Assembly: GCA_024275095.1 (NCBI GenBank)
Contig: JAJRZV010000024.1
Span: 1-51,192 of the forward strand
Direction of reading: 5' to 3'
Source of the DNA: a bacterium
Lineage (GTDB): Bacteria; JAJRZV01
Length of the DNA stretch: 51,192 nt
The translations under genes and the position numbers were made by a program. Within the stretch, counting starts at the first letter, position 1; each line of letters opens with the position of its first letter. Positions 1 through 51,192 of the stretch are shown here, piece by piece. Below the pieces are notes generated by a model. That model was not told the origin of the DNA. It did no database searches and was given only the letters and a program-made list of their open reading frames with translations.

Positions 1-450
1 GGTTCCACAGTACTTTACTGTGGATGTTGCAGCGCGGCCTCCGTTTTGGTCCATTTGAATTTAATCCAGAAAGTGCACGGACGTTTTTGATCCACTTACG
101 AGCCCTCTCCCGACTACCGCTGATTACTGAGAATTTTGCAAGGAAGTTTGGTCCTGAAAGTGAACTGGCTCCTAAGGAAAAAGACGTTAAGAAACTTTTC
201 AACCTATATAAAGTTGGTAAAGATACAGACTTTCAGGAACTTCTCTTCTCTGTCCACACTTATTTTGCCTTTTTAATGAAACTAATTACAGCAGAAATTC
301 TGACATTAAGAGAAAAATCTCTTAGTTCATCTCTTGCTCTTGAACTTGCTCATGCTTCTGATGAGGAACTTAAAAACCGCCTTGAAGACATTGAAAATAG
401 TGAATTTACGCACGTAAAGGAATTACGAATTCCTTAGAAGGTGACTTTCC
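1..450 (+). pseudogene. Remnant of an N6-DNA methylase / type IIG restriction-modification protein (internal fragment, frameshifted)
   Basis: Frame is open from the window edge and contains ELLFSVHTYFAFLMKLITAEIL. After a frameshift near 405 another frame continues YARKGITNSLEGDF, resembling the GIxNFLEGDFFxWY segment I recall from these proteins. Similarity stops at about 450. Confidence 0.65.
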
Positions 451-580
451 CTTGCATATTTGTCCAGCGACACTATTAACCTCTCTATCACCCCCCTTCC
501 TCAAGCTCCTGTAACCTACCCAACGTCGATATCACCCCCTGCTTCGTCTTCTTCCCCTCCCTCCTGTTCTCAACCAGCTG
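450..580 (-). mobile_element. IS1634-family transposase N-terminal remnant
   Basis: Hand translation of the minus strand gives QLVENRREGKKTKQGVISTLGRLQELEEGG, then after a 1-nt shift in a G6 run VIERLIVSLDKYA. This matches the recalled IS1634 N-terminal pattern (QLVExxRxxGKxxQRVIxxLGRxDEL). Not in the ORF track. Confidence 0.65.
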
Positions 581-702
581 ATTGCCAAACAAAAAGTAAA
601 TTAAAGTTGGCACCGCAAACCTTGAGACACAAAAACCTGACCCTCTATTTTTCAATTACTTGGCCAGGCGCTACGTTAATTTTGGTGAATTAACTGGAGA
701 AG

Positions 703-882
703 ATGGGCCAGGGCACAGCACCCATTGGCGAGGCAATTGAGACCAACGGCCAGGTGAAAGAAATTACCAATTGCTACGTATGTGATGCTGCGTTTATACC
801 CGAAGCTCTGGACAGGCCGATGGTTCTTACCATCATGGCGTTTGCGAAAAAAGTAGCAAGAGAACTATTGAATCCGGGTTAA
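703..882 (+). pseudogene. C-terminal fragment (59 aa) of a GMC-family oxidoreductase
   Basis: Hand translation: MGQGTAPIGEAIETNGQVKEITNCYVCDAAFIPEALDRPMVLTIMAFAKKVARELLNPG*. It matches the GMC C-terminal pattern GT..IG...NLYVxDAS..P....P.LTI.A.A. No N-terminal FAD domain upstream. Confidence 0.7.
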
Positions 883-893
883 GGTTTTATGTG

Positions 894-1259
894 TTACTCT
901 TCTCTCTCTTCCTCGAGTTTTTTAACAAAGTTTTTTATACGGCTGACTTTTCGTGGCGTGAGATCGAGAAAGCGAATACCCATGCCCGGCATTTGAGACC
1001 GATGTCTGACCTCTTCAGGTCTGACCATCCATCGAACCTCACCTTTAAGGTTAAGGGGTACCTTCTGACCCGGAATATAAAATCGAAGATTAACAATTGT
1101 GCCGGTGTCCAGGGGTTTGGTAGTATGGATAAACATTCCACCATGAGAAATATTTTTTGCAAAATCAGCCGAAAACTTGTCACCTGTGGAATATTCGACC
1201 TTTAACTCAACGGTGTAACGTTTGTGTTTGCGCCTTTCTCTGGTTTTTTGTGCCACCAT
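894..1259 (-). CDS. Stand-alone PilZ domain protein (TIGR02266-like)
   Basis: RxxxR motif (ERRKHKR), (D/N)xSxxG motif (NISHGG), GEVRW and GMGIRF; GGAG upstream of the ATG. Confidence 0.9.
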   Translation of the reverse strand: MVAQKTRERRKHKRYTVELKVEYSTGDKFSADFAKNISHGGMFIHTTKPLDTGTIVNLRFYIPGQKVPLNLKGEVRWMVRPEEVRHRSQMPGMGIRFLDLTPRKVSRIKNFVKKLEEEREE

Positions 1260-1560
1260 TGTTTACTCCTTTGGATCTGGATTTTTGCAGGTCTTTATAA
1301 CACCGATCGAGAAACACTGAAAGAATCTTACTGTACGTTTCTCGATCGATCTTGTTCGTGGCTGAGTTCTTAAACCTTTTCGAAAGAAGTGTGAATATTT
1401 CGGCGTAGACACTTTTTCTCGCCGCGTTCACATTCGACAGGTTGCTTAAACATTCTCCCAGAGATTGAAGTTTCAATTTTACTTTTTCACTGGATCCAAA
1501 ATTTTCCTTTTCCCCGGAAATACCAGCAAGAGGAAGAAATGCGAGAGTTATCAGGAGGCC
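1207..1560 (-). CDS. Hypothetical small exported protein, start uncertain
   Basis: Open frame fills the gap between the TonB-like and PilZ genes, with a hydrophobic stretch (LLITLAFLPLAG) and two Cys. No canonical start close to the upstream stop, and it overlaps the PilZ gene by 53 nt. Confidence 0.4.
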   Translation of the reverse strand, partial: GLLITLAFLPLAGISGEKENFGSSEKVKLKLQSLGECLSNLSNVNAARKSVYAEIFTLLSKRFKNSATNKIDRETYSKILSVFLDRCYKDLQKSRSKGVNNGGTKNQRKAQTQTLHR

Positions 1561-2516
1561 ACAGTAAATACAATAGGATAACTGACGGTTACCTCTCCTC
1601 CCTCTTTTGGAGGCGGGAAGCGAAGCCTCCTGATAACTCTCAACACGCATCCTTCAACCTCCTCGTTATTCAGGGTAGAACTTTCTATGGAGTATTTGGT
1701 GACTCTTCCTTTTGCGTTAATAGTAAATTTGACAACTACTTTTCCGTGAAGTTGCGGATTCTTTTTAAGTACCTTTTCATAACAGTATTTAATCATGCCC
1801 ATGCGTCTCATAATTGTTTGACGAATACTGTTGGCATCAAGAAATCCTGTGATTTTGGGTCCCTCTGTTCGTATCCTGCTGGCAACTTTCACGTTTTCTT
1901 TCCCACCAAGCCCTACCGAGCCACCTTCCGTAGCCTTGAGCTCACCGATACCCACACCACCTCCGCCTGTGCCACCAGCTCTTGCCACGCCCAGCTCCTT
2001 AGCAGAACGTGCAAGTTTAACTCCGGCCACCTGCCTCATTGCCTCGTCCAGATCCTTGGCAAAACCAGCACCTTTTGAAAGAATATCAGCAAGAGCGCCC
2101 CCGCCTTTTCGCTTACTTGTAATCAATGCGAGAAGACCTTTCGTCCTCACCTTTTGACGTATCATTTCACGGCGTTTGGCCTCATCAATACTTGTACCCT
2201 TGCCTCCAGTACCTTCCTCGTCAGTTTTACCGGGGCCCGCTTTTTCACCCTCCTCTCCAGTACCCTCCTGTGCCTGAGTTTCCTCCTTTTGAGCCACTGT
2301 CGTAGCAGCCGGCGTTTTCTGCTCTTCTACCAGTTTGGGAGCGATAATTTTTATAAACCGCTTGGGTATAAACCGCTGTATTTCCTCAATGGACTCGAAT
2401 TTGGGAATCTTCACATGATAAAGGTAAAAAATAACAGCATTGTGCACGACAAACGAAATAACAAGAACAATAGCAAAAATCATATCTGTTCGCCTGTCTT
2501 TAATACTCGAATTCAT
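1551..2516 (-). CDS. TonB-like / AgmX-PglI C-terminal domain protein (GltG-like)
   Basis: N-terminal TM helix with His (SFVVHN), Gly/charged linker, GLLALI segment, and C-terminal IKYCYEKVLKKNPQLHGKVVVKFTI...C...FPPPKEGGEVTVSYPIVF. Confidence 0.88.
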   Translation of the reverse strand: MNSSIKDRRTDMIFAIVLVISFVVHNAVIFYLYHVKIPKFESIEEIQRFIPKRFIKIIAPKLVEEQKTPAATTVAQKEETQAQEGTGEEGEKAGPGKTDEEGTGGKGTSIDEAKRREMIRQKVRTKGLLALITSKRKGGGALADILSKGAGFAKDLDEAMRQVAGVKLARSAKELGVARAGGTGGGGVGIGELKATEGGSVGLGGKENVKVASRIRTEGPKITGFLDANSIRQTIMRRMGMIKYCYEKVLKKNPQLHGKVVVKFTINAKGRVTKYSIESSTLNNEEVEGCVLRVIRRLRFPPPKEGGEVTVSYPIVFTVAS

Positions 2517-3019
2517 GACTCTTTCCCTTTTCCCTTTTCTTCCTTGTATGTGGCAAACTTGAACAGCGCGAACTCTGCTTGACCGGCAGTGTACATAATT
2601 TTCTTCAGAAGTAAGAACGGCATCCCCTTGTCTGCAATGAGTGTGAGTTTACCTTCAAACTCTTCCCCTCTGAGTCGAGCAAAATATTTCTGTTTCTCGG
2701 CTTCCTTGGTGAGGGCCTCATACAGACCTGGAATAAGGAACTCCTCTTCTTTCATGTTCTCGACATTCCAATTGTTTAGCTTCGCAATGACTTTATCGCC
2801 ATACACAATTTTGTCCTTAGTCACGATAATAGAAGCAGTCACCTCGGGTGTTCGATCAGAAGAGGAAACCGGTAAGGTAAGGTTGGGCATATTCACATTG
2901 AGCTCTGGCTGGGTAGAAAAACTTTTAAGCAAAAACACAAGAAGAATCGTGAGCATATCCACCATGGAATTGAGCATAAGGGACATGACAGGCTGAAGCC
3001 TTTTCTTTCTTCTTGCCAT
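2513..3019 (-). CDS. exbD: ExbD/TolR family motor subunit (AglS-like)
   Basis: TM segment LNSMVDMLTILLVFLLKSFS with the conserved Asp; C-terminal IADKGMPF..LKKIMYTAGQAEF. Confidence 0.9.
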   Translation of the reverse strand: MARRKKRLQPVMSLMLNSMVDMLTILLVFLLKSFSTQPELNVNMPNLTLPVSSSDRTPEVTASIIVTKDKIVYGDKVIAKLNNWNVENMKEEEFLIPGLYEALTKEAEKQKYFARLRGEEFEGKLTLIADKGMPFLLLKKIMYTAGQAEFALFKFATYKEEKGKGKES

Positions 3020-3046
3020 TTTTATTTACACTCCACAAACATTTTC

Positions 3047-3598
3047 TTATTGCACACTCGCCCCTAAGGAAATGTTGGGATGAAGTACCACCTTTTTCTT
3101 CTGCCCGTTCTCCACCACATACTTCACCGAGCTAAAATTTTTATCTATCGTATCCATTGTGCTCACAATAAGCTGGTAATCAATACTATCTTCAGCCACT
3201 ACTATGACATCATTTTCATCAGGATACTTGGCCTTAATCTTCTTAAGTATGCTCGCGAGCTTGTCAAAATCGTAAGTGCCATCAGGTGCTCGAGGCACCG
3301 TTGTTTTCTTGCCTCTCTCAGCGATAACCCCACCAGCCCCACCCACGTAAAATCCCTCGTCAGTAATTGCAATGGTGAGGTTAAGTCGCGGCTTTTCTTC
3401 TTCCTTTTTCACTTCTTCCTGAGATGCATCTCCCACAGCAGGCAACGTGGTGTCGAGCACTGAAATCTGGACAAACACTGCCGCAAGAAGCATAAAAGGT
3501 ATGAGAGCAAGAAAAAGATTCATCACTGGCACAATGTGCAACTCCGTGTCACCAGAGAGTTTGCGTTTAATTCTCTGTGACGGTTTTACGTAAGGCAA
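3047..3598 (-). CDS. exbD: ExbD/TolR family motor subunit (AglQ-like); Asn at the conserved Asp position
   Basis: TM segment ELHIVPVMNLFLALIPFML; periplasmic IVVAEDSIDYQLIVSTMD; lies directly after the exbB-like gene. Confidence 0.88.
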   Translation of the reverse strand: MPYVKPSQRIKRKLSGDTELHIVPVMNLFLALIPFMLLAAVFVQISVLDTTLPAVGDASQEEVKKEEEKPRLNLTIAITDEGFYVGGAGGVIAERGKKTTVPRAPDGTYDFDKLASILKKIKAKYPDENDVIVVAEDSIDYQLIVSTMDTIDKNFSSVKYVVENGQKKKVVLHPNISLGASVQ

Positions 3599-3601
3599 GG
3601 T

Positions 3602-4330
3602 TCACACCTTTACTGTTACTTTCGTGGTCTCTTCTTCTTTGATAGAAGAAAGCAGCCGCAGGAGTTTAAACGAATACTCATCGATGTCATCGGTTAATTT
3701 GGTGGTTTTACCTACAAGAATGGAGTAAATAAACATGGTCGGGATTGCCACTATCAGACCAAATGCGGTGGTGTTCATAGCGACCGCGATCCCCTTGGCA
3801 AGGAGGAGCTGTTTTTCACTGGGAGATGCGTGAGCCAGAGCATTAAAGGCCTGAATCAACCCAATAATTGTACCAAGGAGTCCCAACAGTGTTGCCACGT
3901 TAGCAGTCATTTGGAGGTAGTGGGTTCGTTTCTGAATGTCAGGAACCACTTCCAGAACTGCCTGGTCAATTGCATTCTGAATTTCATAGTCAGGTTTATC
4001 CGCCACTTCAAGTGCAGCTTTAAAAACCTTTGCCAGGGCGCTCTTGCCGTATTTTTCACATATCTTCATCGCACTTGCAACCTTCCCCTTCCGAAGTGTC
4101 TGCTGAATACTGCCCCAGAATTTCTCGGCATTCACGGAATAGATACCGTAAAGTACTATTGCTCGCTCAATAATAATGGCCAGTGCAAAGACTGACATAA
4201 GAGCAATAGGATACATGAACGGTCCGCCCTGCTGGAAAAATTCCGCAATTCGATAAAACATGTGTTGCCCCCGCGATATATCCGCCTGGTTCTGCGCGGC
4301 CATTGCGGCAATGAGAATAATGGAGTGCAT
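3602..4330 (-). CDS. exbB: MotA/TolQ/ExbB proton-channel protein (AglR-like)
   Basis: GGPFMYPI, ATLLGLLGTIIGLIQAF, LAKGIAVAMNTTAFGLIVAIP; GGAGG RBS with GTG/ATG start region. Confidence 0.93.
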   Translation of the reverse strand: MHSIILIAAMAAQNQADISRGQHMFYRIAEFFQQGGPFMYPIALMSVFALAIIIERAIVLYGIYSVNAEKFWGSIQQTLRKGKVASAMKICEKYGKSALAKVFKAALEVADKPDYEIQNAIDQAVLEVVPDIQKRTHYLQMTANVATLLGLLGTIIGLIQAFNALAHASPSEKQLLLAKGIAVAMNTTAFGLIVAIPTMFIYSILVGKTTKLTDDIDEYSFKLLRLLSSIKEEETTKVTVKV

Positions 4331-4341
4331 CTTTCAACCTC

Positions 4342-4665
4342 CTATTTCAGGTTATTATCCGTTACGGCCAGGATTATCCTGTCAACAAATTTCTTATTTT
4401 TTGCATTCTCTTCCAGTATACGAGCTTTGGTGGAACGCTGAAGAATAATCATGGCTTCAGGTTTTTGTATCTTGCCTCGAATCACCATTTCTTCCAAGCG
4501 GATTACCTTGGCGCGTTTCTTCTTGGGTTTAGCTTTGGCATACGAGTCAAGCGGCTGCAATGCAAATAAAATGCCCAGAGCGCATCCTGCAGCAACCAGA
4601 AATTTACCCAAGTTAAGGCCTCGCCCCCTCATTCCCTTCTCCCGTCTTCTTTTCCCCAGAGACAT
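4342..4665 (-). CDS. Small exported protein, GltF/CglF-like (alternative start at 4632)
   Basis: Signal peptide followed by VIRLEEMVIRGKIQKPEAMIILQRS...FVDRII; sits between the TPR lipoprotein and the motor genes, as gltF follows gltE. Confidence 0.7.
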   Translation of the reverse strand: MSLGKRRREKGMRGRGLNLGKFLVAAGCALGILFALQPLDSYAKAKPKKKRAKVIRLEEMVIRGKIQKPEAMIILQRSTKARILEENAKNKKFVDRIILAVTDNNLK

Positions 4666-5797
4666 CCCCTCGGGGAGGCTGTTCCACCGCCTCCTTAGGT
4701 TTCATTTTAGCAGAGGTCATCTTTTCAAGCAATTCTATGCGCTTCTGCACTTCCTTGAGGTGTTCCGGTGGCGCATCTTTTCCGAGTAATTCTGCGTACT
4801 GCTTCAAATATTCAAGAGCCAGTTTCGGTTTGCCAAGATAATCCTGATAAAGATTGGCTAAGTTGTACAAAGCAGGCTTTCGGTCCTTCAGATACCTTAA
4901 AGCTGTCTTATATTCTTTTTCTGCTTCTTCCAGCAGCCCTTTCTTTCGCATGATGATACCCCTCAGCAGGTGACCCTCCCCCCCTCGTGGACGTGCACGT
5001 ACAGCCTTTGCAATATGCTCTTCTGCATCGTCCATACGGCCAAGCTTCAATTCCAAACGTGCCAGATTAACAAGAGCCTGATAATAATTCTTTTTCAATG
5101 AGATGGCCGTTTTAAACTCATCCACAGCATCTGCCAAATAACCCAAGCGCTCGTAAATAAGGCCCAGTAAATTATGAGCTATATAATTTTTGGGAAAACG
5201 GCTGGTTAATTCTCTGAGTATGTAAATACCCATTTTATCCTTGCCGCTTTCATAATAAGCAAATCCAAGGGTTAAAAGAGCACTTTCAATGTTTCCATAT
5301 TTACGAATTACAAAAAGGCTCTCTCTGATTGCATCATCATAATCACCTCTTAATCGCAAAAGAATCGCCCTGTTGACCCGCGGGACCGGATTATCCGGTG
5401 CCATTATAAGAGCCTGATTAAGAGCACTGAGCGAATCATCCAGACGCCCGAGCTTTTTGTAACAAGCTGCTAAATTAATCCAGGCTTCTACAAATCCGGG
5501 TTCTTTTTCGATGGCTTTCCGGTAGAGAGCGATGGCCTCCTTATACTTTCGCAATTTTCGTTTCTTGTTGGCCAAATTAAACAGCCCTACCGGATCCGTA
5601 GGAATTAATTCTTTTTCTTCCTCTATCGCTTTGGCTGCAAGTCCCTCTTCACGCTCCTCTTCACCAAGCTTCTTTACATTTTCAAGTACGCGCGGTTTGG
5701 CCTCGGGAACCTTTTTTACACATCCAGCACTCACCGAAAAAACAACCAGCAATATCGTGCTCAAAAATTTATATGATGTCTTCTTCCTGAGCTTCAT
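4613..5797 (-). CDS. TPR-repeat lipoprotein (GltE/AglT-like)
   Basis: Lipobox VSAGC and multiple TPRs (EAWINLAACY, AHNLLGLIY, ALYNLANLY); follows the GltD-like gene with a 4-nt overlap. Confidence 0.85.
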   Translation of the reverse strand: MKLRKKTSYKFLSTILLVVFSVSAGCVKKVPEAKPRVLENVKKLGEEEREEGLAAKAIEEEKELIPTDPVGLFNLANKKRKLRKYKEAIALYRKAIEKEPGFVEAWINLAACYKKLGRLDDSLSALNQALIMAPDNPVPRVNRAILLRLRGDYDDAIRESLFVIRKYGNIESALLTLGFAYYESGKDKMGIYILRELTSRFPKNYIAHNLLGLIYERLGYLADAVDEFKTAISLKKNYYQALVNLARLELKLGRMDDAEEHIAKAVRARPRGGEGHLLRGIIMRKKGLLEEAEKEYKTALRYLKDRKPALYNLANLYQDYLGKPKLALEYLKQYAELLGKDAPPEHLKEVQKRIELLEKMTSAKMKPKEAVEQPPRGDVSGEKKTGEGNEGARP

Positions 5798-8700
5798 TTG
5801 ATTACAGGGCGCATGATGTAAAAATCTTTACGAAACTTTTCCAGTGTCTGCAGGGGCGACTTATGAAAAAAGCGATCGAGTTTTCCACTAAGGAGAAACT
5901 GAGAAACCCGGCTTTTTTCTTTAACCGCCACTCTCAAACGACTGAACGTTGTCTTTTCCGGAGTGGTATCTCCGTATACGTAAAAGAAATCGTCAATGGC
6001 AAATGCCATCTTTTCGTCAGCCCGTTTCATTTCGTAACCCGGCTGCAGTTCCTGTAAAAGCAATCTGGACTTATAAACCCATTCGTTCTCGATCCCCAGC
6101 TTCTCCGCATACTCAATCGCTCGCTTCACAGCCTCGGTAGCCTTGTCCTCAATGGGAAAAGCCTGTGCTTCAAGCTCCTGTCTGTAGATATCTTCCTCTT
6201 CAGGAGTCAAACCCGGAGGTACGGGCGCATCATAAAGCGCCTCTGCAAAATCTTTATACGCTCGTGCAATAAGGTAAAGCGCGCCTTCCGCCCAGTAAGC
6301 GTCACCATATTGTGGTATGTTCACAAGCTCTTCGGTAAGTTTCTTCAACATTTCCGCTTTCTTTTCAAGAAGTCGCTTCATCCTCTTCATGGGAAGTTTA
6401 AGTTTGATGGCATCATATTCCTCGTACATTCTGTAGAGAATGTTAAAATGAGCTGCAGCAGCTATTTCCGCGTATCTCTTTTTATCATCGGAAGAGAGTT
6501 TGGTGAATGTCTTTAATACTTCTGTATAATACTTTTTCGCCTTTTTCCATTCATTTTGAGTCTTAAAATAATTGGCTATCCACAACTGGGCTTTTATTAC
6601 GTTGACATAATCGGTGGGGAACCTTTTAATGTATCCAAAGTAAATATCAAGAGCTTCTTTTTTCGAGTCCATCTTTTCAAAACACTCTGCCATACTTAGA
6701 AGAAACTCCCGAACCTTTTCATCCTTAGGGAACCGCTTGATGTATTCTCGATAAAACATTACCGCCTGTGAATAATGCCCGAGATCATGATTAATCTTTG
6801 CCGCATTGTAAAGAGAATACTTGCTCTCCTTCGCCCGTGGAAAACGTTGATATACCTGGGTGTAATACTTCAAAGCACTTTCAAAATCAAACACCCTGTC
6901 GTAAAGAGAAGCCAGCTTGAACAGTACCTTTACAGTAAGCTCTGATTTTGGGTACTTCTCTGCAAATTCCTCCAGCACGTTGATCGCTTCTGAATAATCA
7001 CCCTTACCTTCGTAAGAGACAGCTATGTTAAAAAGAGCCTTTTCCGAAAGGTCAGTTCCTGCAAAACGAGCAATCACCCGTTTGAACAGCGAAATGGCTT
7101 CGTCATATTTCGCCTCTTCCATTCTCTTCATTGCTGCTTTGAACAGGGAACCTCCCACAATACCCGTGATATATTCCTTAATCTCTGGCGTGAGTATTTC
7201 CGGTCGTGCTAAAAATTCAAACCCTGTTTTGTAAAGATTATCATAATCGGAAAGATCTACATATATTTTGATAATATTTTTAACCGCGTCATCTGTTAAG
7301 GTAGTGTTAAAATAGTTATCTACAATTATACGAAACAGGGAAATGGCATCACGTGGATCACCGTGCTTCATCAATAAATATCCTGCTCTGTAAATAATAG
7401 CTGGAGTTCTGGGATCAAATGGAAATAAATCCATATACCATTTTGCATAAGAAGCATATATCTTTATGAGTTGTTTTATTTCTTTTTTCGACATATCGCT
7501 GCGTTCCTGAAAAATCGAATCAAGAGAATAAATAGCATTGTAGGCAGCCTGTTGAATATATTTGTTCTCAATGCCGGGGATATTTATCTCAGCAGCTTTT
7601 TTATAACTATCAGATGCTTTCAGATAGTAGTGTTGTGTAAATAGTATTTCTCCTTTAAGAAAATACGCATCAGATATGTAATAACTCCGAGGAAAATACT
7701 TGATCAATGTATTGTAATAATAAAGTGCTTTTTCATAAAAAGGCTCTGCCTTTTCATCTGATCTCTTTTCGGCTTCTGAATGATAATACTTGGCCAGTTC
7801 AATAATCGTTTCTTCAACATTTTTAAGAATTGAAGCGCGCTTCTTTTTGCCTATCTTTGCACGGGAATACCAATCAGCGTCAGGGAGAAAGGTTTTTATG
7901 AACTTATCCTTCCATTCAAGCATTTTTTCAAGCTGGTTTTGTTCAGAGTAATAATCAGAGATTTTCCTGTAGACTTCCGGTACAAGGTCGGAATATGCAT
8001 ATCTATTAAGAAAATAAAAAAGAACCTCAAGGGCCTTCTGTACATCACCCCTTTCGTGATAAATGTCCGAAATTTTCAAAACAATTTCACGTGCAAATTT
8101 GGGACCCATCCGCTCTGCAAGAAATTTTTCCGCATCTTCCACACTTGTCTTTTCCGCGAGACTTACAGCAAGGTATTCTTTGGATTCCTGTAACAATGAA
8201 GTTTCTGATTTATGTGTTTCGAAGTATTTAATAGACTTCAGGAAATATCGCACTGCATTGTCATAATCTTCCATCTTGTAATAAGACCATGCAAGTTTGT
8301 ACAGGGCCTTGTCATAAAACGGGCTTTGAGGGTGAGCTTCGATGAGGCTGTAATAAGCCACAGCGTTTTCTAAATCGTTTTCATTAAAGTAGATTTCACC
8401 GGCACGAAATGCCGCCTCGTCATAAAGACGACTCATAAATCTCTCATCAGCAATTTGTTTGAAATATTTTAATGCTTCTTCGGGCACCTGCATTTCATAC
8501 CAGCAGTATCCCAGGAGATAAAGTACGATATCAGCATCTCTGTGTTCTGGATAAAGTTTTAAAAACTTCAAGTACAGATCAATAGACTTACTGTAATCCT
8601 TAAAAGGCGGCAGTTCATTCTCCTTGAGCTCGCCTCTTTCCAGTTTCTGTTGGTACTGGGCGACCTTGCGCTGGTATTCAATGCTCGCTTTCTCATAGTA

Positions 8701-9072
8701 AAGCTCCGCAAGGCGAAGAATAATATCAGGAGCTGATCGAGAATGTGGATACTTCTTTAAAAACGTTTCAAGTGTTTTTATAAGCTGATTGCGTTCCTCT
8801 TCTTCTTTTGCCGTTAATTGAGATAATATTCCCTGAAAGCGGCTCTCTATTTCACCTTTCTTTTGATATTTAAGGTCCTCGAGAAGTTTTGACGCCTCTT
8901 TCGCCTCCTTTTTCAGGTCCTCAACTGCAATTTCAGCGATCAAGCGTGACTTGATTTTCTCGGCGTAATACTGTTCTGGACTTAACTTATCTACCCCGGC
9001 CCAGCAAAAACCTGATTTGCCTGCGGACCAGATAATCAACAATGCAGTAACAATCACACGAACATCTCTCAT
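5794..9072 (-). CDS. Large periplasmic TPR protein (GltD/AgmU-like)
   Basis: 1092 aa with signal peptide, many TPRs (LRLAELYYE, ALYKLAWSYY), and C-terminal APVPPGLTPEEEDIYRQELEAQAFPIEDKA. Confidence 0.85.
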   Translation of the reverse strand: MRDVRVIVTALLIIWSAGKSGFCWAGVDKLSPEQYYAEKIKSRLIAEIAVEDLKKEAKEASKLLEDLKYQKKGEIESRFQGILSQLTAKEEEERNQLIKTLETFLKKYPHSRSAPDIILRLAELYYEKASIEYQRKVAQYQQKLERGELKENELPPFKDYSKSIDLYLKFLKLYPEHRDADIVLYLLGYCWYEMQVPEEALKYFKQIADERFMSRLYDEAAFRAGEIYFNENDLENAVAYYSLIEAHPQSPFYDKALYKLAWSYYKMEDYDNAVRYFLKSIKYFETHKSETSLLQESKEYLAVSLAEKTSVEDAEKFLAERMGPKFAREIVLKISDIYHERGDVQKALEVLFYFLNRYAYSDLVPEVYRKISDYYSEQNQLEKMLEWKDKFIKTFLPDADWYSRAKIGKKKRASILKNVEETIIELAKYYHSEAEKRSDEKAEPFYEKALYYYNTLIKYFPRSYYISDAYFLKGEILFTQHYYLKASDSYKKAAEINIPGIENKYIQQAAYNAIYSLDSIFQERSDMSKKEIKQLIKIYASYAKWYMDLFPFDPRTPAIIYRAGYLLMKHGDPRDAISLFRIIVDNYFNTTLTDDAVKNIIKIYVDLSDYDNLYKTGFEFLARPEILTPEIKEYITGIVGGSLFKAAMKRMEEAKYDEAISLFKRVIARFAGTDLSEKALFNIAVSYEGKGDYSEAINVLEEFAEKYPKSELTVKVLFKLASLYDRVFDFESALKYYTQVYQRFPRAKESKYSLYNAAKINHDLGHYSQAVMFYREYIKRFPKDEKVREFLLSMAECFEKMDSKKEALDIYFGYIKRFPTDYVNVIKAQLWIANYFKTQNEWKKAKKYYTEVLKTFTKLSSDDKKRYAEIAAAAHFNILYRMYEEYDAIKLKLPMKRMKRLLEKKAEMLKKLTEELVNIPQYGDAYWAEGALYLIARAYKDFAEALYDAPVPPGLTPEEEDIYRQELEAQAFPIEDKATEAVKRAIEYAEKLGIENEWVYKSRLLLQELQPGYEMKRADEKMAFAIDDFFYVYGDTTPEKTTFSRLRVAVKEKSRVSQFLLSGKLDRFFHKSPLQTLEKFRKDFYIMRPVIK

Positions 9073-11120
9073 TTGGCAGCCTCAACAGTCTTAACAAGTG
9101 TGTCCGATACTTCGACAAGATGCTGAAGAATTTCTGTTAAATTTTCTCCCTTTGTATCAATTGTTGTTGCAGTCTTTTCTATCTTTTTAATTGCTTTATT
9201 GACTTTTACTTCTTCTTCATGTTGCTTTTGTTCTATGCGTTCATATAACTTTCCTATTTTTTCGGAAAGTTGATTTTTCTTAGCCCACGAGACATCAGTA
9301 TAAGCAAGCTCCACGCGAGCAAGCTCGTTAATAATTTCGTTTCTCAACTCGCCAAGAGCGAGATAGTGAAAATATTTTTCGTCCTTTTTCAATTTCTCCA
9401 GCGCCGCCTGCGCATAAAGTCGAAGAGTTTTGACCCGGTTTTTAAGTTTTTCCGTCTTGAGAATTACAGAGGTGTTAAATACTTTCCACAGGTCAAGAAT
9501 CTCTCTTTTTATTTCGTCTATTTCGCTTAACATGCGGTCAATTTTCTTAATTCTTGGATCGGTTTTTATGTTATATTTGATAGAATATAAAGAAAGAATG
9601 TAATCCAGCCTGTTCATTGATTCATCCAATAAAGTACCAAGTTGCTGATATGTCTTTACAGCTTTATGAGCTATAGCAGCATAAATATTGTATTTGTTTA
9701 TAATTCTCGGATTTTCTCCCTGACGAAGCTGGTTTTCTAATTCTGAAATATGATCATAAATTTTCTTTATAAGCACTCTAAGTCTTCTGTCTATTGCCAG
9801 TAATTCTCTTCGATAATTTCTTAATCGTTCATAAATATTTCTCTCGGTATAGGTTGTCCTCTCCACGACAGGAGCGAGTTTCAATTCTAACAATCTTTCT
9901 CTGATAGAATCTGCATACCTGACCTTTTCCATAACATTCTTCTGAGCCATTGTATGTACCTTGTCCTCAAATGTAACGAGACTCGTAAAAAGCGCATCTA
10001 CTGAATAAAACATTTTCCTAATCTTTTGAAAAATCTCTTCGTACTCTCTAAGAGAAGGAGCATCGGACAAAATGTTTTCCAAGACTCTGGCCCTCTTGGG
10101 AAATGTACTGCGTATAATCTCAAACGAATAGGTATACTCCCATGTTCTCATTTTTTTTAAAGTCCGCGTAAGCAATTCGATATCCTGTTCATAACGTTCC
10201 AGCAAGCTCTTGAGATATAACCAGCCCTTAAGATACCCCTGCTGTTCTGAAATAATGTATCCTTTGAGAATATTGGCATCGAGCAAGGCGGCAGTATTTG
10301 ATGCTGTTCTTGAAATCGACTCTGTCATCTGCAAGGCTTCCTCTAAATTGCCCAGCTTGTATAGCATCCATGCACTCTCACTCCGCACAATATCTTTCAG
10401 TGAATCGGAAGTTACAGTAGCGTACACGGAAAGTGCTTCCGAAAACCTGCCCATATCGTTCAAGGCTCGAGCAATTTGAATAGAAGCAAGGTCTGCTATA
10501 TATTTGGATTTTGTAACTATTCGCGCCTGACTAAAATACTTTATAGCTTTATCGTAATCCTCCATTCCCGCATATGCAGCGCCGAGAACAAACAATACTT
10601 TACCGGTCTCCTCCCCTTCTTTTTTCAATTTTAAAAGAATTTTCACTGCCTCGTTAAAGCGGTTGTAAAGGACAAGTACTTTTGCTATTTCTATCAACAC
10701 ATCCAGTTCACCCCTTAGTGGTACCTTTACCTTTTTGTAAACTTTTAAACTTTCGTCATAGCGACCTTCCTTTGCAAAAATCGCGGAGAGTCTCATAAGT
10801 ATCCTGTCCCTGAGTGCCTGCTTCTTCGTAAATTTCAAAGCCCTTTTGAGAATCTTTTCGGCTTTCATGGAAATGCCGCTCAGGTCGTAAATCCAAGCCA
10901 TATAATATAAGCCACGAGCGTAATCCGGGCTCTTCTGGAAAACAGGGTCACTGTTCAACTTTTTGAGATACGGATAAAACCGCAGGTAATCACCTCGTTG
11001 GATGTGCGTCTCGATAGCGGACAAAAAACGGGTGTCCTTCCGAGAAGCCGCAATGCCTTTTTCACCCATTACAAGTACGGCTGCAATTAAAATAAAAACT
11101 TTCAGCCGTTGAAACGACAT
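9069..11120 (-). CDS. TPR + coiled-coil exported protein (possibly GltC-like)
   Basis: Signal peptide, TPRs in the N-terminal half, helical/coiled-coil C-terminal half; 4-nt overlap with the next gene. Confidence 0.75.
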   Translation of the reverse strand: MSFQRLKVFILIAAVLVMGEKGIAASRKDTRFLSAIETHIQRGDYLRFYPYLKKLNSDPVFQKSPDYARGLYYMAWIYDLSGISMKAEKILKRALKFTKKQALRDRILMRLSAIFAKEGRYDESLKVYKKVKVPLRGELDVLIEIAKVLVLYNRFNEAVKILLKLKKEGEETGKVLFVLGAAYAGMEDYDKAIKYFSQARIVTKSKYIADLASIQIARALNDMGRFSEALSVYATVTSDSLKDIVRSESAWMLYKLGNLEEALQMTESISRTASNTAALLDANILKGYIISEQQGYLKGWLYLKSLLERYEQDIELLTRTLKKMRTWEYTYSFEIIRSTFPKRARVLENILSDAPSLREYEEIFQKIRKMFYSVDALFTSLVTFEDKVHTMAQKNVMEKVRYADSIRERLLELKLAPVVERTTYTERNIYERLRNYRRELLAIDRRLRVLIKKIYDHISELENQLRQGENPRIINKYNIYAAIAHKAVKTYQQLGTLLDESMNRLDYILSLYSIKYNIKTDPRIKKIDRMLSEIDEIKREILDLWKVFNTSVILKTEKLKNRVKTLRLYAQAALEKLKKDEKYFHYLALGELRNEIINELARVELAYTDVSWAKKNQLSEKIGKLYERIEQKQHEEEVKVNKAIKKIEKTATTIDTKGENLTEILQHLVEVSDTLVKTVEAAK

Positions 11121-11123
11121 TGA

Positions 11124-11708
11124 CTATCGAACAGAAGGTAACGTTTTTTTTCGCTTTACCTGAAAGAGAATCACAGGATTGTCTTTTTGAAGTTGAAAAA
11201 TAATGTCCACATCACTTGTAAGACCCTTCTCCACCGATACAACCCTGTCACCATTAACGGTAACGTTTTTTTTCCTTCTGAATATCCCCTTCTTTCCGGT
11301 GACTTCAGCGATCACTTCTATCCGGAAATTCCCGGGAGCCACACTCTCGAGATAAATGTTCTTACCAACTGCGGGACTCTGGGATGAGTATACCTGATAC
11401 CCGTTGACAAAAACGTTGAGGGAACGGATCTTATACCCTTCAGGCATCTCACTCTTCACGTTAAGACTTAACATCGTTCCACTTTCTGTCCCCTTTTCAA
11501 ACATTTCATTGAGTAAAAGCAGCTGGCTTTTCATTTCGAGAATTTTCTCTTTAAGGTTTTCAATTTCCTTCTGAATCTTGTTCAACTCTTCGCGTATGGG
11601 ATCGGCCTTTGCACGACGCTGTGCCGAGTAAACCGGCATTGAAATACCACACACCAGTACAACCAGTAGCACATGCTTCATATTCATAGTCTGTTTTTGG
11701 GGCTTCAT
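11124..11708 (-). CDS. Exported coiled-coil + beta-sandwich protein, first gene of the operon
   Basis: Signal peptide, heptad region (LNKIQKEIENLKEKILEMKSQLLLL), beta-rich C-terminal domain; GGAGAGG RBS. Confidence 0.8.
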   Translation of the reverse strand: MKPQKQTMNMKHVLLVVLVCGISMPVYSAQRRAKADPIREELNKIQKEIENLKEKILEMKSQLLLLNEMFEKGTESGTMLSLNVKSEMPEGYKIRSLNVFVNGYQVYSSQSPAVGKNIYLESVAPGNFRIEVIAEVTGKKGIFRRKKNVTVNGDRVVSVEKGLTSDVDIIFQLQKDNPVILFQVKRKKTLPSVR

Positions 11709-11737
11709 TTCCCTCTCCTTGCCGAGATTTAAAATAA

Positions 11738-11764
11738 TTTATAGCATGGTAAGTCCTCAGTCAA
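11738..11764 (-). promoter_or_regulatory. Candidate sigma70 promoter of the Agl-Glt-like operon
   Basis: Minus strand extended -10 TGcTATAAA (11746-11738) and TTGACT at 11764-11759 (short 15-nt spacing); a second TTGACT at 11779-11774. Confidence 0.45.
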
Positions 11765-11828
11765 CGTTAATTAAGTCAAGATACTTTAACCTGTTGTATT
11801 GATTGTAGATTTTGCATTTCCACCCGCA

Positions 11829-12893
11829 TTATCCGCCAGGAGAGAGCATGGAGTTAAGATTTTTGAGTGTTTGGGTGGTTTCGCGAACCCATCGGTTTTC
11901 AATTCCGAACCTTGCGTAAAGTTCAAGATTCTTCTGATAGGCAAGTGCAGCCTTGTGGAGAAGAGGTGATATTTCCTTTTTCAACTCTTCAAGATACACT
12001 TCCTTCTCCTCCTGCGAAAGCCCTTCCGGCAGAGGACTGTTTAACATCAACGTGTACATTTCCCTGTACATGGTTCCGAGTTTATAAAGGGCGCGAGTGG
12101 CGATATTGTACCCTCCGGCAAATGATTTGAGATAATACTTTTGAGCCAGCAAAATCAGCTTGGCAAGATTTTCAAGTGACTCATGAGAAAGGGAGATTGG
12201 AAAAGTAGCGTTTTTTGAGAAATCTAAAAAATAACTTTCTCCTATTAAATGATAGGTCAGTCCTCGATAGTAATCAGCATCTGCGACCCTTTGCGTGTGT
12301 AAAAATCGAAGTACCTTCTGTAATTTCATTCTCGCTTCAACGGTGTGGCCTCTTACAAGTGCTATGCGCGATAGGTTGAGCTGATGCTGTACAAACAATG
12401 AGGGTTCGAGACGTGCCTCATCAACAGGCTCAAGAATCTTCTCTGCTTCCCTCCATTGTCTCTGTTCAAGATATGCAGAAGCAAAAAGTTCACGTGCATC
12501 TTCGCATATATCCGGGAAGCATAAATCCACAAGGTCTCTAAGGATTAAAATTGCATCATTGATACGGTCAAGATTAATGTAGCAGAGGGCCAGGTTGTAC
12601 ATTGCTGTTCTAATAAGTGGGAAATTGGTGGAAACACTTATAATGTCAGTGTAAAGTCTGGCGGCTTTTGAGAACTCATTGCGACTGTAGAGGATGTTTG
12701 CCTTTTCAAACAGGCTTTTTTCTGAATACTCCCGAAGCAGTTCACCATGATAAGCGAGAAATGTAGGTTTCAGCAAAAACACCTTTCGAGAAGGTGGTCG
12801 AACACCCGCACATGATGATAAATTGAGTTCGAGAAAAATGACGATGAGTACAAAGTAAATAAAGGAGGTGATGGAAATGGGCTTACCAGGCAT
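11829..12893 (-). CDS. TPR lipoprotein with a GltD-like C-terminal module
   Basis: Start placed at ATG 12893 rather than 13004. Hydrophobic stretch plus lipobox LSSC, TPRs, and C-terminal [26 protein letters not shown]...GIENRWV. Confidence 0.78.
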
Positions 12894-13110
12894 ATGGGAA
12901 CTCCTCCTCATTCTGATTATTGTTCTTATTCTATTCGGTTCCAAGCGTTTGCCGGAACTGGGGGCAGGAATAGGTCGTGGAGTGAAAGCCTTCCGTAAAG
13001 CCATTCAGAGCAAAGACGAGCTTGACGTCACTCCACCTCAAAATGAGCAAAAGGTCACTTCTCACAACTCTCAATCCTCCAAATCTGAAAAAGAAGAAAC
13101 GACACATTGA
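12871..13110 (+). CDS. tatA: Twin-arginine translocase subunit TatA/E
   Basis: [38 protein letters not shown]; strong AAGGAGG RBS at about 12862; start is ATG 12871 or 12877. Confidence 0.95.
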
Positions 13111-13130
13111 AAATATTAGCTTTGATTTAT

Positions 13131-13883
13131 TCAAAGTGCCCGTCGTTTTTTAAGGATTTCAACCGCTGCTTTTTTAACCTCCTCATGCACATCGGACATT
13201 TCAGCAAGTTCCTTTAAATCCTGTTGAAGTAAAAAGTTGAGAATCGCAATAGCGATGTTGGTGGGGGTATAGGGATTAAAGGCCAGTGCCTTCTTCACCC
13301 TGTACCGTGAAAACCACTTTTCATTCTTAAAAATTTTCTCGAGAACCTTGGGGTTCGACGGTCGCCGTGAGGCAACCTTAAGAACAACCCGTTCGGTAGT
13401 TCGAGGATTTTTTAACAGGTTTTCAATTACCTCTGGAGAAAGGTCGTGTGCAAACTTATCGAGCTGATAAAATCCCCCGGTACGAGCTTTATACTTTTTT
13501 TCACCCAGTGTCATATACTCAAGCTCGGGAATAAAAGGATTATCACCATCACTGGCGGGAACTTCCTTGTTTTTATACCGCCTGAAAAGTCGCTCAACAT
13601 TGGTATATTCATTTTCAAGTGCGTAACTGTATATGGCGGCAATTCTATGATGTCCCATGTGCTGCACCAGCGACTCAACATCCATAAAACATGCGAGAAT
13701 GCGCTGAGAAGGTGTATCACCCCGGGAAGCTTTCGAAATAATGATATCCATTACAATGACCACTTCTTCCGCTGTTCTTTCAGAAAAGGCCTCGGCGATT
13801 TTGAGTGTCAGAGCCTCCCGAGAAGAAAAAATATCTGCCAAGCGCAAAAGTGACTTTGCAAGTGCTTGTGTATCCTTCATCAA
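13131..13883 (-). CDS. Hypothetical helical-repeat protein
   Basis: 250 aa ORF with repeated LLxNP/LAFNP motifs (LLKNPRTTE, ALAFNPYTP); 4-nt overlap with the upstream gene. Confidence 0.75.
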   Translation of the reverse strand: MMKDTQALAKSLLRLADIFSSREALTLKIAEAFSERTAEEVVIVMDIIISKASRGDTPSQRILACFMDVESLVQHMGHHRIAAIYSYALENEYTNVERLFRRYKNKEVPASDGDNPFIPELEYMTLGEKKYKARTGGFYQLDKFAHDLSPEVIENLLKNPRTTERVVLKVASRRPSNPKVLEKIFKNEKWFSRYRVKKALAFNPYTPTNIAIAILNFLLQQDLKELAEMSDVHEEVKKAAVEILKKRRAL

Positions 13884-15376
13884 AAAGACCGCGAAAATCG
13901 GAACTTAAAATTACTTTCAGAATCAATATTGAAAAATACGGCGTATATATCTCGTTGAGAACCTGTGTCGGTAGCAGGTTGAGAAAGCCGCGCTTCAATT
14001 TCAAAGGGTGTAAGGTGCACGAGTTCTTCAGGTGTCAATTTGTTTCCTGGATAAACCAGATGCGACTCGACGAGTCGGCCTCTTTCATCAACCGCCTCAA
14101 CCTTCACGGGAACGGGTTGCCTTAACGGCTTTCTCAATTGTGCCTTTACAAGAATCATATGTTTCTGAGACGCACCAGAGAAAATTTTAAAAAACTTTAC
14201 TTCTGCAATTTCGATCATTGCTTCCGTACGTTGAGGTCCTACCAGGACATTTACAAATGCACGGGTAAAATCAGCTCCTGAACGCCACGCTCCTACACCC
14301 AGTAAAACGAATATTGCAATCACAAGTGCGGAGGTGAAGACATACACTCCGCGCCTTCTTTCACGTAACATAGCAGCTTTCTGTCGCCGTCTTTCTATAA
14401 GTGAAATTTCAGCAACCCGTTTTTTGACTGTGTCAGATTCTTTTATGTCAAGAACAGTTGCTTCTTCTGCAGCAGTTTCAGATGATGCATCTCCTACTTC
14501 CATCAGTGTTGAAGTGGTTATATCCTGAAGAGACTGGACATTAAGTACGTTCAAATCAATCGACGGCGAGGAGGTGGTCTCTACTTCGAACGTGGAGTCC
14601 GTAACTTCACCCCCACCTGAAGTTTCGTCAGTGCTGAGGGGGATACTTTCACCGTCAGGTCCTTCTATTCCAGATCCCAGATCAAAGTCTGATGTAATCA
14701 ACTCCTTTTCTTTTTCAGGACTTTCGGGCATTTCTCCTGATGCTTCTGGTACAGAGGTGTCAAAGTCTTCCGTGGATAAAAATCCTGAATCTTCTACGTT
14801 GCTCTCTTCAGGCGAAATAATATCTTCTATAGAAGGAACGTCTGCACTCAGTGTATCCGACTCGGAAGAAACCTCATCACCCCCGGCATCAAGAGAAAAG
14901 TCTGAAGAAATCATATCTTCAGCGGGAACATCCTCTCCAGAGGAGGTTGATTCAGGTTCCACTTCCTCACCCAGGGATGCATCTTCAACGGCAAAAGACT
15001 CAAAACCGGTCAGGTCAAATTGATCTTCTGAAGTTTCGGTAGTTCCTGCCGTAGAAGGTTCAGGTGTGGCACGATCTTCCTGGCCAAATGAAAAATCAAA
15101 AGATGACTCTTGTTCCTCCTGTGAAGCGCTGTCAAGATTCAAATTACTGAGGATTTCGTCTATCTGTTTGGAAAGATCCTCTTCTCCGGGTGCTTTCTGT
15201 TGTGACTGGGGAGGGGTGGGCTCCTTTGGTACAGGTTCTTTTGCAGGTTCATCACCGGGACGATACACCCGGAAGGAATGTTTACATTTAGAGCACCTGA
15301 CTTTTACTCCTCCTGGGGGGACCTTTTCATCACTGAGTTTAAACTTTGCGTTACACTTTTCACACACAACAATCAT
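13880..15376 (-). CDS. Zinc-ribbon (MJ0042-type) membrane protein with long acidic linker, one TM helix and a C-terminal periplasmic domain
   Basis: MIVVCEKCNAKFKL...VKVRCSKCKHSF, a long D/E/S-rich region, a basic patch, then TM VYVFTSALVIAIFVLLGVGAW. Confidence 0.88.
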   Translation of the reverse strand: MIVVCEKCNAKFKLSDEKVPPGGVKVRCSKCKHSFRVYRPGDEPAKEPVPKEPTPPQSQQKAPGEEDLSKQIDEILSNLNLDSASQEEQESSFDFSFGQEDRATPEPSTAGTTETSEDQFDLTGFESFAVEDASLGEEVEPESTSSGEDVPAEDMISSDFSLDAGGDEVSSESDTLSADVPSIEDIISPEESNVEDSGFLSTEDFDTSVPEASGEMPESPEKEKELITSDFDLGSGIEGPDGESIPLSTDETSGGGEVTDSTFEVETTSSPSIDLNVLNVQSLQDITTSTLMEVGDASSETAAEEATVLDIKESDTVKKRVAEISLIERRRQKAAMLRERRRGVYVFTSALVIAIFVLLGVGAWRSGADFTRAFVNVLVGPQRTEAMIEIAEVKFFKIFSGASQKHMILVKAQLRKPLRQPVPVKVEAVDERGRLVESHLVYPGNKLTPEELVHLTPFEIEARLSQPATDTGSQRDIYAVFFNIDSESNFKFRFSRSF

Positions 15377-15489
15377 TCAATTCACCCCTTCGGGGAGATA
15401 CCTTGCCTCCGTTCTTCCTGTGTAAAAATATTATCAGCACACGTGGGGATTCTCAATAAGAGCTTCGTGGGCGGTTAAATTTTTAAGCC

Positions 15490-16227
15490 TTAAGCTTTTA
15501 TCAGCACGTTCCTCAAGACACCAGCGCTTCTAATCCCTTCACTTTCTAAAACACCTGCCACGTGGTTTATGAAAACACTTACATAGTCATCCGAAAGCAG
15601 TGAAAGCCATACTGAAATATCAGGAACATCGCTTGTAACTGGCTGAACAACCAGCCGCAAAAAACCACTTGTCTTGCCACACCTGCTGCACAAAACAACG
15701 TCGGGGAAACGGATAAACACATCTCCGCTTTTTTCAAGGGTGTTGGCTTTGCACCTGCTGCACCGGTACGGAGGATGCAGCAATCCTTCTTCACAAAAGA
15801 TACGCAGAACGAACTCGAGTAAAAACCGTCTCCATTGGTGAACTTGCAGGCCGGATAATTCAGCAAGTGTATCTTTTGTAAGGTTGAAAAGGTTCACGTC
15901 AGGTAACCCGGGACGTGAAAACCAGAGTGATAGTTCGCATATAAAATGCAGAAGAAAAAGCTTTAAAAAATCGAGTGGAAACTCTGTACGCTGCAGCACA
16001 TTGACTTCGTCAAGATGGTAATACGTAAGCGCCCGACGAAACGAATAATCAATTTCACAAAGATTACCCATTTCAAACACGTTAAAGAACCGCCGCAAAC
16101 TTTTATAACCCTTACGTGCTCTGCAAGAGATAAGACCGTGATTATCAGTTAAGAAGTAAAGAATAGCATCGGCATTATGCATCACATTTTTTCTCAGAAG
16201 AATCCCTTTGGATTTAAAGAAAATCAA
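15490..16227 (-). CDS. recO: DNA repair protein RecO (zinc-finger type)
   Basis: N-terminal GILLRK...ADAILYFLT...G.I...ARKG.KS.RRF; two CSRC zinc-ligand pairs; TTG start. Confidence 0.82.
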   Translation of the reverse strand: MIFFKSKGILLRKNVMHNADAILYFLTDNHGLISCRARKGYKSLRRFFNVFEMGNLCEIDYSFRRALTYYHLDEVNVLQRTEFPLDFLKLFLLHFICELSLWFSRPGLPDVNLFNLTKDTLAELSGLQVHQWRRFLLEFVLRIFCEEGLLHPPYRCSRCKANTLEKSGDVFIRFPDVVLCSRCGKTSGFLRLVVQPVTSDVPDISVWLSLLSDDYVSVFINHVAGVLESEGIRSAGVLRNVLIKA

Positions 16228-16241
16228 AACGTGCGGTTTAC

Positions 16242-16796
16242 TTAAACTTCCATAATTTCTCTTTCCTTCTCCTCAAGCAGTTCTTCAAGCTTGCCCAGGT
16301 ATTCATCTGTTAATTGCTGTATTTCCTTGAGGCCGCGGTGCATGTCATCCTCTGAAATTTCACCACCTTTTTGCTTTTCCTGGAGTGTTTCTTTTGCATC
16401 TATCCTGATGTTTCGTATAGATTGCTTGTACTCTTCGGCAATTTTTTTCACATGGCGCACAAGTTCACGACGTGTCTCTTCAGTAAGTTTGGGAATGGCA
16501 ATGCGAAGCACATTACCATCGTTATTGGGGTTAAGTCCAAGTTCTGACTGAAGAATAGCCTTTTCAATATTTTTTAAAAGGTTTTTATCAAACGGCTGGA
16601 CCACCAACAGATCAGGCTGGGGAGCAGTTATGGTGGCCACGTGGTTAATGGGCATTTTCGCGCCATACGCTTCTACTTTTATACCTTCAAGCAATCCCGG
16701 GCTGGCTCTTCCGGTACGAACACGGGCCAGTTCGTGTTTGAACGCTTCAACAGTTCTGTTCATGCGTTCTTTCGCTTCTTTTTTAACTTCCTTCAT
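16242..16796 (-). CDS. frr: Ribosome recycling factor
   Basis: RTGRASP, LGLNPNNDG, PKLTEETRRELV; ATG at 16796 after GGAGG. Confidence 0.98.
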   Translation of the reverse strand: MKEVKKEAKERMNRTVEAFKHELARVRTGRASPGLLEGIKVEAYGAKMPINHVATITAPQPDLLVVQPFDKNLLKNIEKAILQSELGLNPNNDGNVLRIAIPKLTEETRRELVRHVKKIAEEYKQSIRNIRIDAKETLQEKQKGGEISEDDMHRGLKEIQQLTDEYLGKLEELLEEKEREIMEV

Positions 16797-16798
16797 AT

Positions 16799-17554
16799 TC
16801 AACCTCCCCTGATACTCGTACCAATTTTTTCACCGAGAAGGATTTTTTTCATGTTGCCTCGTTCTCTGATGTTGAATACAAATACGGGAATTTTTAAATC
16901 CCTCAGCATTGATATAGCAGTAGGATCCATCACCTTCAGGTTCCGTGTAAGCACTTCTTGAAAAGAAATTTCTTCAAATTTCGTGGCCTCAGGATAAACC
17001 TCGGGATCTTTATCATATACTCCGTCCACTTTTGTCGCTTTAAGTATTGCATCGGCATGTATTTCAGCCGCTCGAAGAGAAGCAGCGGTATCAGTGGTAA
17101 AAAAAGGATTGCCTGTACCGCATGCAAAAATTACAACCCGTCCCTTTTCAAGATGCCGAATAGCCCTGCGCCGGATATACGGCTCAGCCACCGCTTTCAT
17201 CTCGATGGCGGTGAGAACACGCGTGGGTATTTTCATTTTTTCGAGTGCATCCTGAAGTGCAAGAGCATTAATCACTGTGGCCAGCATTCCCATATAATCT
17301 CCAGTGGCTCTGTCAATTCCTTCGGACTCTACAGACCTCCCCCTGAAAATGTTACCACCTCCGATAACCACCGCCATCTCCACACCAAGAGCGTGAACCT
17401 CCGCTATTTCCGCAGCAATTTCCTTGAGAAGCTGAAAGGAGATGCCTGACCTGCCTTCTTCTGTTAAAGACTCGCCGCTGAGCTTGATAATTACACGCCT
17501 GTATAAGGAAGTTTTCCCCGACAACCCTGCATGTACATCTTTGTTATGATTCAT
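16799..17554 (-). CDS. pyrH: UMP kinase
   Basis: [33 protein letters not shown]; start placed at ATG 17554. Confidence 0.98.
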
Positions 17555-18146
17555 ATTTTCCAAGTTCAAACCGTATAAAACGCTTCACCCGTATGTTTTC
17601 TCCTAATTTGGCAATATAGGTCTTGATATAATCTTCAATGGTCATATCAGGATTTTTTACAAAATTCTGCTCTAATAGGCAATTCTCTTCAAAGAATTTT
17701 TCCAGCCGCCCCTCAACGATTTTCTCTATAACGTGGTCCGGTTTGCCCGTCTGACGGGCCTGTTCTCGAAGAATTTCCTTTTCTTTCTCAAGCACATCCG
17801 CGGGAATATCTTCCCTCGAAACATACCGTGGAGACATGGCTGCTATGTGCATGGCAAGATCGTGAACAAGGGTCTTAAAATCATCAGTTCTCGCAACAAA
17901 ATCAGTTTCACAATTTACTTCCAGCAGAACACCCACACGATTTCCCGGGTGTATGTATGAATCAACCATGCCTTCAAGAGTTTCTCTATGAAGTTTCTTA
18001 GACGCACCGGCGATACCTTTTTTGCGCAGGAACTCAATAGCTTTCTCAATATCCCCTCCTGTCTCTTGAAGCGCTTTTTTACAATCAAGGACTCCCGCTC
18101 CAGTCATCTCCCGAAGTTTTTTCACATCCTCAGTGCTAACAGACAT
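17544..18146 (-). CDS. tsf: Elongation factor Ts (short form)
   Basis: [19 protein letters not shown] and [10 protein letters not shown]; 200 aa. Confidence 0.98.
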
Positions 18147-18166
18147 TTAAACCCTCCCCATGAAAA

Positions 18167-18958
18167 TCATTTTATTTCATCTGCGATGGTTTCTTCAGTG
18201 GCGGTTTCAAGTGATGCCTCCTCTACGCCCCCTTCCTCCTCTTCTTCGGCTGCAAAACGTTCCTGATAAATCTTCTGGCCCTCTATACACGCATCCGCGA
18301 TAGTGGTGGTAAGGAGTTTTATCGCGCGAATAGCATCGTCATTGGCTGGAATAAGGTATTCAATACCGGTAGGATCACAGTTGGTATCAACAAGTGCCAC
18401 AATGGGAATACCCAGCTTTTGTGCCTCTTTCACAGCGATCTCTTCTTTCTTGGTATCAATAACAAAAACCGCGTCTGGAAGCTTTTTGAGATTGCGCAGA
18501 CCTTCAAAATATTTTTTCAGTTTTTCCCTCTCTTTCTTGAGCTTATTGATCTCGCGCTTGGTAAGATGAGCGAACTGTTCGTGATACTCATCTTCGTCGA
18601 TTTTCTCCAGTTCCAGCAATTTGTCTATGCGTTTTTTTATGGTTTTGAAATTGGTAAGAGTACCTCCCAACCACCGTGTGGCCACGTAGGGCATGCCGCA
18701 ACGCAAAGCCTCCTGCCTGGTGGTTTCCTGTGCCTGTCGCTTGGTACCCACAAATAAAATTATCCCCCCTTGAGAAGTAAGGTCCACCACGAACCTGTAA
18801 GCCTTGTCAAGCAATTCAACTGTTTTTTGTAAATCGATGATATAAATGCCGTTTCTTTCTGCATAAATATAAGGTTCCATTTTAGGGTGCCAGCGGTTGG
18901 TCTGATGACCAAAATGGACCCCAGCCTCCAGCAACTGCTTCATCGTGACAACACTCAT
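18167..18958 (-). CDS. rpsB: 30S ribosomal protein S2
   Basis: [31 protein letters not shown]. Confidence 0.99.
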
Positions 18959-18964
18959 TCTAAC

Positions 18965-19056
18965 CTCCTGAAAACGGTTGTTCGTCCGCTCCCTTCAACC
19001 CCCCGGGAACCCGGTGGGTTTAATGGGCACCACCCGCAGGGTCCAGGAGCGTGCTT
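18965..19056 (-). promoter_or_regulatory. rpsB 5' leader (putative S2 autogenous control RNA)
   Basis: GC-rich structured UTR: CGCUCC (19051-19046) pairs with GGAGCG (18992-18987), with an inner CCCACCGG/CCGGGGGG stem. GGUG and CAACC elements could form the pseudoknot known for S2 leaders. Confidence 0.6.
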
Positions 19057-19069
19057 TTTATCGAAGGTG

Positions 19070-19098
19070 TTTATACCTTTATTCATACGAATTTGCAA
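19070..19098 (-). promoter_or_regulatory. Sigma70-type promoter of the rpsB operon
   Basis: TTGCAA (19098-19093), 17 nt, TATAAA (19075-19070), directly upstream of the leader. Confidence 0.7.
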
Positions 19099-19140
19099 CA
19101 GAAGATGTCAGAATCGTGCAGACGAACACAATGCTGAAAC

Positions 19141-19944
19141 CTACAAAAGCACACCCTGAAAAACAGAACTTGCAGGACCAACAAGAACAACATCTCCTAT
19201 GCCGTCCCATTCCACCACCAGTTCACCTCCCGGAAGTTTCACAGTCACCGGACTGCCGACCCTGCCCTCCCGCACAGAGGCCACCGCAGAAGCACACGCC
19301 CCGGTTCCACATGCAAGAGTGGGGCCAGCTCCTCTTTCCCACACATGAACCTCAATAGCATTCGAAGATATAATCTTTACAAATTCCACATTGATACCAT
19401 TCGGAAACAAAGAACGGTTTTCTGAGATCACCTTCCCGTGTTTCTCCAGCGAACCTTTCTCAAAAATCACAGCATGAGGGTTACCCATAGAGACAAGGTG
19501 AGCATCCAGCACCTCGTCTGGAAGGGTTATCTTTACAGGGAACGACTCACCACGAAAAACAGAGGGCAACAGTGAGGCTTCAAATACAGGGCGACCCATA
19601 TTGACTCTGTAGTTCCCGCCTTCTTTCGTCACTTTTTTCAATCCAGCCAGTGTTTCCACAGAAACGCTTTTTCCCGTGGCTCTCCCGTGCCTGAGAGCAA
19701 AATCCACCAGGCACCGAATCCCATTGCCGCACATTCCTGCTTCAGAGCCGTCTGGATTAAAAATTCTCATCTTCACATCCGCCTTCTCCGAAGGAAGCAG
19801 AAGCAAAAGCTGGTCGGCTCCGATACCAAAATGTCTGTCCAGATATTTACGGGCGAATTCAGAATAATCGCCAATTGTCTGGTCAAACAGGTCTATCACA
19901 ACAAAGTCATTACCCAGAGCGTGCATCTTCTCAAATTCAATCAT
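19141..19944 (-). CDS. dapF: Diaminopimelate epimerase
   Basis: KMHALGNDF, MCGNG, GNPH, ERGAGPTLACGTG. Confidence 0.98.
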   Translation of the reverse strand: MIEFEKMHALGNDFVVIDLFDQTIGDYSEFARKYLDRHFGIGADQLLLLLPSEKADVKMRIFNPDGSEAGMCGNGIRCLVDFALRHGRATGKSVSVETLAGLKKVTKEGGNYRVNMGRPVFEASLLPSVFRGESFPVKITLPDEVLDAHLVSMGNPHAVIFEKGSLEKHGKVISENRSLFPNGINVEFVKIISSNAIEVHVWERGAGPTLACGTGACASAVASVREGRVGSPVTVKLPGGELVVEWDGIGDVVLVGPASSVFQGVLL

Positions 19945-21221
19945 TGTTTCACTTCCAATCCCACCTCATCTTTAATCAGGTATTCAATACTCTCTCTCCC
20001 TTTGACCAGGAAATAACTGTCTCCGTCAACCAACACCTCTGCAGCCCGCGGGCGGGAGTTGTAATTTGAAGCCATGCTCGCCGCGTAGGCACCTGCAGAA
20101 AGAACAGCAATATACGCACCCCGCTGGACCTCAGGAAACAATCGCGCTCTTGCGATAAAGTCACCGCTTTCGCAGACAGGTCCCACAATGTCCCATTCTT
20201 TCATTTCTCTATCTTCAATAGCTTCTACAGCTTCTACACACACCACCTCGTGATAGGCATCATAAAGTGAGGGCCTCGGCAGGTCATTCATCCCGATGTC
20301 CGTGATGATGAAGTTTTTGAACCGTGTCTTCTTTACATAGAGAACCTTTACAATAACTGCACCCGCATTACCCACAATGCTCCGTCCGGGTTCCAGTATG
20401 GGTATAGTACCCGACTCCTCTGCAATTTTATTGACGAGATTTGCATATTCGCGGATAGCAAATGGGCTGTCAGAGTCACGGTACTTGATGCCCACACCAC
20501 CCCCAAAATCGAAATACCTGATGTTCAGTCCATCTTTTTTCAAATGTTTCACCATTTCTTTAAGCTTATTGAAAGCTTCCTCAAACGGTTGAAGTGAAAG
20601 GATCTGTGAGCCGATGTGGCAGTCTATTCCCACAGGATCAAGACCCGGCGTTTTTGCTGCAAACGAATATGCTTCTAAAGCCTCGTCTTCGGGAAGACCG
20701 AACTTGGCTTTTTTGAAACCGGTGGAAATATAGGGATGCGAAGGAATTGCCACGTCCGGGTTAACGCGAATAGCCACAGGAGCCTCTTTTTTCAGATCTG
20801 CTGCGATACGCGCGATATTTTCCAGCTCTTCCATTGATTCCACGTTGAACATGAGGATGCCTACACGAAGGGCGTATTCAATTTCCTCATCGGTTTTACC
20901 CACACCAGAAAACACTATGCGCGAGGGATCTATCCCTGCGTGTATAGCTCTGTAAAGTTCTCCTCCGGATACCACATCCGCTCCTGCGCCCAATCCACCC
21001 AATATCTGAAGTATTGCTCTGCTGGTATTGGCTTTGACGGAGTAACATACAAGCCCATCTTCCCTCAGATGAGTTCGATACTCCATAAATTGCTTTTCGA
21101 TGTGATTGCGGCTGTAAACGTACAGGGGGGTGCCGAAACGCGTTGTAAGCTCGGTTATGGACACGTCTTCACAGTAAAGTTCCCCGTTCACATAACGAAA
21201 CTCACTGGCTGGAATAGTCAC
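19941..21221 (-). CDS. lysA: Diaminopimelate decarboxylase
   Basis: YSVKAN (PLP lysine), HIGSQ, EPGR, GPVCESGD, SNYNSRPR. Confidence 0.98.
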   Translation of the reverse strand: MTIPASEFRYVNGELYCEDVSITELTTRFGTPLYVYSRNHIEKQFMEYRTHLREDGLVCYSVKANTSRAILQILGGLGAGADVVSGGELYRAIHAGIDPSRIVFSGVGKTDEEIEYALRVGILMFNVESMEELENIARIAADLKKEAPVAIRVNPDVAIPSHPYISTGFKKAKFGLPEDEALEAYSFAAKTPGLDPVGIDCHIGSQILSLQPFEEAFNKLKEMVKHLKKDGLNIRYFDFGGGVGIKYRDSDSPFAIREYANLVNKIAEESGTIPILEPGRSIVGNAGAVIVKVLYVKKTRFKNFIITDIGMNDLPRPSLYDAYHEVVCVEAVEAIEDREMKEWDIVGPVCESGDFIARARLFPEVQRGAYIAVLSAGAYAASMASNYNSRPRAAEVLVDGDSYFLVKGRESIEYLIKDEVGLEVKQ

Positions 21222-22132
21222 TGTTTCACCTCGAAACGTATTCTACTTTCCCGCCTAAACGAATTGACGCTTGAGACCCCATAGATGCACCGGGACATAT
21301 GTTGTGTTTGATAAGAATTCATTGTTGAAGCGGCAACACCAACTTTTTTAACCCGTTTTCCACACTTGCGGTAAATAATATACCCCGTTACATCGGAAGA
21401 GGTAGAAGGTGTCCACACGACCTTAACCTGTTCACCCGTTTTAACAGTATAGACTCTTCCGGGGGGTGCAGGTGCCGGAGGCATGTTGCGTATTTTCACT
21501 TTTTTACATACGTCTCCCTCTACAGGAATACCTGCATAAAAAGTTACGGGACGAATGTAATATGTGTACTCCTGATTCATCTTTACGTTTACGTCGATAA
21601 AAAATCCTCTCCAAATAGGCGAAGAATTTAAGGGAATATACTGCGAACTGTCAACACGGTAAATATTGTAAAATTGACTTTGCGGACTTTCCCATCGCAC
21701 CTCTATCAGGCGTCCCAGGGATGAGGCGGTAACCTTGCTGATCTCACATCCGGGAATTGTCACCTCCTGAGGGAAATTTACCTTTGAAGGTGCTCCGTAA
21801 AGGCCGTTCTGAAACACGGGAAGTATTTCAATATCTCCGGTTAGTGATTCCATGCCCACACTTAACCAGTAAGGCAGCTTTGAAATCTCCAGATGTATCA
21901 GCAATTTTGGGCCTGAATACACCACAATTTCCTTTAATCCCTGCGCCTGTGGGCGTTTAATAAACATAATCAATGTATTGCCGCGTATCAGGATGGGGAT
22001 CCTTGTAAATAATGGGCGTACATACTTGGCTGGATATTCCGGTGGAACCCTGTGCCCGCACGCACCGGTACCCAGATATACCAGCAAAATGAGAACTCCA
22101 TATGCAGCCAAATATTTCTTCATCCAAGGCAA
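21218..22132 (-). CDS. Lipoprotein with fibronectin type III-like domains
   Basis: Lipobox TGAC followed by GHRVPP; FN3-type motifs (VRWE..YNIYR, YTYYIR, VVWTPS...GYIIYR, YGVSSVN...ES). Confidence 0.8.
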   Translation of the reverse strand: MPWMKKYLAAYGVLILLVYLGTGACGHRVPPEYPAKYVRPLFTRIPILIRGNTLIMFIKRPQAQGLKEIVVYSGPKLLIHLEISKLPYWLSVGMESLTGDIEILPVFQNGLYGAPSKVNFPQEVTIPGCEISKVTASSLGRLIEVRWESPQSQFYNIYRVDSSQYIPLNSSPIWRGFFIDVNVKMNQEYTYYIRPVTFYAGIPVEGDVCKKVKIRNMPPAPAPPGRVYTVKTGEQVKVVWTPSTSSDVTGYIIYRKCGKRVKKVGVAASTMNSYQTQHMSRCIYGVSSVNSFRRESRIRFEVKQ

Positions 22133-22137
22133 TCAGC

Positions 22138-23532
22138 TCAGCACATCTTATTCTTGGTATGCGCCTTCACCAAATTCAACAACCTGCGCGCTGTTTTTTT
22201 TACCTCTGAAGGATGAGGACCTCCCGGAACCTTCCTGGCCTTAACGCTTCCTTCCGGGCACAGTGTTTTAACGTCTTCAGGGTCAAGAGCAGGGTGGATT
22301 TTCTTCAGTTCACTATCTCTTATTTCTACAGGAGATTCTTTATTATCCATGAGGTGCTTCACCAGTTTGCCCACCGCTTCATGGGCTGTACGAAACGGGA
22401 CACCCTTCTGAACGAGCTTCTCTGCGAGATCGGTCATGAGCAATTTCCAATCTTCTGCGGCTCCAGCAAGGATATCCCTGCGAAACTCCAGGCGCTCCAC
22501 AAGCATACACATGATGTTTACACTGGCAAGTGTGGTATCGAATGCACTGAACAGGTGAACCTTGCCTTCCTGGAGATCACGATTGTAGGTAAGGGGAAGA
22601 TTTTTTTCCAGAGCCAAAAGTGCAACAGCGGCTGCTATTACACCACCCGCCTTGCCGCGCACCAGCTCAGGAACATCTGGATTTTTCTTGTGAGGCATGA
22701 GGGAACTTCCTGTACACATTTCATCGGGCAGTTCCACAAACGAGAATTCATCAGATGCCCACAGGATCAATTCCTCCGCGAATCGCGAAAGGGTCACCAT
22801 GATGGCTGCGCAGATAAAGGTAAATTCGGCAAGCAAATCCCGAAACGAGACAGCATCCATGCTGTTAAGACAGATGCGTGAGAACCCGAGTTTCTCCGCC
22901 ATAAACCTGCGGTCAAGTCCCAGCGTGTTGGAAGCAAGTGCACCTGAGCCCAGTGGCAATTCATCGTTACGTTCCAAGAAGTCCTGAAACCTCGTCAGAT
23001 GCCTGTAAAGGGCACACGCGTAGGCGTTGAGGTGATGGCCTGCTGTCACAACTTGTGCACGCTGAAGATGTGTATAGCCTGGCATTATCGTGGAAGCATA
23101 TTTAATGGCTTTCTCTGCGAGCACCTCGACGAAATGCGCGAGCGAATACAACAATTCCTTCCCTGCATCTTTCATGAACATGCGAACATCCAGGACCACC
23201 TGCTCGTTGCGGCTTCTGCCCGCATGGAGCTTTTTTCCAATATCTCCTGTAAGCTCTACAAGCCGTCTTTCAATGGCCGTATGAATGTCTTCATCAGAGG
23301 AGTGAAACGAAAAACTTCCGGAGTCCATTTCTTTCTTTATCCGGTTGAGAGCAGAGACGATTTTTCTTTCCTCTCCTGACGTAATCACACCTGCTTTCCT
23401 CAATGCCTGTGCGTATACCTGGCTTCCCTTTATATCGTACGTGTAAAGGCGATGGTCTGTTTTCAGAGAGTTGGTATACTCTTCAACCTCCTCGAGAGTC
23501 CTGCCTGAAAATCGTCCACCCCATAACTTCAT
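22138..23532 (-). CDS. argH: Argininosuccinate lyase
   Basis: KLWGGRF, EDIH, GRSRNEQ, GYTHLQRAQ, GSSLMPHKKNPD; ATG at 23532 after GGAGGGAG. Confidence 0.98.
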   Translation of the reverse strand: MKLWGGRFSGRTLEEVEEYTNSLKTDHRLYTYDIKGSQVYAQALRKAGVITSGEERKIVSALNRIKKEMDSGSFSFHSSDEDIHTAIERRLVELTGDIGKKLHAGRSRNEQVVLDVRMFMKDAGKELLYSLAHFVEVLAEKAIKYASTIMPGYTHLQRAQVVTAGHHLNAYACALYRHLTRFQDFLERNDELPLGSGALASNTLGLDRRFMAEKLGFSRICLNSMDAVSFRDLLAEFTFICAAIMVTLSRFAEELILWASDEFSFVELPDEMCTGSSLMPHKKNPDVPELVRGKAGGVIAAAVALLALEKNLPLTYNRDLQEGKVHLFSAFDTTLASVNIMCMLVERLEFRRDILAGAAEDWKLLMTDLAEKLVQKGVPFRTAHEAVGKLVKHLMDNKESPVEIRDSELKKIHPALDPEDVKTLCPEGSVKARKVPGGPHPSEVKKTARRLLNLVKAHTKNKMC

Positions 23533-23697
23533 ATCTCCCTCCGGCACTCAAATTAAATGGTCATCTTCTTCTTTATACCATAAACAAAATGCCAGTCTCT
23601 TCATTTGCCGCCAAAATCTTCTCTTGATGAGTCCTACTTTCCATGAAAAAATTCATACAGTGTGAGTATACTTTTCAAAAGAGCCCGGAGGATTTCG

Positions 23698-24675
23698 ATG
23701 TTTAAAAAAATAACGATTTTATTTCTATTGTTTCCTCCCGTTGCCCTGGCTGGACAACTCGCTTTGAAAATGGCCACCATCGCACCCGAGGGCACGGGCT
23801 GGATGGAGGTATGGAAAGATGCTGCACAGGAAATAGAAGCACGCACAAAGGGAGCGATAGATGTGCGCACATACGCCTCAGGCGTCCTGGGAGACGAAGG
23901 CGAATACGTCACGCTCCTGAAAAACGGAGACATTGATCTCGCCGGAATTACAGTTCACGGCATTTCACTCATTGCTCCCCAGTTCCTGGTACTCTCCGTT
24001 CCCTTCCAGTTCCGTAATTACAGCGAGGTGGATTATGTGCTCGAAAACCTGGACGAAGAATTCAGGAGCATCTTCCAGAAAAAGGGATATCAACCTCTCC
24101 TCTTTATTGATCATGGATTCGTCTACGCTTATTCAACAATAAACATACAAACTCCTCCCGAAATCAGGAAAGCCAGGGTGTGGATATGGATGGATGAGCC
24201 CTCTGCAAGACTGATCTTTAAGGCCATGAACGTACAAAACTTTGTTCCCGTACCCTTTCAAGATGTAGTGCCAGGGTTAAAGAATGGACTCATTGACATT
24301 GTTTACACTTCTCCCAGTGTCTGCGTCGCCACCATGTGGTACCGGTACCTCAACTATTTAATTTCTCCACCTTTGCGTTACGAACCCGCTGTTCTCGTGG
24401 CCGGTCCTTCATTCAAACAAAAGTTTTCGCCCCAGCAACAAATGCTTATCTCTGAAATCATTGCCACAAAGGTCCAGGAGGCCAGAGAAATCATGCGGAG
24501 AGAGCAGGACAACGCCTTTGTCGAGCTCAAAAAAAGAATGAAATTGATCCGCTGGAGAGAAGAGTTTACCTCCAGCATTCGTGAAAGAACCCTGGAGTTC
24601 ATGGTCGAAAAGGGTCTTGCAGATGCGTCTCTGTTGCGGAAAGTGAACGCGCTGTTACGAACATTCAGAAAATAA
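23698..24675 (+). CDS. dctP: TRAP transporter substrate-binding protein (DctP family)
   Basis: Signal peptide from ATG 23698, LKMATIAPEGTGW, GVLGDE, V..GLKNGLID. Confidence 0.88.
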   Translation: MFKKITILFLLFPPVALAGQLALKMATIAPEGTGWMEVWKDAAQEIEARTKGAIDVRTYASGVLGDEGEYVTLLKNGDIDLAGITVHGISLIAPQFLVLSVPFQFRNYSEVDYVLENLDEEFRSIFQKKGYQPLLFIDHGFVYAYSTINIQTPPEIRKARVWIWMDEPSARLIFKAMNVQNFVPVPFQDVVPGLKNGLIDIVYTSPSVCVATMWYRYLNYLISPPLRYEPAVLVAGPSFKQKFSPQQQMLISEIIATKVQEAREIMRREQDNAFVELKKRMKLIRWREEFTSSIRERTLEFMVEKGLADASLLRKVNALLRTFRK

Positions 24676-24767
24676 AGAATAAAACAAAGTATTGCAATCT
24701 CCAAATTTCCTTTCCAAGCATGTAGCACACCTGAGGGTTGTAGTATATAATTTGCAATTCGTAATAA

Positions 24768-26015
24768 ATGACACCCAAACAACACGGAAGAAAATACACA
24801 TTCAAAAACCCATCATGTTCTATTGTTTCCCACAAAAACAACACTGCCGGTGGCAGAGCATTTTACGGATTTGCAAAAGTGATTGTGGTGTGCGCCTTTC
24901 TTATACAAACGATGTGTGCCCCAAAAGAAGGCTCGGTGTGCCTGCATAAGAAAGGCACTTACCTTGAACCTGGATGTTTAAGCGCCGGGATTTCCAGCAT
25001 GGCCCTTATCTACGTATCCGACTTTCATGGGCGATTGCTTCACTGGTCAGAGGAAGAATTCACTCCGTATCTTGTTTACGTGGACGAAGACGGCATACCA
25101 CACGAAGATATGAAAATGTTCGATGCATTCCTCATACTTGCCGGTGCCAGGAACACGTCCGGTGAAAATCACTCTTTTGCCAATCAGTTCGAAACCGGGT
25201 ATCCTTCATCGCTCTCGGACTGGACATGGCTGATGAAAAAAATTTTCGCACCCGATGGTCCACTTGCAGGGCTCGAAAAAGCAGCCGAGAAATGGCACCG
25301 CGAAGTGAAAATTGTCCTCCTCATTCCCTACCCCGAACGGGAACAGAAAAAATTTGGAGTGCTGCATGGCAAAGAGCTCAACTTCCGTTCATACACAGAT
25401 CGGTTTACTGCTGTAACATGGTGGATTTCGGAAACACTTCAAAAATGGGAAAACAGTGACTATTCCAGATTGGGTTTCGCAGGATTTTACTGGATGAACG
25501 AGGTCATGTTCGAATTCGGTGGTGTGTATGGAGACAATTCGGACGAACGACTTGTCGCTGAAATAAGAGACGTCATTCACTCAATAGATACAGGCAATGG
25601 ATCGTTACGGTTCTTCTGGATTCCATCGAATCTTTTCTTCGTGGTAAAGCCGTCTCTTCTCGACCCCGGTGCACCATGGTATCTGGACGCAGAAGGAAAA
25701 GAGATTTTCGATGCTGTGATATTTCAGCCCAATTACATGCAGGGATTTTATGAATGGAGAACCTACAGGACTCTCCAGCAGGTGGCGGAAGTAGCGAAAA
25801 CTTATGGTTTCGGAGTGGAAATGGAATTCAATGAGTGTATCTTCACGGACAGGGGATGCCTTAACCGGGCGATGGAATACTTTGACGCAGGCAGGAAATA
25901 TCAATGGAGGAAAAGCGTCCAGGCATTCGTATTCGGCAATTACCGGCTATCCAGGATGAGAAAGGAACTCCCCGCCCTCTACGACGAAATATATCGTTAC
26001 CTGAACGAGGAATGA
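24768..26015 (+). CDS. DUF4855-like protein (putative glycoside hydrolase-like fold), start uncertain
   Basis: Motif series ALIY..., FTPYLVY, MFDAFLIL, IPYP, GFYWMNE, FWIP, QPNY, GVEMEF, recalled as typical of DUF4855. Confidence 0.75.
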   Translation: MTPKQHGRKYTFKNPSCSIVSHKNNTAGGRAFYGFAKVIVVCAFLIQTMCAPKEGSVCLHKKGTYLEPGCLSAGISSMALIYVSDFHGRLLHWSEEEFTPYLVYVDEDGIPHEDMKMFDAFLILAGARNTSGENHSFANQFETGYPSSLSDWTWLMKKIFAPDGPLAGLEKAAEKWHREVKIVLLIPYPEREQKKFGVLHGKELNFRSYTDRFTAVTWWISETLQKWENSDYSRLGFAGFYWMNEVMFEFGGVYGDNSDERLVAEIRDVIHSIDTGNGSLRFFWIPSNLFFVVKPSLLDPGAPWYLDAEGKEIFDAVIFQPNYMQGFYEWRTYRTLQQVAEVAKTYGFGVEMEFNECIFTDRGCLNRAMEYFDAGRKYQWRKSVQAFVFGNYRLSRMRKELPALYDEIYRYLNEE

Positions 26016-26016
26016 A

Positions 26017-28449
26017 ATGTCACAGCGATGTTTATTAATAAGGGCAACGCTTTTTTGCTGCATCTTCACACTGATGGGTATGGGTTGCGGCGGACGTGGT
26101 TCACCTTACGGCAGTGGAATTTTCGGAGAATGGGTAACCGATCCTTACGGCCTGCCGGCGTATCTCTACCGTTTTTCACTCTCAGACCCCCGTAGCTATT
26201 ACACTGTAAGAGATACAGGTTCGTGGGAACCGGAAAGACGTAACGACCACTATCATCTCATCGGTAACGAACGGACACTGGTAAGATGCTTCAATGATGG
26301 AAGTGCAGAACTCATAGCACCTCTCCGTCTGTTTGTAGCTGTAAATTATCATGCTCCCTCCAGGGGCCTTGGCACCGGCGGATACGGTATGCTTTTTTAT
26401 CCAGGAGGTTCCCTTTCCACGCGGTTTGAAGCCAACGCCCGAATACTTTTTGGAGAAGGCTACTGTAAAAAAGAAGTAAGAGACGGAGCCCATAGCATAA
26501 CACAGTATCTCTTCTCTCCAGACGGCAGGGACCCGGTTCTCATCTCGCTTTCGCAGGTCACAGGCAGCGGCGAATACGAAGACGCATTTGAAATAACACC
26601 CGTGGTGTTCACGCCCCTTTCTCCCGAAACAAAAAGGTTGCACTACCTGAAACAACAATCCAGGAATGCCGAAACCTTTAACGTAAACGGGCTTCCTTGG
26701 GCGAAATTCACATTTGACGGCATGCCGGAAAGAATCACGTTCTTTGTCGGAGCGGCTGCGGCGCCTGCAAAACTTGAAATTTCCGAAACGCTCTACGGAT
26801 ACACGGTAAAAGTAAAGTACACGTACACATCCAACACCCCTTATTACTGCACCCTGCTGGGATTCAGGACAGGTAAGGACCCGACTGTTACCGCTCTCGC
26901 ATATCGCTATCGCGATCGCTGCAACACCGCGCTTGAAGACCTGATCAATGCTATAAAAGAAGAGGCCCCCCTTTTCGACACAGAACCCTCCTACCTGAAA
27001 AGGGAAACGAGCTGGCACTACTCATATCTCCGCTCAGGTTTCATTTCAGGCGGTTCCGGTACCCGCGTAAAAACATCAGGATTCCAATCCTACGGGTATG
27101 TTATGGGTACCGGTTACTCGCCCGGGTTTGCTGAGCAGGCACCTGCACCGGGCAGGGATCTCTCGCAGCACGCGGAAGCTCTCGCTGTATACAATCCAGC
27201 CTTTGCCCGCGAAATCCTGGAACTCGTGCTGGAACAGGTGCCGCAAGACGTATCAATCACCTGGTGGCACATTCCCGGCGTTATCGCACCGAGCGATTAT
27301 GCGCTGTTTCTTATGTGGGCCGTGGAAAGGTACGTGCTTGTCACAGGAAATTTTTCATTTCTCGATACGAATTTACGTTTTTACGATGAAGGCACAGGAA
27401 GCGTATGGGAACATCTCACGGCTGCATACAACTACCTGAAGCAACGCGTCGGCAAAGGGCCTCACGGCCTGATACGCATTATGGGTGGTGACTGGAACGA
27501 TGCAGTGGTGTTTGCAGCCGGTACAGTCGAAGGAGCGGGATGGCAAAATGTCATGGAAGAAGGTGAATCCGTACTCAACACAGCAATGGCCTCTTATATT
27601 TTCCCCAGATTTGCCGAACTCGCACGCATGAGAGGTGACACGGCTCTTGCCGATGAACTGGAAGAGGAAGGCCAGGCAATGTGTGATGCGCTGGAGTACG
27701 CGTGGGCGGGAAAATGGTACGCACGAATGCTCCTTACAAGCACGCGCTCACAGGTGCAGGGGAATATCATCGGCAGTGACCGCATGTACCTCGAGCCTCA
27801 GCCCTGGGCTATCATGAGTGGTTGCGCGGACAGGTACGGACACACCCGCGTTTTGATTGAAAGCATAAGAAACGAGCTTCTATCGCGTTCCCCTATCGGT
27901 GCACCGCTTATCAGCCAGCCCGTAGGCCACGGTATCGGCGGAAGACCGGGGGAAGGACACGACGGAGGCGTGTGGCCGCTTCTCAACGGGTGGCTGGTCA
28001 GGGCGCTTGCAAAAGCGGAACCCACCCTCGCAAGTTCGCTTTACCTGCGAAACACTTTGGCTTACCACGCGGAGGTCTTCCCAAGCGTGTGGATAGGCAT
28101 ATGGAGCGCCTTCGACTCTTACAACATTTCACCCTCGCCCCGTCCCGGCTTCACCTGGGACCAGCTCCCTTTCTACGACATGAACATCGCTCCCATATCT
28201 CATCCCGACCCTCATTTCTCCCAGCTCGGAGCGCTTCTCAGTCTTCTGGGAATCGAATTCGAAATTAACAGCATTCGCATCAATGCACCTGCATGGGAAA
28301 ATAACTTTTATTTCAAAACCCCTATACTGGAAATCAAATTTTCAGAGGGAACGTACTCGCTCAACTACAAGCCGCTCGAAGGTCAACCATTACATGTTTC
28401 AGTAGAAACAGACACGCTTCCACTGAGAATAGCAAGGGAACAACAATAA
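26017..28449 (+). CDS. Lipoprotein with a GH94-like (alpha/alpha)6 glycoside phosphorylase/hydrolase domain
   Basis: Lipobox MGMGC; RDLSQ, YVLVTG...FLD, GPHGLIRIMGGDWND (catalytic-acid motif of cellobiose phosphorylases), GESV, YLEPQPWA, GGVWP. Confidence 0.8.
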   Translation: MSQRCLLIRATLFCCIFTLMGMGCGGRGSPYGSGIFGEWVTDPYGLPAYLYRFSLSDPRSYYTVRDTGSWEPERRNDHYHLIGNERTLVRCFNDGSAELIAPLRLFVAVNYHAPSRGLGTGGYGMLFYPGGSLSTRFEANARILFGEGYCKKEVRDGAHSITQYLFSPDGRDPVLISLSQVTGSGEYEDAFEITPVVFTPLSPETKRLHYLKQQSRNAETFNVNGLPWAKFTFDGMPERITFFVGAAAAPAKLEISETLYGYTVKVKYTYTSNTPYYCTLLGFRTGKDPTVTALAYRYRDRCNTALEDLINAIKEEAPLFDTEPSYLKRETSWHYSYLRSGFISGGSGTRVKTSGFQSYGYVMGTGYSPGFAEQAPAPGRDLSQHAEALAVYNPAFAREILELVLEQVPQDVSITWWHIPGVIAPSDYALFLMWAVERYVLVTGNFSFLDTNLRFYDEGTGSVWEHLTAAYNYLKQRVGKGPHGLIRIMGGDWNDAVVFAAGTVEGAGWQNVMEEGESVLNTAMASYIFPRFAELARMRGDTALADELEEEGQAMCDALEYAWAGKWYARMLLTSTRSQVQGNIIGSDRMYLEPQPWAIMSGCADRYGHTRVLIESIRNELLSRSPIGAPLISQPVGHGIGGRPGEGHDGGVWPLLNGWLVRALAKAEPTLASSLYLRNTLAYHAEVFPSVWIGIWSAFDSYNISPSPRPGFTWDQLPFYDMNIAPISHPDPHFSQLGALLSLLGIEFEINSIRINAPAWENNFYFKTPILEIKFSEGTYSLNYKPLEGQPLHVSVETDTLPLRIAREQQ

Positions 28450-28516
28450 CTCCTGCACTTTCTGCATAACCCGAAAACAGTCGGGCTCAACACGTTCGAA
28501 GTTGTACGGATTCAGG

Positions 28517-28744
28517 CTACGAATCCCGCGCAAGTACCCTGCGGGCGACACCAGCGTACTCTTCTGGCACTAAGAGACGAATGTTTGAAAAACCACCCGG
28601 CGCCGAGGGAATCAGACTGCAAATACTCTCATCGAACAGGAAAGCGTGAATGCCCTCTTCTTTCAATTTCCCTGCTGCCATGTGAGCTTCCAGTAAATTC
28701 TTGAATGTGGCAATTGTTACAAGTTTGTCTCTCATGGTATTCAT
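28517..28744 (-). CDS. DUF2007-like small putative signal-transducing protein
   Basis: LVTIATF.N..EAHMA.GKL.EEGI.AFL.DE...IRLLVPEE....AR.VL pattern. Confidence 0.8.
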   Translation of the reverse strand: MNTMRDKLVTIATFKNLLEAHMAAGKLKEEGIHAFLFDESICSLIPSAPGGFSNIRLLVPEEYAGVARRVLARDS

Positions 28745-28935
28745 GTTATCCTTGAAATATCTGTTTCACAATACAAGAGCTGTTGTGTCCGAGCCTCTCA
28801 GCTTTTCCCGTTTAAGCAGGCCTGGAAAAGGGAAAGGATTTAAGGTTAAAACTTGCAAGTGTAGAGACATTTCATGAAAAGGACAACACGCATAGTATTT
28901 GGAACAGTCCTATTCATACTGGTAAAATAACCGCG

Positions 28936-30429
28936 GTGATATCTTTCAAATATTATTCACGCATATATTTTCTATTCATCTCTACCATAACAGTCTGCTG
29001 CACATCGTGCTCAACCACGAAACCGATCAACCCCTGCCTGCGCGTATTCGCTGATCCTCTTTACGTATTCGAGGTGGCTGAAAATTACCAGGCCGGCATG
29101 GCATCCAGTTACGACCGGACCGGTGGAAACAGCGATGGTCTTCTTTATTCTTACCTTTACCGGGACGGAGACGAATACGTACTTCTGGAAGCAGAGGGGT
29201 CCGGGTGTCTCACGCGCATATGGTTCGACTACATGGCTCGATTTCCCGGATTCGGAAAGGAACTGCGTTTCTACCTCTCCAACTCCGGCAGTCCCACACT
29301 GGTCATGCGATTCGCTGAAGTTTTCAATGGAGACTTCAGCCCGTTTCTTTTCCCGCTATCGGTCGGGCCCCGTCTTTCAAGCGGAGGATACATCAGCTAT
29401 ACACCTCTTCCTTTTGAAGGTCGAGTAAAGGTCACCGCCACATTCAGACCTGTGTACTACCAGATCGGTTACATGCTCTACAGAGGAACAGATTCCGAAC
29501 AGCATAAAGTTCCACTGGATGACGTAGAGTACGTAAAAGCAGCTGAGACAGTAAAGGCACAAAGCTTCAATACAGGTAAGGAAGGTCCTTCTTACACGGC
29601 CGTGATAGAGCCGGGCACAGAAGTGAGATTGCTTCAGCACGAAGGCACAGGCATACTGAAATCATTTACGGTAAAGTCCGCGCACCTGGAAGATCTAATC
29701 ATTAAAGGTTACTGGAACGGTGCCACCGCACCGCAGTTCACCCTCCCTCTTGGCGAGTTTTTTTATGTAGGTGGAGCGCGCGATGTCATGTCGTTTTACG
29801 TGAAGAGACGAACACACACCTTTTCATTCTCCATGCCCGTACCCTTTCAAAAAGGTCTTGGCCTGGCAGTAAAGAATACAGGAGATTACGCTGTTGCAGT
29901 AACCGTAGAAGGTCAGATGGAAGAACGTGACGATGCTTTAGAAATGCCTCTGCTGCACAGTGTGGTCATGCCCCTTCGCAGAACCGGCGCCGGGAAAATG
30001 TTTGTGCTCACAGACGTGAAAGGCAGGGGCTTTTTCGCCGGCACAGTACTGCGCATGGAAGGAGAAACAGAAACCTTTGCGGAGTGCCGGGAAGCCATGG
30101 GGGTGAACTCGGAACTCTGCTTTCTGGAAGGAGATGAATACTTTTACGTTGACGGTTCAACACAGCCATCGCTACAGGGCACGGGTACAGAAGATTACTT
30201 CAATGCAGGTTATTACTTCATGTTCGGATCTTTCTCCCTTCCTTTCCACGGCCTGATAGAGCTGGGGCTTACGGATACCGGCCATGCACGGGTAATTGCG
30301 TACCGATTTCACCTGAGCGACCCTGTCCCGTTTTCTCACAGTTTGAGGGTGGAACTGGAGGTGGGCCCCCTTGACGATGTCCACGGAAAGTACAGTTCTA
30401 TTTCGTTCGTGTACCTGAATTCACCATGA
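28936..30429 (+). CDS. DUF2961 / GH172-family protein, probable lipoprotein
   Basis: SSYDRTGGNSD, GSGCLTRIW, FLEGDE, GTGTEDYFN, YRFHLSDPVPF; Cys-containing N-terminal signal (CCTSC). Confidence 0.85.
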   Translation: MISFKYYSRIYFLFISTITVCCTSCSTTKPINPCLRVFADPLYVFEVAENYQAGMASSYDRTGGNSDGLLYSYLYRDGDEYVLLEAEGSGCLTRIWFDYMARFPGFGKELRFYLSNSGSPTLVMRFAEVFNGDFSPFLFPLSVGPRLSSGGYISYTPLPFEGRVKVTATFRPVYYQIGYMLYRGTDSEQHKVPLDDVEYVKAAETVKAQSFNTGKEGPSYTAVIEPGTEVRLLQHEGTGILKSFTVKSAHLEDLIIKGYWNGATAPQFTLPLGEFFYVGGARDVMSFYVKRRTHTFSFSMPVPFQKGLGLAVKNTGDYAVAVTVEGQMEERDDALEMPLLHSVVMPLRRTGAGKMFVLTDVKGRGFFAGTVLRMEGETETFAECREAMGVNSELCFLEGDEYFYVDGSTQPSLQGTGTEDYFNAGYYFMFGSFSLPFHGLIELGLTDTGHARVIAYRFHLSDPVPFSHSLRVELEVGPLDDVHGKYSSISFVYLNSP

Positions 30430-30442
30430 AGGTCACGAAATA

Positions 30443-33247
30443 ATGCAGGGCAATTTACACTGTTTCCGAATCTGTGCAGGCGTACTGAGCATATTCTTTT
30501 TGTTTGCAGGTTGTGAGAAAAAAGCTCCTGTCAGCACTGTCACCGCATACATTATCACATCGCAAAGTCACGTCCCGTCCCTGCCAGGCGACAGTGCATG
30601 GGCAAGGCCCGGTGACTTTGTCCTTGAAAACGAAAATCTCATCGCTGTAATACGCCAGCCCGGACGGACGCCCGGATATTTCCTGTACGGGGGCAACCTC
30701 ATAGACCTGGCACTGAAACTACCGGACGGTTCCCTCGCGCCTGACGTGCTCCAGCAAATGAGCCTGCTCTTCAACGCGGGTTACACGCCTGATAACTCGC
30801 GGGTGTACATTATCACCAGAAACGGCCTGCCGGTGGTCCGTGCAGAAGGCACACTGGCACTCTACGAGACGCTGGATTTCAAGGCAATCTTCGGAATAGA
30901 CCTCAATACATTATGGTTCATACCCGACGCGATCCTTCCAAAGATTCACGTGATCACGGAATATTCTCTGCGTGAAACCGAACCCGTGGTGGAAGTGAGC
31001 GTTACAGTAATCAACCGTTCACGGGCACGCGTGCGGCTTTTACCCGGCGCCATCGTCAATGCCGGCGACGGCGAAATATTCTTCGCAAATTCGCCCCAGG
31101 GATTTGGTGAACAAACGTTTCGAGAGATTGATTTTGCCTCATGGCTTCAGGGACGCTTCGGGTTCAGTTATATTGCTCCCTCCGGGGCCGTGGGGTTCTC
31201 ACAATCCAAGGGTGTGGTGCTCATGCACAACCCTTTTTCCGGCAAATTCGAGCCCCTGGTTCTCAAACCAGGCGAAATAACCACGTACACCTTTTACATT
31301 ATCGCCGATGAACAGCCCGTTGCTGCGGCGAGACAGTTCTACGCGAGGCTCAAAAGTGAAAGAACAGTAAGTATAAACGGCAGGGTTGCCGAGGAGCATA
31401 CGGGCAGGCCTGTGGAAAATGCCCGCGTCGCCGTACTGGGTCCACTGCCTGAAGAAAACGCTTATTCAATTTTTGTCACCGGCAGTGACGGCCGATTCAG
31501 CGGAAGGCTGCCCCCGGGAAAATACATCTTTGTAGCAGAACGTGACGGCCTTGCCACCTCGCTCACCGACGTCGTAACCCTCAGTCCGGAGAGCGGCTCG
31601 TATCCAATTTCGCTGACCGTGCCCCGATTTTTCACCGTGAAATTTTCGGTTGTAAACGAAAAAAAGCGGCTCATTCCAGCGAAAATCTCTGTTATCGGCT
31701 TGAAAAACACCTTTCGACCAACCGTGTTCAGGGATGTCACGTGGGATTTCATTCCCGAGGGACTGGCGACTGTGGTCCATGCCTGTACAGGAGAGGGTGA
31801 GGTAAAATTGCCACCGGGCAGGTACGAGTTTGTGGCCTCGCGTGGAGTGGAATATTCCATCTCGGAAAAAGAACTGGAAATCGTTGATACGGATGTAGAA
31901 ATATCTTTTAAACTTTACCACGTGGTTAATGTTCCTGGATTTATATCCGGAGATTTCCACGTCCACGCAGCAAGTTTCGATGCACCGCTCTCCAACCGCG
32001 AGAGAGTAATCACATTTGCGACGGAAGGAGTCGAAATACTGGGAATTACAGACCACGACGCTGTGGTGGATTTTTCCGGGTATGTAAAAGAGCTGGAATT
32101 ACAAGACTACGTAAAAGTGGTTACCGGAGAGGAAATCACCACCGTGGGCTTCGGACATTTCAACGTCTATCCCATGAAGCCAGATCCTGAAAGACTTGAT
32201 GGAGGAGCCATAGACTGGGGACTCGCCCCGGGCAGAGACTACATGATGACAGCAGAGGAGATTTTTCAGGCGGTAAGGGCGCTGGAAAAGGAAGAAGGCA
32301 CGCCAAAAGTCATCCAGGTTAATCATCCGTGGGGCAAAGCAGGAGGCCTCTCACAGATGGGGTACTTCGACGCAGCAGACATCACGTTTCTTCCCGACGG
32401 CACGGTTACAGATGGACCAAACCGGACCGATCCTGCACGGCTTCGCCTGCCGCCCAATTCGAACATTTTTTCACCCGGATTCGACGCACTGGAGATCTAC
32501 AACAGCCTGTGGACCTGGGGAAGGGAAGGAAGAATCGACCCTGAACTGCCCCTGTGGGCATGGTTTAACCTTCTCAACAGCGGCTACCGTGTCACAGCCA
32601 TGGGTAACACGGACACCCATCACAAGTTCGTCATCGCCGCAGGGTATCCAAGAAATTTTATCCGTGTGGAACACGCAGCACCTGCCATAGTGAGCATTGC
32701 AGAAATTGTAGACGGCATAAAAGGAGGTCACTGCATGCTCACCAACGGTCCTTTTGTAAACGTGGAGGTGTACTCACCATCTACAGAAGAAAGGGGCTCG
32801 ATGGGCGATACCGTGAATACCTCCGACGGTATCATTCAGCTTACGGTATCCATCATGTCTCCCGCATGGGCTCCCTTTTCGCGGCTGGAAATCTATTCCA
32901 ACCCGGTACTCCCGGGCCACCAGGACGAGTTCATACCCGGAAGCCTCTCCACGTATGCTCTTGTGCTTCAGGACATTGACCCCTCTCAGATTCAGCGTTT
33001 CTATCTGGATCCTGAAAATCCGGAAAGTGAACGACTCCAGTTTGAAAAAACCTTCAACCTCACAGGTTTCAAAGGTGAGCGGTGGATTGTGGTTCGAGTC
33101 ACAGGGGAACGTCCGCTGTTCCCTGTAATCCCCAACAGGATCAAATCGGGCCACGCTCTTCAGGAGCTGTTCAACAGGGATTTTGCAGAAGACGAAAGCG
33201 TACGGGTAGTGGCCGTGACCAATCCCGTATACGTAAACGGGCCATGA
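30443..33247 (+). CDS. PHP-family (CehA/McbA-like) metallohydrolase lipoprotein with carboxypeptidase-regulatory-like domains
   Basis: Lipobox FAGC; metal-binding motifs GDFHVH, TDHD, GEE, GHFN, NHP, GNTDTH; C-terminal TNP. Confidence 0.87.
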   Translation: MQGNLHCFRICAGVLSIFFLFAGCEKKAPVSTVTAYIITSQSHVPSLPGDSAWARPGDFVLENENLIAVIRQPGRTPGYFLYGGNLIDLALKLPDGSLAPDVLQQMSLLFNAGYTPDNSRVYIITRNGLPVVRAEGTLALYETLDFKAIFGIDLNTLWFIPDAILPKIHVITEYSLRETEPVVEVSVTVINRSRARVRLLPGAIVNAGDGEIFFANSPQGFGEQTFREIDFASWLQGRFGFSYIAPSGAVGFSQSKGVVLMHNPFSGKFEPLVLKPGEITTYTFYIIADEQPVAAARQFYARLKSERTVSINGRVAEEHTGRPVENARVAVLGPLPEENAYSIFVTGSDGRFSGRLPPGKYIFVAERDGLATSLTDVVTLSPESGSYPISLTVPRFFTVKFSVVNEKKRLIPAKISVIGLKNTFRPTVFRDVTWDFIPEGLATVVHACTGEGEVKLPPGRYEFVASRGVEYSISEKELEIVDTDVEISFKLYHVVNVPGFISGDFHVHAASFDAPLSNRERVITFATEGVEILGITDHDAVVDFSGYVKELELQDYVKVVTGEEITTVGFGHFNVYPMKPDPERLDGGAIDWGLAPGRDYMMTAEEIFQAVRALEKEEGTPKVIQVNHPWGKAGGLSQMGYFDAADITFLPDGTVTDGPNRTDPARLRLPPNSNIFSPGFDALEIYNSLWTWGREGRIDPELPLWAWFNLLNSGYRVTAMGNTDTHHKFVIAAGYPRNFIRVEHAAPAIVSIAEIVDGIKGGHCMLTNGPFVNVEVYSPSTEERGSMGDTVNTSDGIIQLTVSIMSPAWAPFSRLEIYSNPVLPGHQDEFIPGSLSTYALVLQDIDPSQIQRFYLDPENPESERLQFEKTFNLTGFKGERWIVVRVTGERPLFPVIPNRIKSGHALQELFNRDFAEDESVRVVAVTNPVYVNGP

Positions 33248-33279
33248 ATCCAGAAACAAAAATAAAGCGAGGTAACGTA

Positions 33280-35607
33280 ATGGACACATTTAATCGACGT
33301 TTAAGGATCATTCCCTTACTGAAGTGGGGTAGTATATTGTTTTTTATGGTAACTTCACCAATATTCATTCCATTTTCTGCACGAGGAGACCTTACCATAA
33401 ACATGCTGGACGCGTTTTACGGGCCAACCAATATCAATGCAGGCACCGGTAATGGCAGACTTACGGCAGCATTTTCACGTCGTGGTGAAATCACCCTCTT
33501 CAAATACCCCAATCCCACCTACTACGACCAGATCAGTTACCGAACGGCACCTTCTTCATACTACGAACCGCGCATGGGAGCCCGGGAAAATGCCGGAGCA
33601 TTCGGTGGAATTTTCTACAGGACTGTTACTGCCACGGCAGGAAAAGCGACTTTTTTCCGTGACACCAACTGGGAAGTATCGCAGGGATACGATGCACCTG
33701 ACTCCTGTGTGATTATCACCGAATACCAGGAAAACACACTGGGCATAAAAGTCACACAAGAAGATTTTGTACATCCGGTCCTGAACGTGCTTGTAAGGCG
33801 GGTAAGCATAGAAGTGGATAATCCGGATAACTTTGCAGAGCTCAAATTCCTGTTCTTTGCAAATTTCGATCCCACCACTGAAAAAATTCCCTACATGCCT
33901 GTTGCCGACTGGGCCTACGACAACGAGATGGATTTTGCACGCAGGCCCAACGACTTTGCCGCCGTATATCTGCCGGGTGAACATGCACTGCTTTCATTTA
34001 AGCCGGAAGGGGGACATTCCTTTACATCCTTCAATTTCGGAGAGGACCTTACCCGGAGCATATCACGCCAGGCACCCTCAGGAATTTTCATTGTCGCATC
34101 ATCAAGGCCTGATTTCAGTGAATTTCAGGTAGGGGTAGAAAAAGGGGGAAAGAATTCAGTGGGTGGTGAAGATCCTTATTACGATATGGAAGACGGTATT
34201 TTGAACGGTGACACATCATGTCTTGGAGTGTGTGCCAAGGGCTTTGCTATTGAAATAAACACCACACCTTTTCAGGTGGACATATTCATGGCAGCAGGTC
34301 AAACATTAAACGAAGCACTTGTGGAACTGCGGAAGGCCCGCGAGAAAGGCGCATCTGTAATGGAACAGGAAACAATTGACTTCTGTAAGGAACTGCTCGA
34401 CCGCGCTTACGTCCCGTCATCCTTTTCCTCCACGATGGCGGCAACGGTTCTTCGGGCCCTGCACGTAGCGTTTTTTTCGCAGGACCCGGAAAGTGGCGCC
34501 ATCGTCGCATCGGTTGCCACGCAACCCCCGTACTACATGGACTGGCCACGCGACGGCGCGTATATTCAATTCGCTCTTGATGTGGCAGGCTATACCGACC
34601 TCGCACAAAAGCACGCGCTCTTTCTCGCATCTGTTATTCGCAAACAGGACACCCCGTTCTTTCCCGCAGGCACGTACGGGATAAATTATTATGCCGACGG
34701 TGTAGAAGGCTTTCCTCCGTACTTTCTTGAATGGGACGAAACAGGACTGGCCGTATGGGCCATGGTGGTGCACGGGTACTTCATTCAGGACGATTGCGAG
34801 AGAAAAAATTATTACAGGCAGGTATATCCCGCTGTAAAGCTGGCGGGTGAGGCTCTGTACTCCTGTCGGGATGAAGCAACGGGCCTTGCGTGTGAGTATT
34901 TCAACGAAGGCAAAATGCAGCCAGTGCGTGATGCCTACGGCGACATCACCGTGCTGACCGGCCTGAGGTCAGCAGCCATGCTCGCGCGAGCCATGGGCGA
35001 TACATCGCTGGCAGAAAAATGGGAAAGTCGAGCCGATGAACTTGATGCAGCCATGGAAGAGTATGGCGAGTGGTGTATGTACTTTACATATCCTTACTCA
35101 AGGTACTGCCGTGACGTCATCACCAACCAGGCACAAAAGAGTTTCCAGCAGGTACAGCGCTTTGTTTCAAAAGAACCTGGAGAATACGCGTACGTCGGCA
35201 TGATGCTTATCCCTTACGCACTGGGCCTTTCGAACACTGTCGAGTACCGCGGTGAGCTTAAAGAGGCTGTCAGGGTGCTCCTCGAAGACGCACCAACCCA
35301 GGACACACGACATTTTGCAGAAATTTACACCGTCACACCCACCGGACAGTTCGAACAGCGTAACGACGTGCCGCAGAACTGGTCTGCCACGTCTTCTTAC
35401 CTGGCAGGCGTGGCTGTATACGCGCCCGAGAAGGTATTTTCTCCCCTGCTCTACAGGCCTCGTTTCCAATGCGAAGTACCATCATGTGGATGCAGCAGTA
35501 CAGGAATGAATGCCGGTGATTACTACTCACCCTTGGCAAATCTGCTCGTGTGGCTCATCCCTCTCCTGATTATTATGCGTGGTTACCATTCGAAACAAAA
35601 GGGATAA
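33280..35607 (+). CDS. Exported GH15-like six-hairpin glycosidase with a C-terminal GC-motif/TM sorting tail (alternative start at 33244)
   Basis: Signal peptide; SGAIVAS, YYMDWPRDG, WDETG, FAEIY, PQNWS; tail SCGCSST...LLVWLIPLLII-RGYHSKQKG; GAGGT RBS before ATG 33280. Confidence 0.82.
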   Translation: MDTFNRRLRIIPLLKWGSILFFMVTSPIFIPFSARGDLTINMLDAFYGPTNINAGTGNGRLTAAFSRRGEITLFKYPNPTYYDQISYRTAPSSYYEPRMGARENAGAFGGIFYRTVTATAGKATFFRDTNWEVSQGYDAPDSCVIITEYQENTLGIKVTQEDFVHPVLNVLVRRVSIEVDNPDNFAELKFLFFANFDPTTEKIPYMPVADWAYDNEMDFARRPNDFAAVYLPGEHALLSFKPEGGHSFTSFNFGEDLTRSISRQAPSGIFIVASSRPDFSEFQVGVEKGGKNSVGGEDPYYDMEDGILNGDTSCLGVCAKGFAIEINTTPFQVDIFMAAGQTLNEALVELRKAREKGASVMEQETIDFCKELLDRAYVPSSFSSTMAATVLRALHVAFFSQDPESGAIVASVATQPPYYMDWPRDGAYIQFALDVAGYTDLAQKHALFLASVIRKQDTPFFPAGTYGINYYADGVEGFPPYFLEWDETGLAVWAMVVHGYFIQDDCERKNYYRQVYPAVKLAGEALYSCRDEATGLACEYFNEGKMQPVRDAYGDITVLTGLRSAAMLARAMGDTSLAEKWESRADELDAAMEEYGEWCMYFTYPYSRYCRDVITNQAQKSFQQVQRFVSKEPGEYAYVGMMLIPYALGLSNTVEYRGELKEAVRVLLEDAPTQDTRHFAEIYTVTPTGQFEQRNDVPQNWSATSSYLAGVAVYAPEKVFSPLLYRPRFQCEVPSCGCSSTGMNAGDYYSPLANLLVWLIPLLIIMRGYHSKQKG

Positions 35608-35666
35608 AAACAGGTATCTATTTTATCACGGAAACACGTAGAACCTGCCTTCCATGTGAAGCAAAA

Positions 35667-35724
35667 ACAGGGAAGGGCAGGCTCTCGTTTACTCTCTCGG
35701 TCAGGGCCTGCCCTTATCCCCTGT
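35667..35724. terminator. Long hairpin between convergent genes (probable terminator)
   Basis: ACAGGG-AAGGGCAGGCTCT ... AGGGCCTGCCCTT-ATC-CCCTGT inverted repeat; an A-run just before it would give a U-tract on the minus strand. Confidence 0.6.
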
Positions 35725-35729
35725 AAGGC

Positions 35730-38700
35730 CTATCTAATCATACTGATGGTGTTATCATTGTAATTGGTCACGTAAACCGTTCTATACGTATCGTCACGAA
35801 CGGTCACATCGAATGGACCACCACCACCGCTGATGAGCCACCTCACCGTGTTGGTCGCGATATCAATCACGCCCACCTCGTCGTTGTTTCCATCGGTCAC
35901 AAGGGCGTACATACCGTCAGGCGTAATGGCCACGTTTTCAAGCCACGCCCAGAATGAAAAACCCGCTATGGTCTCGGTGTTGGTATTCGTGGCAGTATCT
36001 ATCACCTCAACCGTATCGGTGTTCGTACATCCCACGTAGAGGCTCGAGCCGTCGGGGGTAATGGCTATGCCCCTCGGACCGCAGCCCGGTAAGGCCACGT
36101 TTGCAGTGACCGACCCTGTCGTGAGGTCAACAACGTCCACGCTGTTGTTATTGTTACACGTGACGTATGCCGTGCTGCTATCAGTTGCAGCAGCAACGTA
36201 GTACGGTCCACAACCTGCGCTGAGAGCAACGGTGGTATAGGTGAGGGTCTGGGCATCAATGACATAGAGGTTATCATCCGCGTTGCCGGCCACGCACACC
36301 GTCAGGCCATCGGGAGTAACCGCAACCCCCGCGGGAGAAGCGCCGGTAACCGGTATGGACGCCGTCTGGGCGAGATTCAGGGGATCTGAAATATCAATGA
36401 CCCTCACGGTGGAGTCCCCGTCAGAGGTCACGTACGCCGTGAGACCCGAAGGGTGAACCGCCACATCCCACAACGTCACGCTTGCTCCGGGCACAAGCAC
36501 AACGTCGAGAGGCGAAAGGGAGTCAGCATCGTAGGAGAAGAACAGGTTGTTATCCTTCGCGACAAACAGGGTGTCCCCGTAAACGGCTATCCCTTTCGGG
36601 TTACCGCCACCAGGAATGCTTGCGGAGGTGTCAACAACGCTCGGTTCCCCGATAAACGTGCCAGTGAAAGGCTCGGGATTGCTTATCACACCGCATGCCA
36701 CTTCCATGGGATCCTGCGAAAATGGATTGCCGACCACATCCTGAAGACCGGACGTTACAGTCACGTTATAGGTATGACCCCATATAAGTCTGGAGTTCGG
36801 GGTCAGCTGAAGAATGGATTTGTCTCCCAGTGCACTGATTGTAAATGTCACAGATGATGGGACCGTCGCATCTTCCATCTTTATCGTTGAGCCAGCAACG
36901 GCAGTACCCGTGTTGACGGGCTTAGAAAATGTAATAATATAAGACCCGTCCGTGAGCAAATCACCCTCAAGCGGAGGATCTACAGCGTAAACAGTGAGTG
37001 TTGTGTCGGTATAAAGTGAATACTCACCGTTGAGATACCTGAACACGTAAACCCTTCCACCGGGTACAAGACCCTTGACCGCCGTATTGAACGATGCTTC
37101 CACACCGGTGGCACTGTCTTTCTGAACACCAATGGACGCCTCCTGCGCTGAACCATAATCCCCCATGAACGGTGAATTCATGTACTGAAATTTAATATCG
37201 CCACTGCTTTCGTAAAAGTTCACCTGGAAGTCGAAAGTTTCAGATAAAGATGCATTGTCAGTAAAGTTTATCCACTCGATAGTGAATACCCTGTTGGGAG
37301 CAGTACCAGTCACCTTGTAGTAAACCTGTCCGGTAATACCTGCATTGAGGTCATCAAAAAATGGAGCCACCATGTAATCGGGGTTGGAAGGGTCCGGAAT
37401 GGGATTGTTTTCAAAGTCCGCCCGTAACAGCTCCGTAAAAGAGAGCCATCCGTTGGATGTAACATTGATGGTCTGTCCTTCAGGAAAAACCACGCCGAAA
37501 AACTTCACATCCATTGGTAGGGTCAACAACTTACCGGCATCATCGTCATTCACGGCAAACCCAAGAGAGGTCCCACCTGATGATGCATCCTCAGGACAAA
37601 AGGTAAGATCGGCCAGATTGCCACTGAGCAGATAAGTGTAAGCATTCCTGTATATGGCCACTCCATTGGAGTTGCTCACTTTGAGATCCACAGTGCCCGG
37701 TGTTTCGCTGGCGGGAGTAAGAGCCACGATGGTTGTACTGTCAACCACGGTAAAGTCCGTAACCTGTGCTGTTCCAAGGAAAATCGTGGTATCAGGTGTT
37801 GTTGTGAAACCGTAACCCTTAATGGTAATCCATTCGCCGCCCAGGATACTCCCTGAGTCCGGGGTTACCAGTGTGATGGCCACCGTTGAATCGCTAACGA
37901 CAATCTGGTGTGACGTGGTATTTTCAAGAGTGGAACCATCAGAAAGGCGAGCAGTTACTGTGAGGGTCACGGTGTATGTACCCCTGGTGGTATACGTGTG
38001 TGTAACAACCTCACCGGTGGCAGTAACCGAATCACCAAAATCAAACACGTAGGATATGATTGTGCCGCTGCCAGAGGTAGAACAGGAGGCATCAAAAAAC
38101 ACGGCTTCGTTGGTTGAAGCTGTGGTGGGACCGGTAAAACACGCAACGGGTGGATCACTCACCGATGCCAGGGAAGCAATGGATATCAGTCTGCTGACAG
38201 TGTTGGTAGCGCCGTCATCATCTGTAACAGTAAGGGTTACAATATAATCCCCTTCAGTGGTATAGGTGTGTGAAACACCGGATATGGTGCCTTCCACGGG
38301 GGGAGTGCCATCTCCAAAATCATACGAATACTTGACCACGCGCCCATCAGGGTCATACGATGCAGAGGCATCAAATGCTACGGGCTCGCTTGTGACTCCA
38401 GAGGAAGGAGAGCTGAGCGCAGCCACCGGTGGAACATTATCTGCAATGCTTATCTGTTTCGAAATACTTGATGTGGCACCATCATCGTCTGTTACCGTGA
38501 GGGTGATGACGTAGTTTCCTGCCTGCGTGTACGCGTGAGATGCAGCAGCCACCACGCCGGTGACAGGGGACGTTCCGTCTCCAAAATCATACGAATATTT
38601 AACCACGCGCCCATCAGGATCATATGACGCAGATGCATCAAATGACACAGGCTCGCCTATTGCGCCGGACGAAGGAGAGCTGAGCACAGCCACCGGTGGA

Positions 38701-39038
38701 ACGTTATCTGCAATGCTTATCTGTTTCGAAATACTTGATGTGGCACCATCATCGTCTGTTACCGTGAGGGTGACCGTATAAATTCCTGCACTCGAATACG
38801 CATGTACCGCGGAAAACACGTCGCTGGCGCTTGAACCGTCACCGAAATCAAAACTGCAAGCTGCAACAATACCGTCAAGGTCCGTTGAGCCGGAGCAATC
38901 AAACACCAAGGCTTCATTTATGCGACCGCTTGAAGGACCATCCAGAACCGCGATTGGAGGGCGATTTTTCGGACCTCCACATGAACATACGGCCGCAACC
39001 ACAAAAAATACAATCCATTTACTCCTTTCACTCAACAT
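35730..39038 (-). CDS. Surface lipoprotein: 4 PKD domains, IPT/TIG, nidogen-like region, Ig-like domain, YVTN-type beta-propeller
   Basis: Lipobox VCSC; repeated YDFGDG...H.Y...G.Y.VTLTVTDDDG; VTPDSG..GG..ITI.G.GF; APFFDDL; repeated P.GIAITPDG...YV. Confidence 0.9.
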   Translation of the reverse strand: MLSERSKWIVFFVVAAVCSCGGPKNRPPIAVLDGPSSGRINEALVFDCSGSTDLDGIVAACSFDFGDGSSASDVFSAVHAYSSAGIYTVTLTVTDDDGATSSISKQISIADNVPPVAVLSSPSSGAIGEPVSFDASASYDPDGRVVKYSYDFGDGTSPVTGVVAAASHAYTQAGNYVITLTVTDDDGATSSISKQISIADNVPPVAALSSPSSGVTSEPVAFDASASYDPDGRVVKYSYDFGDGTPPVEGTISGVSHTYTTEGDYIVTLTVTDDDGATNTVSRLISIASLASVSDPPVACFTGPTTASTNEAVFFDASCSTSGSGTIISYVFDFGDSVTATGEVVTHTYTTRGTYTVTLTVTARLSDGSTLENTTSHQIVVSDSTVAITLVTPDSGSILGGEWITIKGYGFTTTPDTTIFLGTAQVTDFTVVDSTTIVALTPASETPGTVDLKVSNSNGVAIYRNAYTYLLSGNLADLTFCPEDASSGGTSLGFAVNDDDAGKLLTLPMDVKFFGVVFPEGQTINVTSNGWLSFTELLRADFENNPIPDPSNPDYMVAPFFDDLNAGITGQVYYKVTGTAPNRVFTIEWINFTDNASLSETFDFQVNFYESSGDIKFQYMNSPFMGDYGSAQEASIGVQKDSATGVEASFNTAVKGLVPGGRVYVFRYLNGEYSLYTDTTLTVYAVDPPLEGDLLTDGSYIITFSKPVNTGTAVAGSTIKMEDATVPSSVTFTISALGDKSILQLTPNSRLIWGHTYNVTVTSGLQDVVGNPFSQDPMEVACGVISNPEPFTGTFIGEPSVVDTSASIPGGGNPKGIAVYGDTLFVAKDNNLFFSYDADSLSPLDVVLVPGASVTLWDVAVHPSGLTAYVTSDGDSTVRVIDISDPLNLAQTASIPVTGASPAGVAVTPDGLTVCVAGNADDNLYVIDAQTLTYTTVALSAGCGPYYVAAATDSSTAYVTCNNNNSVDVVDLTTGSVTANVALPGCGPRGIAITPDGSSLYVGCTNTDTVEVIDTATNTNTETIAGFSFWAWLENVAITPDGMYALVTDGNNDEVGVIDIATNTVRWLISGGGGPFDVTVRDDTYRTVYVTNYNDNTISMIR
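38311..38775. repeat. Near-identical intragenic duplication of PKD-coding DNA, period 267 nt
   Basis: About 38311-38508 matches about 38578-38775, including an exact shared stretch TTATCTGCAATGCTTATCTGTTTCGAAATACTTGATGTGGCACCATCATCGTCTGTTACCGTGAGGGTGA. Confidence 0.9.
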
Positions 39039-39062
39039 GTGTTCACCTCCTCCCTCGGTTTA

Positions 39063-39674
39063 TTAAAAATAAAAATGGAATCCTGCCAGACCGAAAATGC
39101 CCGGATTAAGGGCCAGTGAGTAATTATCACCTATCTGCTGGTACTCAACCCCCATCTCCAGGTCAAGAGCCAGGCTCTGCACAAGCGGAATAAAAAATTC
39201 CGTCCCTGCTCCGCTGTGAACAAAGAAACCCCTGCCTTCACGGTACTTATCACTGCTCCACCGGAAAATACCCCCTGATCCCAGAAATACATAAAAATTG
39301 ATACGGTTTCTTCGCACAACATTAAAATTCAGTCTGCCACCAATGTAAAGTTCCACGTCACGCTGCTCCACGGTATAAGTCGAATTGTTAAAAGAAACGG
39401 CTTCGGAAAACTTTCTCAAGGAAACACCGGTGAAAAACTGCATCCCAAAAGTTGGATTTACCCAGTATTTTACAGAGAGGCGTGGCGAGGGATTCAAAGA
39501 AGTATCCAGGCCCACAACAGCACCAAGCCCAACCTGATTCCTCAAATTAATGAGCACCACCCTCCTCTTCTTCCCCCTCTCAGCTGCCTTCCCATTAGCG
39601 GGCAAACCAATACATACCAATCCCACCACGGCGGAAACAATACACACCATTGTTTTCCTTTTATACCAATACAT
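39063..39674 (-). CDS. Small outer-membrane beta-barrel protein
   Basis: Signal peptide, alternating amphipathic strands (LSVKYW, GAGTEFF, LDLEMG), C-terminal AGFHFYF ending in Phe (BAM signal). Confidence 0.8.
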   Translation of the reverse strand: MYWYKRKTMVCIVSAVVGLVCIGLPANGKAAERGKKRRVVLINLRNQVGLGAVVGLDTSLNPSPRLSVKYWVNPTFGMQFFTGVSLRKFSEAVSFNNSTYTVEQRDVELYIGGRLNFNVVRRNRINFYVFLGSGGIFRWSSDKYREGRGFFVHSGAGTEFFIPLVQSLALDLEMGVEYQQIGDNYSLALNPGIFGLAGFHFYF

Positions 39675-39743
39675 TCTTCCCTCCCTCGGGCTTAAATAAA
39701 AAAATATTTTTTCACTTCGGCCGAAAATATATGGTTAAAGGAA

Positions 39744-39772
39744 ATTATATACCAGGCCACAACCCGAGTCAA
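39744..39772 (-). promoter_or_regulatory. Near-consensus sigma70 promoter for the beta-barrel/PKD pair
   Basis: TTGACT (39772-39767), 17 nt, TATAAT (39749-39744). Confidence 0.75.
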
Positions 39773-39802
39773 GTTTTTCATGGAAGAAAAAACAATTCCA
39801 TA

Positions 39803-41098
39803 TCACCGATTAAACATGTTGTTAACCGAATGGTATATTTCAATCAATCTTTCATCCGGAACATGACACCATGAACGAGGTGTATCTGTAAATACAAGAC
39901 GGTGCCATTCGACTGCTCTGTTTCGAACTTCATCAGCCACAAGGGCAAACAATTCACTGCCGGGACGGGGTTGACACAAACTCCATGAACAGGCATCAAG
40001 CTCAAGTTCCTGAGCAAGCCGAACAGTTTGCCAGATATCATCTTCGGTTTCGCCTGGAATACCTATCATGAAAAAGCCAGCCACTTTTACGTAGTCTTTC
40101 AAAATCTTAACAGCCCTTGCTATCTGTTCAACTGTGATACCTTTCTTCAAAACCTTCAGGCTTTTATCCGTACCAGTCTCAATCCCGAGGTCCACTTGTA
40201 CAAGTCCCCGCTGGACAAGCATTTCGATTTCGTCTTTCCTTACCAAGTCAACCCTCGTGTTCATCTGCCATTTCAAGCCAGGAGCAAGATTATTCAGTTC
40301 GCTTGAAAACTCTTCTATCCATTTTCTATTGAGATTGAGAATGCTGTCCTTAAACCACACACCTTCAAGATTATATCTTTCGACCAGCGAGGCAATTTCC
40401 TCTGCAGCTCTGTGGGGTTCCATTGCTCGCCAGCGTTTGCCCATGGTCGAATGCACGGCACAGAACGAACAATGGTACGGGCAACCCCGCGTTACCATCA
40501 CGGGAAGGGCTCTCAGTTTTCGAAGCTGTCCGGTGTAAGAAATATAGTTTTCCGCCGGAAGGAGCGAATACTCCGGGAAGGGTATTTCACGATTATTCAA
40601 CAACTTCCTTATGAAAATCACTCCCCGTGGTTCAGTTCCCTGCTTCAGTTCGGAAACAAGCCTGAGAAATCCCTTTTCACCCTCACCCGTAACAACCGCG
40701 TCTGCTCCGGTTTCTTCATACACCTCATGTGGAAACACAGTTGGATGAACACCTCCCATGACCAGAAAAATGCGCGGGTATCTTTTCTTAATTTCCCTGG
40801 CAATTGAAAGACCAGAGGGATAGTTAGGAGTGAGACACGATATGCCCACTATCCTGGGAGCTGAGTCATCCACCCTTTCAAGCACATCTTTCCTGGTCAA
40901 CATTTCGCCCGTACCGTCGACAATTTCCACGTCAAGATGGTTATCCTTCAGCACTCGGGCTATTGAGGCGATCCCCAGAGGCGGCTCAAAAGGTTTGATG
41001 TACATGTTACCTGCGCGGATCCAGTGCGCGTAGCGAACTTCTCTCTCTTTCAGGTCTGCAGGTTCGAGTAGTGGGGGATTAATAAGCATTATTTTCAT
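39803..41098 (-). CDS. Cobalamin-binding radical SAM protein
   Basis: LINPP, PPLGIASIA, GGVHPT, GEGE, TRGCPYHCSFC, FMIGIPGET. Confidence 0.92.
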   Translation of the reverse strand: MKIMLINPPLLEPADLKEREVRYAHWIRAGNMYIKPFEPPLGIASIARVLKDNHLDVEIVDGTGEMLTRKDVLERVDDSAPRIVGISCLTPNYPSGLSIAREIKKRYPRIFLVMGGVHPTVFPHEVYEETGADAVVTGEGEKGFLRLVSELKQGTEPRGVIFIRKLLNNREIPFPEYSLLPAENYISYTGQLRKLRALPVMVTRGCPYHCSFCAVHSTMGKRWRAMEPHRAAEEIASLVERYNLEGVWFKDSILNLNRKWIEEFSSELNNLAPGLKWQMNTRVDLVRKDEIEMLVQRGLVQVDLGIETGTDKSLKVLKKGITVEQIARAVKILKDYVKVAGFFMIGIPGETEDDIWQTVRLAQELELDACSWSLCQPRPGSELFALVADEVRNRAVEWHRLVFTDTPRSWCHVPDERLIEIYHSVNNMFNR

Positions 41099-41772
41099 GA
41101 AGGTTTCCTGGCAACAAATACAGTAAACATATTTTTTAAACCGATGTTGCGTGTATATCGGGTATGCTCCAGTTCATGATGGTGCATGTAAAGAATTTCA
41201 AGATCTTTCAAAAGGTTCTCCAGTTCCTCGTCGGTGAAAAAGTGATAGATGGTACCTCTTATATCGCTGATGGTTGTTACCTGGTATGTATTGGATTGCA
41301 CCGGTTCTTCACGAGACTTCAACAATAAAGCAAGGGCATTATCAACATTGCGGACACTCGCAACAAACACCCCACCGGGCCGAAGTACGCGGTAAATCTC
41401 AAAAAATGTTCCTTGAATCTTCGAAATGTTCCCCAGATGAAGTACACGCCAGGCAAGAACAATATCAAATAAAGCGTCAGGAAAAGGAAGGTGCTCCATG
41501 TCTCCCCTCACAAGAGGCGCAACCACATGTGCACGGCGTGACACAAGTAAAGCCCGATGTGAAATATCCAATCCCAGAACGCTGATGCTGAATCGTTTCA
41601 GTATTTCGATATGCCTGCCTGTGCCACACCCCACGTCAAGAGCATTTTTCTGTCCCGTCGGCACGTAACGCAAAAGCAAATCTTCAACAAGAGGGTCAGG
41701 AACCTGAATATCATACCCCCCTTCATTAAATACACGGTCCCACGCATTGCCGTGTGTTTTATCGCATGTCAA
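41095..41772 (-). CDS. Class I SAM-dependent methyltransferase
   Basis: LDVGCGTGRH, GLDIS, LPFPDALFD, RVLRPGG; TTG start. Confidence 0.9.
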   Translation of the reverse strand: MTCDKTHGNAWDRVFNEGGYDIQVPDPLVEDLLLRYVPTGQKNALDVGCGTGRHIEILKRFSISVLGLDISHRALLVSRRAHVVAPLVRGDMEHLPFPDALFDIVLAWRVLHLGNISKIQGTFFEIYRVLRPGGVFVASVRNVDNALALLLKSREEPVQSNTYQVTTISDIRGTIYHFFTDEELENLLKDLEILYMHHHELEHTRYTRNIGLKNMFTVFVARKPS

Positions 41773-41777
41773 AATCT

Positions 41778-43010
41778 TTACCCCATTGCGGAAATGACAA
41801 TTTCAGTAATATCCCTCATGATCAGCGAGGAATTTTTAGCAGCAATAGCATCTTTCAGGCTCTGGTAGCAAAACGGACAGGCAGTTACAAATTCTGAAGC
41901 TCCTGTTTTTTCCGCATCCTCAACCAGTCTGCGAGACATGCTCACCTGAATTTCAGTGAATCCCGCCTTGAGCCCTCCACCCGCTCCACAACACCGGGAG
42001 TAAATGCCCGAACGTTCCATCTCGAGAAGTTTAAGGCCGGGGACGCTTTTTAGTATCTCACGGGGCTCGTTGAAAAGCCCGTTGTGTCTCCCGAGGTGAC
42101 ACGGATCATGGTAGGTAACCGCAAGATCAACTTCACGAGAGAGACTCAGTTTTCCCTTTACTATCAGTTGATAAATAAACTCCGTCATATGATACACGCG
42201 GAATGGAAATTGGGAATATTTGGGATAGTCCTGCCTGAGGGTTTTAAAACAGCCCGAACAGGAGGTCACGATGATTTCTGCTTCCAGCGAAAGGAATTTT
42301 TCAACGTTCTTTCTCACCTGTTGCAGGAACACATCCTTCACACCCATACGCAGGGGTGTACTGCCGCAACAGTATTCCTCAGGCCCCAGGATTCCATAGT
42401 CAATACCTACACGGTTCATTATTTCTGCAAAATTGATGGCAACCTCGCGGATGTTCTGGTCATAAGAAGCCGTACACCCAACAAAGTAAAGAATTTCAGC
42501 TTTATTTTTACCGCGGGAGAGGTCCTTTACAGGCGCGGACAGGCGCCTCTCCCTGTAGGCTCTGTCTGCCCACCTGCGTCGTGCAGACCGCGGCTGCATC
42601 CACGGATTGTCATAGTTTTTTATACTTTGAACAAGTGGATGCTGTGCCTCAAGAGGTCCATATCCGGCATTAACAAAAATTTCTCTTATCTCCTCCCATA
42701 GCTCAATAGTGTCAATTCGGGAAGGACACACAAACGAGCACTGACCACAAACCGAACACCTGTAGAGCGCATCACGAAGGAAATAAATGTCCTTCTCCTG
42801 GATACGCCTGCCGAAAATGGAAAGGAACGGGTTTGTACCTGCCCGGATGGCTTTCTTTATAAGGTAGATTTTGTAAAAAGGGGGCACCTCCCGTGCACTG
42901 GTTTCAGCATATACGGGACACATCTCCACACACGTACCACATCGTGCACATGCAGACAGGTCAATCCGTCTCTTGAGGGGCAGATTGTGGAACGCGAGAC
43001 CACCGGCCAT
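41778..43010 (-). CDS. HdrD/GlpC-like Fe-S protein (2x4Fe-4S + two CCG domains)
   Basis: CARCGTCVEMCP, CSVCGQCSFVCP, YCCG, CSGC, YHDPCHLGR, RCCGAGGG, CPFC. Confidence 0.93.
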   Translation of the reverse strand: MAGGLAFHNLPLKRRIDLSACARCGTCVEMCPVYAETSAREVPPFYKIYLIKKAIRAGTNPFLSIFGRRIQEKDIYFLRDALYRCSVCGQCSFVCPSRIDTIELWEEIREIFVNAGYGPLEAQHPLVQSIKNYDNPWMQPRSARRRWADRAYRERRLSAPVKDLSRGKNKAEILYFVGCTASYDQNIREVAINFAEIMNRVGIDYGILGPEEYCCGSTPLRMGVKDVFLQQVRKNVEKFLSLEAEIIVTSCSGCFKTLRQDYPKYSQFPFRVYHMTEFIYQLIVKGKLSLSREVDLAVTYHDPCHLGRHNGLFNEPREILKSVPGLKLLEMERSGIYSRCCGAGGGLKAGFTEIQVSMSRRLVEDAEKTGASEFVTACPFCYQSLKDAIAAKNSSLIMRDITEIVISAMG

Positions 43011-43704
43011 AAATATCCTCCCTTGACCCTTTCTCCAGAAGAGTCAACAATAGATTTAGAGGAACAGTGAACATGTGAACAAGTTTCGTGAAGGGAATCA
43101 GCACCACCACAGTAACAATCAGCGCAATGTGAAGAAAGAAAACATGGCTGTAATGTACGGCAGTCCAGTTGATAAAAACCCCGGGCACAACATGCGCAAT
43201 GATGCCACCTTTCGTATACGCGTATTTCACACCGGCAAGAAGTATTCCTGTAACGGCTATTGCAAAAATTAGAAATGTGGATGTGAGATCTTCATAAAGT
43301 GCAGGAGATACGTGTCGACCAAAGGTAAAAAAACGACGGGCTAACAGAAGAAGAGAAGACACAACTAAACCTGCAGCCATTATATCGTGGATGAGAATAG
43401 CTGAATCTCCCCCTGTAACGACACCAGCAAAAGAGGGAACAAAGTAATACACTACAAAAAAAACAAAGCACACCGTCATAATAAAATGTGCTGCCCACCT
43501 GAAAAGGCTGTAACGAGCGATATTCCATTGAAGCACGACTTCTCCAACAACAACCTTCACAGTGCTCTTTACAGACGGGCGGTTCACGTGCATACCCGGG
43601 TCTTTCACAGTGACCAGCAAAGTAATGGCGTACACAGCGTACAGGGCCAGTAAGCCTGTACATACCCAGAATATCATTGTTTTTATGTCAGATACCTGCA
43701 GCAT
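42961..43704 (-). CDS. NarI/HdrE-like b-type cytochrome membrane anchor
   Basis: Several TM helices with candidate heme-ligand His (WAAH, LIHD, FLHIAL, FTKLVHMF); start placed at ATG 43704; directly upstream of the HdrD-like gene. Confidence 0.78.
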   Translation of the reverse strand: MLQVSDIKTMIFWVCTGLLALYAVYAITLLVTVKDPGMHVNRPSVKSTVKVVVGEVVLQWNIARYSLFRWAAHFIMTVCFVFFVVYYFVPSFAGVVTGGDSAILIHDIMAAGLVVSSLLLLARRFFTFGRHVSPALYEDLTSTFLIFAIAVTGILLAGVKYAYTKGGIIAHVVPGVFINWTAVHYSHVFFLHIALIVTVVVLIPFTKLVHMFTVPLNLLLTLLEKGSREDIYGRWSRVPQSAPQETD

Positions 43705-44884
43705 TTTCAGAAGACAGGTCTCTTTTTTCGGTTCGCATTGCCCGAAAATGCCAGTTGAACACGTGTGAAGCGCAGGAGTTGAGGCTGGACAACAGTGTTC
43801 CTGCTTCAAGCTCTCCCGACTTCACATGAGAAAGAGACTCTTCCAGTAAGGTCCTTACCTCTTCTACTTCCTCGGGAAGTGCAATAGCATTTCTCTTACG
43901 TCGCACTTTATCCCATATGGCGTTAACAAAGGTGAGGAAATGATAAGCCATCAGGTACTTTGAACCCTTCCATCCTTCGAGTCTGCGCGTTTTGCTTTCC
44001 AGAGCTATTCTCAAATTACTTGCAAGTGCTCTGATCTTGTGTATATCCAAAGCATCCACATGAGAGACTTCTTTTTCTGCTTCTGTACGCTTTCCTTCGC
44101 AAACGAGAAGTTTTCCCAGGATTAGATTGGCTTCTTCATATTCAGGATGCTCAATATGAGGACCAAACGCGTAAATTTTTAAGTCCTTGTGTGCAGCTCT
44201 CACTGCTGCAGCTCGACCTGTATAAATTTCATCCGCAAACTCCCTGTCCACAAGGAATTCCGTTTTGTCTGTAAAACCGCAATAGCGTGCAATCACCTCG
44301 ACTTCCTCGGTCTCTTCCATTACAGGTCCGCCGTAAATGGGTGCTGTAATTATGCCTTTGGATACAAACGGGAAATTCTTCACCACGTGTATCTCAATCT
44401 CTCCCCTCACCGGATGAAATACATACCTGCATCCGTATGGCTGGGCGAACTTCTCCTTCATGCGAACAGGTTCGGGAATGACCTCGCGCAGATTGGCTAT
44501 AGGAGCACGGATAAAATTGAAAAGGTTCAAAGGTTCCTTTGACGAACGAAGAACGAGGTATCCTCCAGCGCATGTACCAATATAAAGTCCTCCTGACCTT
44601 ATAAAACTGCGAAGGGCGGTTGCACCTTCATGTCCCAGGCTTTCTGCTATGGCAAAGGTGTCACCTCCGGATACCACACATGCTCCGGCACCGGAAAGCA
44701 CATCAAACGTCAAAGAAGCCGAAAAAACAACCCTTTTCCACCCGAGAGCCTCAAGTGTCTCACCCACCCAAAGCCACGAGTGAGACGTGCCTTCTCCGGT
44801 ATATACCACAACCCAGGACTCTTCTTCCGGAAAGGTGTGAATAAATCGGCGCAGTGCTGCTCTGGACTTTATTTCAGGGAGCAT
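43688..44884 (-). CDS. BPL-N domain protein (class I glutamine amidotransferase-like fold)
   Basis: VVYTGEG, VVSGG, FIRSGGLYIGTCAGGY, YGGP, GPHIEH; start placed at ATG 44884. Confidence 0.8.
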   Translation of the reverse strand: MLPEIKSRAALRRFIHTFPEEESWVVVYTGEGTSHSWLWVGETLEALGWKRVVFSASLTFDVLSGAGACVVSGGDTFAIAESLGHEGATALRSFIRSGGLYIGTCAGGYLVLRSSKEPLNLFNFIRAPIANLREVIPEPVRMKEKFAQPYGCRYVFHPVRGEIEIHVVKNFPFVSKGIITAPIYGGPVMEETEEVEVIARYCGFTDKTEFLVDREFADEIYTGRAAAVRAAHKDLKIYAFGPHIEHPEYEEANLILGKLLVCEGKRTEAEKEVSHVDALDIHKIRALASNLRIALESKTRRLEGWKGSKYLMAYHFLTFVNAIWDKVRRKRNAIALPEEVEEVRTLLEESLSHVKSGELEAGTLLSSLNSCASHVFNWHFRAMRTEKRDLSSENAAGI

Positions 44885-46106
44885 CCAGAAACACCTTGGC
44901 TGTACTGTGTACCTGCTCTTCAAATGCCCCATAATCATACTTAATGCTTCCGAACACAGGTGAAAGATTTACGGAGAACACACCTGTAAAAATCGGGCAG
45001 ACCCCCGCAGAAAGAGAAAAAACGTAGCGCTTTACAGCATCCTCCAGACAATCCCCGGGTGGCAGAGTAAGACTTGCTCTGCATTTTTTCACGAAGTTTT
45101 TAAACCATCCAGGAACATCCTGCCATATCTCCTCCACCACGGTGGAAAGTTCCTTTCCGTGATAAAGTGCCTCAAGAGGATGTGTGCCTGTCCGGACGGC
45201 ATTCCACATGGTTTCAATAACATCCGACCCGCCTGTGACCAGTGCAAGAGTCTGAAAAGGATCGCTCAACAAAAAACCCGGTTCATCAATCTCGGATTCC
45301 TTCAGGCGTGATGGTTCATCTTTCACCATGAGAAAACTCTGACACGGATATGGACAGTTAAAGCATGCAGAATACCTGTGCACACGTTCTTTTATTTTTT
45401 CCAGCGGGCCTGTGTCTGCACCTGAAAGCTCCAGGACTCTCCCCATGCCTTTACATTCTTCACTCACCGCTGACCTGCGCAGCTCCACGCATGCACTGAA
45501 AAAATCTTCATCCGCTTCAAAAGACTCCATTCCCCTCAGGGCTACCGCCTGAACATTCAGGTTGTCCAGCATATCACCGGCACCGCAAATGTCACCGCTG
45601 TACCAGTAATCAACCATCAGGGGTTTCAACCCTCCTTCCTTGCCGTAAGAGATAACCTGGATGTTCTCATCCGCATGTTCGCCTCTTACACTGTCAACAA
45701 GAGTCCACACACTCTCGGTATTCAATGCACTGGCAGGAAGGACTTCACATATACCATCGTGTATCCAGAGGTAAACCCTCTCGCTGCTTTTACCTTTGAG
45801 AACCACTGCGTCAAATCCTGAATATTTAAGTTCCGCGCCCGTGTGCCACAACAAATGAGTAACAACCGGTCCTGTTGCCTCATTCAGCCATACCAGCGTT
45901 GAAGCACACGAGGCAGGTACGAATGTCCCTGTGAAAAGACCGGCAGCGAATGCTGCGGTGCCACCGGTGTCTTCCAGAAGGTGAAGAGCAAGCAGGGGAC
46001 CGCCCGGCGCTTTCTCCAGTACTTCACTGCTGAGTTCACGTTCATCTATCTCTCCGTTTTCCAGATTTACAACCACATATCGTTCGTTGAAAAAACGCCC
46101 CTTCAT
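44874..46106 (-). CDS. Short, divergent aldehyde:ferredoxin oxidoreductase-like protein
   Basis: VVNLENGEI, GLFTGT, GAELKYSGFDAVVLKGKS..VYLWI.DG, ACFNCPYPC, GVCP; about 410 aa from ATG 46106. Confidence 0.8.
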   Translation of the reverse strand: MKGRFFNERYVVVNLENGEIDERELSSEVLEKAPGGPLLALHLLEDTGGTAAFAAGLFTGTFVPASCASTLVWLNEATGPVVTHLLWHTGAELKYSGFDAVVLKGKSSERVYLWIHDGICEVLPASALNTESVWTLVDSVRGEHADENIQVISYGKEGGLKPLMVDYWYSGDICGAGDMLDNLNVQAVALRGMESFEADEDFFSACVELRRSAVSEECKGMGRVLELSGADTGPLEKIKERVHRYSACFNCPYPCQSFLMVKDEPSRLKESEIDEPGFLLSDPFQTLALVTGGSDVIETMWNAVRTGTHPLEALYHGKELSTVVEEIWQDVPGWFKNFVKKCRASLTLPPGDCLEDAVKRYVFSLSAGVCPIFTGVFSVNLSPVFGSIKYDYGAFEEQVHSTAKVFLDAP

Positions 46107-46453
46107 GAAGCACCTCCTTCCTCTACCAGGCATCCCGAAGGACAAACAGCAACGCAAAAAAGAAAATCCTCACCTTCACACAGGTCGCACGCCTCCCTCA
46201 TAACAATCGGCTTTGATGAAGCACCGGCACCCTCCGCCTTTTCTCCGGGCAAAAGCACCTCTGCGCCTTCAGGTCTGCCGAGAAACACTTCTTTTTCTCG
46301 CTTGATCATCACTCCAAAATAGTCCTTCTTCTCATTGCGGTGGAGCATTATGCTTGAAGACACAGGGTTCATCTCGCGATCGCGGTGAAAAGAACAGGCA
46401 ATTTCACAGATACGGCATCCTGTACATTTGTGTGTAATCACCTCCAGCTTCAC
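46103..46453 (-). CDS. 4Fe-4S dicluster ferredoxin (AOR-associated type)
   Basis: CTGCRICEIACS and CDLC...CVAVCP; GTG start at 46453 after GGAGG, overlapping the upstream stop. Confidence 0.88.
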   Translation of the reverse strand: MKLEVITHKCTGCRICEIACSFHRDREMNPVSSSIMLHRNEKKDYFGVMIKREKEVFLGRPEGAEVLLPGEKAEGAGASSKPIVMREACDLCEGEDFLFCVAVCPSGCLVEEGGAS

Positions 46454-47679
46454 GACACACCTCCCACCGAGTCCCACAGGAGCTTCACCAGGTCAACTAC
46501 AGGGAGCTCGAGGCCTTCTCTCTTTACACCGTCACTGATATTCTGCTCACAAAACGGGCACGCAGTCACAATCATTTCAGCGCCTGTGGACGCTGCTTCT
46601 TTTGCTCTCAATCCTGCCGTGGCCACAGCCACCTCGGTAAAGGCCGTGCGTACACCCCCACCGGCCCCACAGCACAGTGAATACTCACGGTTCCGTGGCA
46701 TCTCCACCAACTCCACTCCAGGAATGTTTTGCAAAATCTGCCGTGGTGCATCAAAAACGCCGAAATAGCGCCCGAGATGGCACGGGTCATGATAGGTCAC
46801 TTTGGACGGAATTTCTTTTTTATGTTCCAGACCTTTATCCTGTGCAACCTCGTCCATGAACTCTACGATGTGCCTCACCTCCGCCCGGAGGTGTTCCTGG
46901 TAGAAATGTTTGAACGTTGAATAACAGCCGGCACAGGCAGTAACCACATATCGAGCACCTGTATTGTTCAGCTGTTCCGCCACTTCGTCACGTCTTTTAA
47001 CGAAGGACTTCATGTCACCAACCCTCATCACCGTGGAACCACAACATCTCTCCTTTTCTCCAAGAATTCCAAAATTTACTCCTGCACCGTGAAGAAGGCG
47101 TGCCGTAGAAAACACAACGTCTCTGAAAGCAGGATCATAAGACCCTGTGCACCCTACAAAATAAAGCACTTCCACCTTTTCCTTGCTTGCATCTTTTATT
47201 TCCACATCTTTCAATCGTTTTGCCCAGCGCCCCCTCTGGGACCTGGGGCTCATCCAGGGATTATCGTAGTTCTCAATGCTTTTAATAAGCGGCCGATGCT
47301 CTGGCAGAGGAGCCAGACCTTTTTCCACCAGATAAACCCTGAGCGCCATAAAAGCATTGGTGGGCTCCAGTCCCTTCATCTCGCTGCATATAACCTGACA
47401 ATTGCCGCATGCCGTACAGGTATAAAGAATCTCGAGGAATTTCTCGTCAATTACCAGTTCAGGAGGGTCACACGTGATCGCCCTGATAAGTTCCATTCGG
47501 CCGGTGCTGAAGTAAGCATCAAAACGAAAATACGTTGCAGCAGGACAATTATCTGCGAAACGGTAGTTTGTAAGAATTTCCGGACGTGTCATACCACACA
47601 GTTTGCACTTTACGCATTTCCAGGCAGTATTGCGATATTCAAATAAATGTCCAAACTTCCCAATCTGTGCATACTGCAT
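46450..47679 (-). CDS. HdrD/GlpC-like Fe-S protein (CCG domains), paralogue of 41778-43010
   Basis: CVKCKLC..NCP, CTACGNCQVIC, RCCG, CAGC, YHDPCHLGR, LCCGAGGG, CPFC; AGGAGG RBS. Confidence 0.93.
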   Translation of the reverse strand: MQYAQIGKFGHLFEYRNTAWKCVKCKLCGMTRPEILTNYRFADNCPAATYFRFDAYFSTGRMELIRAITCDPPELVIDEKFLEILYTCTACGNCQVICSEMKGLEPTNAFMALRVYLVEKGLAPLPEHRPLIKSIENYDNPWMSPRSQRGRWAKRLKDVEIKDASKEKVEVLYFVGCTGSYDPAFRDVVFSTARLLHGAGVNFGILGEKERCCGSTVMRVGDMKSFVKRRDEVAEQLNNTGARYVVTACAGCYSTFKHFYQEHLRAEVRHIVEFMDEVAQDKGLEHKKEIPSKVTYHDPCHLGRYFGVFDAPRQILQNIPGVELVEMPRNREYSLCCGAGGGVRTAFTEVAVATAGLRAKEAASTGAEMIVTACPFCEQNISDGVKREGLELPVVDLVKLLWDSVGGVS

Positions 47680-47754
47680 CACCACCTCCTGTCTAAAATT
47701 TATCTTTCAACAGGCATCCAGGAGTAGAAATGTCAAATGTTGAGACCAGACCCC

Positions 47755-49329
47755 TCATTGCTCGTCCAGAGGATTAACACCGGGGTGTGAGATATACAGC
47801 TCATCCACCACGGCTTTGAACCTTTTTGCCAGTTCCCAGTAAACCTGTGCTCTCGGCATCTCGATTTCTCCAAAGCCGTACATGCGGCGATACATCGTGG
47901 CCTTAAACTTTTCCACAAACATTTCAGTGGTTTTTTTCAACATGACCGCTGCCCTCTTAATATCCTCAGGATTGCCCTGGTCCCACCAGTAATCAAACTC
48001 CAGCGGTGCCAGGCGTGCAAACGGATACGGACCCTGTACAGCCGTGCCTGTGAGCGCCATCTTCTCGGAAAAGTCAGGGGCTGAATCCTTCCAGTACCGG
48101 TGGATAAGCCTGCGGTAATATTCATGCACTAACGGAATCAAATCCATTTTCACATTGCCAGCAGTCCAGTTGAAAGACCCTCTCCACTTCATGGCTGCAC
48201 CCACGCGTGGACCCACAAGTTTCCAGTAGCGCGGATCAAACAAAGGTTCATCAGTGAACAGAAGCGCCTGCTGGTCCACGGCGTACATCCCTGTGGATTC
48301 TGCTATGTTCATGAGAATCTCTTCCTTTATCGCAAGTTCCTCTTCATCGTGGCCTGAGATAATCACAATGACCGGGTCGGAAGGAAGGTAATCTGCAAGG
48401 TCCAGGGGATTATCCACAGGTGCCGCCACAGCCATCTGTCCATGGTGTGATTTATATATGAATTCTGCAATCTCTTCCCTTGATAATCTCAAATCGAACT
48501 CCAGTGCACTTTCAAGAGCCCTTTCGCGGTCATCTGCGTCAAAAATGTAAAGCTTTTCCACCGGATATTCCGGCACAATCCGGATGGTCATCTCCGTGCA
48601 CACACCCATCCCCCCATCTGCCGCCACGAATATGCCCATGATATCCACCAAAGGATGCCAGTTGAGAGGTAACCTCTCTGCTCCTTCTGCATGCACACCG
48701 AGTCTGAGGACCTGGCCATCAGGCAGCACCCAGGTCATTCCCGCGATCAGCTCGCTGGAGAGACCGTATCGGATGGCGATACCAGGCCCCCCGCGTGCCA
48801 CATAATTGGCGAGAGTGGAAATGCTCCCCATGGTTAAAGGCAGGCACGCACGGAGTTTCACGCCGTCATGTGCCAGATGCTCGTTAACAGCGAGGTACAC
48901 CTCAGCATTGCGCGCCCCGGGACCAATGGTGCACGTCATACGTTCTGCATCCACCTCAATTTTGTTCATGCGTTTGAGGTCAAGAAGAATGCCGCCCCAT
49001 CTGGGAAGGGTCAATCCTCCGTGATTGAAACCGGTCGAATAAGGAATAAATGGAATATTGCGTCTGTGGGCGATTTTCACTATCTCCACCACCTCTTCGG
49101 TAGAGGCCGGCATGACGACAATGTTGGGAGCTTTCCCCGGCGTTGGGGTGAAATCACGACTGTAAGTAATGGTTACCGCACGGTGGTCAGTAGCCCATCT
49201 CTCCCCAACCACGTCCCTGATTTCTTTGAGGGCCTCGCGCAAATTCTCTTTGGAAAGATCCCACCTCACCGGGGGCTGTTCCCGGAGTTTTTTCTCTATC
49301 TCTTTCAAGGCTTCACCTCCCTTTTTCAT
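47755..49329 (-). CDS. FAD-binding oxidoreductase (VAO/PCMH/GlcD superfamily)
   Basis: PNIVVMPASTEEV..IVK.A, PYSTGFNHGG, GILLDLKRMNKI, GMTWVLPDG, GGMGVCTEMT. Confidence 0.88.
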   Translation of the reverse strand: MKKGGEALKEIEKKLREQPPVRWDLSKENLREALKEIRDVVGERWATDHRAVTITYSRDFTPTPGKAPNIVVMPASTEEVVEIVKIAHRRNIPFIPYSTGFNHGGLTLPRWGGILLDLKRMNKIEVDAERMTCTIGPGARNAEVYLAVNEHLAHDGVKLRACLPLTMGSISTLANYVARGGPGIAIRYGLSSELIAGMTWVLPDGQVLRLGVHAEGAERLPLNWHPLVDIMGIFVAADGGMGVCTEMTIRIVPEYPVEKLYIFDADDRERALESALEFDLRLSREEIAEFIYKSHHGQMAVAAPVDNPLDLADYLPSDPVIVIISGHDEEELAIKEEILMNIAESTGMYAVDQQALLFTDEPLFDPRYWKLVGPRVGAAMKWRGSFNWTAGNVKMDLIPLVHEYYRRLIHRYWKDSAPDFSEKMALTGTAVQGPYPFARLAPLEFDYWWDQGNPEDIKRAAVMLKKTTEMFVEKFKATMYRRMYGFGEIEMPRAQVYWELAKRFKAVVDELYISHPGVNPLDEQ

Positions 49330-50594
49330 ACGCTATAGCAGGGATTCAGGATCCCCGCCGGATCGGTAATCCTTTTTACCTGATTTAAAAACTTTCTTTC
49401 TGTTGACGAATAAAATCGTGATGCATCCAGGGGCGGGACGCCTGGAAAAGCCCACTCCAGCTTTGTACATATATTGCGTATACGCGAGCTCCACAGGCCT
49501 TCACACCACACAACAAGCACAAAAGCACCACCTCTCGAAAAAGAAGAAACCACATACCGGGGCGTTTTACCCATCTCATCTTCCACGGCTCCGGCAGCTG
49601 ATACCACCTTATTCCGGAAATCCGGATACGAACCGTAAATCACGGCCGTGCTTCCTGATGAAAAAATACTGCGTCGTGTCCACATTTCATCCTCAATGGT
49701 GACCACACGCTCCGCTCCCCACTTGAGCATCATCTTCTCAACGCGCCTGATGTTATAATTCACCAATTTCTCCCGCCCGGCATATCCAAGTACAACAAAT
49801 GTCAACCCTTTATCGAGACCGGCTCCCGTCAGCTCTTCAAGTGATTTCGCATCTCCCGTAAAGCATTCCACTGTCAACTCATGCCTCGGAACATTGCGTA
49901 AAACTTCACCGGCAACTTTTAAATCCCGCACCTTCCATACCTCGCCCTTTCTCACCTCCCACCGCGGGTAAAGATACACGGAGGACCTCACCATCACCCC
50001 CATGATGTCCGGTGCTCCGAAATACCAGCGGGAAAGGTTTGGGCCAGGGTCATCACGACAATCACCCGCTTCTTCAGAGAGAGCATGCTGGCCCGTGCGA
50101 TGTATCAATCCTTCTGGAAGGGCCACATACATGTTGGAAATATTAAGGTCACCGTACCTGGCGCACTCCCGCACAGGATGGCGCATGGCATAACACTCGC
50201 TGATACTTGCTGTCGGTGTCACAAGAGGCATGAATACATCAACGCCTTCTGCACGAGCTGCTTCCACCACCTCCTTGAAATGAACTCCACGACCAACATG
50301 GGCGATGAGATTTCGTGCATCCAACCGATCTATTGCTGCCAGTCTCGAGAACTCAAATATCACGCTGCCGGAGTAATCCAGCACAGGATCAAAATACCGT
50401 TCATATGTTGTAAAAACCTTTACACTGCTGTAATTGCATATTTTCAGTACTGCAGCAGCTTCTTCATATGAACCCGGTCTTACAGCACACACCGGTAAAG
50501 AGGCGGGTTGTTCAGGGAAGTATTCATCCACATCTTCTACCACTCCATCTTTACCCAGTTCTCTCTCCAGCAATTCTTTTATTTTTTCACCCAC
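49326..50594 (-). CDS. Second, more divergent FAD-binding oxidoreductase subunit (GlcE-like)
   Basis: VRPGSYEEA..VLK.C, FSRLAAI, VALPEG, GPNL..WYFGA..IMGV, C-terminal KRITDPAGILNP. Confidence 0.8.
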   Translation of the reverse strand: MGEKIKELLERELGKDGVVEDVDEYFPEQPASLPVCAVRPGSYEEAAAVLKICNYSSVKVFTTYERYFDPVLDYSGSVIFEFSRLAAIDRLDARNLIAHVGRGVHFKEVVEAARAEGVDVFMPLVTPTASISECYAMRHPVRECARYGDLNISNMYVALPEGLIHRTGQHALSEEAGDCRDDPGPNLSRWYFGAPDIMGVMVRSSVYLYPRWEVRKGEVWKVRDLKVAGEVLRNVPRHELTVECFTGDAKSLEELTGAGLDKGLTFVVLGYAGREKLVNYNIRRVEKMMLKWGAERVVTIEDEMWTRRSIFSSGSTAVIYGSYPDFRNKVVSAAGAVEDEMGKTPRYVVSSFSRGGAFVLVVWCEGLWSSRIRNICTKLEWAFPGVPPLDASRFYSSTERKFLNQVKRITDPAGILNPCYSV

Positions 50595-50615
50595 AGCCGA
50601 CCTCCTTCCTGGTAT

Positions 50616-51192
50616 TCAAATAAACACCTCTATCAGTACCGCACACATGTAGATAACCAGACCCACAGGAACAGCCAAACGAATAAATTTTTCACGCTCA
50701 CGTGCTGATGAATTCACAGCCGCCAGGATTTCGGCATAGAAAAAGAAAAATGCAGCCGCCCCAAGCCACAATATAATGGCAGGCAGCAGAGGCAATAACT
50801 TAAGAGAAAGATAAACGCCGAGAAAATACCACTCGGGTTTCACCACTGCAGGAGGACGAGAGGGGTCGGGTGGAACTCCCGAGTCCACCGGGAAGGCAAA
50901 GGTAAACACGTTGAGAACAACAAGAATAAAAAGCACTATTACAAGGACATCTATCGCATGGTCGGGCCAGAAAGGGTGGCTTTCTTCATCACTTTTCAGC
51001 GGCGTGGAGCCTGTTGCTCGTATGCTTGCGATGTGGAGTGCACCCAGTACGCCGAGAGCTCCAGGTATAATCCACGCGTGAAGCGTAAAAAACCGCTGGT
51101 TGAGTGGCAGACCCCCAGCATCTGTGAAAGCAGATTTGATAATTTTACCCACCAGGGGTACCTGTGAGGCAATATTGAGGCCCACAACAGAA
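50616..51192 (-). CDS. Cytochrome b of a bc-type complex, C-terminal part (5' end outside the window)
   Basis: Frame open to the window edge; VPLVG, RFFTLH...P, LHIASIR..G, PFWPDH, KPEWYFL (PEWY Qo motif). Confidence 0.9.
   Translation of the reverse strand, partial: SVVGLNIASQVPLVGKIIKSAFTDAGGLPLNQRFFTLHAWIIPGALGVLGALHIASIRATGSTPLKSDEESHPFWPDHAIDVLVIVLFILVVLNVFTFAFPVDSGVPPDPSRPPAVVKPEWYFLGVYLSLKLLPLLPAIILWLGAAAFFFFYAEILAAVNSSAREREKFIRLAVPVGLVIYMCAVLIEVFI

Follow-up and report, generated by a model that had tools for sequence, protein, structure and literature searches.

The gliding (Agl-Glt) and spore-coat (Agl-Nfs) machineries of Myxococcus xanthus share a homologous motor, a GltG-type transducer and a TPR scaffold. 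Both run on proton flow, and the published model gives them an ExbD/TolR heterodimer; the AglQ D28N substitution abolishes the motor, and Agl-Nfs moves spore-coat polymer. A published AlphaFold model covers AglR5-AglQ-AglS and GltG-GltD-GltE-GltC-GltF, the FHA domains of M. xanthus GltG have been modelled docking on the cytoplasmic scaffold GltI, and a cyclic-contact model for Tol, Exb and Agl has been published. AglR and GltG interact in a two-hybrid assay (Luciano 2011, PMC3169522). The M. xanthus genes are spread across several loci. Single-operon 'core complexes' were already published in 2011 (Luciano 2011, PMC3169522), in which the Group B genes gltC, gltD, gltE and gltG lie in one region with aglR, aglQ and aglS; their hosts are Gammaproteobacteria, one betaproteobacterium, Geobacter and Fibrobacter, and they were proposed to be a 'basal transport machinery' (Luciano 2011, PMC3169522; Wartel 2013, PMC3858216). 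The 2011 study reported that the core genes are insufficient for motility, that gltF is confined to Myxococcales and Bdellovibrio, and that gliding is normal in a polar mutant of the gltD homologue from the M. xanthus G4 paralogue cluster (Luciano 2011, PMC3169522).

The window, by which we mean the whole stretch of 51,192 nucleotides that was analysed, carries nine close-set minus-strand genes (11708 to 1551) which, judged from their sequence, form a genuine operon for a PMF-driven, Tol-like envelope machine, kin of the Myxococcus gliding and spore-coat systems. The core set of these systems is present and contiguous: gltD, gltE, gltG, gltC, an aglR-type gene and two aglQ/S-type genes. The features of the locus are, in the direction of transcription:

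13880..15376, minus strand: membrane protein, 498 aa, candidate neighbour (Zn_ribbon_4, 2.7e-16)
13131..13883, minus strand: helical protein, 250 aa, candidate neighbour, no family
11829..13004, minus strand: TPR protein, 391 aa, candidate extra part (C-terminal likeness to the GltD-like protein)
11124..11708, minus strand: periplasmic coiled-coil/beta-sandwich protein, 194 aa, first gene of the nine
9069..11120, minus strand: GltC-position TPR protein, 683 aa (TPR families and position)
5794..9072, minus strand: GltD-like large TPR protein, 1092 aa (homology and TPR_6 repeats)
4613..5797, minus strand: GltE-like TPR lipoprotein, 394 aa (NCBIfam GltE match)
4342..4665, minus strand: small exported GltF-position protein, 107 aa, shortened to 96 aa if started at the second Met (position, conserved core)
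3602..4330, minus strand: AglR/TolQ/ExbB-like proton-channel subunit, 242 aa (MotA_ExbB, 3.6e-28)
3047..3598, minus strand: ExbD/TolR-like subunit 1, 183 aa (ExbD, 9.9e-14)
2513..3019, minus strand: ExbD/TolR-like subunit 2, 168 aa (ExbD, 4.6e-10)
1551..2516, minus strand: GltG-like TonB/TolA-type transducer, 321 aa (NCBIfam GltG and AgmX/PglI tail)
1207..1650, minus strand: doubtful ORF, 147 aa, overlapping gltG by 100 nt and the PilZ gene by 53 nt
894..1259, minus strand: stand-alone PilZ protein, 121 aa (PilZ domain, 291 nt after gltG)

The nine genes run in the order coiled-coil protein, GltC-like TPR, GltD-like TPR, GltE-like lipoprotein, GltF-position protein, ExbB/TolQ-like, two ExbD/TolR-like and GltG (TonB-like), with intergenic gaps from first to ninth of 3, -4, -4, -53, 11, 3, 27 and -4 nt. 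Pfam and NCBIfam searches found TPR domains in three proteins, MotA_ExbB, ExbD twice, TonB_C and PilZ. Codon log-odds were 0.21-0.30 in frame for eight of the nine, with negative values out of frame, and 0.20 for the 107-aa gene, which lay outside the training set. We compared the best 80 of 579 related loci in public genomes, nine of which repeat the same nine-gene order, so the arrangement is not due to chance. A promoter and terminator scan gave 32 and 20 sites, compared with 28 and 17 in shuffled sequence, and so was uninformative. The sequence-only reading had described an ordered run of co-directional genes with these domains, in agreement with the coordinates, gaps and domain searches. 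Of its 10-11 genes, nine are the tightly packed core; the PilZ gene lies apart from gltG, and the 147-aa ORF between them is doubtful. A gene fragment encoding the C-terminus of a GMC oxidoreductase (703-882) adjoins the locus.

In the published core complexes, as in the window, a single probable operon joins the motor genes to the Glt genes. A contiguous Agl-Glt arrangement is already in print, as well as common across public genomes, and Luciano 2011 (PMC3169522) bears out the earlier remark on compact versions of unknown function. Beyond the published core complex, the window has the GltF-position and coiled-coil genes. The 'additional gene' of the core complex has no Myxococcales homologue, whereas both extra genes of the window have one; this comparison is with the core complex as described in print.

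The first of the nine genes encodes a protein whose signal peptide is followed by a single long helix spanning residues 37-76 and then by an 8-strand beta-sandwich spanning 79-188. The protein matched no Pfam or NCBIfam family, a fold search gave generic Ig/transthyretin-like matches only (TM-score at most 0.38; AF2 model pLDDT 83.1), and its look-alikes in the Atlas are unnamed clusters in Myxococcota, Bdellovibrionota and Pseudomonadota. Homologues occur in 39 of the best 80 of 579 loci, immediately before the GltC-like gene. It is the positional counterpart of M. xanthus MXAN_1924, which is not among the Glt genes in Luciano 2011 (PMC3169522). The 683-aa protein, in the length class of GltC (673 aa), starts with a signal peptide and TPR repeats, and its C-terminal half is long and helical. 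It gave no match to the NCBIfam GltC model at E ≤ 0.01, while its Myxococcus G4 counterpart scores 67 bits. The gene upstream of gltD (GltC-type) belongs to a family found in 68 of the best 80 of 579 loci, and the window protein matches it weakly in 22 of the 80 (phmmer, 1e-4 to 1e-10). With position and these E-values as its basis, the putative gltC assignment is the weakest of the core set.

The 1092-aa GltD-like protein, presumed to be the central periplasmic scaffold, has 372 homologues at E ≤ 1e-3, and its full-length relatives (1100-1200 aa) are found in Myxococcota, Bradymonadia and Dadabacteria. It contains YbgF/CpoB-type TPR_6 repeats in five stretches. Its match to a 1111-aa protein of the M. 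xanthus locus L054 (E = 6e-80) is to a protein of the length of MXAN_1922, and in an unrooted tree it groups with G4-type proteins, branching outside the Myxococcota clade. The GltE-like protein has a lipobox-like Cys closing its signal peptide (identified by eye) and matches NCBIfam GltE (NF033758) over model positions 95-390 of 411 (3.4e-19), with 69.1 bits against an equivalog cut-off of 225; other TPR models match it equally well or better. A gltE-like homologue follows gltD in 67 of the best 80 of 579 loci. The 107-aa protein has no Pfam or NCBIfam family, but an alignment of 48 sequences (the window protein and 47 others) revealed a strongly conserved centre around IQKP, and a homologue lies between gltE and gltG/exbB in 55 of the best 80 of 579 loci.

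Turning to the motor, the ExbB-like protein is about 55% identical to ExbB-like proteins, two of them probably from the Bradymonadales loci L005 and L013, and 25.5% identical to E. coli TolQ. In an unrooted tree its group contains 28 ExbB-like proteins, Glt-linked or closely related, and excludes E. coli TolQ and ExbB. The two ExbD paralogues show no similarity to each other by BLAST and differ at the proton-binding residue of the membrane helix (aligned with E. coli TolR D23 and ExbD D25). Subunit 1 carries Asn instead of Asp, as do 15 of 20 locus orthologues, and subunit 2 retains the Asp (residue 21), as do 16 of 20. The window has a single Asp per pair, as do 19 of the 20 loci. Two dissimilar paralogues set the locus apart from the homodimer of Tol-Pal and ExbBD-TonB.

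The GltG-like protein has one membrane helix and the AgmX/PglI C-terminal domain of GltG-type transducers. A cytoplasmic tail of about 12 residues leads into the helix, which carries S21-x3-H25; a Gly/charged linker then connects to the TonB-C-like tail. The protein matches the membrane and periplasmic part of NCBIfam GltG (NF033760, model positions 342-648 of 650; 1e-43) with 149.9 bits, below the equivalog cut-off of 650 bits for a full-length match that takes in the cytoplasmic FHA region. The tail model (NF033768) gave 113.5 bits (cut-off 40) and the TonB C-terminal domain (TIGR01352) 47 bits (cut-off 27.1). Among 54 relatives the helix motif is S..H in 25 and S..Q in 10. The protein lacks the roughly 140-aa cytoplasmic domain of these relatives: seven residues precede the aligned block bearing the helix, compared with 138-230 in 53 of the 54. 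Coupling to the cytoplasm may therefore differ or be lost.

Matches among the best 80 of 579 loci numbered 80 for D, 67 for E, 56 for G, 55 for F, 39 for the coiled-coil protein, 22 for ExbB and 20 for each ExbD; mglA and Wza were each found in 29. Among those of the 80 loci with a long enough flank, a Wza-like gene came after gltG in 17 of 27 without motor genes and 11 of 16 with them, leaving 15 of 43 relatives that, like the window, have none. The Myxococcus members of this set represent the G4 cluster, MXAN_1919-1923, as the 1111-aa and 447-aa proteins agree. Upstream they carry mglB and mglA (MXAN_1925); downstream lies an OPX protein matching PDB 9N9A (372 bits), which is M. xanthus WzaB, MXAN_1915. 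Within this selection of the best 80 of 579 loci, which included no M. xanthus AglRQS, G1, G3, G5, M1, M2 or gammaproteobacterial core sequences, the closest Myxococcus relative is G4.

The window shares with G4 the C-D-E-F-G order, preceded in both by the coiled-coil/beta-sandwich gene, and the IQKP-core protein between E and G. Protein similarity is 6e-80 for D, about 1e-41 for G and 1e-6 to 1e-9 for F, and both fall short of threshold by a similar margin on the NCBIfam models for G (150 bits for the window, 172 for G4) and E (69 and 102 bits). Unlike the window, where the motor sits between F and G, G4 has no internal motor genes; its GltG has a cytoplasmic domain of about 145 aa, and the cluster has mglBA before it and wzpB-wzaB after it, whereas the window has neither flank but does have a PilZ gene. 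The loci with the same nine-gene order (L003, L005, L009, L013, L018, L041, L051, L063 and L072; Bradymonadia and other Myxococcota MAGs) have an ExbB about 55% identical to that of the window and the same Asn/Asp split across the ExbD paralogues. In contrast to the window, their GltG has a cytoplasmic domain and mostly S-x3-Q rather than S-x3-H, Wzp-Wza follows in six of the nine, and none has PilZ. The coiled-coil and small exported proteins, which had been taken for lineage-specific extra subunits, are, by these homologues, conserved parts of G4-type clusters; of the genes in that reading only the PilZ protein and the doubtful ORF are local to the window (0 of the best 80 of 579 loci).

We found no outer-membrane component of the GltA/B/H/K, Wzp or Wza type in the 51-kb window, and HMM searches for Wza, Wzp, GltH-position and other outer-membrane genes returned nothing at E ≤ 10. 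The description of the locus as a complete trans-envelope machine therefore fails. Of the Agl-Glt and Agl-Nfs accessory parts, the GltA/B/H and NfsA/B/H barrels, GltK, CglB, GltI and full GltJ are missing from the window, a zinc ribbon being the sole GltJ counterpart. The window has no mglA or mglB, and the flanks of G4-type clusters (mglBA upstream; a small ORF, a Wzp-like barrel and class-3 Wza downstream) had no match in it. TonB-dependent receptors, TolB and Pal, reported absent by the sequence-only reading, were likewise not found among the window ORFs scanned: 16 of 30 of at least 100 aa in 1-16300, 25 of 48 of at least 120 aa in 16000-51192, and 14 further ORFs by Pfam, with ORFs nested in longer ones left out.

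Several neighbouring genes deserve attention. The 121-aa PilZ protein (PF07238, 1.7e-16, 60.8 bits, cut-off 22.5; TIGR02266, 89.4 bits, cut-off 68.7) carries both c-di-GMP-binding motifs (RxxxR, residue 10; NxSxxG, residue 36) and may be a regulator, its link to the operon being positional only. For the 147-aa ORF, which has no Pfam or NCBIfam family, the coding statistics are ambiguous (+0.15 in frame, GC flat across codon positions). The GltG without a cytoplasmic domain, the nearby PilZ gene and the poorly sampled host lineage are local peculiarities. Upstream, three co-directional genes (11829-15376) may be part of the system. The 391-aa TPR protein, probably a lipoprotein from an internal start (by eye), resembles residues 923-1012 of the GltD-like protein over its residues 297-390 (32% identity, E = 2e-12, BLASTP). 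It has a homologue at the equivalent upstream site in a Dadabacteria locus (L017, 7e-20), and its gene is separated by 120 nt from the next. The 250-aa helical protein has no Pfam or NCBIfam match, and none of the best 80 of 579 loci has a homologue. In the Atlas it resembles (0.96-0.97) unnamed clusters of similar length, about 250 aa, that are commonest in Myxococcota; the start of its gene shares 4 nt with the end of the one upstream. The 498-aa protein has an N-terminal MJ0042-type zinc ribbon as in GltJ/AgmX, an acidic linker and one membrane helix; it matches the GltJ model over positions 1-65 only (7e-12) and the AgmX zinc ribbon (PDB 7zok_A) at 8.3e-8. Its C-terminal domain is an orphan: the last 179 residues found only themselves and one 34-residue match among 1.84 billion representatives, and a beta-rich single-sequence model (pLDDT 62) is of too low quality for use.

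The sequence comparisons make it reasonably probable that the locus encodes a G4-type, Tol-like PMF-driven envelope machine of the Agl-Glt/Nfs family with its motor inside the operon. By homology, the ExbB/TolQ-like protein would form the inner-membrane channel, a pentamer as in the published AglR model, holding a heterodimer of the two ExbD/TolR-like proteins of which one has a protonatable Asp. Proton flow would drive conformational cycles of GltG through its S-x3-H helix, and the GltG linker and TonB-C-like tail would engage a periplasmic scaffold of GltD-like, GltE-like, GltC-like, GltF-position and coiled-coil/beta-sandwich proteins. No output partner in the outer membrane is encoded in the window. 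Related clusters usually have, after gltG, a class-3 pair for polysaccharide export (a WzpB-like barrel and a WzaB-like OPX), and mglBA often precedes them. We therefore think the most likely job, by analogy, would be moving, positioning or aiding export of surface polysaccharide or other envelope cargo, not gliding; as the window has no Wza, Wzp, mglA or mglB, this polysaccharide link is borrowed from relatives. YcgR acts on MotA, gating flagellar stators by c-di-GMP. By this analogy and from its position, we would guess that the PilZ neighbour may place the motor under c-di-GMP control.

Other readings account for part of these data. The locus is built like Tol-Pal and ExbBD-TonB, with a channel, a plug, a TPR partner and an anchored transducer that bears a TonB-C-like tail, and could be a divergent system of that kind, serving outer-membrane tethering, constriction or import, with the large TPR protein as a CpoB/YbgF bound to a TolA-like protein. 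The parts mirror TolQ-TolR-TolA plus a CpoB-like TPR protein, GltG passes the TonB C-terminal domain model and has the S-x3-H anchor of E. coli TonB and TolA, and the GltD-like protein, whose relatives are annotated 'TolA-binding protein' in the source records, scores 151.6 bits on the YbgF model (cut-off 90.1). That score, however, comes from the five TPR_6 stretches of a 1092-aa protein that is not CpoB-sized. The equivalog models fell far short of their cut-offs (TolQ 65 bits versus 221, TolR 24.8 versus 127, ExbB 46 versus 206, TonB 16.7 versus 448), no TolA, TolB, Pal or receptor was matched, ExbB lies apart from E. coli TolQ and ExbB, and the GltG tail domain is specific and the synteny Glt-type. 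We consider this reading unlikely, and the earlier view that the locus is not a plain Ton or Tol system is borne out by the GltG model and AgmX/PglI tail matches alongside these low scores.

A working gliding motor, that is a compact Agl-Glt focal-adhesion machine propelling the cell on surfaces, would fit the family membership and the GltJ-like zinc ribbon protein upstream. We regard it as very improbable: the window lacks GltA, GltB, GltH, GltK, GltI, CglB, MglA and MglB, the core genes do not suffice and the G4 gltD-homologue mutant still glides (Luciano 2011, PMC3169522), and among the best 80 of 579 loci, whose Myxococcus members are all G4, the nearest Myxococcus paralogue is G4 and not G1. 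The window GltG also lacks the cytoplasmic domain; in M. xanthus GltG, FHA domains are modelled docking on GltI. The same truncation relative to 53 of 54 relatives, the lack of Wzp/Wza or mglBA nearby and the adjoining GMC oxidoreductase fragment could instead mark a reduced or decaying G4-type remnant that has lost its cytoplasmic input and outer-membrane partners and has little activity. Against this, the nine core ORFs are all intact with normal coding scores (0.20-0.30), functional residues are retained (one ExbD has its Asp, GltG its S-x3-H and the PilZ protein both motifs), and identity to the nearest relative (71% for ExbB, 48% for GltD) fits purifying selection. We hold decay, too, to be very improbable. 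Within the preferred reading of a G4-type envelope machine, a bolder version would make G4-type Glt proteins the proton-driven periplasmic partners of class-3 OPX/Wzp translocons, wired to MglA/MglB in Myxococcaceae, and the window a minimal form, PilZ-gated and with the FHA-like GltG input dropped. We hold this to be a speculative and rather doubtful extension, in which the lineage would possibly be unplaced and deep-branching and the zinc-ribbon membrane protein a co-gate.

The locus adds a stripped-down example of a compact Agl-Glt system from a lineage with almost no sequenced relatives. It further adds a conserved parts list of nine genes, including a coiled-coil/beta-sandwich protein missing from the 2011 cluster lists, and an asymmetric ExbD pair with one protonatable Asp. 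The more useful lead comes from the comparison loci, where G4-type clusters lie between mglBA and wzpB-wzaB in many Myxococcota. With G4 so placed, M. xanthus offers a direct test of whether the motor family is linked to polysaccharide export.

The ORFs at 894-11708 form a single co-directional series, all read from the minus strand. Pfam and NCBIfam searches gave the following assignments.

Genes of the operon in transcription order (families from Pfam/NCBIfam)
11124-11708, minus strand: coiled-coil protein, 194 aa, no family (no Pfam/NCBIfam match)
9069-11120, minus strand: GltC-like protein, 683 aa, TPR repeats
5794-9072, minus strand: GltD-like protein, 1092 aa, TPR repeats
4613-5797, minus strand: GltE-like lipoprotein, 394 aa, TPR repeats
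4342-4665, minus strand: small exported protein, 107 aa, no family (no Pfam/NCBIfam match)
3602-4330, minus strand: ExbB-like protein, 242 aa, MotA_ExbB
3047-3598, minus strand: first ExbD paralogue, 183 aa, ExbD
2513-3019, minus strand: second ExbD paralogue, 168 aa, ExbD
1551-2516, minus strand: GltG-like protein, 321 aa, TonB_C
1207-1650, minus strand: doubtful ORF, 147 aa, no family, overlapping both neighbours
894-1259, minus strand: PilZ protein, 121 aa

The nine core genes, from the coiled-coil gene to gltG, are separated in turn by 3, -4, -4, -53, 11, 3, 27 and -4 nt. By a codon log-odds score for which 20 window genes served as training set, the 107-aa gene not among them, eight of the nine scored 0.21-0.30 in frame and the 107-aa gene itself scored 0.20. 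The non-overlapping part of the 147-aa ORF scored +0.15 in its own frame and negative in the two other frames; because it shows a flat GC profile over the three codon positions, we graded it as doubtful. Scanning for promoters and terminators returned site counts not above those in shuffles, and Rfam gave no match across the whole window. The operon is real and well preserved. The co-directional series of domains described in the sequence-only reading was thus confirmed, the qualifications being the 147-aa ORF and the PilZ gene, which lies 291 nt beyond gltG.

Next to the PilZ gene, a 59-aa ORF on the plus strand (703-882) covers just the final 50 positions of the C-terminal domain of GMC oxidoreductases (2.7e-7) and is probably a gene fragment; the ORFs beside it at 3-437 and 460-693 belong to no family. 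Further along, a TRAP solute-binding protein (23662-24675) precedes a glycan-related run on the plus strand (24768-35607) that comprises DUF4855, GH94-like, DUF2961, a CehA/McbA-type metallohydrolase with CarboxypepD_reg, and GH15-like genes. At 35730-39038 (minus strand) lies a gene for a protein of 1102 aa, unrelated to the operon, whose repeats are of the PKD-like and YVTN beta-propeller types.

The 321-aa GltG-like protein matched the NCBIfam GltG equivalog at 1e-43 (149.9 bits, cut-off 650) over model positions 342-648 of 650, and exceeded the cut-offs of two C-terminal domain models, scoring 113.5 bits on AgmX/PglI (cut-off 40) and 47 bits on TonB (cut-off 27.1). The GltE model matched the 394-aa lipoprotein at 3.4e-19 (69 bits, cut-off 225). 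All scores against the NCBIfam TolQ, ExbB, TolR and TonB equivalogs fell far under their cut-offs. The ExbB-like protein shares 25.5% identity with E. coli TolQ and about 55% with many ExbB-like proteins that are 213-218 aa long. Phylogenetic analysis placed it with 28 Glt-linked or closely related ExbB-like proteins (SH-aLRT 91), with E. coli TolQ and ExbB apart from this group, in a tree that held no M. xanthus AglRQS. The GltG/AgmX matches and the low equivalog scores support an Agl-Glt-like system and not a plain Tol or Ton one, as had been proposed, and in this same AglRQS-free tree no branching with canonical TolQRA or ExbBD-TonB was found.

The GltD-like protein has 372 homologues at E<=1e-3, the best at 48% identity and the next at 33%; its full-length relatives come from Myxococcota, Bradymonadia and Candidatus Dadabacteria. 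From a profile scan taking one genome per species we kept the best 80 of 579 loci (L001-L080) and compared the window proteins with all their ORFs by phmmer. GltD was matched in 80/80 loci, GltE in 67/80, GltG in 56/80, the small protein at the GltF position in 55/80 and the coiled-coil protein in 39/80. ExbB was matched in 22/80 and each ExbD in 20/80; the GltC-like protein was matched weakly in 22/80, and the family of the gene upstream of gltD was recovered in 68/80 when a Bradymonadia member served as query. The window's own gene order (coiled-coil, C, D, E, F, ExbB, ExbD, ExbD, G) recurs unchanged in 9/80 loci, the D-to-G order including the motor in 12/80, and a motor-less order (coiled-coil, C, D, E, F, G) in 18/80. 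The coiled-coil and small exported proteins are therefore conserved parts of a G4-type set, so that they could not be kept as lineage-specific extra subunits. Only the PilZ gene and the doubtful ORF, neither of which was matched in any of the 80 loci, are local to the window.

Some of these loci have arrangements of their own. In two of them, L043 and L065, a Glt-like D-E-G set lacking the motor is followed in tandem, on the same contig, by a full Glt-like cluster that includes motor and Wza; their D proteins fall in two distant clades. In L001 (7572-9808), which comes from an unplaced MAG and is the closest named locus to the window, gltG directly follows ExbB with no ExbD between, and Wzp, Wza and Wzc lie downstream. 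A second locus of the same MAG, L002, holds a motor-less D-E pair adjoining a GAF-GGDEF gene on the opposite strand.

Several Glt/Agl clusters are described in M. xanthus. In Luciano 2011 (PMC3169522), G1, G2 and M1 are gliding clusters and G3 is nfs, while G4 (MXAN_1919-1923), G5 and M2 are additional paralogue clusters whose functions are given as unknown; polar mutations in the gltD homologues of G4 and G5 leave gliding normal. The G4 gltD homologue MXAN_1922 is listed there with 1111 aa and MXAN_1919 with 447 aa. The D protein of the Myxococcus-type locus L054 has 1111 aa, the 204-aa OPX gene downstream in such loci scores 372 bits against PDB 9N9A, which is M. xanthus WzaB (MXAN_1915, neighbour of WzpB, MXAN_1916), and the two upstream genes are MglB and MglA (MglA being MXAN_1925). 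These three matches therefore identify the Myxococcus-type loci as the G4 cluster, and from the loci reaching the best 80 of 579 we infer that, among the Myxococcus paralogues, G4 is the closest to the window. By position the coiled-coil gene is the counterpart of MXAN_1924, a gene absent from the G4 list in Fig. S1 of Luciano 2011. That paper also describes a 'core complex' whose genes, gltC, D, E and G with aglR, Q and S, lie together in one region and may form an operon; it is found in Gammaproteobacteria, Geobacter, Fibrobacter and one betaproteobacterium, and its function is given as unknown and judged unlikely to be motility by itself; Wartel 2013 (PMC3858216) termed it a stand-alone 'basal transport machinery'. 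Since the core complex was published in 2011, the contiguous compact form is of a known kind.

In many loci gltG is followed downstream by a small ORF, a BBP2_2 (Pfam) barrel of some 430 aa and a short OPX of the Wza type. Where enough flank was present, the Wza-type gene occurred in 17/27 motor-less and 11/16 motor-containing loci; across all 80 it occurred in 29, and mglA lay just upstream of the cluster in 29/80. Searching the window with HMMs of the three downstream families and with MglA and MglB queries gave nothing at E<=10; the window is thus a bare version, with an inner-membrane motor and a periplasmic scaffold. Because no outer-membrane partner lies within the 51 kb, we rejected the description of the operon as complete and trans-envelope.

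In Myxococcaceae and Archangiaceae, the G4 cluster sits between mglB-mglA upstream and the small ORF, wzpB and wzaB downstream, all on one strand (L023:5405-19452; also L011, L037, L055, L066, L073, L080 and others). We found no discussion of this neighbourhood in the open full texts searched. Full-text searches for MXAN_1918 to MXAN_1924 returned Luciano 2011 alone, and MXAN_1922 does not occur in Islam 2020. The term 'Glt' has no occurrence in the Nat Commun 2026 paper or the Saidi 2022 OPX preprint (bioRxiv 10.1101/2022.02.11.480155), and its three occurrences in Schwabe 2022 all concern a gltB control strain. The record of L055 is titled Comamonas sp.; the locus is Myxococcus-like throughout (MglA 4e-127), its G4 D protein is nested among Myxococcus species in the tree, and the assembly looks mislabelled or contaminated.

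At the alignment column of E. coli TolR D23 and ExbD D25, the first window ExbD paralogue has Asn and the second has Asp; the two show no BLAST similarity to each other. The same Asn/Asp split was seen in 15 of the 20 loci having both paralogues, the reversed split (first Asp, second Gly or Ala) in four, and Asp in both in one. By these counts, one protonatable Asp per ExbD pair is therefore the rule. Such a pair would fit the published AlphaFold model in which an AglR pentamer holds an AglQ-AglS heterodimer, as well as the loss of function of AglQ D28N (Wartel 2013, PMC3858216).

The membrane helix of the window GltG carries S21-x3-H25, a motif common to E. coli TonB and TolA; among the relatives the helix has S..H in 25/54 and S..Q in 10/54. 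Only seven residues precede the aligned block holding this helix, compared with 138-230 in 53/54 relatives, and an upstream extension of the ORF is excluded by the overlap of its start with the stop of the ExbD gene before it. The possibility that the PilZ protein is the detached cytoplasmic domain of GltG was rejected: aligning the N-terminal domain of the relatives (14 sequences) with PilZ in hhalign gave a probability of 0.14%. In Pfam that domain matched FHA and YscD-cytoplasmic at E=0.11, each in one of the 14 members, and nothing else. Judged by these profile comparisons, the domain absent from the window GltG is not PilZ-like.

The model of the 194-aa coiled-coil protein (pLDDT 83.1) comprises a signal peptide, one long helix and an eight-strand beta-sandwich, for which a PDB fold search returned generic beta-sandwiches and nothing more specific. 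Co-folding its residues 30-194 with residues 25-683 of the GltC-like protein, run without controls, gave 0.16, 0.39 and 0.01 (mark 0.32), scores that speak neither for nor against an interaction. The 107-aa protein is one of a family of small exported proteins whose core is strongly conserved, and its gene occupies the position of gltF in G1; in a published model, GltF bridges GltC to GltG and GltD. Three upstream proteins are candidate parts of the system. One, a 391-aa TPR protein, has a C-terminal domain in common with the GltD-like protein (E=2e-12) and, in the Dadabacteria locus, a homologue at the syntenic position. The second, of 498 aa, carries a zinc ribbon resembling that of GltJ/AgmX (PDB 7zok, 8e-8); its C-terminal domain found no relatives among 1.84 billion representatives, and the single-sequence model of that domain (pLDDT 62) was too poor for a fold search. 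The 250-aa protein, matched in 0/80 loci by phmmer, has look-alike families that are commonest in Myxococcota.

A FastTree built from 80 GltD-like proteins pairs the window with its closest relative, P0002, within a seven-member clade that includes an unplaced MAG and a Dadabacteria locus and lies outside a 68-member Myxococcota clade. The best match of ArgH (22138-23547, minus strand) has 58% identity, the others reaching at most 51% and coming from several phyla, so that ArgH points to no single phylum. As far as its protein sequences tell, the host belongs to a lineage that is very poorly sampled. Between 41 and 51 kb the window encodes heterodisulfide-reductase-like Fe-S proteins, AFOR-like and B12 radical SAM proteins, a content that suggests an anaerobic host.

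The components, the conserved order of their genes and the key residues are directly observed; by homology with Tol, Ton and Agl, from which we infer stoichiometry, contacts and cargo, a working model can be proposed. Protons flowing through the ExbB-like channel, with its asymmetric pair of ExbD proteins, would drive conformational cycling of GltG, whose linker and TonB-C-like tail would act on the TPR scaffold, and the scaffold would pass the force to an outer-membrane partner. With modest confidence, we propose that the operon handles surface polymer or other envelope cargo and that its partner is encoded elsewhere. Both c-di-GMP motifs are present in the PilZ protein, and its control of the motor is a guess from its position. 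More valuable than the window itself are the neighbourhood of mglBA, G4 and wzpB/wzaB, the ExbD pair with its single Asp, and the coiled-coil gene missing from the published G4 list.

Follow-up and report, generated by a model that had tools for sequence, protein, structure and literature searches.

What does a run of eleven genes that brings together flavoproteins, HdrD-like iron-sulfur proteins, an AOR-like protein and two kinds of cytochrome b do for the bacterium that carries it? In the window, the whole stretch of 51,192 nucleotides that was analysed, these genes occupy 39803-51192 of the minus strand, co-directional and with all those listed in the earlier note present, and each overlaps its neighbour or lies at most 69 nt from it, which bears out the tight spacing also described there. 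Counting from the longest open reading frames, the intergenic distances from the cytochrome b gene to the radical SAM gene are 21, -4, 69, -28, -55, -65, -122, -50, 5 and -4 nt, and later start codons, pointed to by homologues, reduce the longer overlaps. The operon has its 3' end at 39803, and the cluster continues past the window end at position 51192. A sigma-70-like site (39772-39744, 11/12 match) lies ahead of the next gene beyond the operon, in a scan that yielded no more than a shuffled region. The eleven genes are confirmed as one real operon, and their clustering is above chance, since a five-gene core keeps its order in other genomes. The full run of eleven was not seen in this exact order elsewhere (best 80 of 190 relatives compared), and conserved gene order, the check named in the earlier note, holds for the core. 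A literature search found no description of this cluster, in line with the earlier view that it is not a described pathway. The operon is a composite of three modules: a bc-type cytochrome b with FAD-A, FAD-B and CCG-1 (module 1), a ferredoxin with the shortened AOR-family protein AORN, BPLN, a NarI-like cytochrome b and CCG-2 (module 2), and a SAM methyltransferase with a B12 radical SAM enzyme (module 3). We give about an even chance to the view that this one operon encodes a composite, membrane-bound, (mena)quinone-linked electron-transfer system in three parts, and we read it as a two-dehydrogenase quinone-linked system with a new catalytic head.

Module 1 opens with a cytochrome b of the Rieske/bc type (50616..51191; Pfam PF13631 8.3e-12 and PF00032 2.8e-4), of which the C-terminal 191 residues are present, the 5' end lying past 51192; it has a PEWY motif at residue 119 and four hydrophobic segments. 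Any Rieske gene would have to lie outside the window. FAD-A (49326..50594, 422 aa) follows, with a Shine-Dalgarno-like AGGAAGGAGG upstream; its FAD_binding_4 match, at 27.1 bits against a cut-off of 26.4, suggests a weak and possibly degenerate FAD-binding domain. FAD-B (47755..49329, 524 aa) is a flavoprotein of the VAO/PCMH superfamily (FAD_binding_4 7e-25) and presumed to be the catalytic dehydrogenase subunit. The two genes overlap by 4 nt, the ATG of FAD-B running into the stop codon of FAD-A, their products are paralogues (25% identity over 216 residues, E 6e-11), and in a metagenomic relative (P0137) the FAD-A part is fused upstream of a FAD-B homologue. FAD-B belongs to a separate family, in which full-length relatives share 38-77% identity with it; the family profile scores best against the structures 9ffk, 8s7r, PCMH 1dii and EUGO at 140-152 bits (1dii 145.5, EUGO 142.6, 9h40 140.5) and lower against D-LDH (124 bits) and glycolate oxidase (118.6 bits), the likeness to PCMH being limited to the FAD-binding half. 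No signal peptide or TM segment was found in FAD-A or FAD-B. The HdrD/GlcF-type iron-sulfur protein CCG-1 (46450..47685, 411 aa; CCG 1.1e-34 in two stretches) carries two ferredoxin motifs and two CCG motifs, its cysteines arranged as 2 x (C-x34-CC-x35-C-x2-C), and all its NCBIfam matches fall under their cut-offs. CCG-1 is related to CCG-2 of module 2 with 40% identity over 339 residues (E 7e-92), and the motif that had been quoted as a sign of their paralogy is present in both.

The CCG-1 stop lies inside the ORF of the ferredoxin (46103..46477, 124 aa, 2x[4Fe-4S]; Fer4_7 and Fer4_9) that opens module 2. Its best PDB matches are 9mqx_E, 8c0z_C (AorA) and 4z3w_E (BamC), and it is a homologue of the small Fe-S subunits that AOR-family enzymes carry. 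The neighbouring AORN (44874..46157; AFOR_N 5e-21) has a longest ORF of 427 aa and likely starts at 46106, which would give the 410 aa of the database copy P0001. No match to AFOR_C (PF01314) was found for it in Pfam, the C-terminal domain family being absent, and the alignment of its family profile with 1aor is confined to residues 5-235. A structure search with the AORN model (pLDDT 80.5) at E <=0.001 returned nine AOR-family chains and nothing else (E 4e-19 to 4e-13), the matches spanning about two thirds of an AOR. AORN thus retains AOR domain 1 without the second pterin-binding half, and a conserved pterin-binding aspartate was not found in its family. The AOR-like module of the earlier note is therefore of AOR-family fold but not a standard tungsten AOR. 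A CxxCxxxC at 265-272 together with C387 gives four cysteines in this lineage, possibly the ligands of one [4Fe-4S] cluster; most family members are without them. AORN has no recognisable redox cofactor site beyond this one possible cluster, which counts against its acting in an oxidation.

BPLN (43688..44938, a 416-aa ORF; BPL_N 5.6e-9) is class I glutamine-amidotransferase-like, and besides BPL_N its only Pfam match is to Peptidase_S51, under the cut-off. Foldseek with its model (pLDDT 84.4) retrieved the GATase subunits 2d7j, 7d97, 2nv2, 4gud and 1qdl (E 2.5e-7 to 1e-5), and residues C123, H261, E263 and H264 are invariant in 26/26 aligned sequences, so that BPLN is modelled with the fold of class I glutamine amidotransferases and retains their Cys-His-Glu triad, the fold being extended by a C-terminal helical docking domain of about 130 extra residues. 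The model of the AORN-BPLN complex scored 0.70, against 0.00 for the best of three controls, with at least 84% contact agreement among runs and a partner pLDDT of at least 80; this score was attained by 116/157 solved complexes and 2/215 mismatched pairs, counts that are approximate since AORN-BPLN was modelled with alignments built for this analysis. On the AORN side the predicted interface consists of H133, D134, D163, R208 and G209, all family-invariant, and on the BPLN side of R310, I311 and W342, invariant, with S307 and N308 nearly so; it is formed by the C-terminal helical domain of BPLN and not by its GATase domain. The model supports binding of AORN to BPLN through invariant residues of both partners. 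For BPLN, neither a partner domain of the synthase type nor a fusion turned up, and a search for longer relatives gave one weak match.

The module is completed by a NarI/HdrE/DsrM-like membrane cytochrome b (42961..43809, a 282-aa ORF, likely starting at 43704; PF02665 3.6e-5), which has five or six hydrophobic segments and several histidines and matches DsrM at 25.6 bits, under the cut-off, and by its partner CCG-2 (41778..43010, 410 aa; CCG 7.9e-36, Fer4_8 3.2e-12), an HdrD-type iron-sulfur protein with two complete CCG motifs. According to an excerpt of PMC10861901, two such motifs are the HdrD/HdrB pattern, and DsrK, TmcB and HmcF have a single one. Module 3 starts 5 nt past the CCG-2 stop codon with a class I SAM-dependent methyltransferase (41095..41772, 225 aa; Methyltransf_11 3.6e-21), whose top NCBIfam match, the DVU_1556 family, reaches 66 bits against a cut-off of 155. 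The last gene, overlapping it by 4 nt, encodes a B12-binding (class B) radical SAM enzyme (39803..41098, 431 aa; PF02310 3e-24, PF04055 5.5e-27) with CxxxCxxC at residue 206, and its matches to BchE, rSAM_ladder_B12 and HpnJ all stay under their cut-offs. No subunit of the operon reaches any substrate-specific family cut-off in NCBIfam, and none of the eleven proteins contains a CxxCH haem c motif.

Synteny was compared in the best 80 of 190 relatives, mostly Desulfobacterota, where locus counts are raw with respect to contig ends, which bears on the components scored as absent. Among these 80 loci the ferredoxin adjoins AORN in all 80, ferredoxin, AORN and BPLN are contiguous in 77, a NarI-like gene is present in 60 and is followed by CCG-2 relatives of 43-49% identity in 53, and a GntR regulator gene occurs in 59. 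A flavoprotein (55/80) and a CCG-1-like protein (50/80) are also frequent; the flavoproteins align with FAD-B over about 260 residues at 31-37% identity and are of a GlcD-like subfamily, and neither true FAD-B orthologues beside the AORN block nor any FAD-A relative were found in the 80 loci. With tblastn, the methyltransferase and the radical SAM enzyme had no match there either. The conserved block is therefore ferredoxin/AORN/BPLN/NarI/CCG-2 only, and module 3 is a lineage-specific appendage; since FAD-A and the two module 3 genes have no counterpart in these loci, the eleven-gene unit as such may be a lineage-specific juxtaposition. The central ferredoxin/AORN/BPLN part is recurrent in many anaerobic bacteria and uncharacterised so far. 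Across the same 80 loci this trio adjoins varying membrane cytochrome modules, of the b561/multihaem c type in 56-58 loci, NrfD/Mo-like/cytochrome c in 4-5 and Rieske/b6/petD in 4; the c-type cytochromes found in relatives do not occur in the window. The b561 protein matches TIGR01583 (formate dehydrogenase gamma subunits) at 47.5 bits and a molybdopterin-like protein of one locus (L001) matches QrcB at 183 bits, both under cut-off.

We hypothesise that module 1 is a cytoplasmic heteromeric flavoprotein dehydrogenase, in which FAD-B would be catalytic, FAD-A a degenerate paralogue in the manner of GlcE or the PCMH alpha-prime subunit, and CCG-1 the GlcF/HdrD-type electron outlet. In module 2 the WorS-like 2x[4Fe-4S] ferredoxin, AORN and BPLN would form a cytoplasmic head, wired to the quinone pool by the NarI-like di-haem cytochrome b and CCG-2. 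Both modules would act as dehydrogenases reducing menaquinone: FAD-B would oxidise an alcohol, a hydroxy acid or an alkylphenol-type substrate, the AORN/BPLN head would then take an intermediate at the aldehyde, acyl or amide level through a second step that depends on a Cys, and re-oxidation of the quinol would fall to the bc-type complex. The earlier note had proposed a quinone-coupled membrane system, which is the natural reading of the parts, acting on an alcohol, hydroxy acid or methyl-aromatic compound, a substrate range that we also infer.

For module 2 we lean slightly towards the oxidative over the reductive direction. EMO runs in the quinone-reducing sense, according to an excerpt (10.64898/2026.08.18.745454). 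The trio's position among the cytochromes of other loci also bears on the choice. The partner modules presumably resemble quinol:cytochrome c oxidoreductases, such as bc complexes, ACIII/Qrc and Cbc-type cytochromes, and if so it is NarI/CCG-2 with the head that would reduce quinone. Just as well, the b561/cytochrome c and Qrc-like modules may be periplasm-fed quinone reductases, with the head as terminal reductase. The latter arrangement, in which electrons leave the pool of quinol or of periplasmic cytochrome c and pass through NarI, CCG-2, ferredoxin and AORN to a cytoplasmic reduction, is a serious contender of clearly lower probability; the BPLN triad might here serve a reductive amination that depends on glutamine, or some other amide-linked reduction, and FAD-A/FAD-B/CCG-1 would supply the quinol in a redox loop linking two cytoplasmic half-reactions. 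It draws on the sub-cut-off resemblances of the b561 and L001 proteins to formate dehydrogenase gamma-type and QrcB proteins, which we take to be quinone-reducing in their known contexts, and on the habit of class I GATases of passing ammonia to a partner enzyme, BPLN being predicted to dock on AORN; the nearest NarI+CCG systems, HdrED and DsrMK, also run from quinol to a cytoplasmic acceptor in the part of PMC10861901 that deals with them. That the predicted docking involves the helical domain and that no synthase-type partner was found argue the other way, as do the Rieske/cytochrome b modules of 4 loci (best 80 of 190 relatives), which oxidise quinol towards the periplasm, and a menaquinol-driven reductive amination would be thermodynamically marginal.

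An anaerobic 4-alkylphenol/p-cresol-type methylhydroxylase pathway as in Geobacter metallireducens, with FAD-A/FAD-B as an alpha-prime/alpha PCMH pair, an AOR-like module that would oxidise the resulting aromatic aldehyde and a bc-type cytochrome b that would drive electrons uphill to menaquinone, appears improbable to us. The top scores of the FAD-B profile against PCMH/EUGO-type structures and its length of about 520 aa suit that subgroup, and Johannes et al. are said to have described in 2008 a PCMH of alpha/alpha-prime composition with one FAD-free isoform, which would fit the pair seen here. PCMHs, however, are periplasmic flavocytochromes c, and the present flavoproteins show neither CxxCH nor signal peptide nor TM segment and have a cytoplasmic CCG protein of the GlcF type encoded behind them; moreover, the likeness to PCMH does not extend beyond the FAD-binding half and AORN is without the AOR cofactor domain. 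Most other genomes pair the block with a GlcD-like flavoprotein, a GntR/FCD regulator and a transporter, which indicates an organic acid. At a similarly low level we place mere adjacency, whereby three separate systems, a GlcDEF-like dehydrogenase, a self-contained module 2 complex and a methyltransferase/radical SAM pair unrelated to either, would share a transcript only because the genome has been compacted. In the available data FAD-B orthologues and the AORN block do differ in distribution, module 3 is not conserved alongside the block, and the gaps of 69 nt ahead of CCG-1 and 21 nt ahead of FAD-A could house internal signals. Nevertheless, the CCG-1/ferredoxin overlap and the 5 nt before the methyltransferase gene speak for one unit, a flavoprotein/CCG pair of another subfamily stands beside the block in 50-55 of the best 80 loci among 190 relatives, and one locus (L063) carries flavoprotein, CCG, ferredoxin, AORN, NarI, CCG and BPLN in one direction.

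The likeness of the parts to GlcDEF, HdrDE and PCMH-with-bc systems, proposed at the outset, is upheld by family comparison. Like GlcDEF, module 1 combines two FAD_binding_4 proteins with one protein of two ferredoxin and two CCG motifs, is cytoplasmic and presumably delivers electrons to quinone. Unlike GlcDEF, it has a bc-type cytochrome b gene ahead of the flavoprotein genes, its FAD-B family is nearer to PCMH/EUGO structures than to glycolate oxidase, and scores are far from the family cut-offs (FAD-B 76 bits against 568 for GlcD; CCG-1 46 and CCG-2 74 bits against 333 for GlcF). With the G. metallireducens PCMH it shares a VAO/PCMH-type flavoprotein pair, one member probably degenerate, beside a bc-type cytochrome b. 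In an excerpt of PMC4122944, the bc1 complex of that organism is clustered with PCMH, reversed Q-cycle electron transfer to menaquinone is proposed, and the Qo motif is APWY instead of the PEWY found here. This operon, in contrast, has no c-type cytochrome subunit and no export signal, a CCG protein taking the place of cytochrome c.

Module 2 resembles HdrED, DsrMK and EMO/EtfD in its di-haem NarI-like subunit followed by a cytoplasmic two-[4Fe-4S] CCG protein, and HdrD and EMO share the two CCG motifs of CCG-2, as far as the consulted excerpts describe them. It departs from DsrMK/Tmc in its scores (DsrK 98/400, DsrM 26/300, TmcB 107/735 bits, score/NCBIfam cut-off) and from HdrED, DsrMK and EMO/EtfD alike in its partner, a ferredoxin/AORN/BPLN trio and not DsrC, ETF or a heterodisulfide system. 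The ferredoxin-AORN pair is homologous to WorS-WorL, AorA-AorB and BamC-BamB, and class IV BamBCDEFGHI likewise joins an AOR-family pair to Hdr-like subunits. AORN, however, has 410-427 aa against about 600, and since the WOR classification demands both domains, its family is not covered. To our knowledge, no WOR has a GATase-like partner. Class V WORs are membrane-associated and respiratory-chain linked in an excerpt of PMC13328260, and they are periplasmic with a Tat signal, whereas the system here faces the cytoplasm. Finally, BPLN differs from class I GATases in its low identity (12-19%) and in that no known-type synthase partner was found for it, and yet it matches GuaA GATase, Pdx2, HisH, TrpG and PurQ at a target-normalised TM-score of 0.66-0.77 and has, as they do, a cysteine on the nucleophile elbow followed by a His-x-Glu motif; to this fold it adds the C-terminal helices that are its predicted AORN-docking surface.

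We rate the operon at 39803-51192 as an HdrD/NarI-linked membrane oxidoreductase with a new AOR-derived, GATase-like head. The earlier note's proposal of at least eleven co-directional genes in this stretch was borne out, eleven lying on the minus strand and each assignment being confirmed by Pfam. In transcription order they encode a bc-type cytochrome b (51191-50616, with its 5' end beyond the window), the flavoproteins FAD-A (50594-49326) and FAD-B (49329-47755), the iron-sulfur protein CCG-1 (47685-46450), a ferredoxin (46477-46103), the shortened AOR-family protein AORN (46157-44874), the class I GATase-like protein BPLN, named after its BPL_N match (44938-43688), a NarI-like cytochrome b (43809-42961), CCG-2 (43010-41778), a methyltransferase (41772-41095) and, last, a B12-binding radical SAM enzyme (41098-39803). 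We call the first four genes module 1, the next five module 2, whose ferredoxin, AORN and BPLN form the head, and the final two module 3. Between the longest open reading frames the intergenic distances are 21, -4, 69, -28, -55, -65, -122, -50, 5 and -4 nt; the large overlaps shrink when starts are guided by homologues, and AORN probably begins at 46106, as does P0001, its copy in the database. No subunit received a specific name from the NCBIfam equivalogs, every match falling below its cut-off.

We place the 3' end of the operon after the radical SAM gene, since a promoter-like site with 11/12 matches (39772-39744) lies between this gene and the next, in a scan that found no more sites than did shuffles of the region. 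No RNA family of Rfam was matched within 35000-51192, and hence no cobalamin riboswitch near the B12 enzyme. Directly 3' of the operon, behind the promoter-like site, lies a gene for a small outer-membrane beta-barrel-like protein (39674-39063), and at 39038-35730 one for a 1102-aa protein that combines four PKD domains with an IPT/TIG domain and a YVTN beta-propeller. The plus strand at 23662-35607 carries glycan-related genes (a DctP-type binding protein, DUF4855, GH94-like, DUF2961, a CarboxypepD_reg-domain protein and a weak GH15-like match), and GC rises there to ~0.50 from ~0.40-0.45 in the window's first 25 kb. On the minus strand at 894-23547 we found PilZ, TonB/ExbB/ExbD twice, several large TPR proteins and a recO-like gene, together with rpsB-tsf-pyrH-frr, dapF, lysA and argH. 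Given these housekeeping and envelope genes, the window is chromosomal DNA of a Gram-negative-type bacterium; with them and the glycan-related genes, it is ordinary chromosome outside the operon.

Among solved structures the ferredoxin is closest to small Fe-S subunits from enzymes of the AOR family, its best PDB matches being 9mqx_E (3.3e-5), 8c0z_C (AorA, 3.6e-5) and 4z3w_E (BamC, 4.2e-4), with the WOR5 small subunit also among them. AORN itself matches PF02730 (AFOR_N, IPR013983) at 5e-21 over residues 26-209, and PF01314 (AFOR_C domains 2 and 3, IPR001203) gave no match to it at E<=0.01. The profile of A1, our alignment of 25 AORN members, reached 6e-44 against 1aor, with the significant alignment confined to 1aor residues 5-235. 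AORN measures 410-427 aa, against ~600 aa for WOR/AOR proteins with both domains, and belongs to an abundant family of ~428 aa with the AFOR_N domain only. Its structural model (pLDDT 80.5) matched only 9 chains at E<=0.001, all of the AOR family (E 4e-19 to 4e-13). Foldseek gave TM-scores of 0.57-0.70 relative to the length of the query and of 0.38-0.51 relative to that of the target, AORN covering AOR only in part. A classification of WORs from 2026 took only proteins with both domains and defined 92 clades (PMC13328260), and the AORN family thus falls outside all of them. In the ESM Atlas AORN and BPLN met only 'hypothetical' or BPL_N/AFOR_N clusters, with no function attached to either.

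The putative cofactor-binding residues differ within the family. In the window AORN, cysteines C265, C268, C272 and C387 make up a CxxCxxxC motif and a distal 'G-x-C-P' cysteine, and in the PfAOR structure CxxCxxxC and a distal GLC cysteine are presumably the [4Fe-4S] ligands. The full four-cysteine pattern is common to the window AORN and the database relatives P0002 and P0004, P0003 has it in part, and the remaining 21 aligned members carry C-x2-T-x3-T/S with His at the distal position. Among the best 80 of 190 loci of other genomes, this single-cysteine pattern was matched in 51, the other 29 giving no match to the regular expression. Two DxxGL(C/D) motifs, which we take to bind the pterin in PfAOR, include 1aor residues 488-494; in the 25-member alignment the window AORN lacks Asp at the corresponding sites. 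A 'G-I/L-D' motif occurs in 20 of the 25 and is absent from the window AORN, P0002, P0003, P0004 and P0029. The family can be divided into a small window-like subtype with four putative [4Fe-4S] cysteines and a main Desulfobacterota subtype, which has lost three of the four, has His at the fourth position and mostly keeps an Arg and the 'G-I/L-D' motif, both missing from the window subtype. As most members have lost the cluster cysteines, the electron path inside AORN is left without explanation.

BPLN was modelled with a pLDDT of 84.4 and a pTM of 0.88, and over its first ~250 residues it resembles subunits of class I glutamine amidotransferases (E 2.5e-7 to 1e-5, Foldseek probability 1.00). 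C123, on a strand-to-helix elbow of the model, H261, E263 and H264 are invariant in 26/26 aligned sequences, and this conserved Cys-His-Glu triad may point to an acyl-thioester or amide-hydrolysing step. By sequence, BPLN matched BPL_N and none of the Pfam GATase models, and a search of PDB sequences gave no significant match. Out of 1.84 billion representatives its profile retrieved 134 at E<=1e-30, of which many are fragments, and a search for longer or fused forms gave one weak match and no informative fusion.

Modelling of the complex supports binding of AORN to BPLN. The predicted complex scored 0.70, the best of 3 controls scoring 0.00; a score of 0.70 is reached by 116/157 solved complexes and 2/215 mismatched pairs, a comparison that is rough only, with custom alignments in use here. 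Contacts agreed by at least 84% between runs and partner pLDDT was at least 80. The predicted interface joins AORN residues 133-138, 161-165 and 208-210 to C-terminal helices of BPLN (300-316, 342, 346, 372-373), and on both proteins these stretches hold family-invariant or nearly invariant residues. We know of no solved AOR-GATase complex, so it seems unlikely that the model passed by memorisation.

A profile scan of GTDB species genomes with A1 matched 255 stretches, 190 of which encode an AORN relative. We kept the best 80 of these 190 loci with 10-kb flanks; by record title they are mostly Desulfobacterota MAGs, with one Actinomycetes and a few labelled 'bacterium', Proteobacteria or Pseudomonadota. 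Synteny was assessed by tblastn with the window proteins and the proteins of four loci, and in the following raw counts for the best 80 many misses fall at contig or locus ends. Ferredoxin and AORN were present in 80/80 and BPLN in 77/80, followed by the NarI-like protein (60), a GntR/FCD regulator (59), multihaem cytochrome c (58), a b561-type cytochrome (56), a FAD_binding_4 protein (55), CCG-2 (53), a CCG-1-like protein (50) and a conserved 238-aa protein (24-25). In the dominant layout, an operon of CCG, flavoprotein and GntR genes is divergent from a ferredoxin-led one comprising ferredoxin, AORN, BPLN, cytochrome c, b561, a cytochrome c/NarI fusion and CCG-2; in one locus (L063) flavoprotein, CCG, ferredoxin, AORN, NarI, CCG and BPLN are all co-directional. 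Gene order is conserved elsewhere, as the earlier note asked, for the five-gene core of ferredoxin, AORN, BPLN, NarI-like protein and CCG-2, and the eleven-gene arrangement as a whole was found in no other examined locus. FAD-A, the methyltransferase and the B12 radical SAM enzyme had no tblastn match in the best 80 loci, and the window cytochrome b had weak matches in L019 and L071 only. The flavoprotein of these loci aligns to FAD-B over only ~260 residues and is GlcD-like in L014 and L063, for which reasons we do not regard it as the FAD-B orthologue.

The modules around the head vary. Four loci (L019, L026, L069, L071) share a Syntrophaceae-type variant, exemplified by L019 (12537-16860): a NarI-like protein with an N-terminal CxxCH is followed, within the block, by a Rieske protein, cytochrome b6 and petD, the last with PEWY, and by a CCG-2 that bears a cytochrome c domain at its N-terminus together with a TM helix. 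This variant looks like an operon for a dehydrogenase/bc supercomplex. In four to five of the best 80 loci the set consists of NrfD, cytochrome c and a molybdopterin protein resembling QrcB/PhsA. The 238-aa protein (L019:16958-17674) follows CCG-2, has a cysteine-rich C-terminal region and no homologue in the window, and matched neither Pfam, even at E<=5, nor NCBIfam.

Several neighbours recur beside the block. In L063 (5992-8397, plus strand) a CCG-1-like protein is fused to a methyltransferase of the MtaA/CmuA family (URO-D fold; TIGR01463 at 254 bits, above the 235-bit cut-off), and 23 further loci have, 3' of their CCG-1-like gene, a separate gene 62-72% identical to this domain, for example L014:2520-3617, L072:4644-5654 and L053:1340-2359; such a gene is thus present in at least 24/80 of the best loci, many copies meeting the locus edge. 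The divergent flavoprotein operon includes an arginase-family (ureohydrolase) gene in 10/80 (L014:1332-2423, L053:115-1182, L063:8378-9649 and 7 further loci), and elsewhere (as at L072:1368-4548) the genes are those of a LIV-type ABC transporter or of a polytopic membrane protein of 460-495 aa that no Pfam family matches. Because of these arginase and transporter genes and the GntR/FCD regulator, we infer that a nitrogen-containing organic acid could be the substrate in Desulfobacterota. After the block in L063 (14616-17300) comes a MSMEG_0568-family radical SAM gene (325 bits, cut-off 304), with a MSMEG_0567/Sll0786-type GNAT and a sll0787-like AIR-synthase-related gene just below cut-off; a MSMEG_0568-type gene also lies 2-4 kb after CCG-2, at locus ends, in L016, L051, L005, L031 and L032.

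In module 1, the cytochrome b fragment is made up of the last part of a b/b6 N-terminal domain, then a petD-like C-terminal domain that holds the PEWY Qo motif; its N-terminal part falls outside the window, as would any Rieske gene. FAD-B has full-length relatives at 38-77% identity, a distinct and mostly unnamed family. The profile of 35 of these sequences (A3) matched solved structures over the FAD-binding half only, with the PCMH/EUGO group on top at 140-152 bits, followed by D-lactate dehydrogenase (124), glycolate oxidase (119) and VAO (85); the lead of the 4-phenol-oxidising VAO/PCMH subgroup over D-lactate dehydrogenase is 20-30 bits over that half. A link to ether lipids through alkyl-DHAP synthase was rejected, the profile scoring 64-78 bits against AGPS and 140-152 against PCMH/EUGO. 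FAD-A lies scarcely above the FAD_binding_4 threshold and is a distant paralogue of FAD-B (25% identical, E 6e-11). The two are fused in a 902-aa metagenomic protein (P0137), which argues that they form one enzyme; two further metagenomic proteins (P0148, P0149) are partial fusions. CCG-1 has two ferredoxin motifs and two complete CCG motifs, and its proposed paralogy with CCG-2 stood up, the proteins being 40% identical and both carrying the motif quoted earlier. None of the 11 operon proteins has a CxxCH haem c motif and FAD-A, FAD-B and CCG-1 all lack a hydrophobic N-terminal segment, and we therefore consider the FAD-A/FAD-B/CCG-1 unit cytoplasmic.

In module 3, the radical SAM enzyme combines PF02310 (B12-binding) and PF04055, with CxxxCxxC at residue 206, and scored under the subfamily cut-offs for BchE (163 vs 481) and rSAM_ladder_B12 (148 vs 360). 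The two module 3 enzymes are lineage-specific, though coupled in translation to the rest of the operon. Menaquinone methylation by the pair was rejected, as UbiE/MenG scores were far below cut-off and the pair is not conserved. A 'methyl/corrinoid' theme may be shared between this pair, which lies at the opposite end of the operon, and the MtaA/CmuA-type gene of the other loci.

The analysis establishes the operon's architecture, how the block is conserved and which folds its proteins have, and supports an AORN-BPLN contact. By analogy with HdrED, DsrMK and EMO, the NarI-like cytochrome and CCG-2 would link the soluble head to the quinone pool, and CCG-1 would be reduced by FAD-B in the manner of GlcF-type subunits. 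The direction of flow we infer from the modules exchanged around the head: the Rieske/cytochrome b, NrfD/Mo-like/cytochrome c and b561/multihaem c sets each have relatives among quinol:cytochrome c oxidoreductases (bc complexes, ACIII, Cbc-type cytochromes), which favours NarI/CCG-2 with the head as a quinone-reducing dehydrogenase, and the window operon would then be two dehydrogenases feeding one quinol oxidase. The opposite direction, in which the head ends the chain as a reductase like those of DsrMK and HdrED, is nearly as good an account, and Qrc and FdnI, quinone reductases fed from the periplasm, speak for it. For module 2 we put oxidation slightly above even and reduction slightly below.

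A more far-reaching hypothesis, which we consider rather improbable, is that the ferredoxin, the minimised pterin-free AORN and BPLN make up a novel type of catalytic head that serves respiratory membrane complexes from the cytoplasm. Such a head would do its chemistry at a Cys-His-Glu site, through a thioester or amide intermediate and not a tungsten cofactor, and in the window its operon also includes a flavoprotein dehydrogenase of PCMH-like type and a Rieske/bc-type complex. Electrons of high potential from the flavoprotein step might thereby be combined, at the quinone or at the bc complex, with electrons of low potential from the head, linking two steps of a single catabolic pathway by a redox loop or by electron confurcation.

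Anaerobes such as methanogens, sulfate reducers and syntrophs depend centrally on membrane modules of the HdrD/NarI type to conserve energy, and the partners characterised earlier (CoM-S-S-CoB, DsrC trisulfide, ETF) each explained part of anaerobic bioenergetics. Here the partner set of module 2 is present, by one scan, in at least 190 species-level genomes, with a head built from an AOR relative that lacks most of the cofactor-binding fold and a seemingly active amidotransferase-like enzyme. Its conversion, once known, would extend the set of respiratory reactions in Desulfobacterota and sediment bacteria related to them, would test whether the AOR fold works without tungstopterin, and would explain why a constant head is combined with such varied modules that interact with quinones and cytochromes. 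The earlier note did not recognise the full combination as a described pathway, and in agreement with this we found no published description of it in open-access full text (PMC, bioRxiv); passages of the Desulfococcus multivorans genome paper speak of Aor1-3 of the ordinary kind and of a lactate operon rather than of this block.

Compared with known systems, module 2 has a partner gene beside AORN as in the WorS-type polyferredoxin arrangement, but its ferredoxin has two cluster motifs, not three or four. BPLN shares with class I GATases the fold, the nucleophile-elbow cysteine and the His-x-Glu motif. CCG-2 is HdrD-like in its two [4Fe-4S] ferredoxin motifs and two CCG motifs and in its adjoining b-type cytochrome gene, the NarI-like gene directly upstream; GlcF and EMO have the same motifs without disulfide chemistry. 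The motif definition of HdrD (two ferredoxin and two CCG motifs) and the DsrK criterion (a single CCG motif and the GECGH cysteine) follow one source (PMC10861901). Unlike DsrK, CCG-2 has two full CCG motifs, and the equivalog scores were 98.2 bits against a cut-off of 400 for DsrK and 25.6 against 300 for DsrM. Module 1 resembles GlcDEF in having two FAD_binding_4 proteins and a two-CCG Fe-S protein, but FAD-A, FAD-B, CCG-1 and CCG-2 all miss the equivalog cut-offs, scoring 75.9 (FAD-B) and 22 bits (FAD-A) for GlcD (TIGR00387, cut-off 567.9), far below, and 46 (CCG-1) and 73.6 bits (CCG-2) for GlcF (NF008434, cut-off 333). The c-type cytochrome subunit and periplasmic location of PCMH set it apart from the operon's 11 proteins. 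At the same time, Geobacter PCMH reportedly has a two-isoform subunit composition, and module 1 too has two flavoprotein isoforms beside a bc-type cytochrome b. In Geobacter a bc-type complex is clustered with PCMH and a reversed Q-cycle was proposed (PMC4122944).
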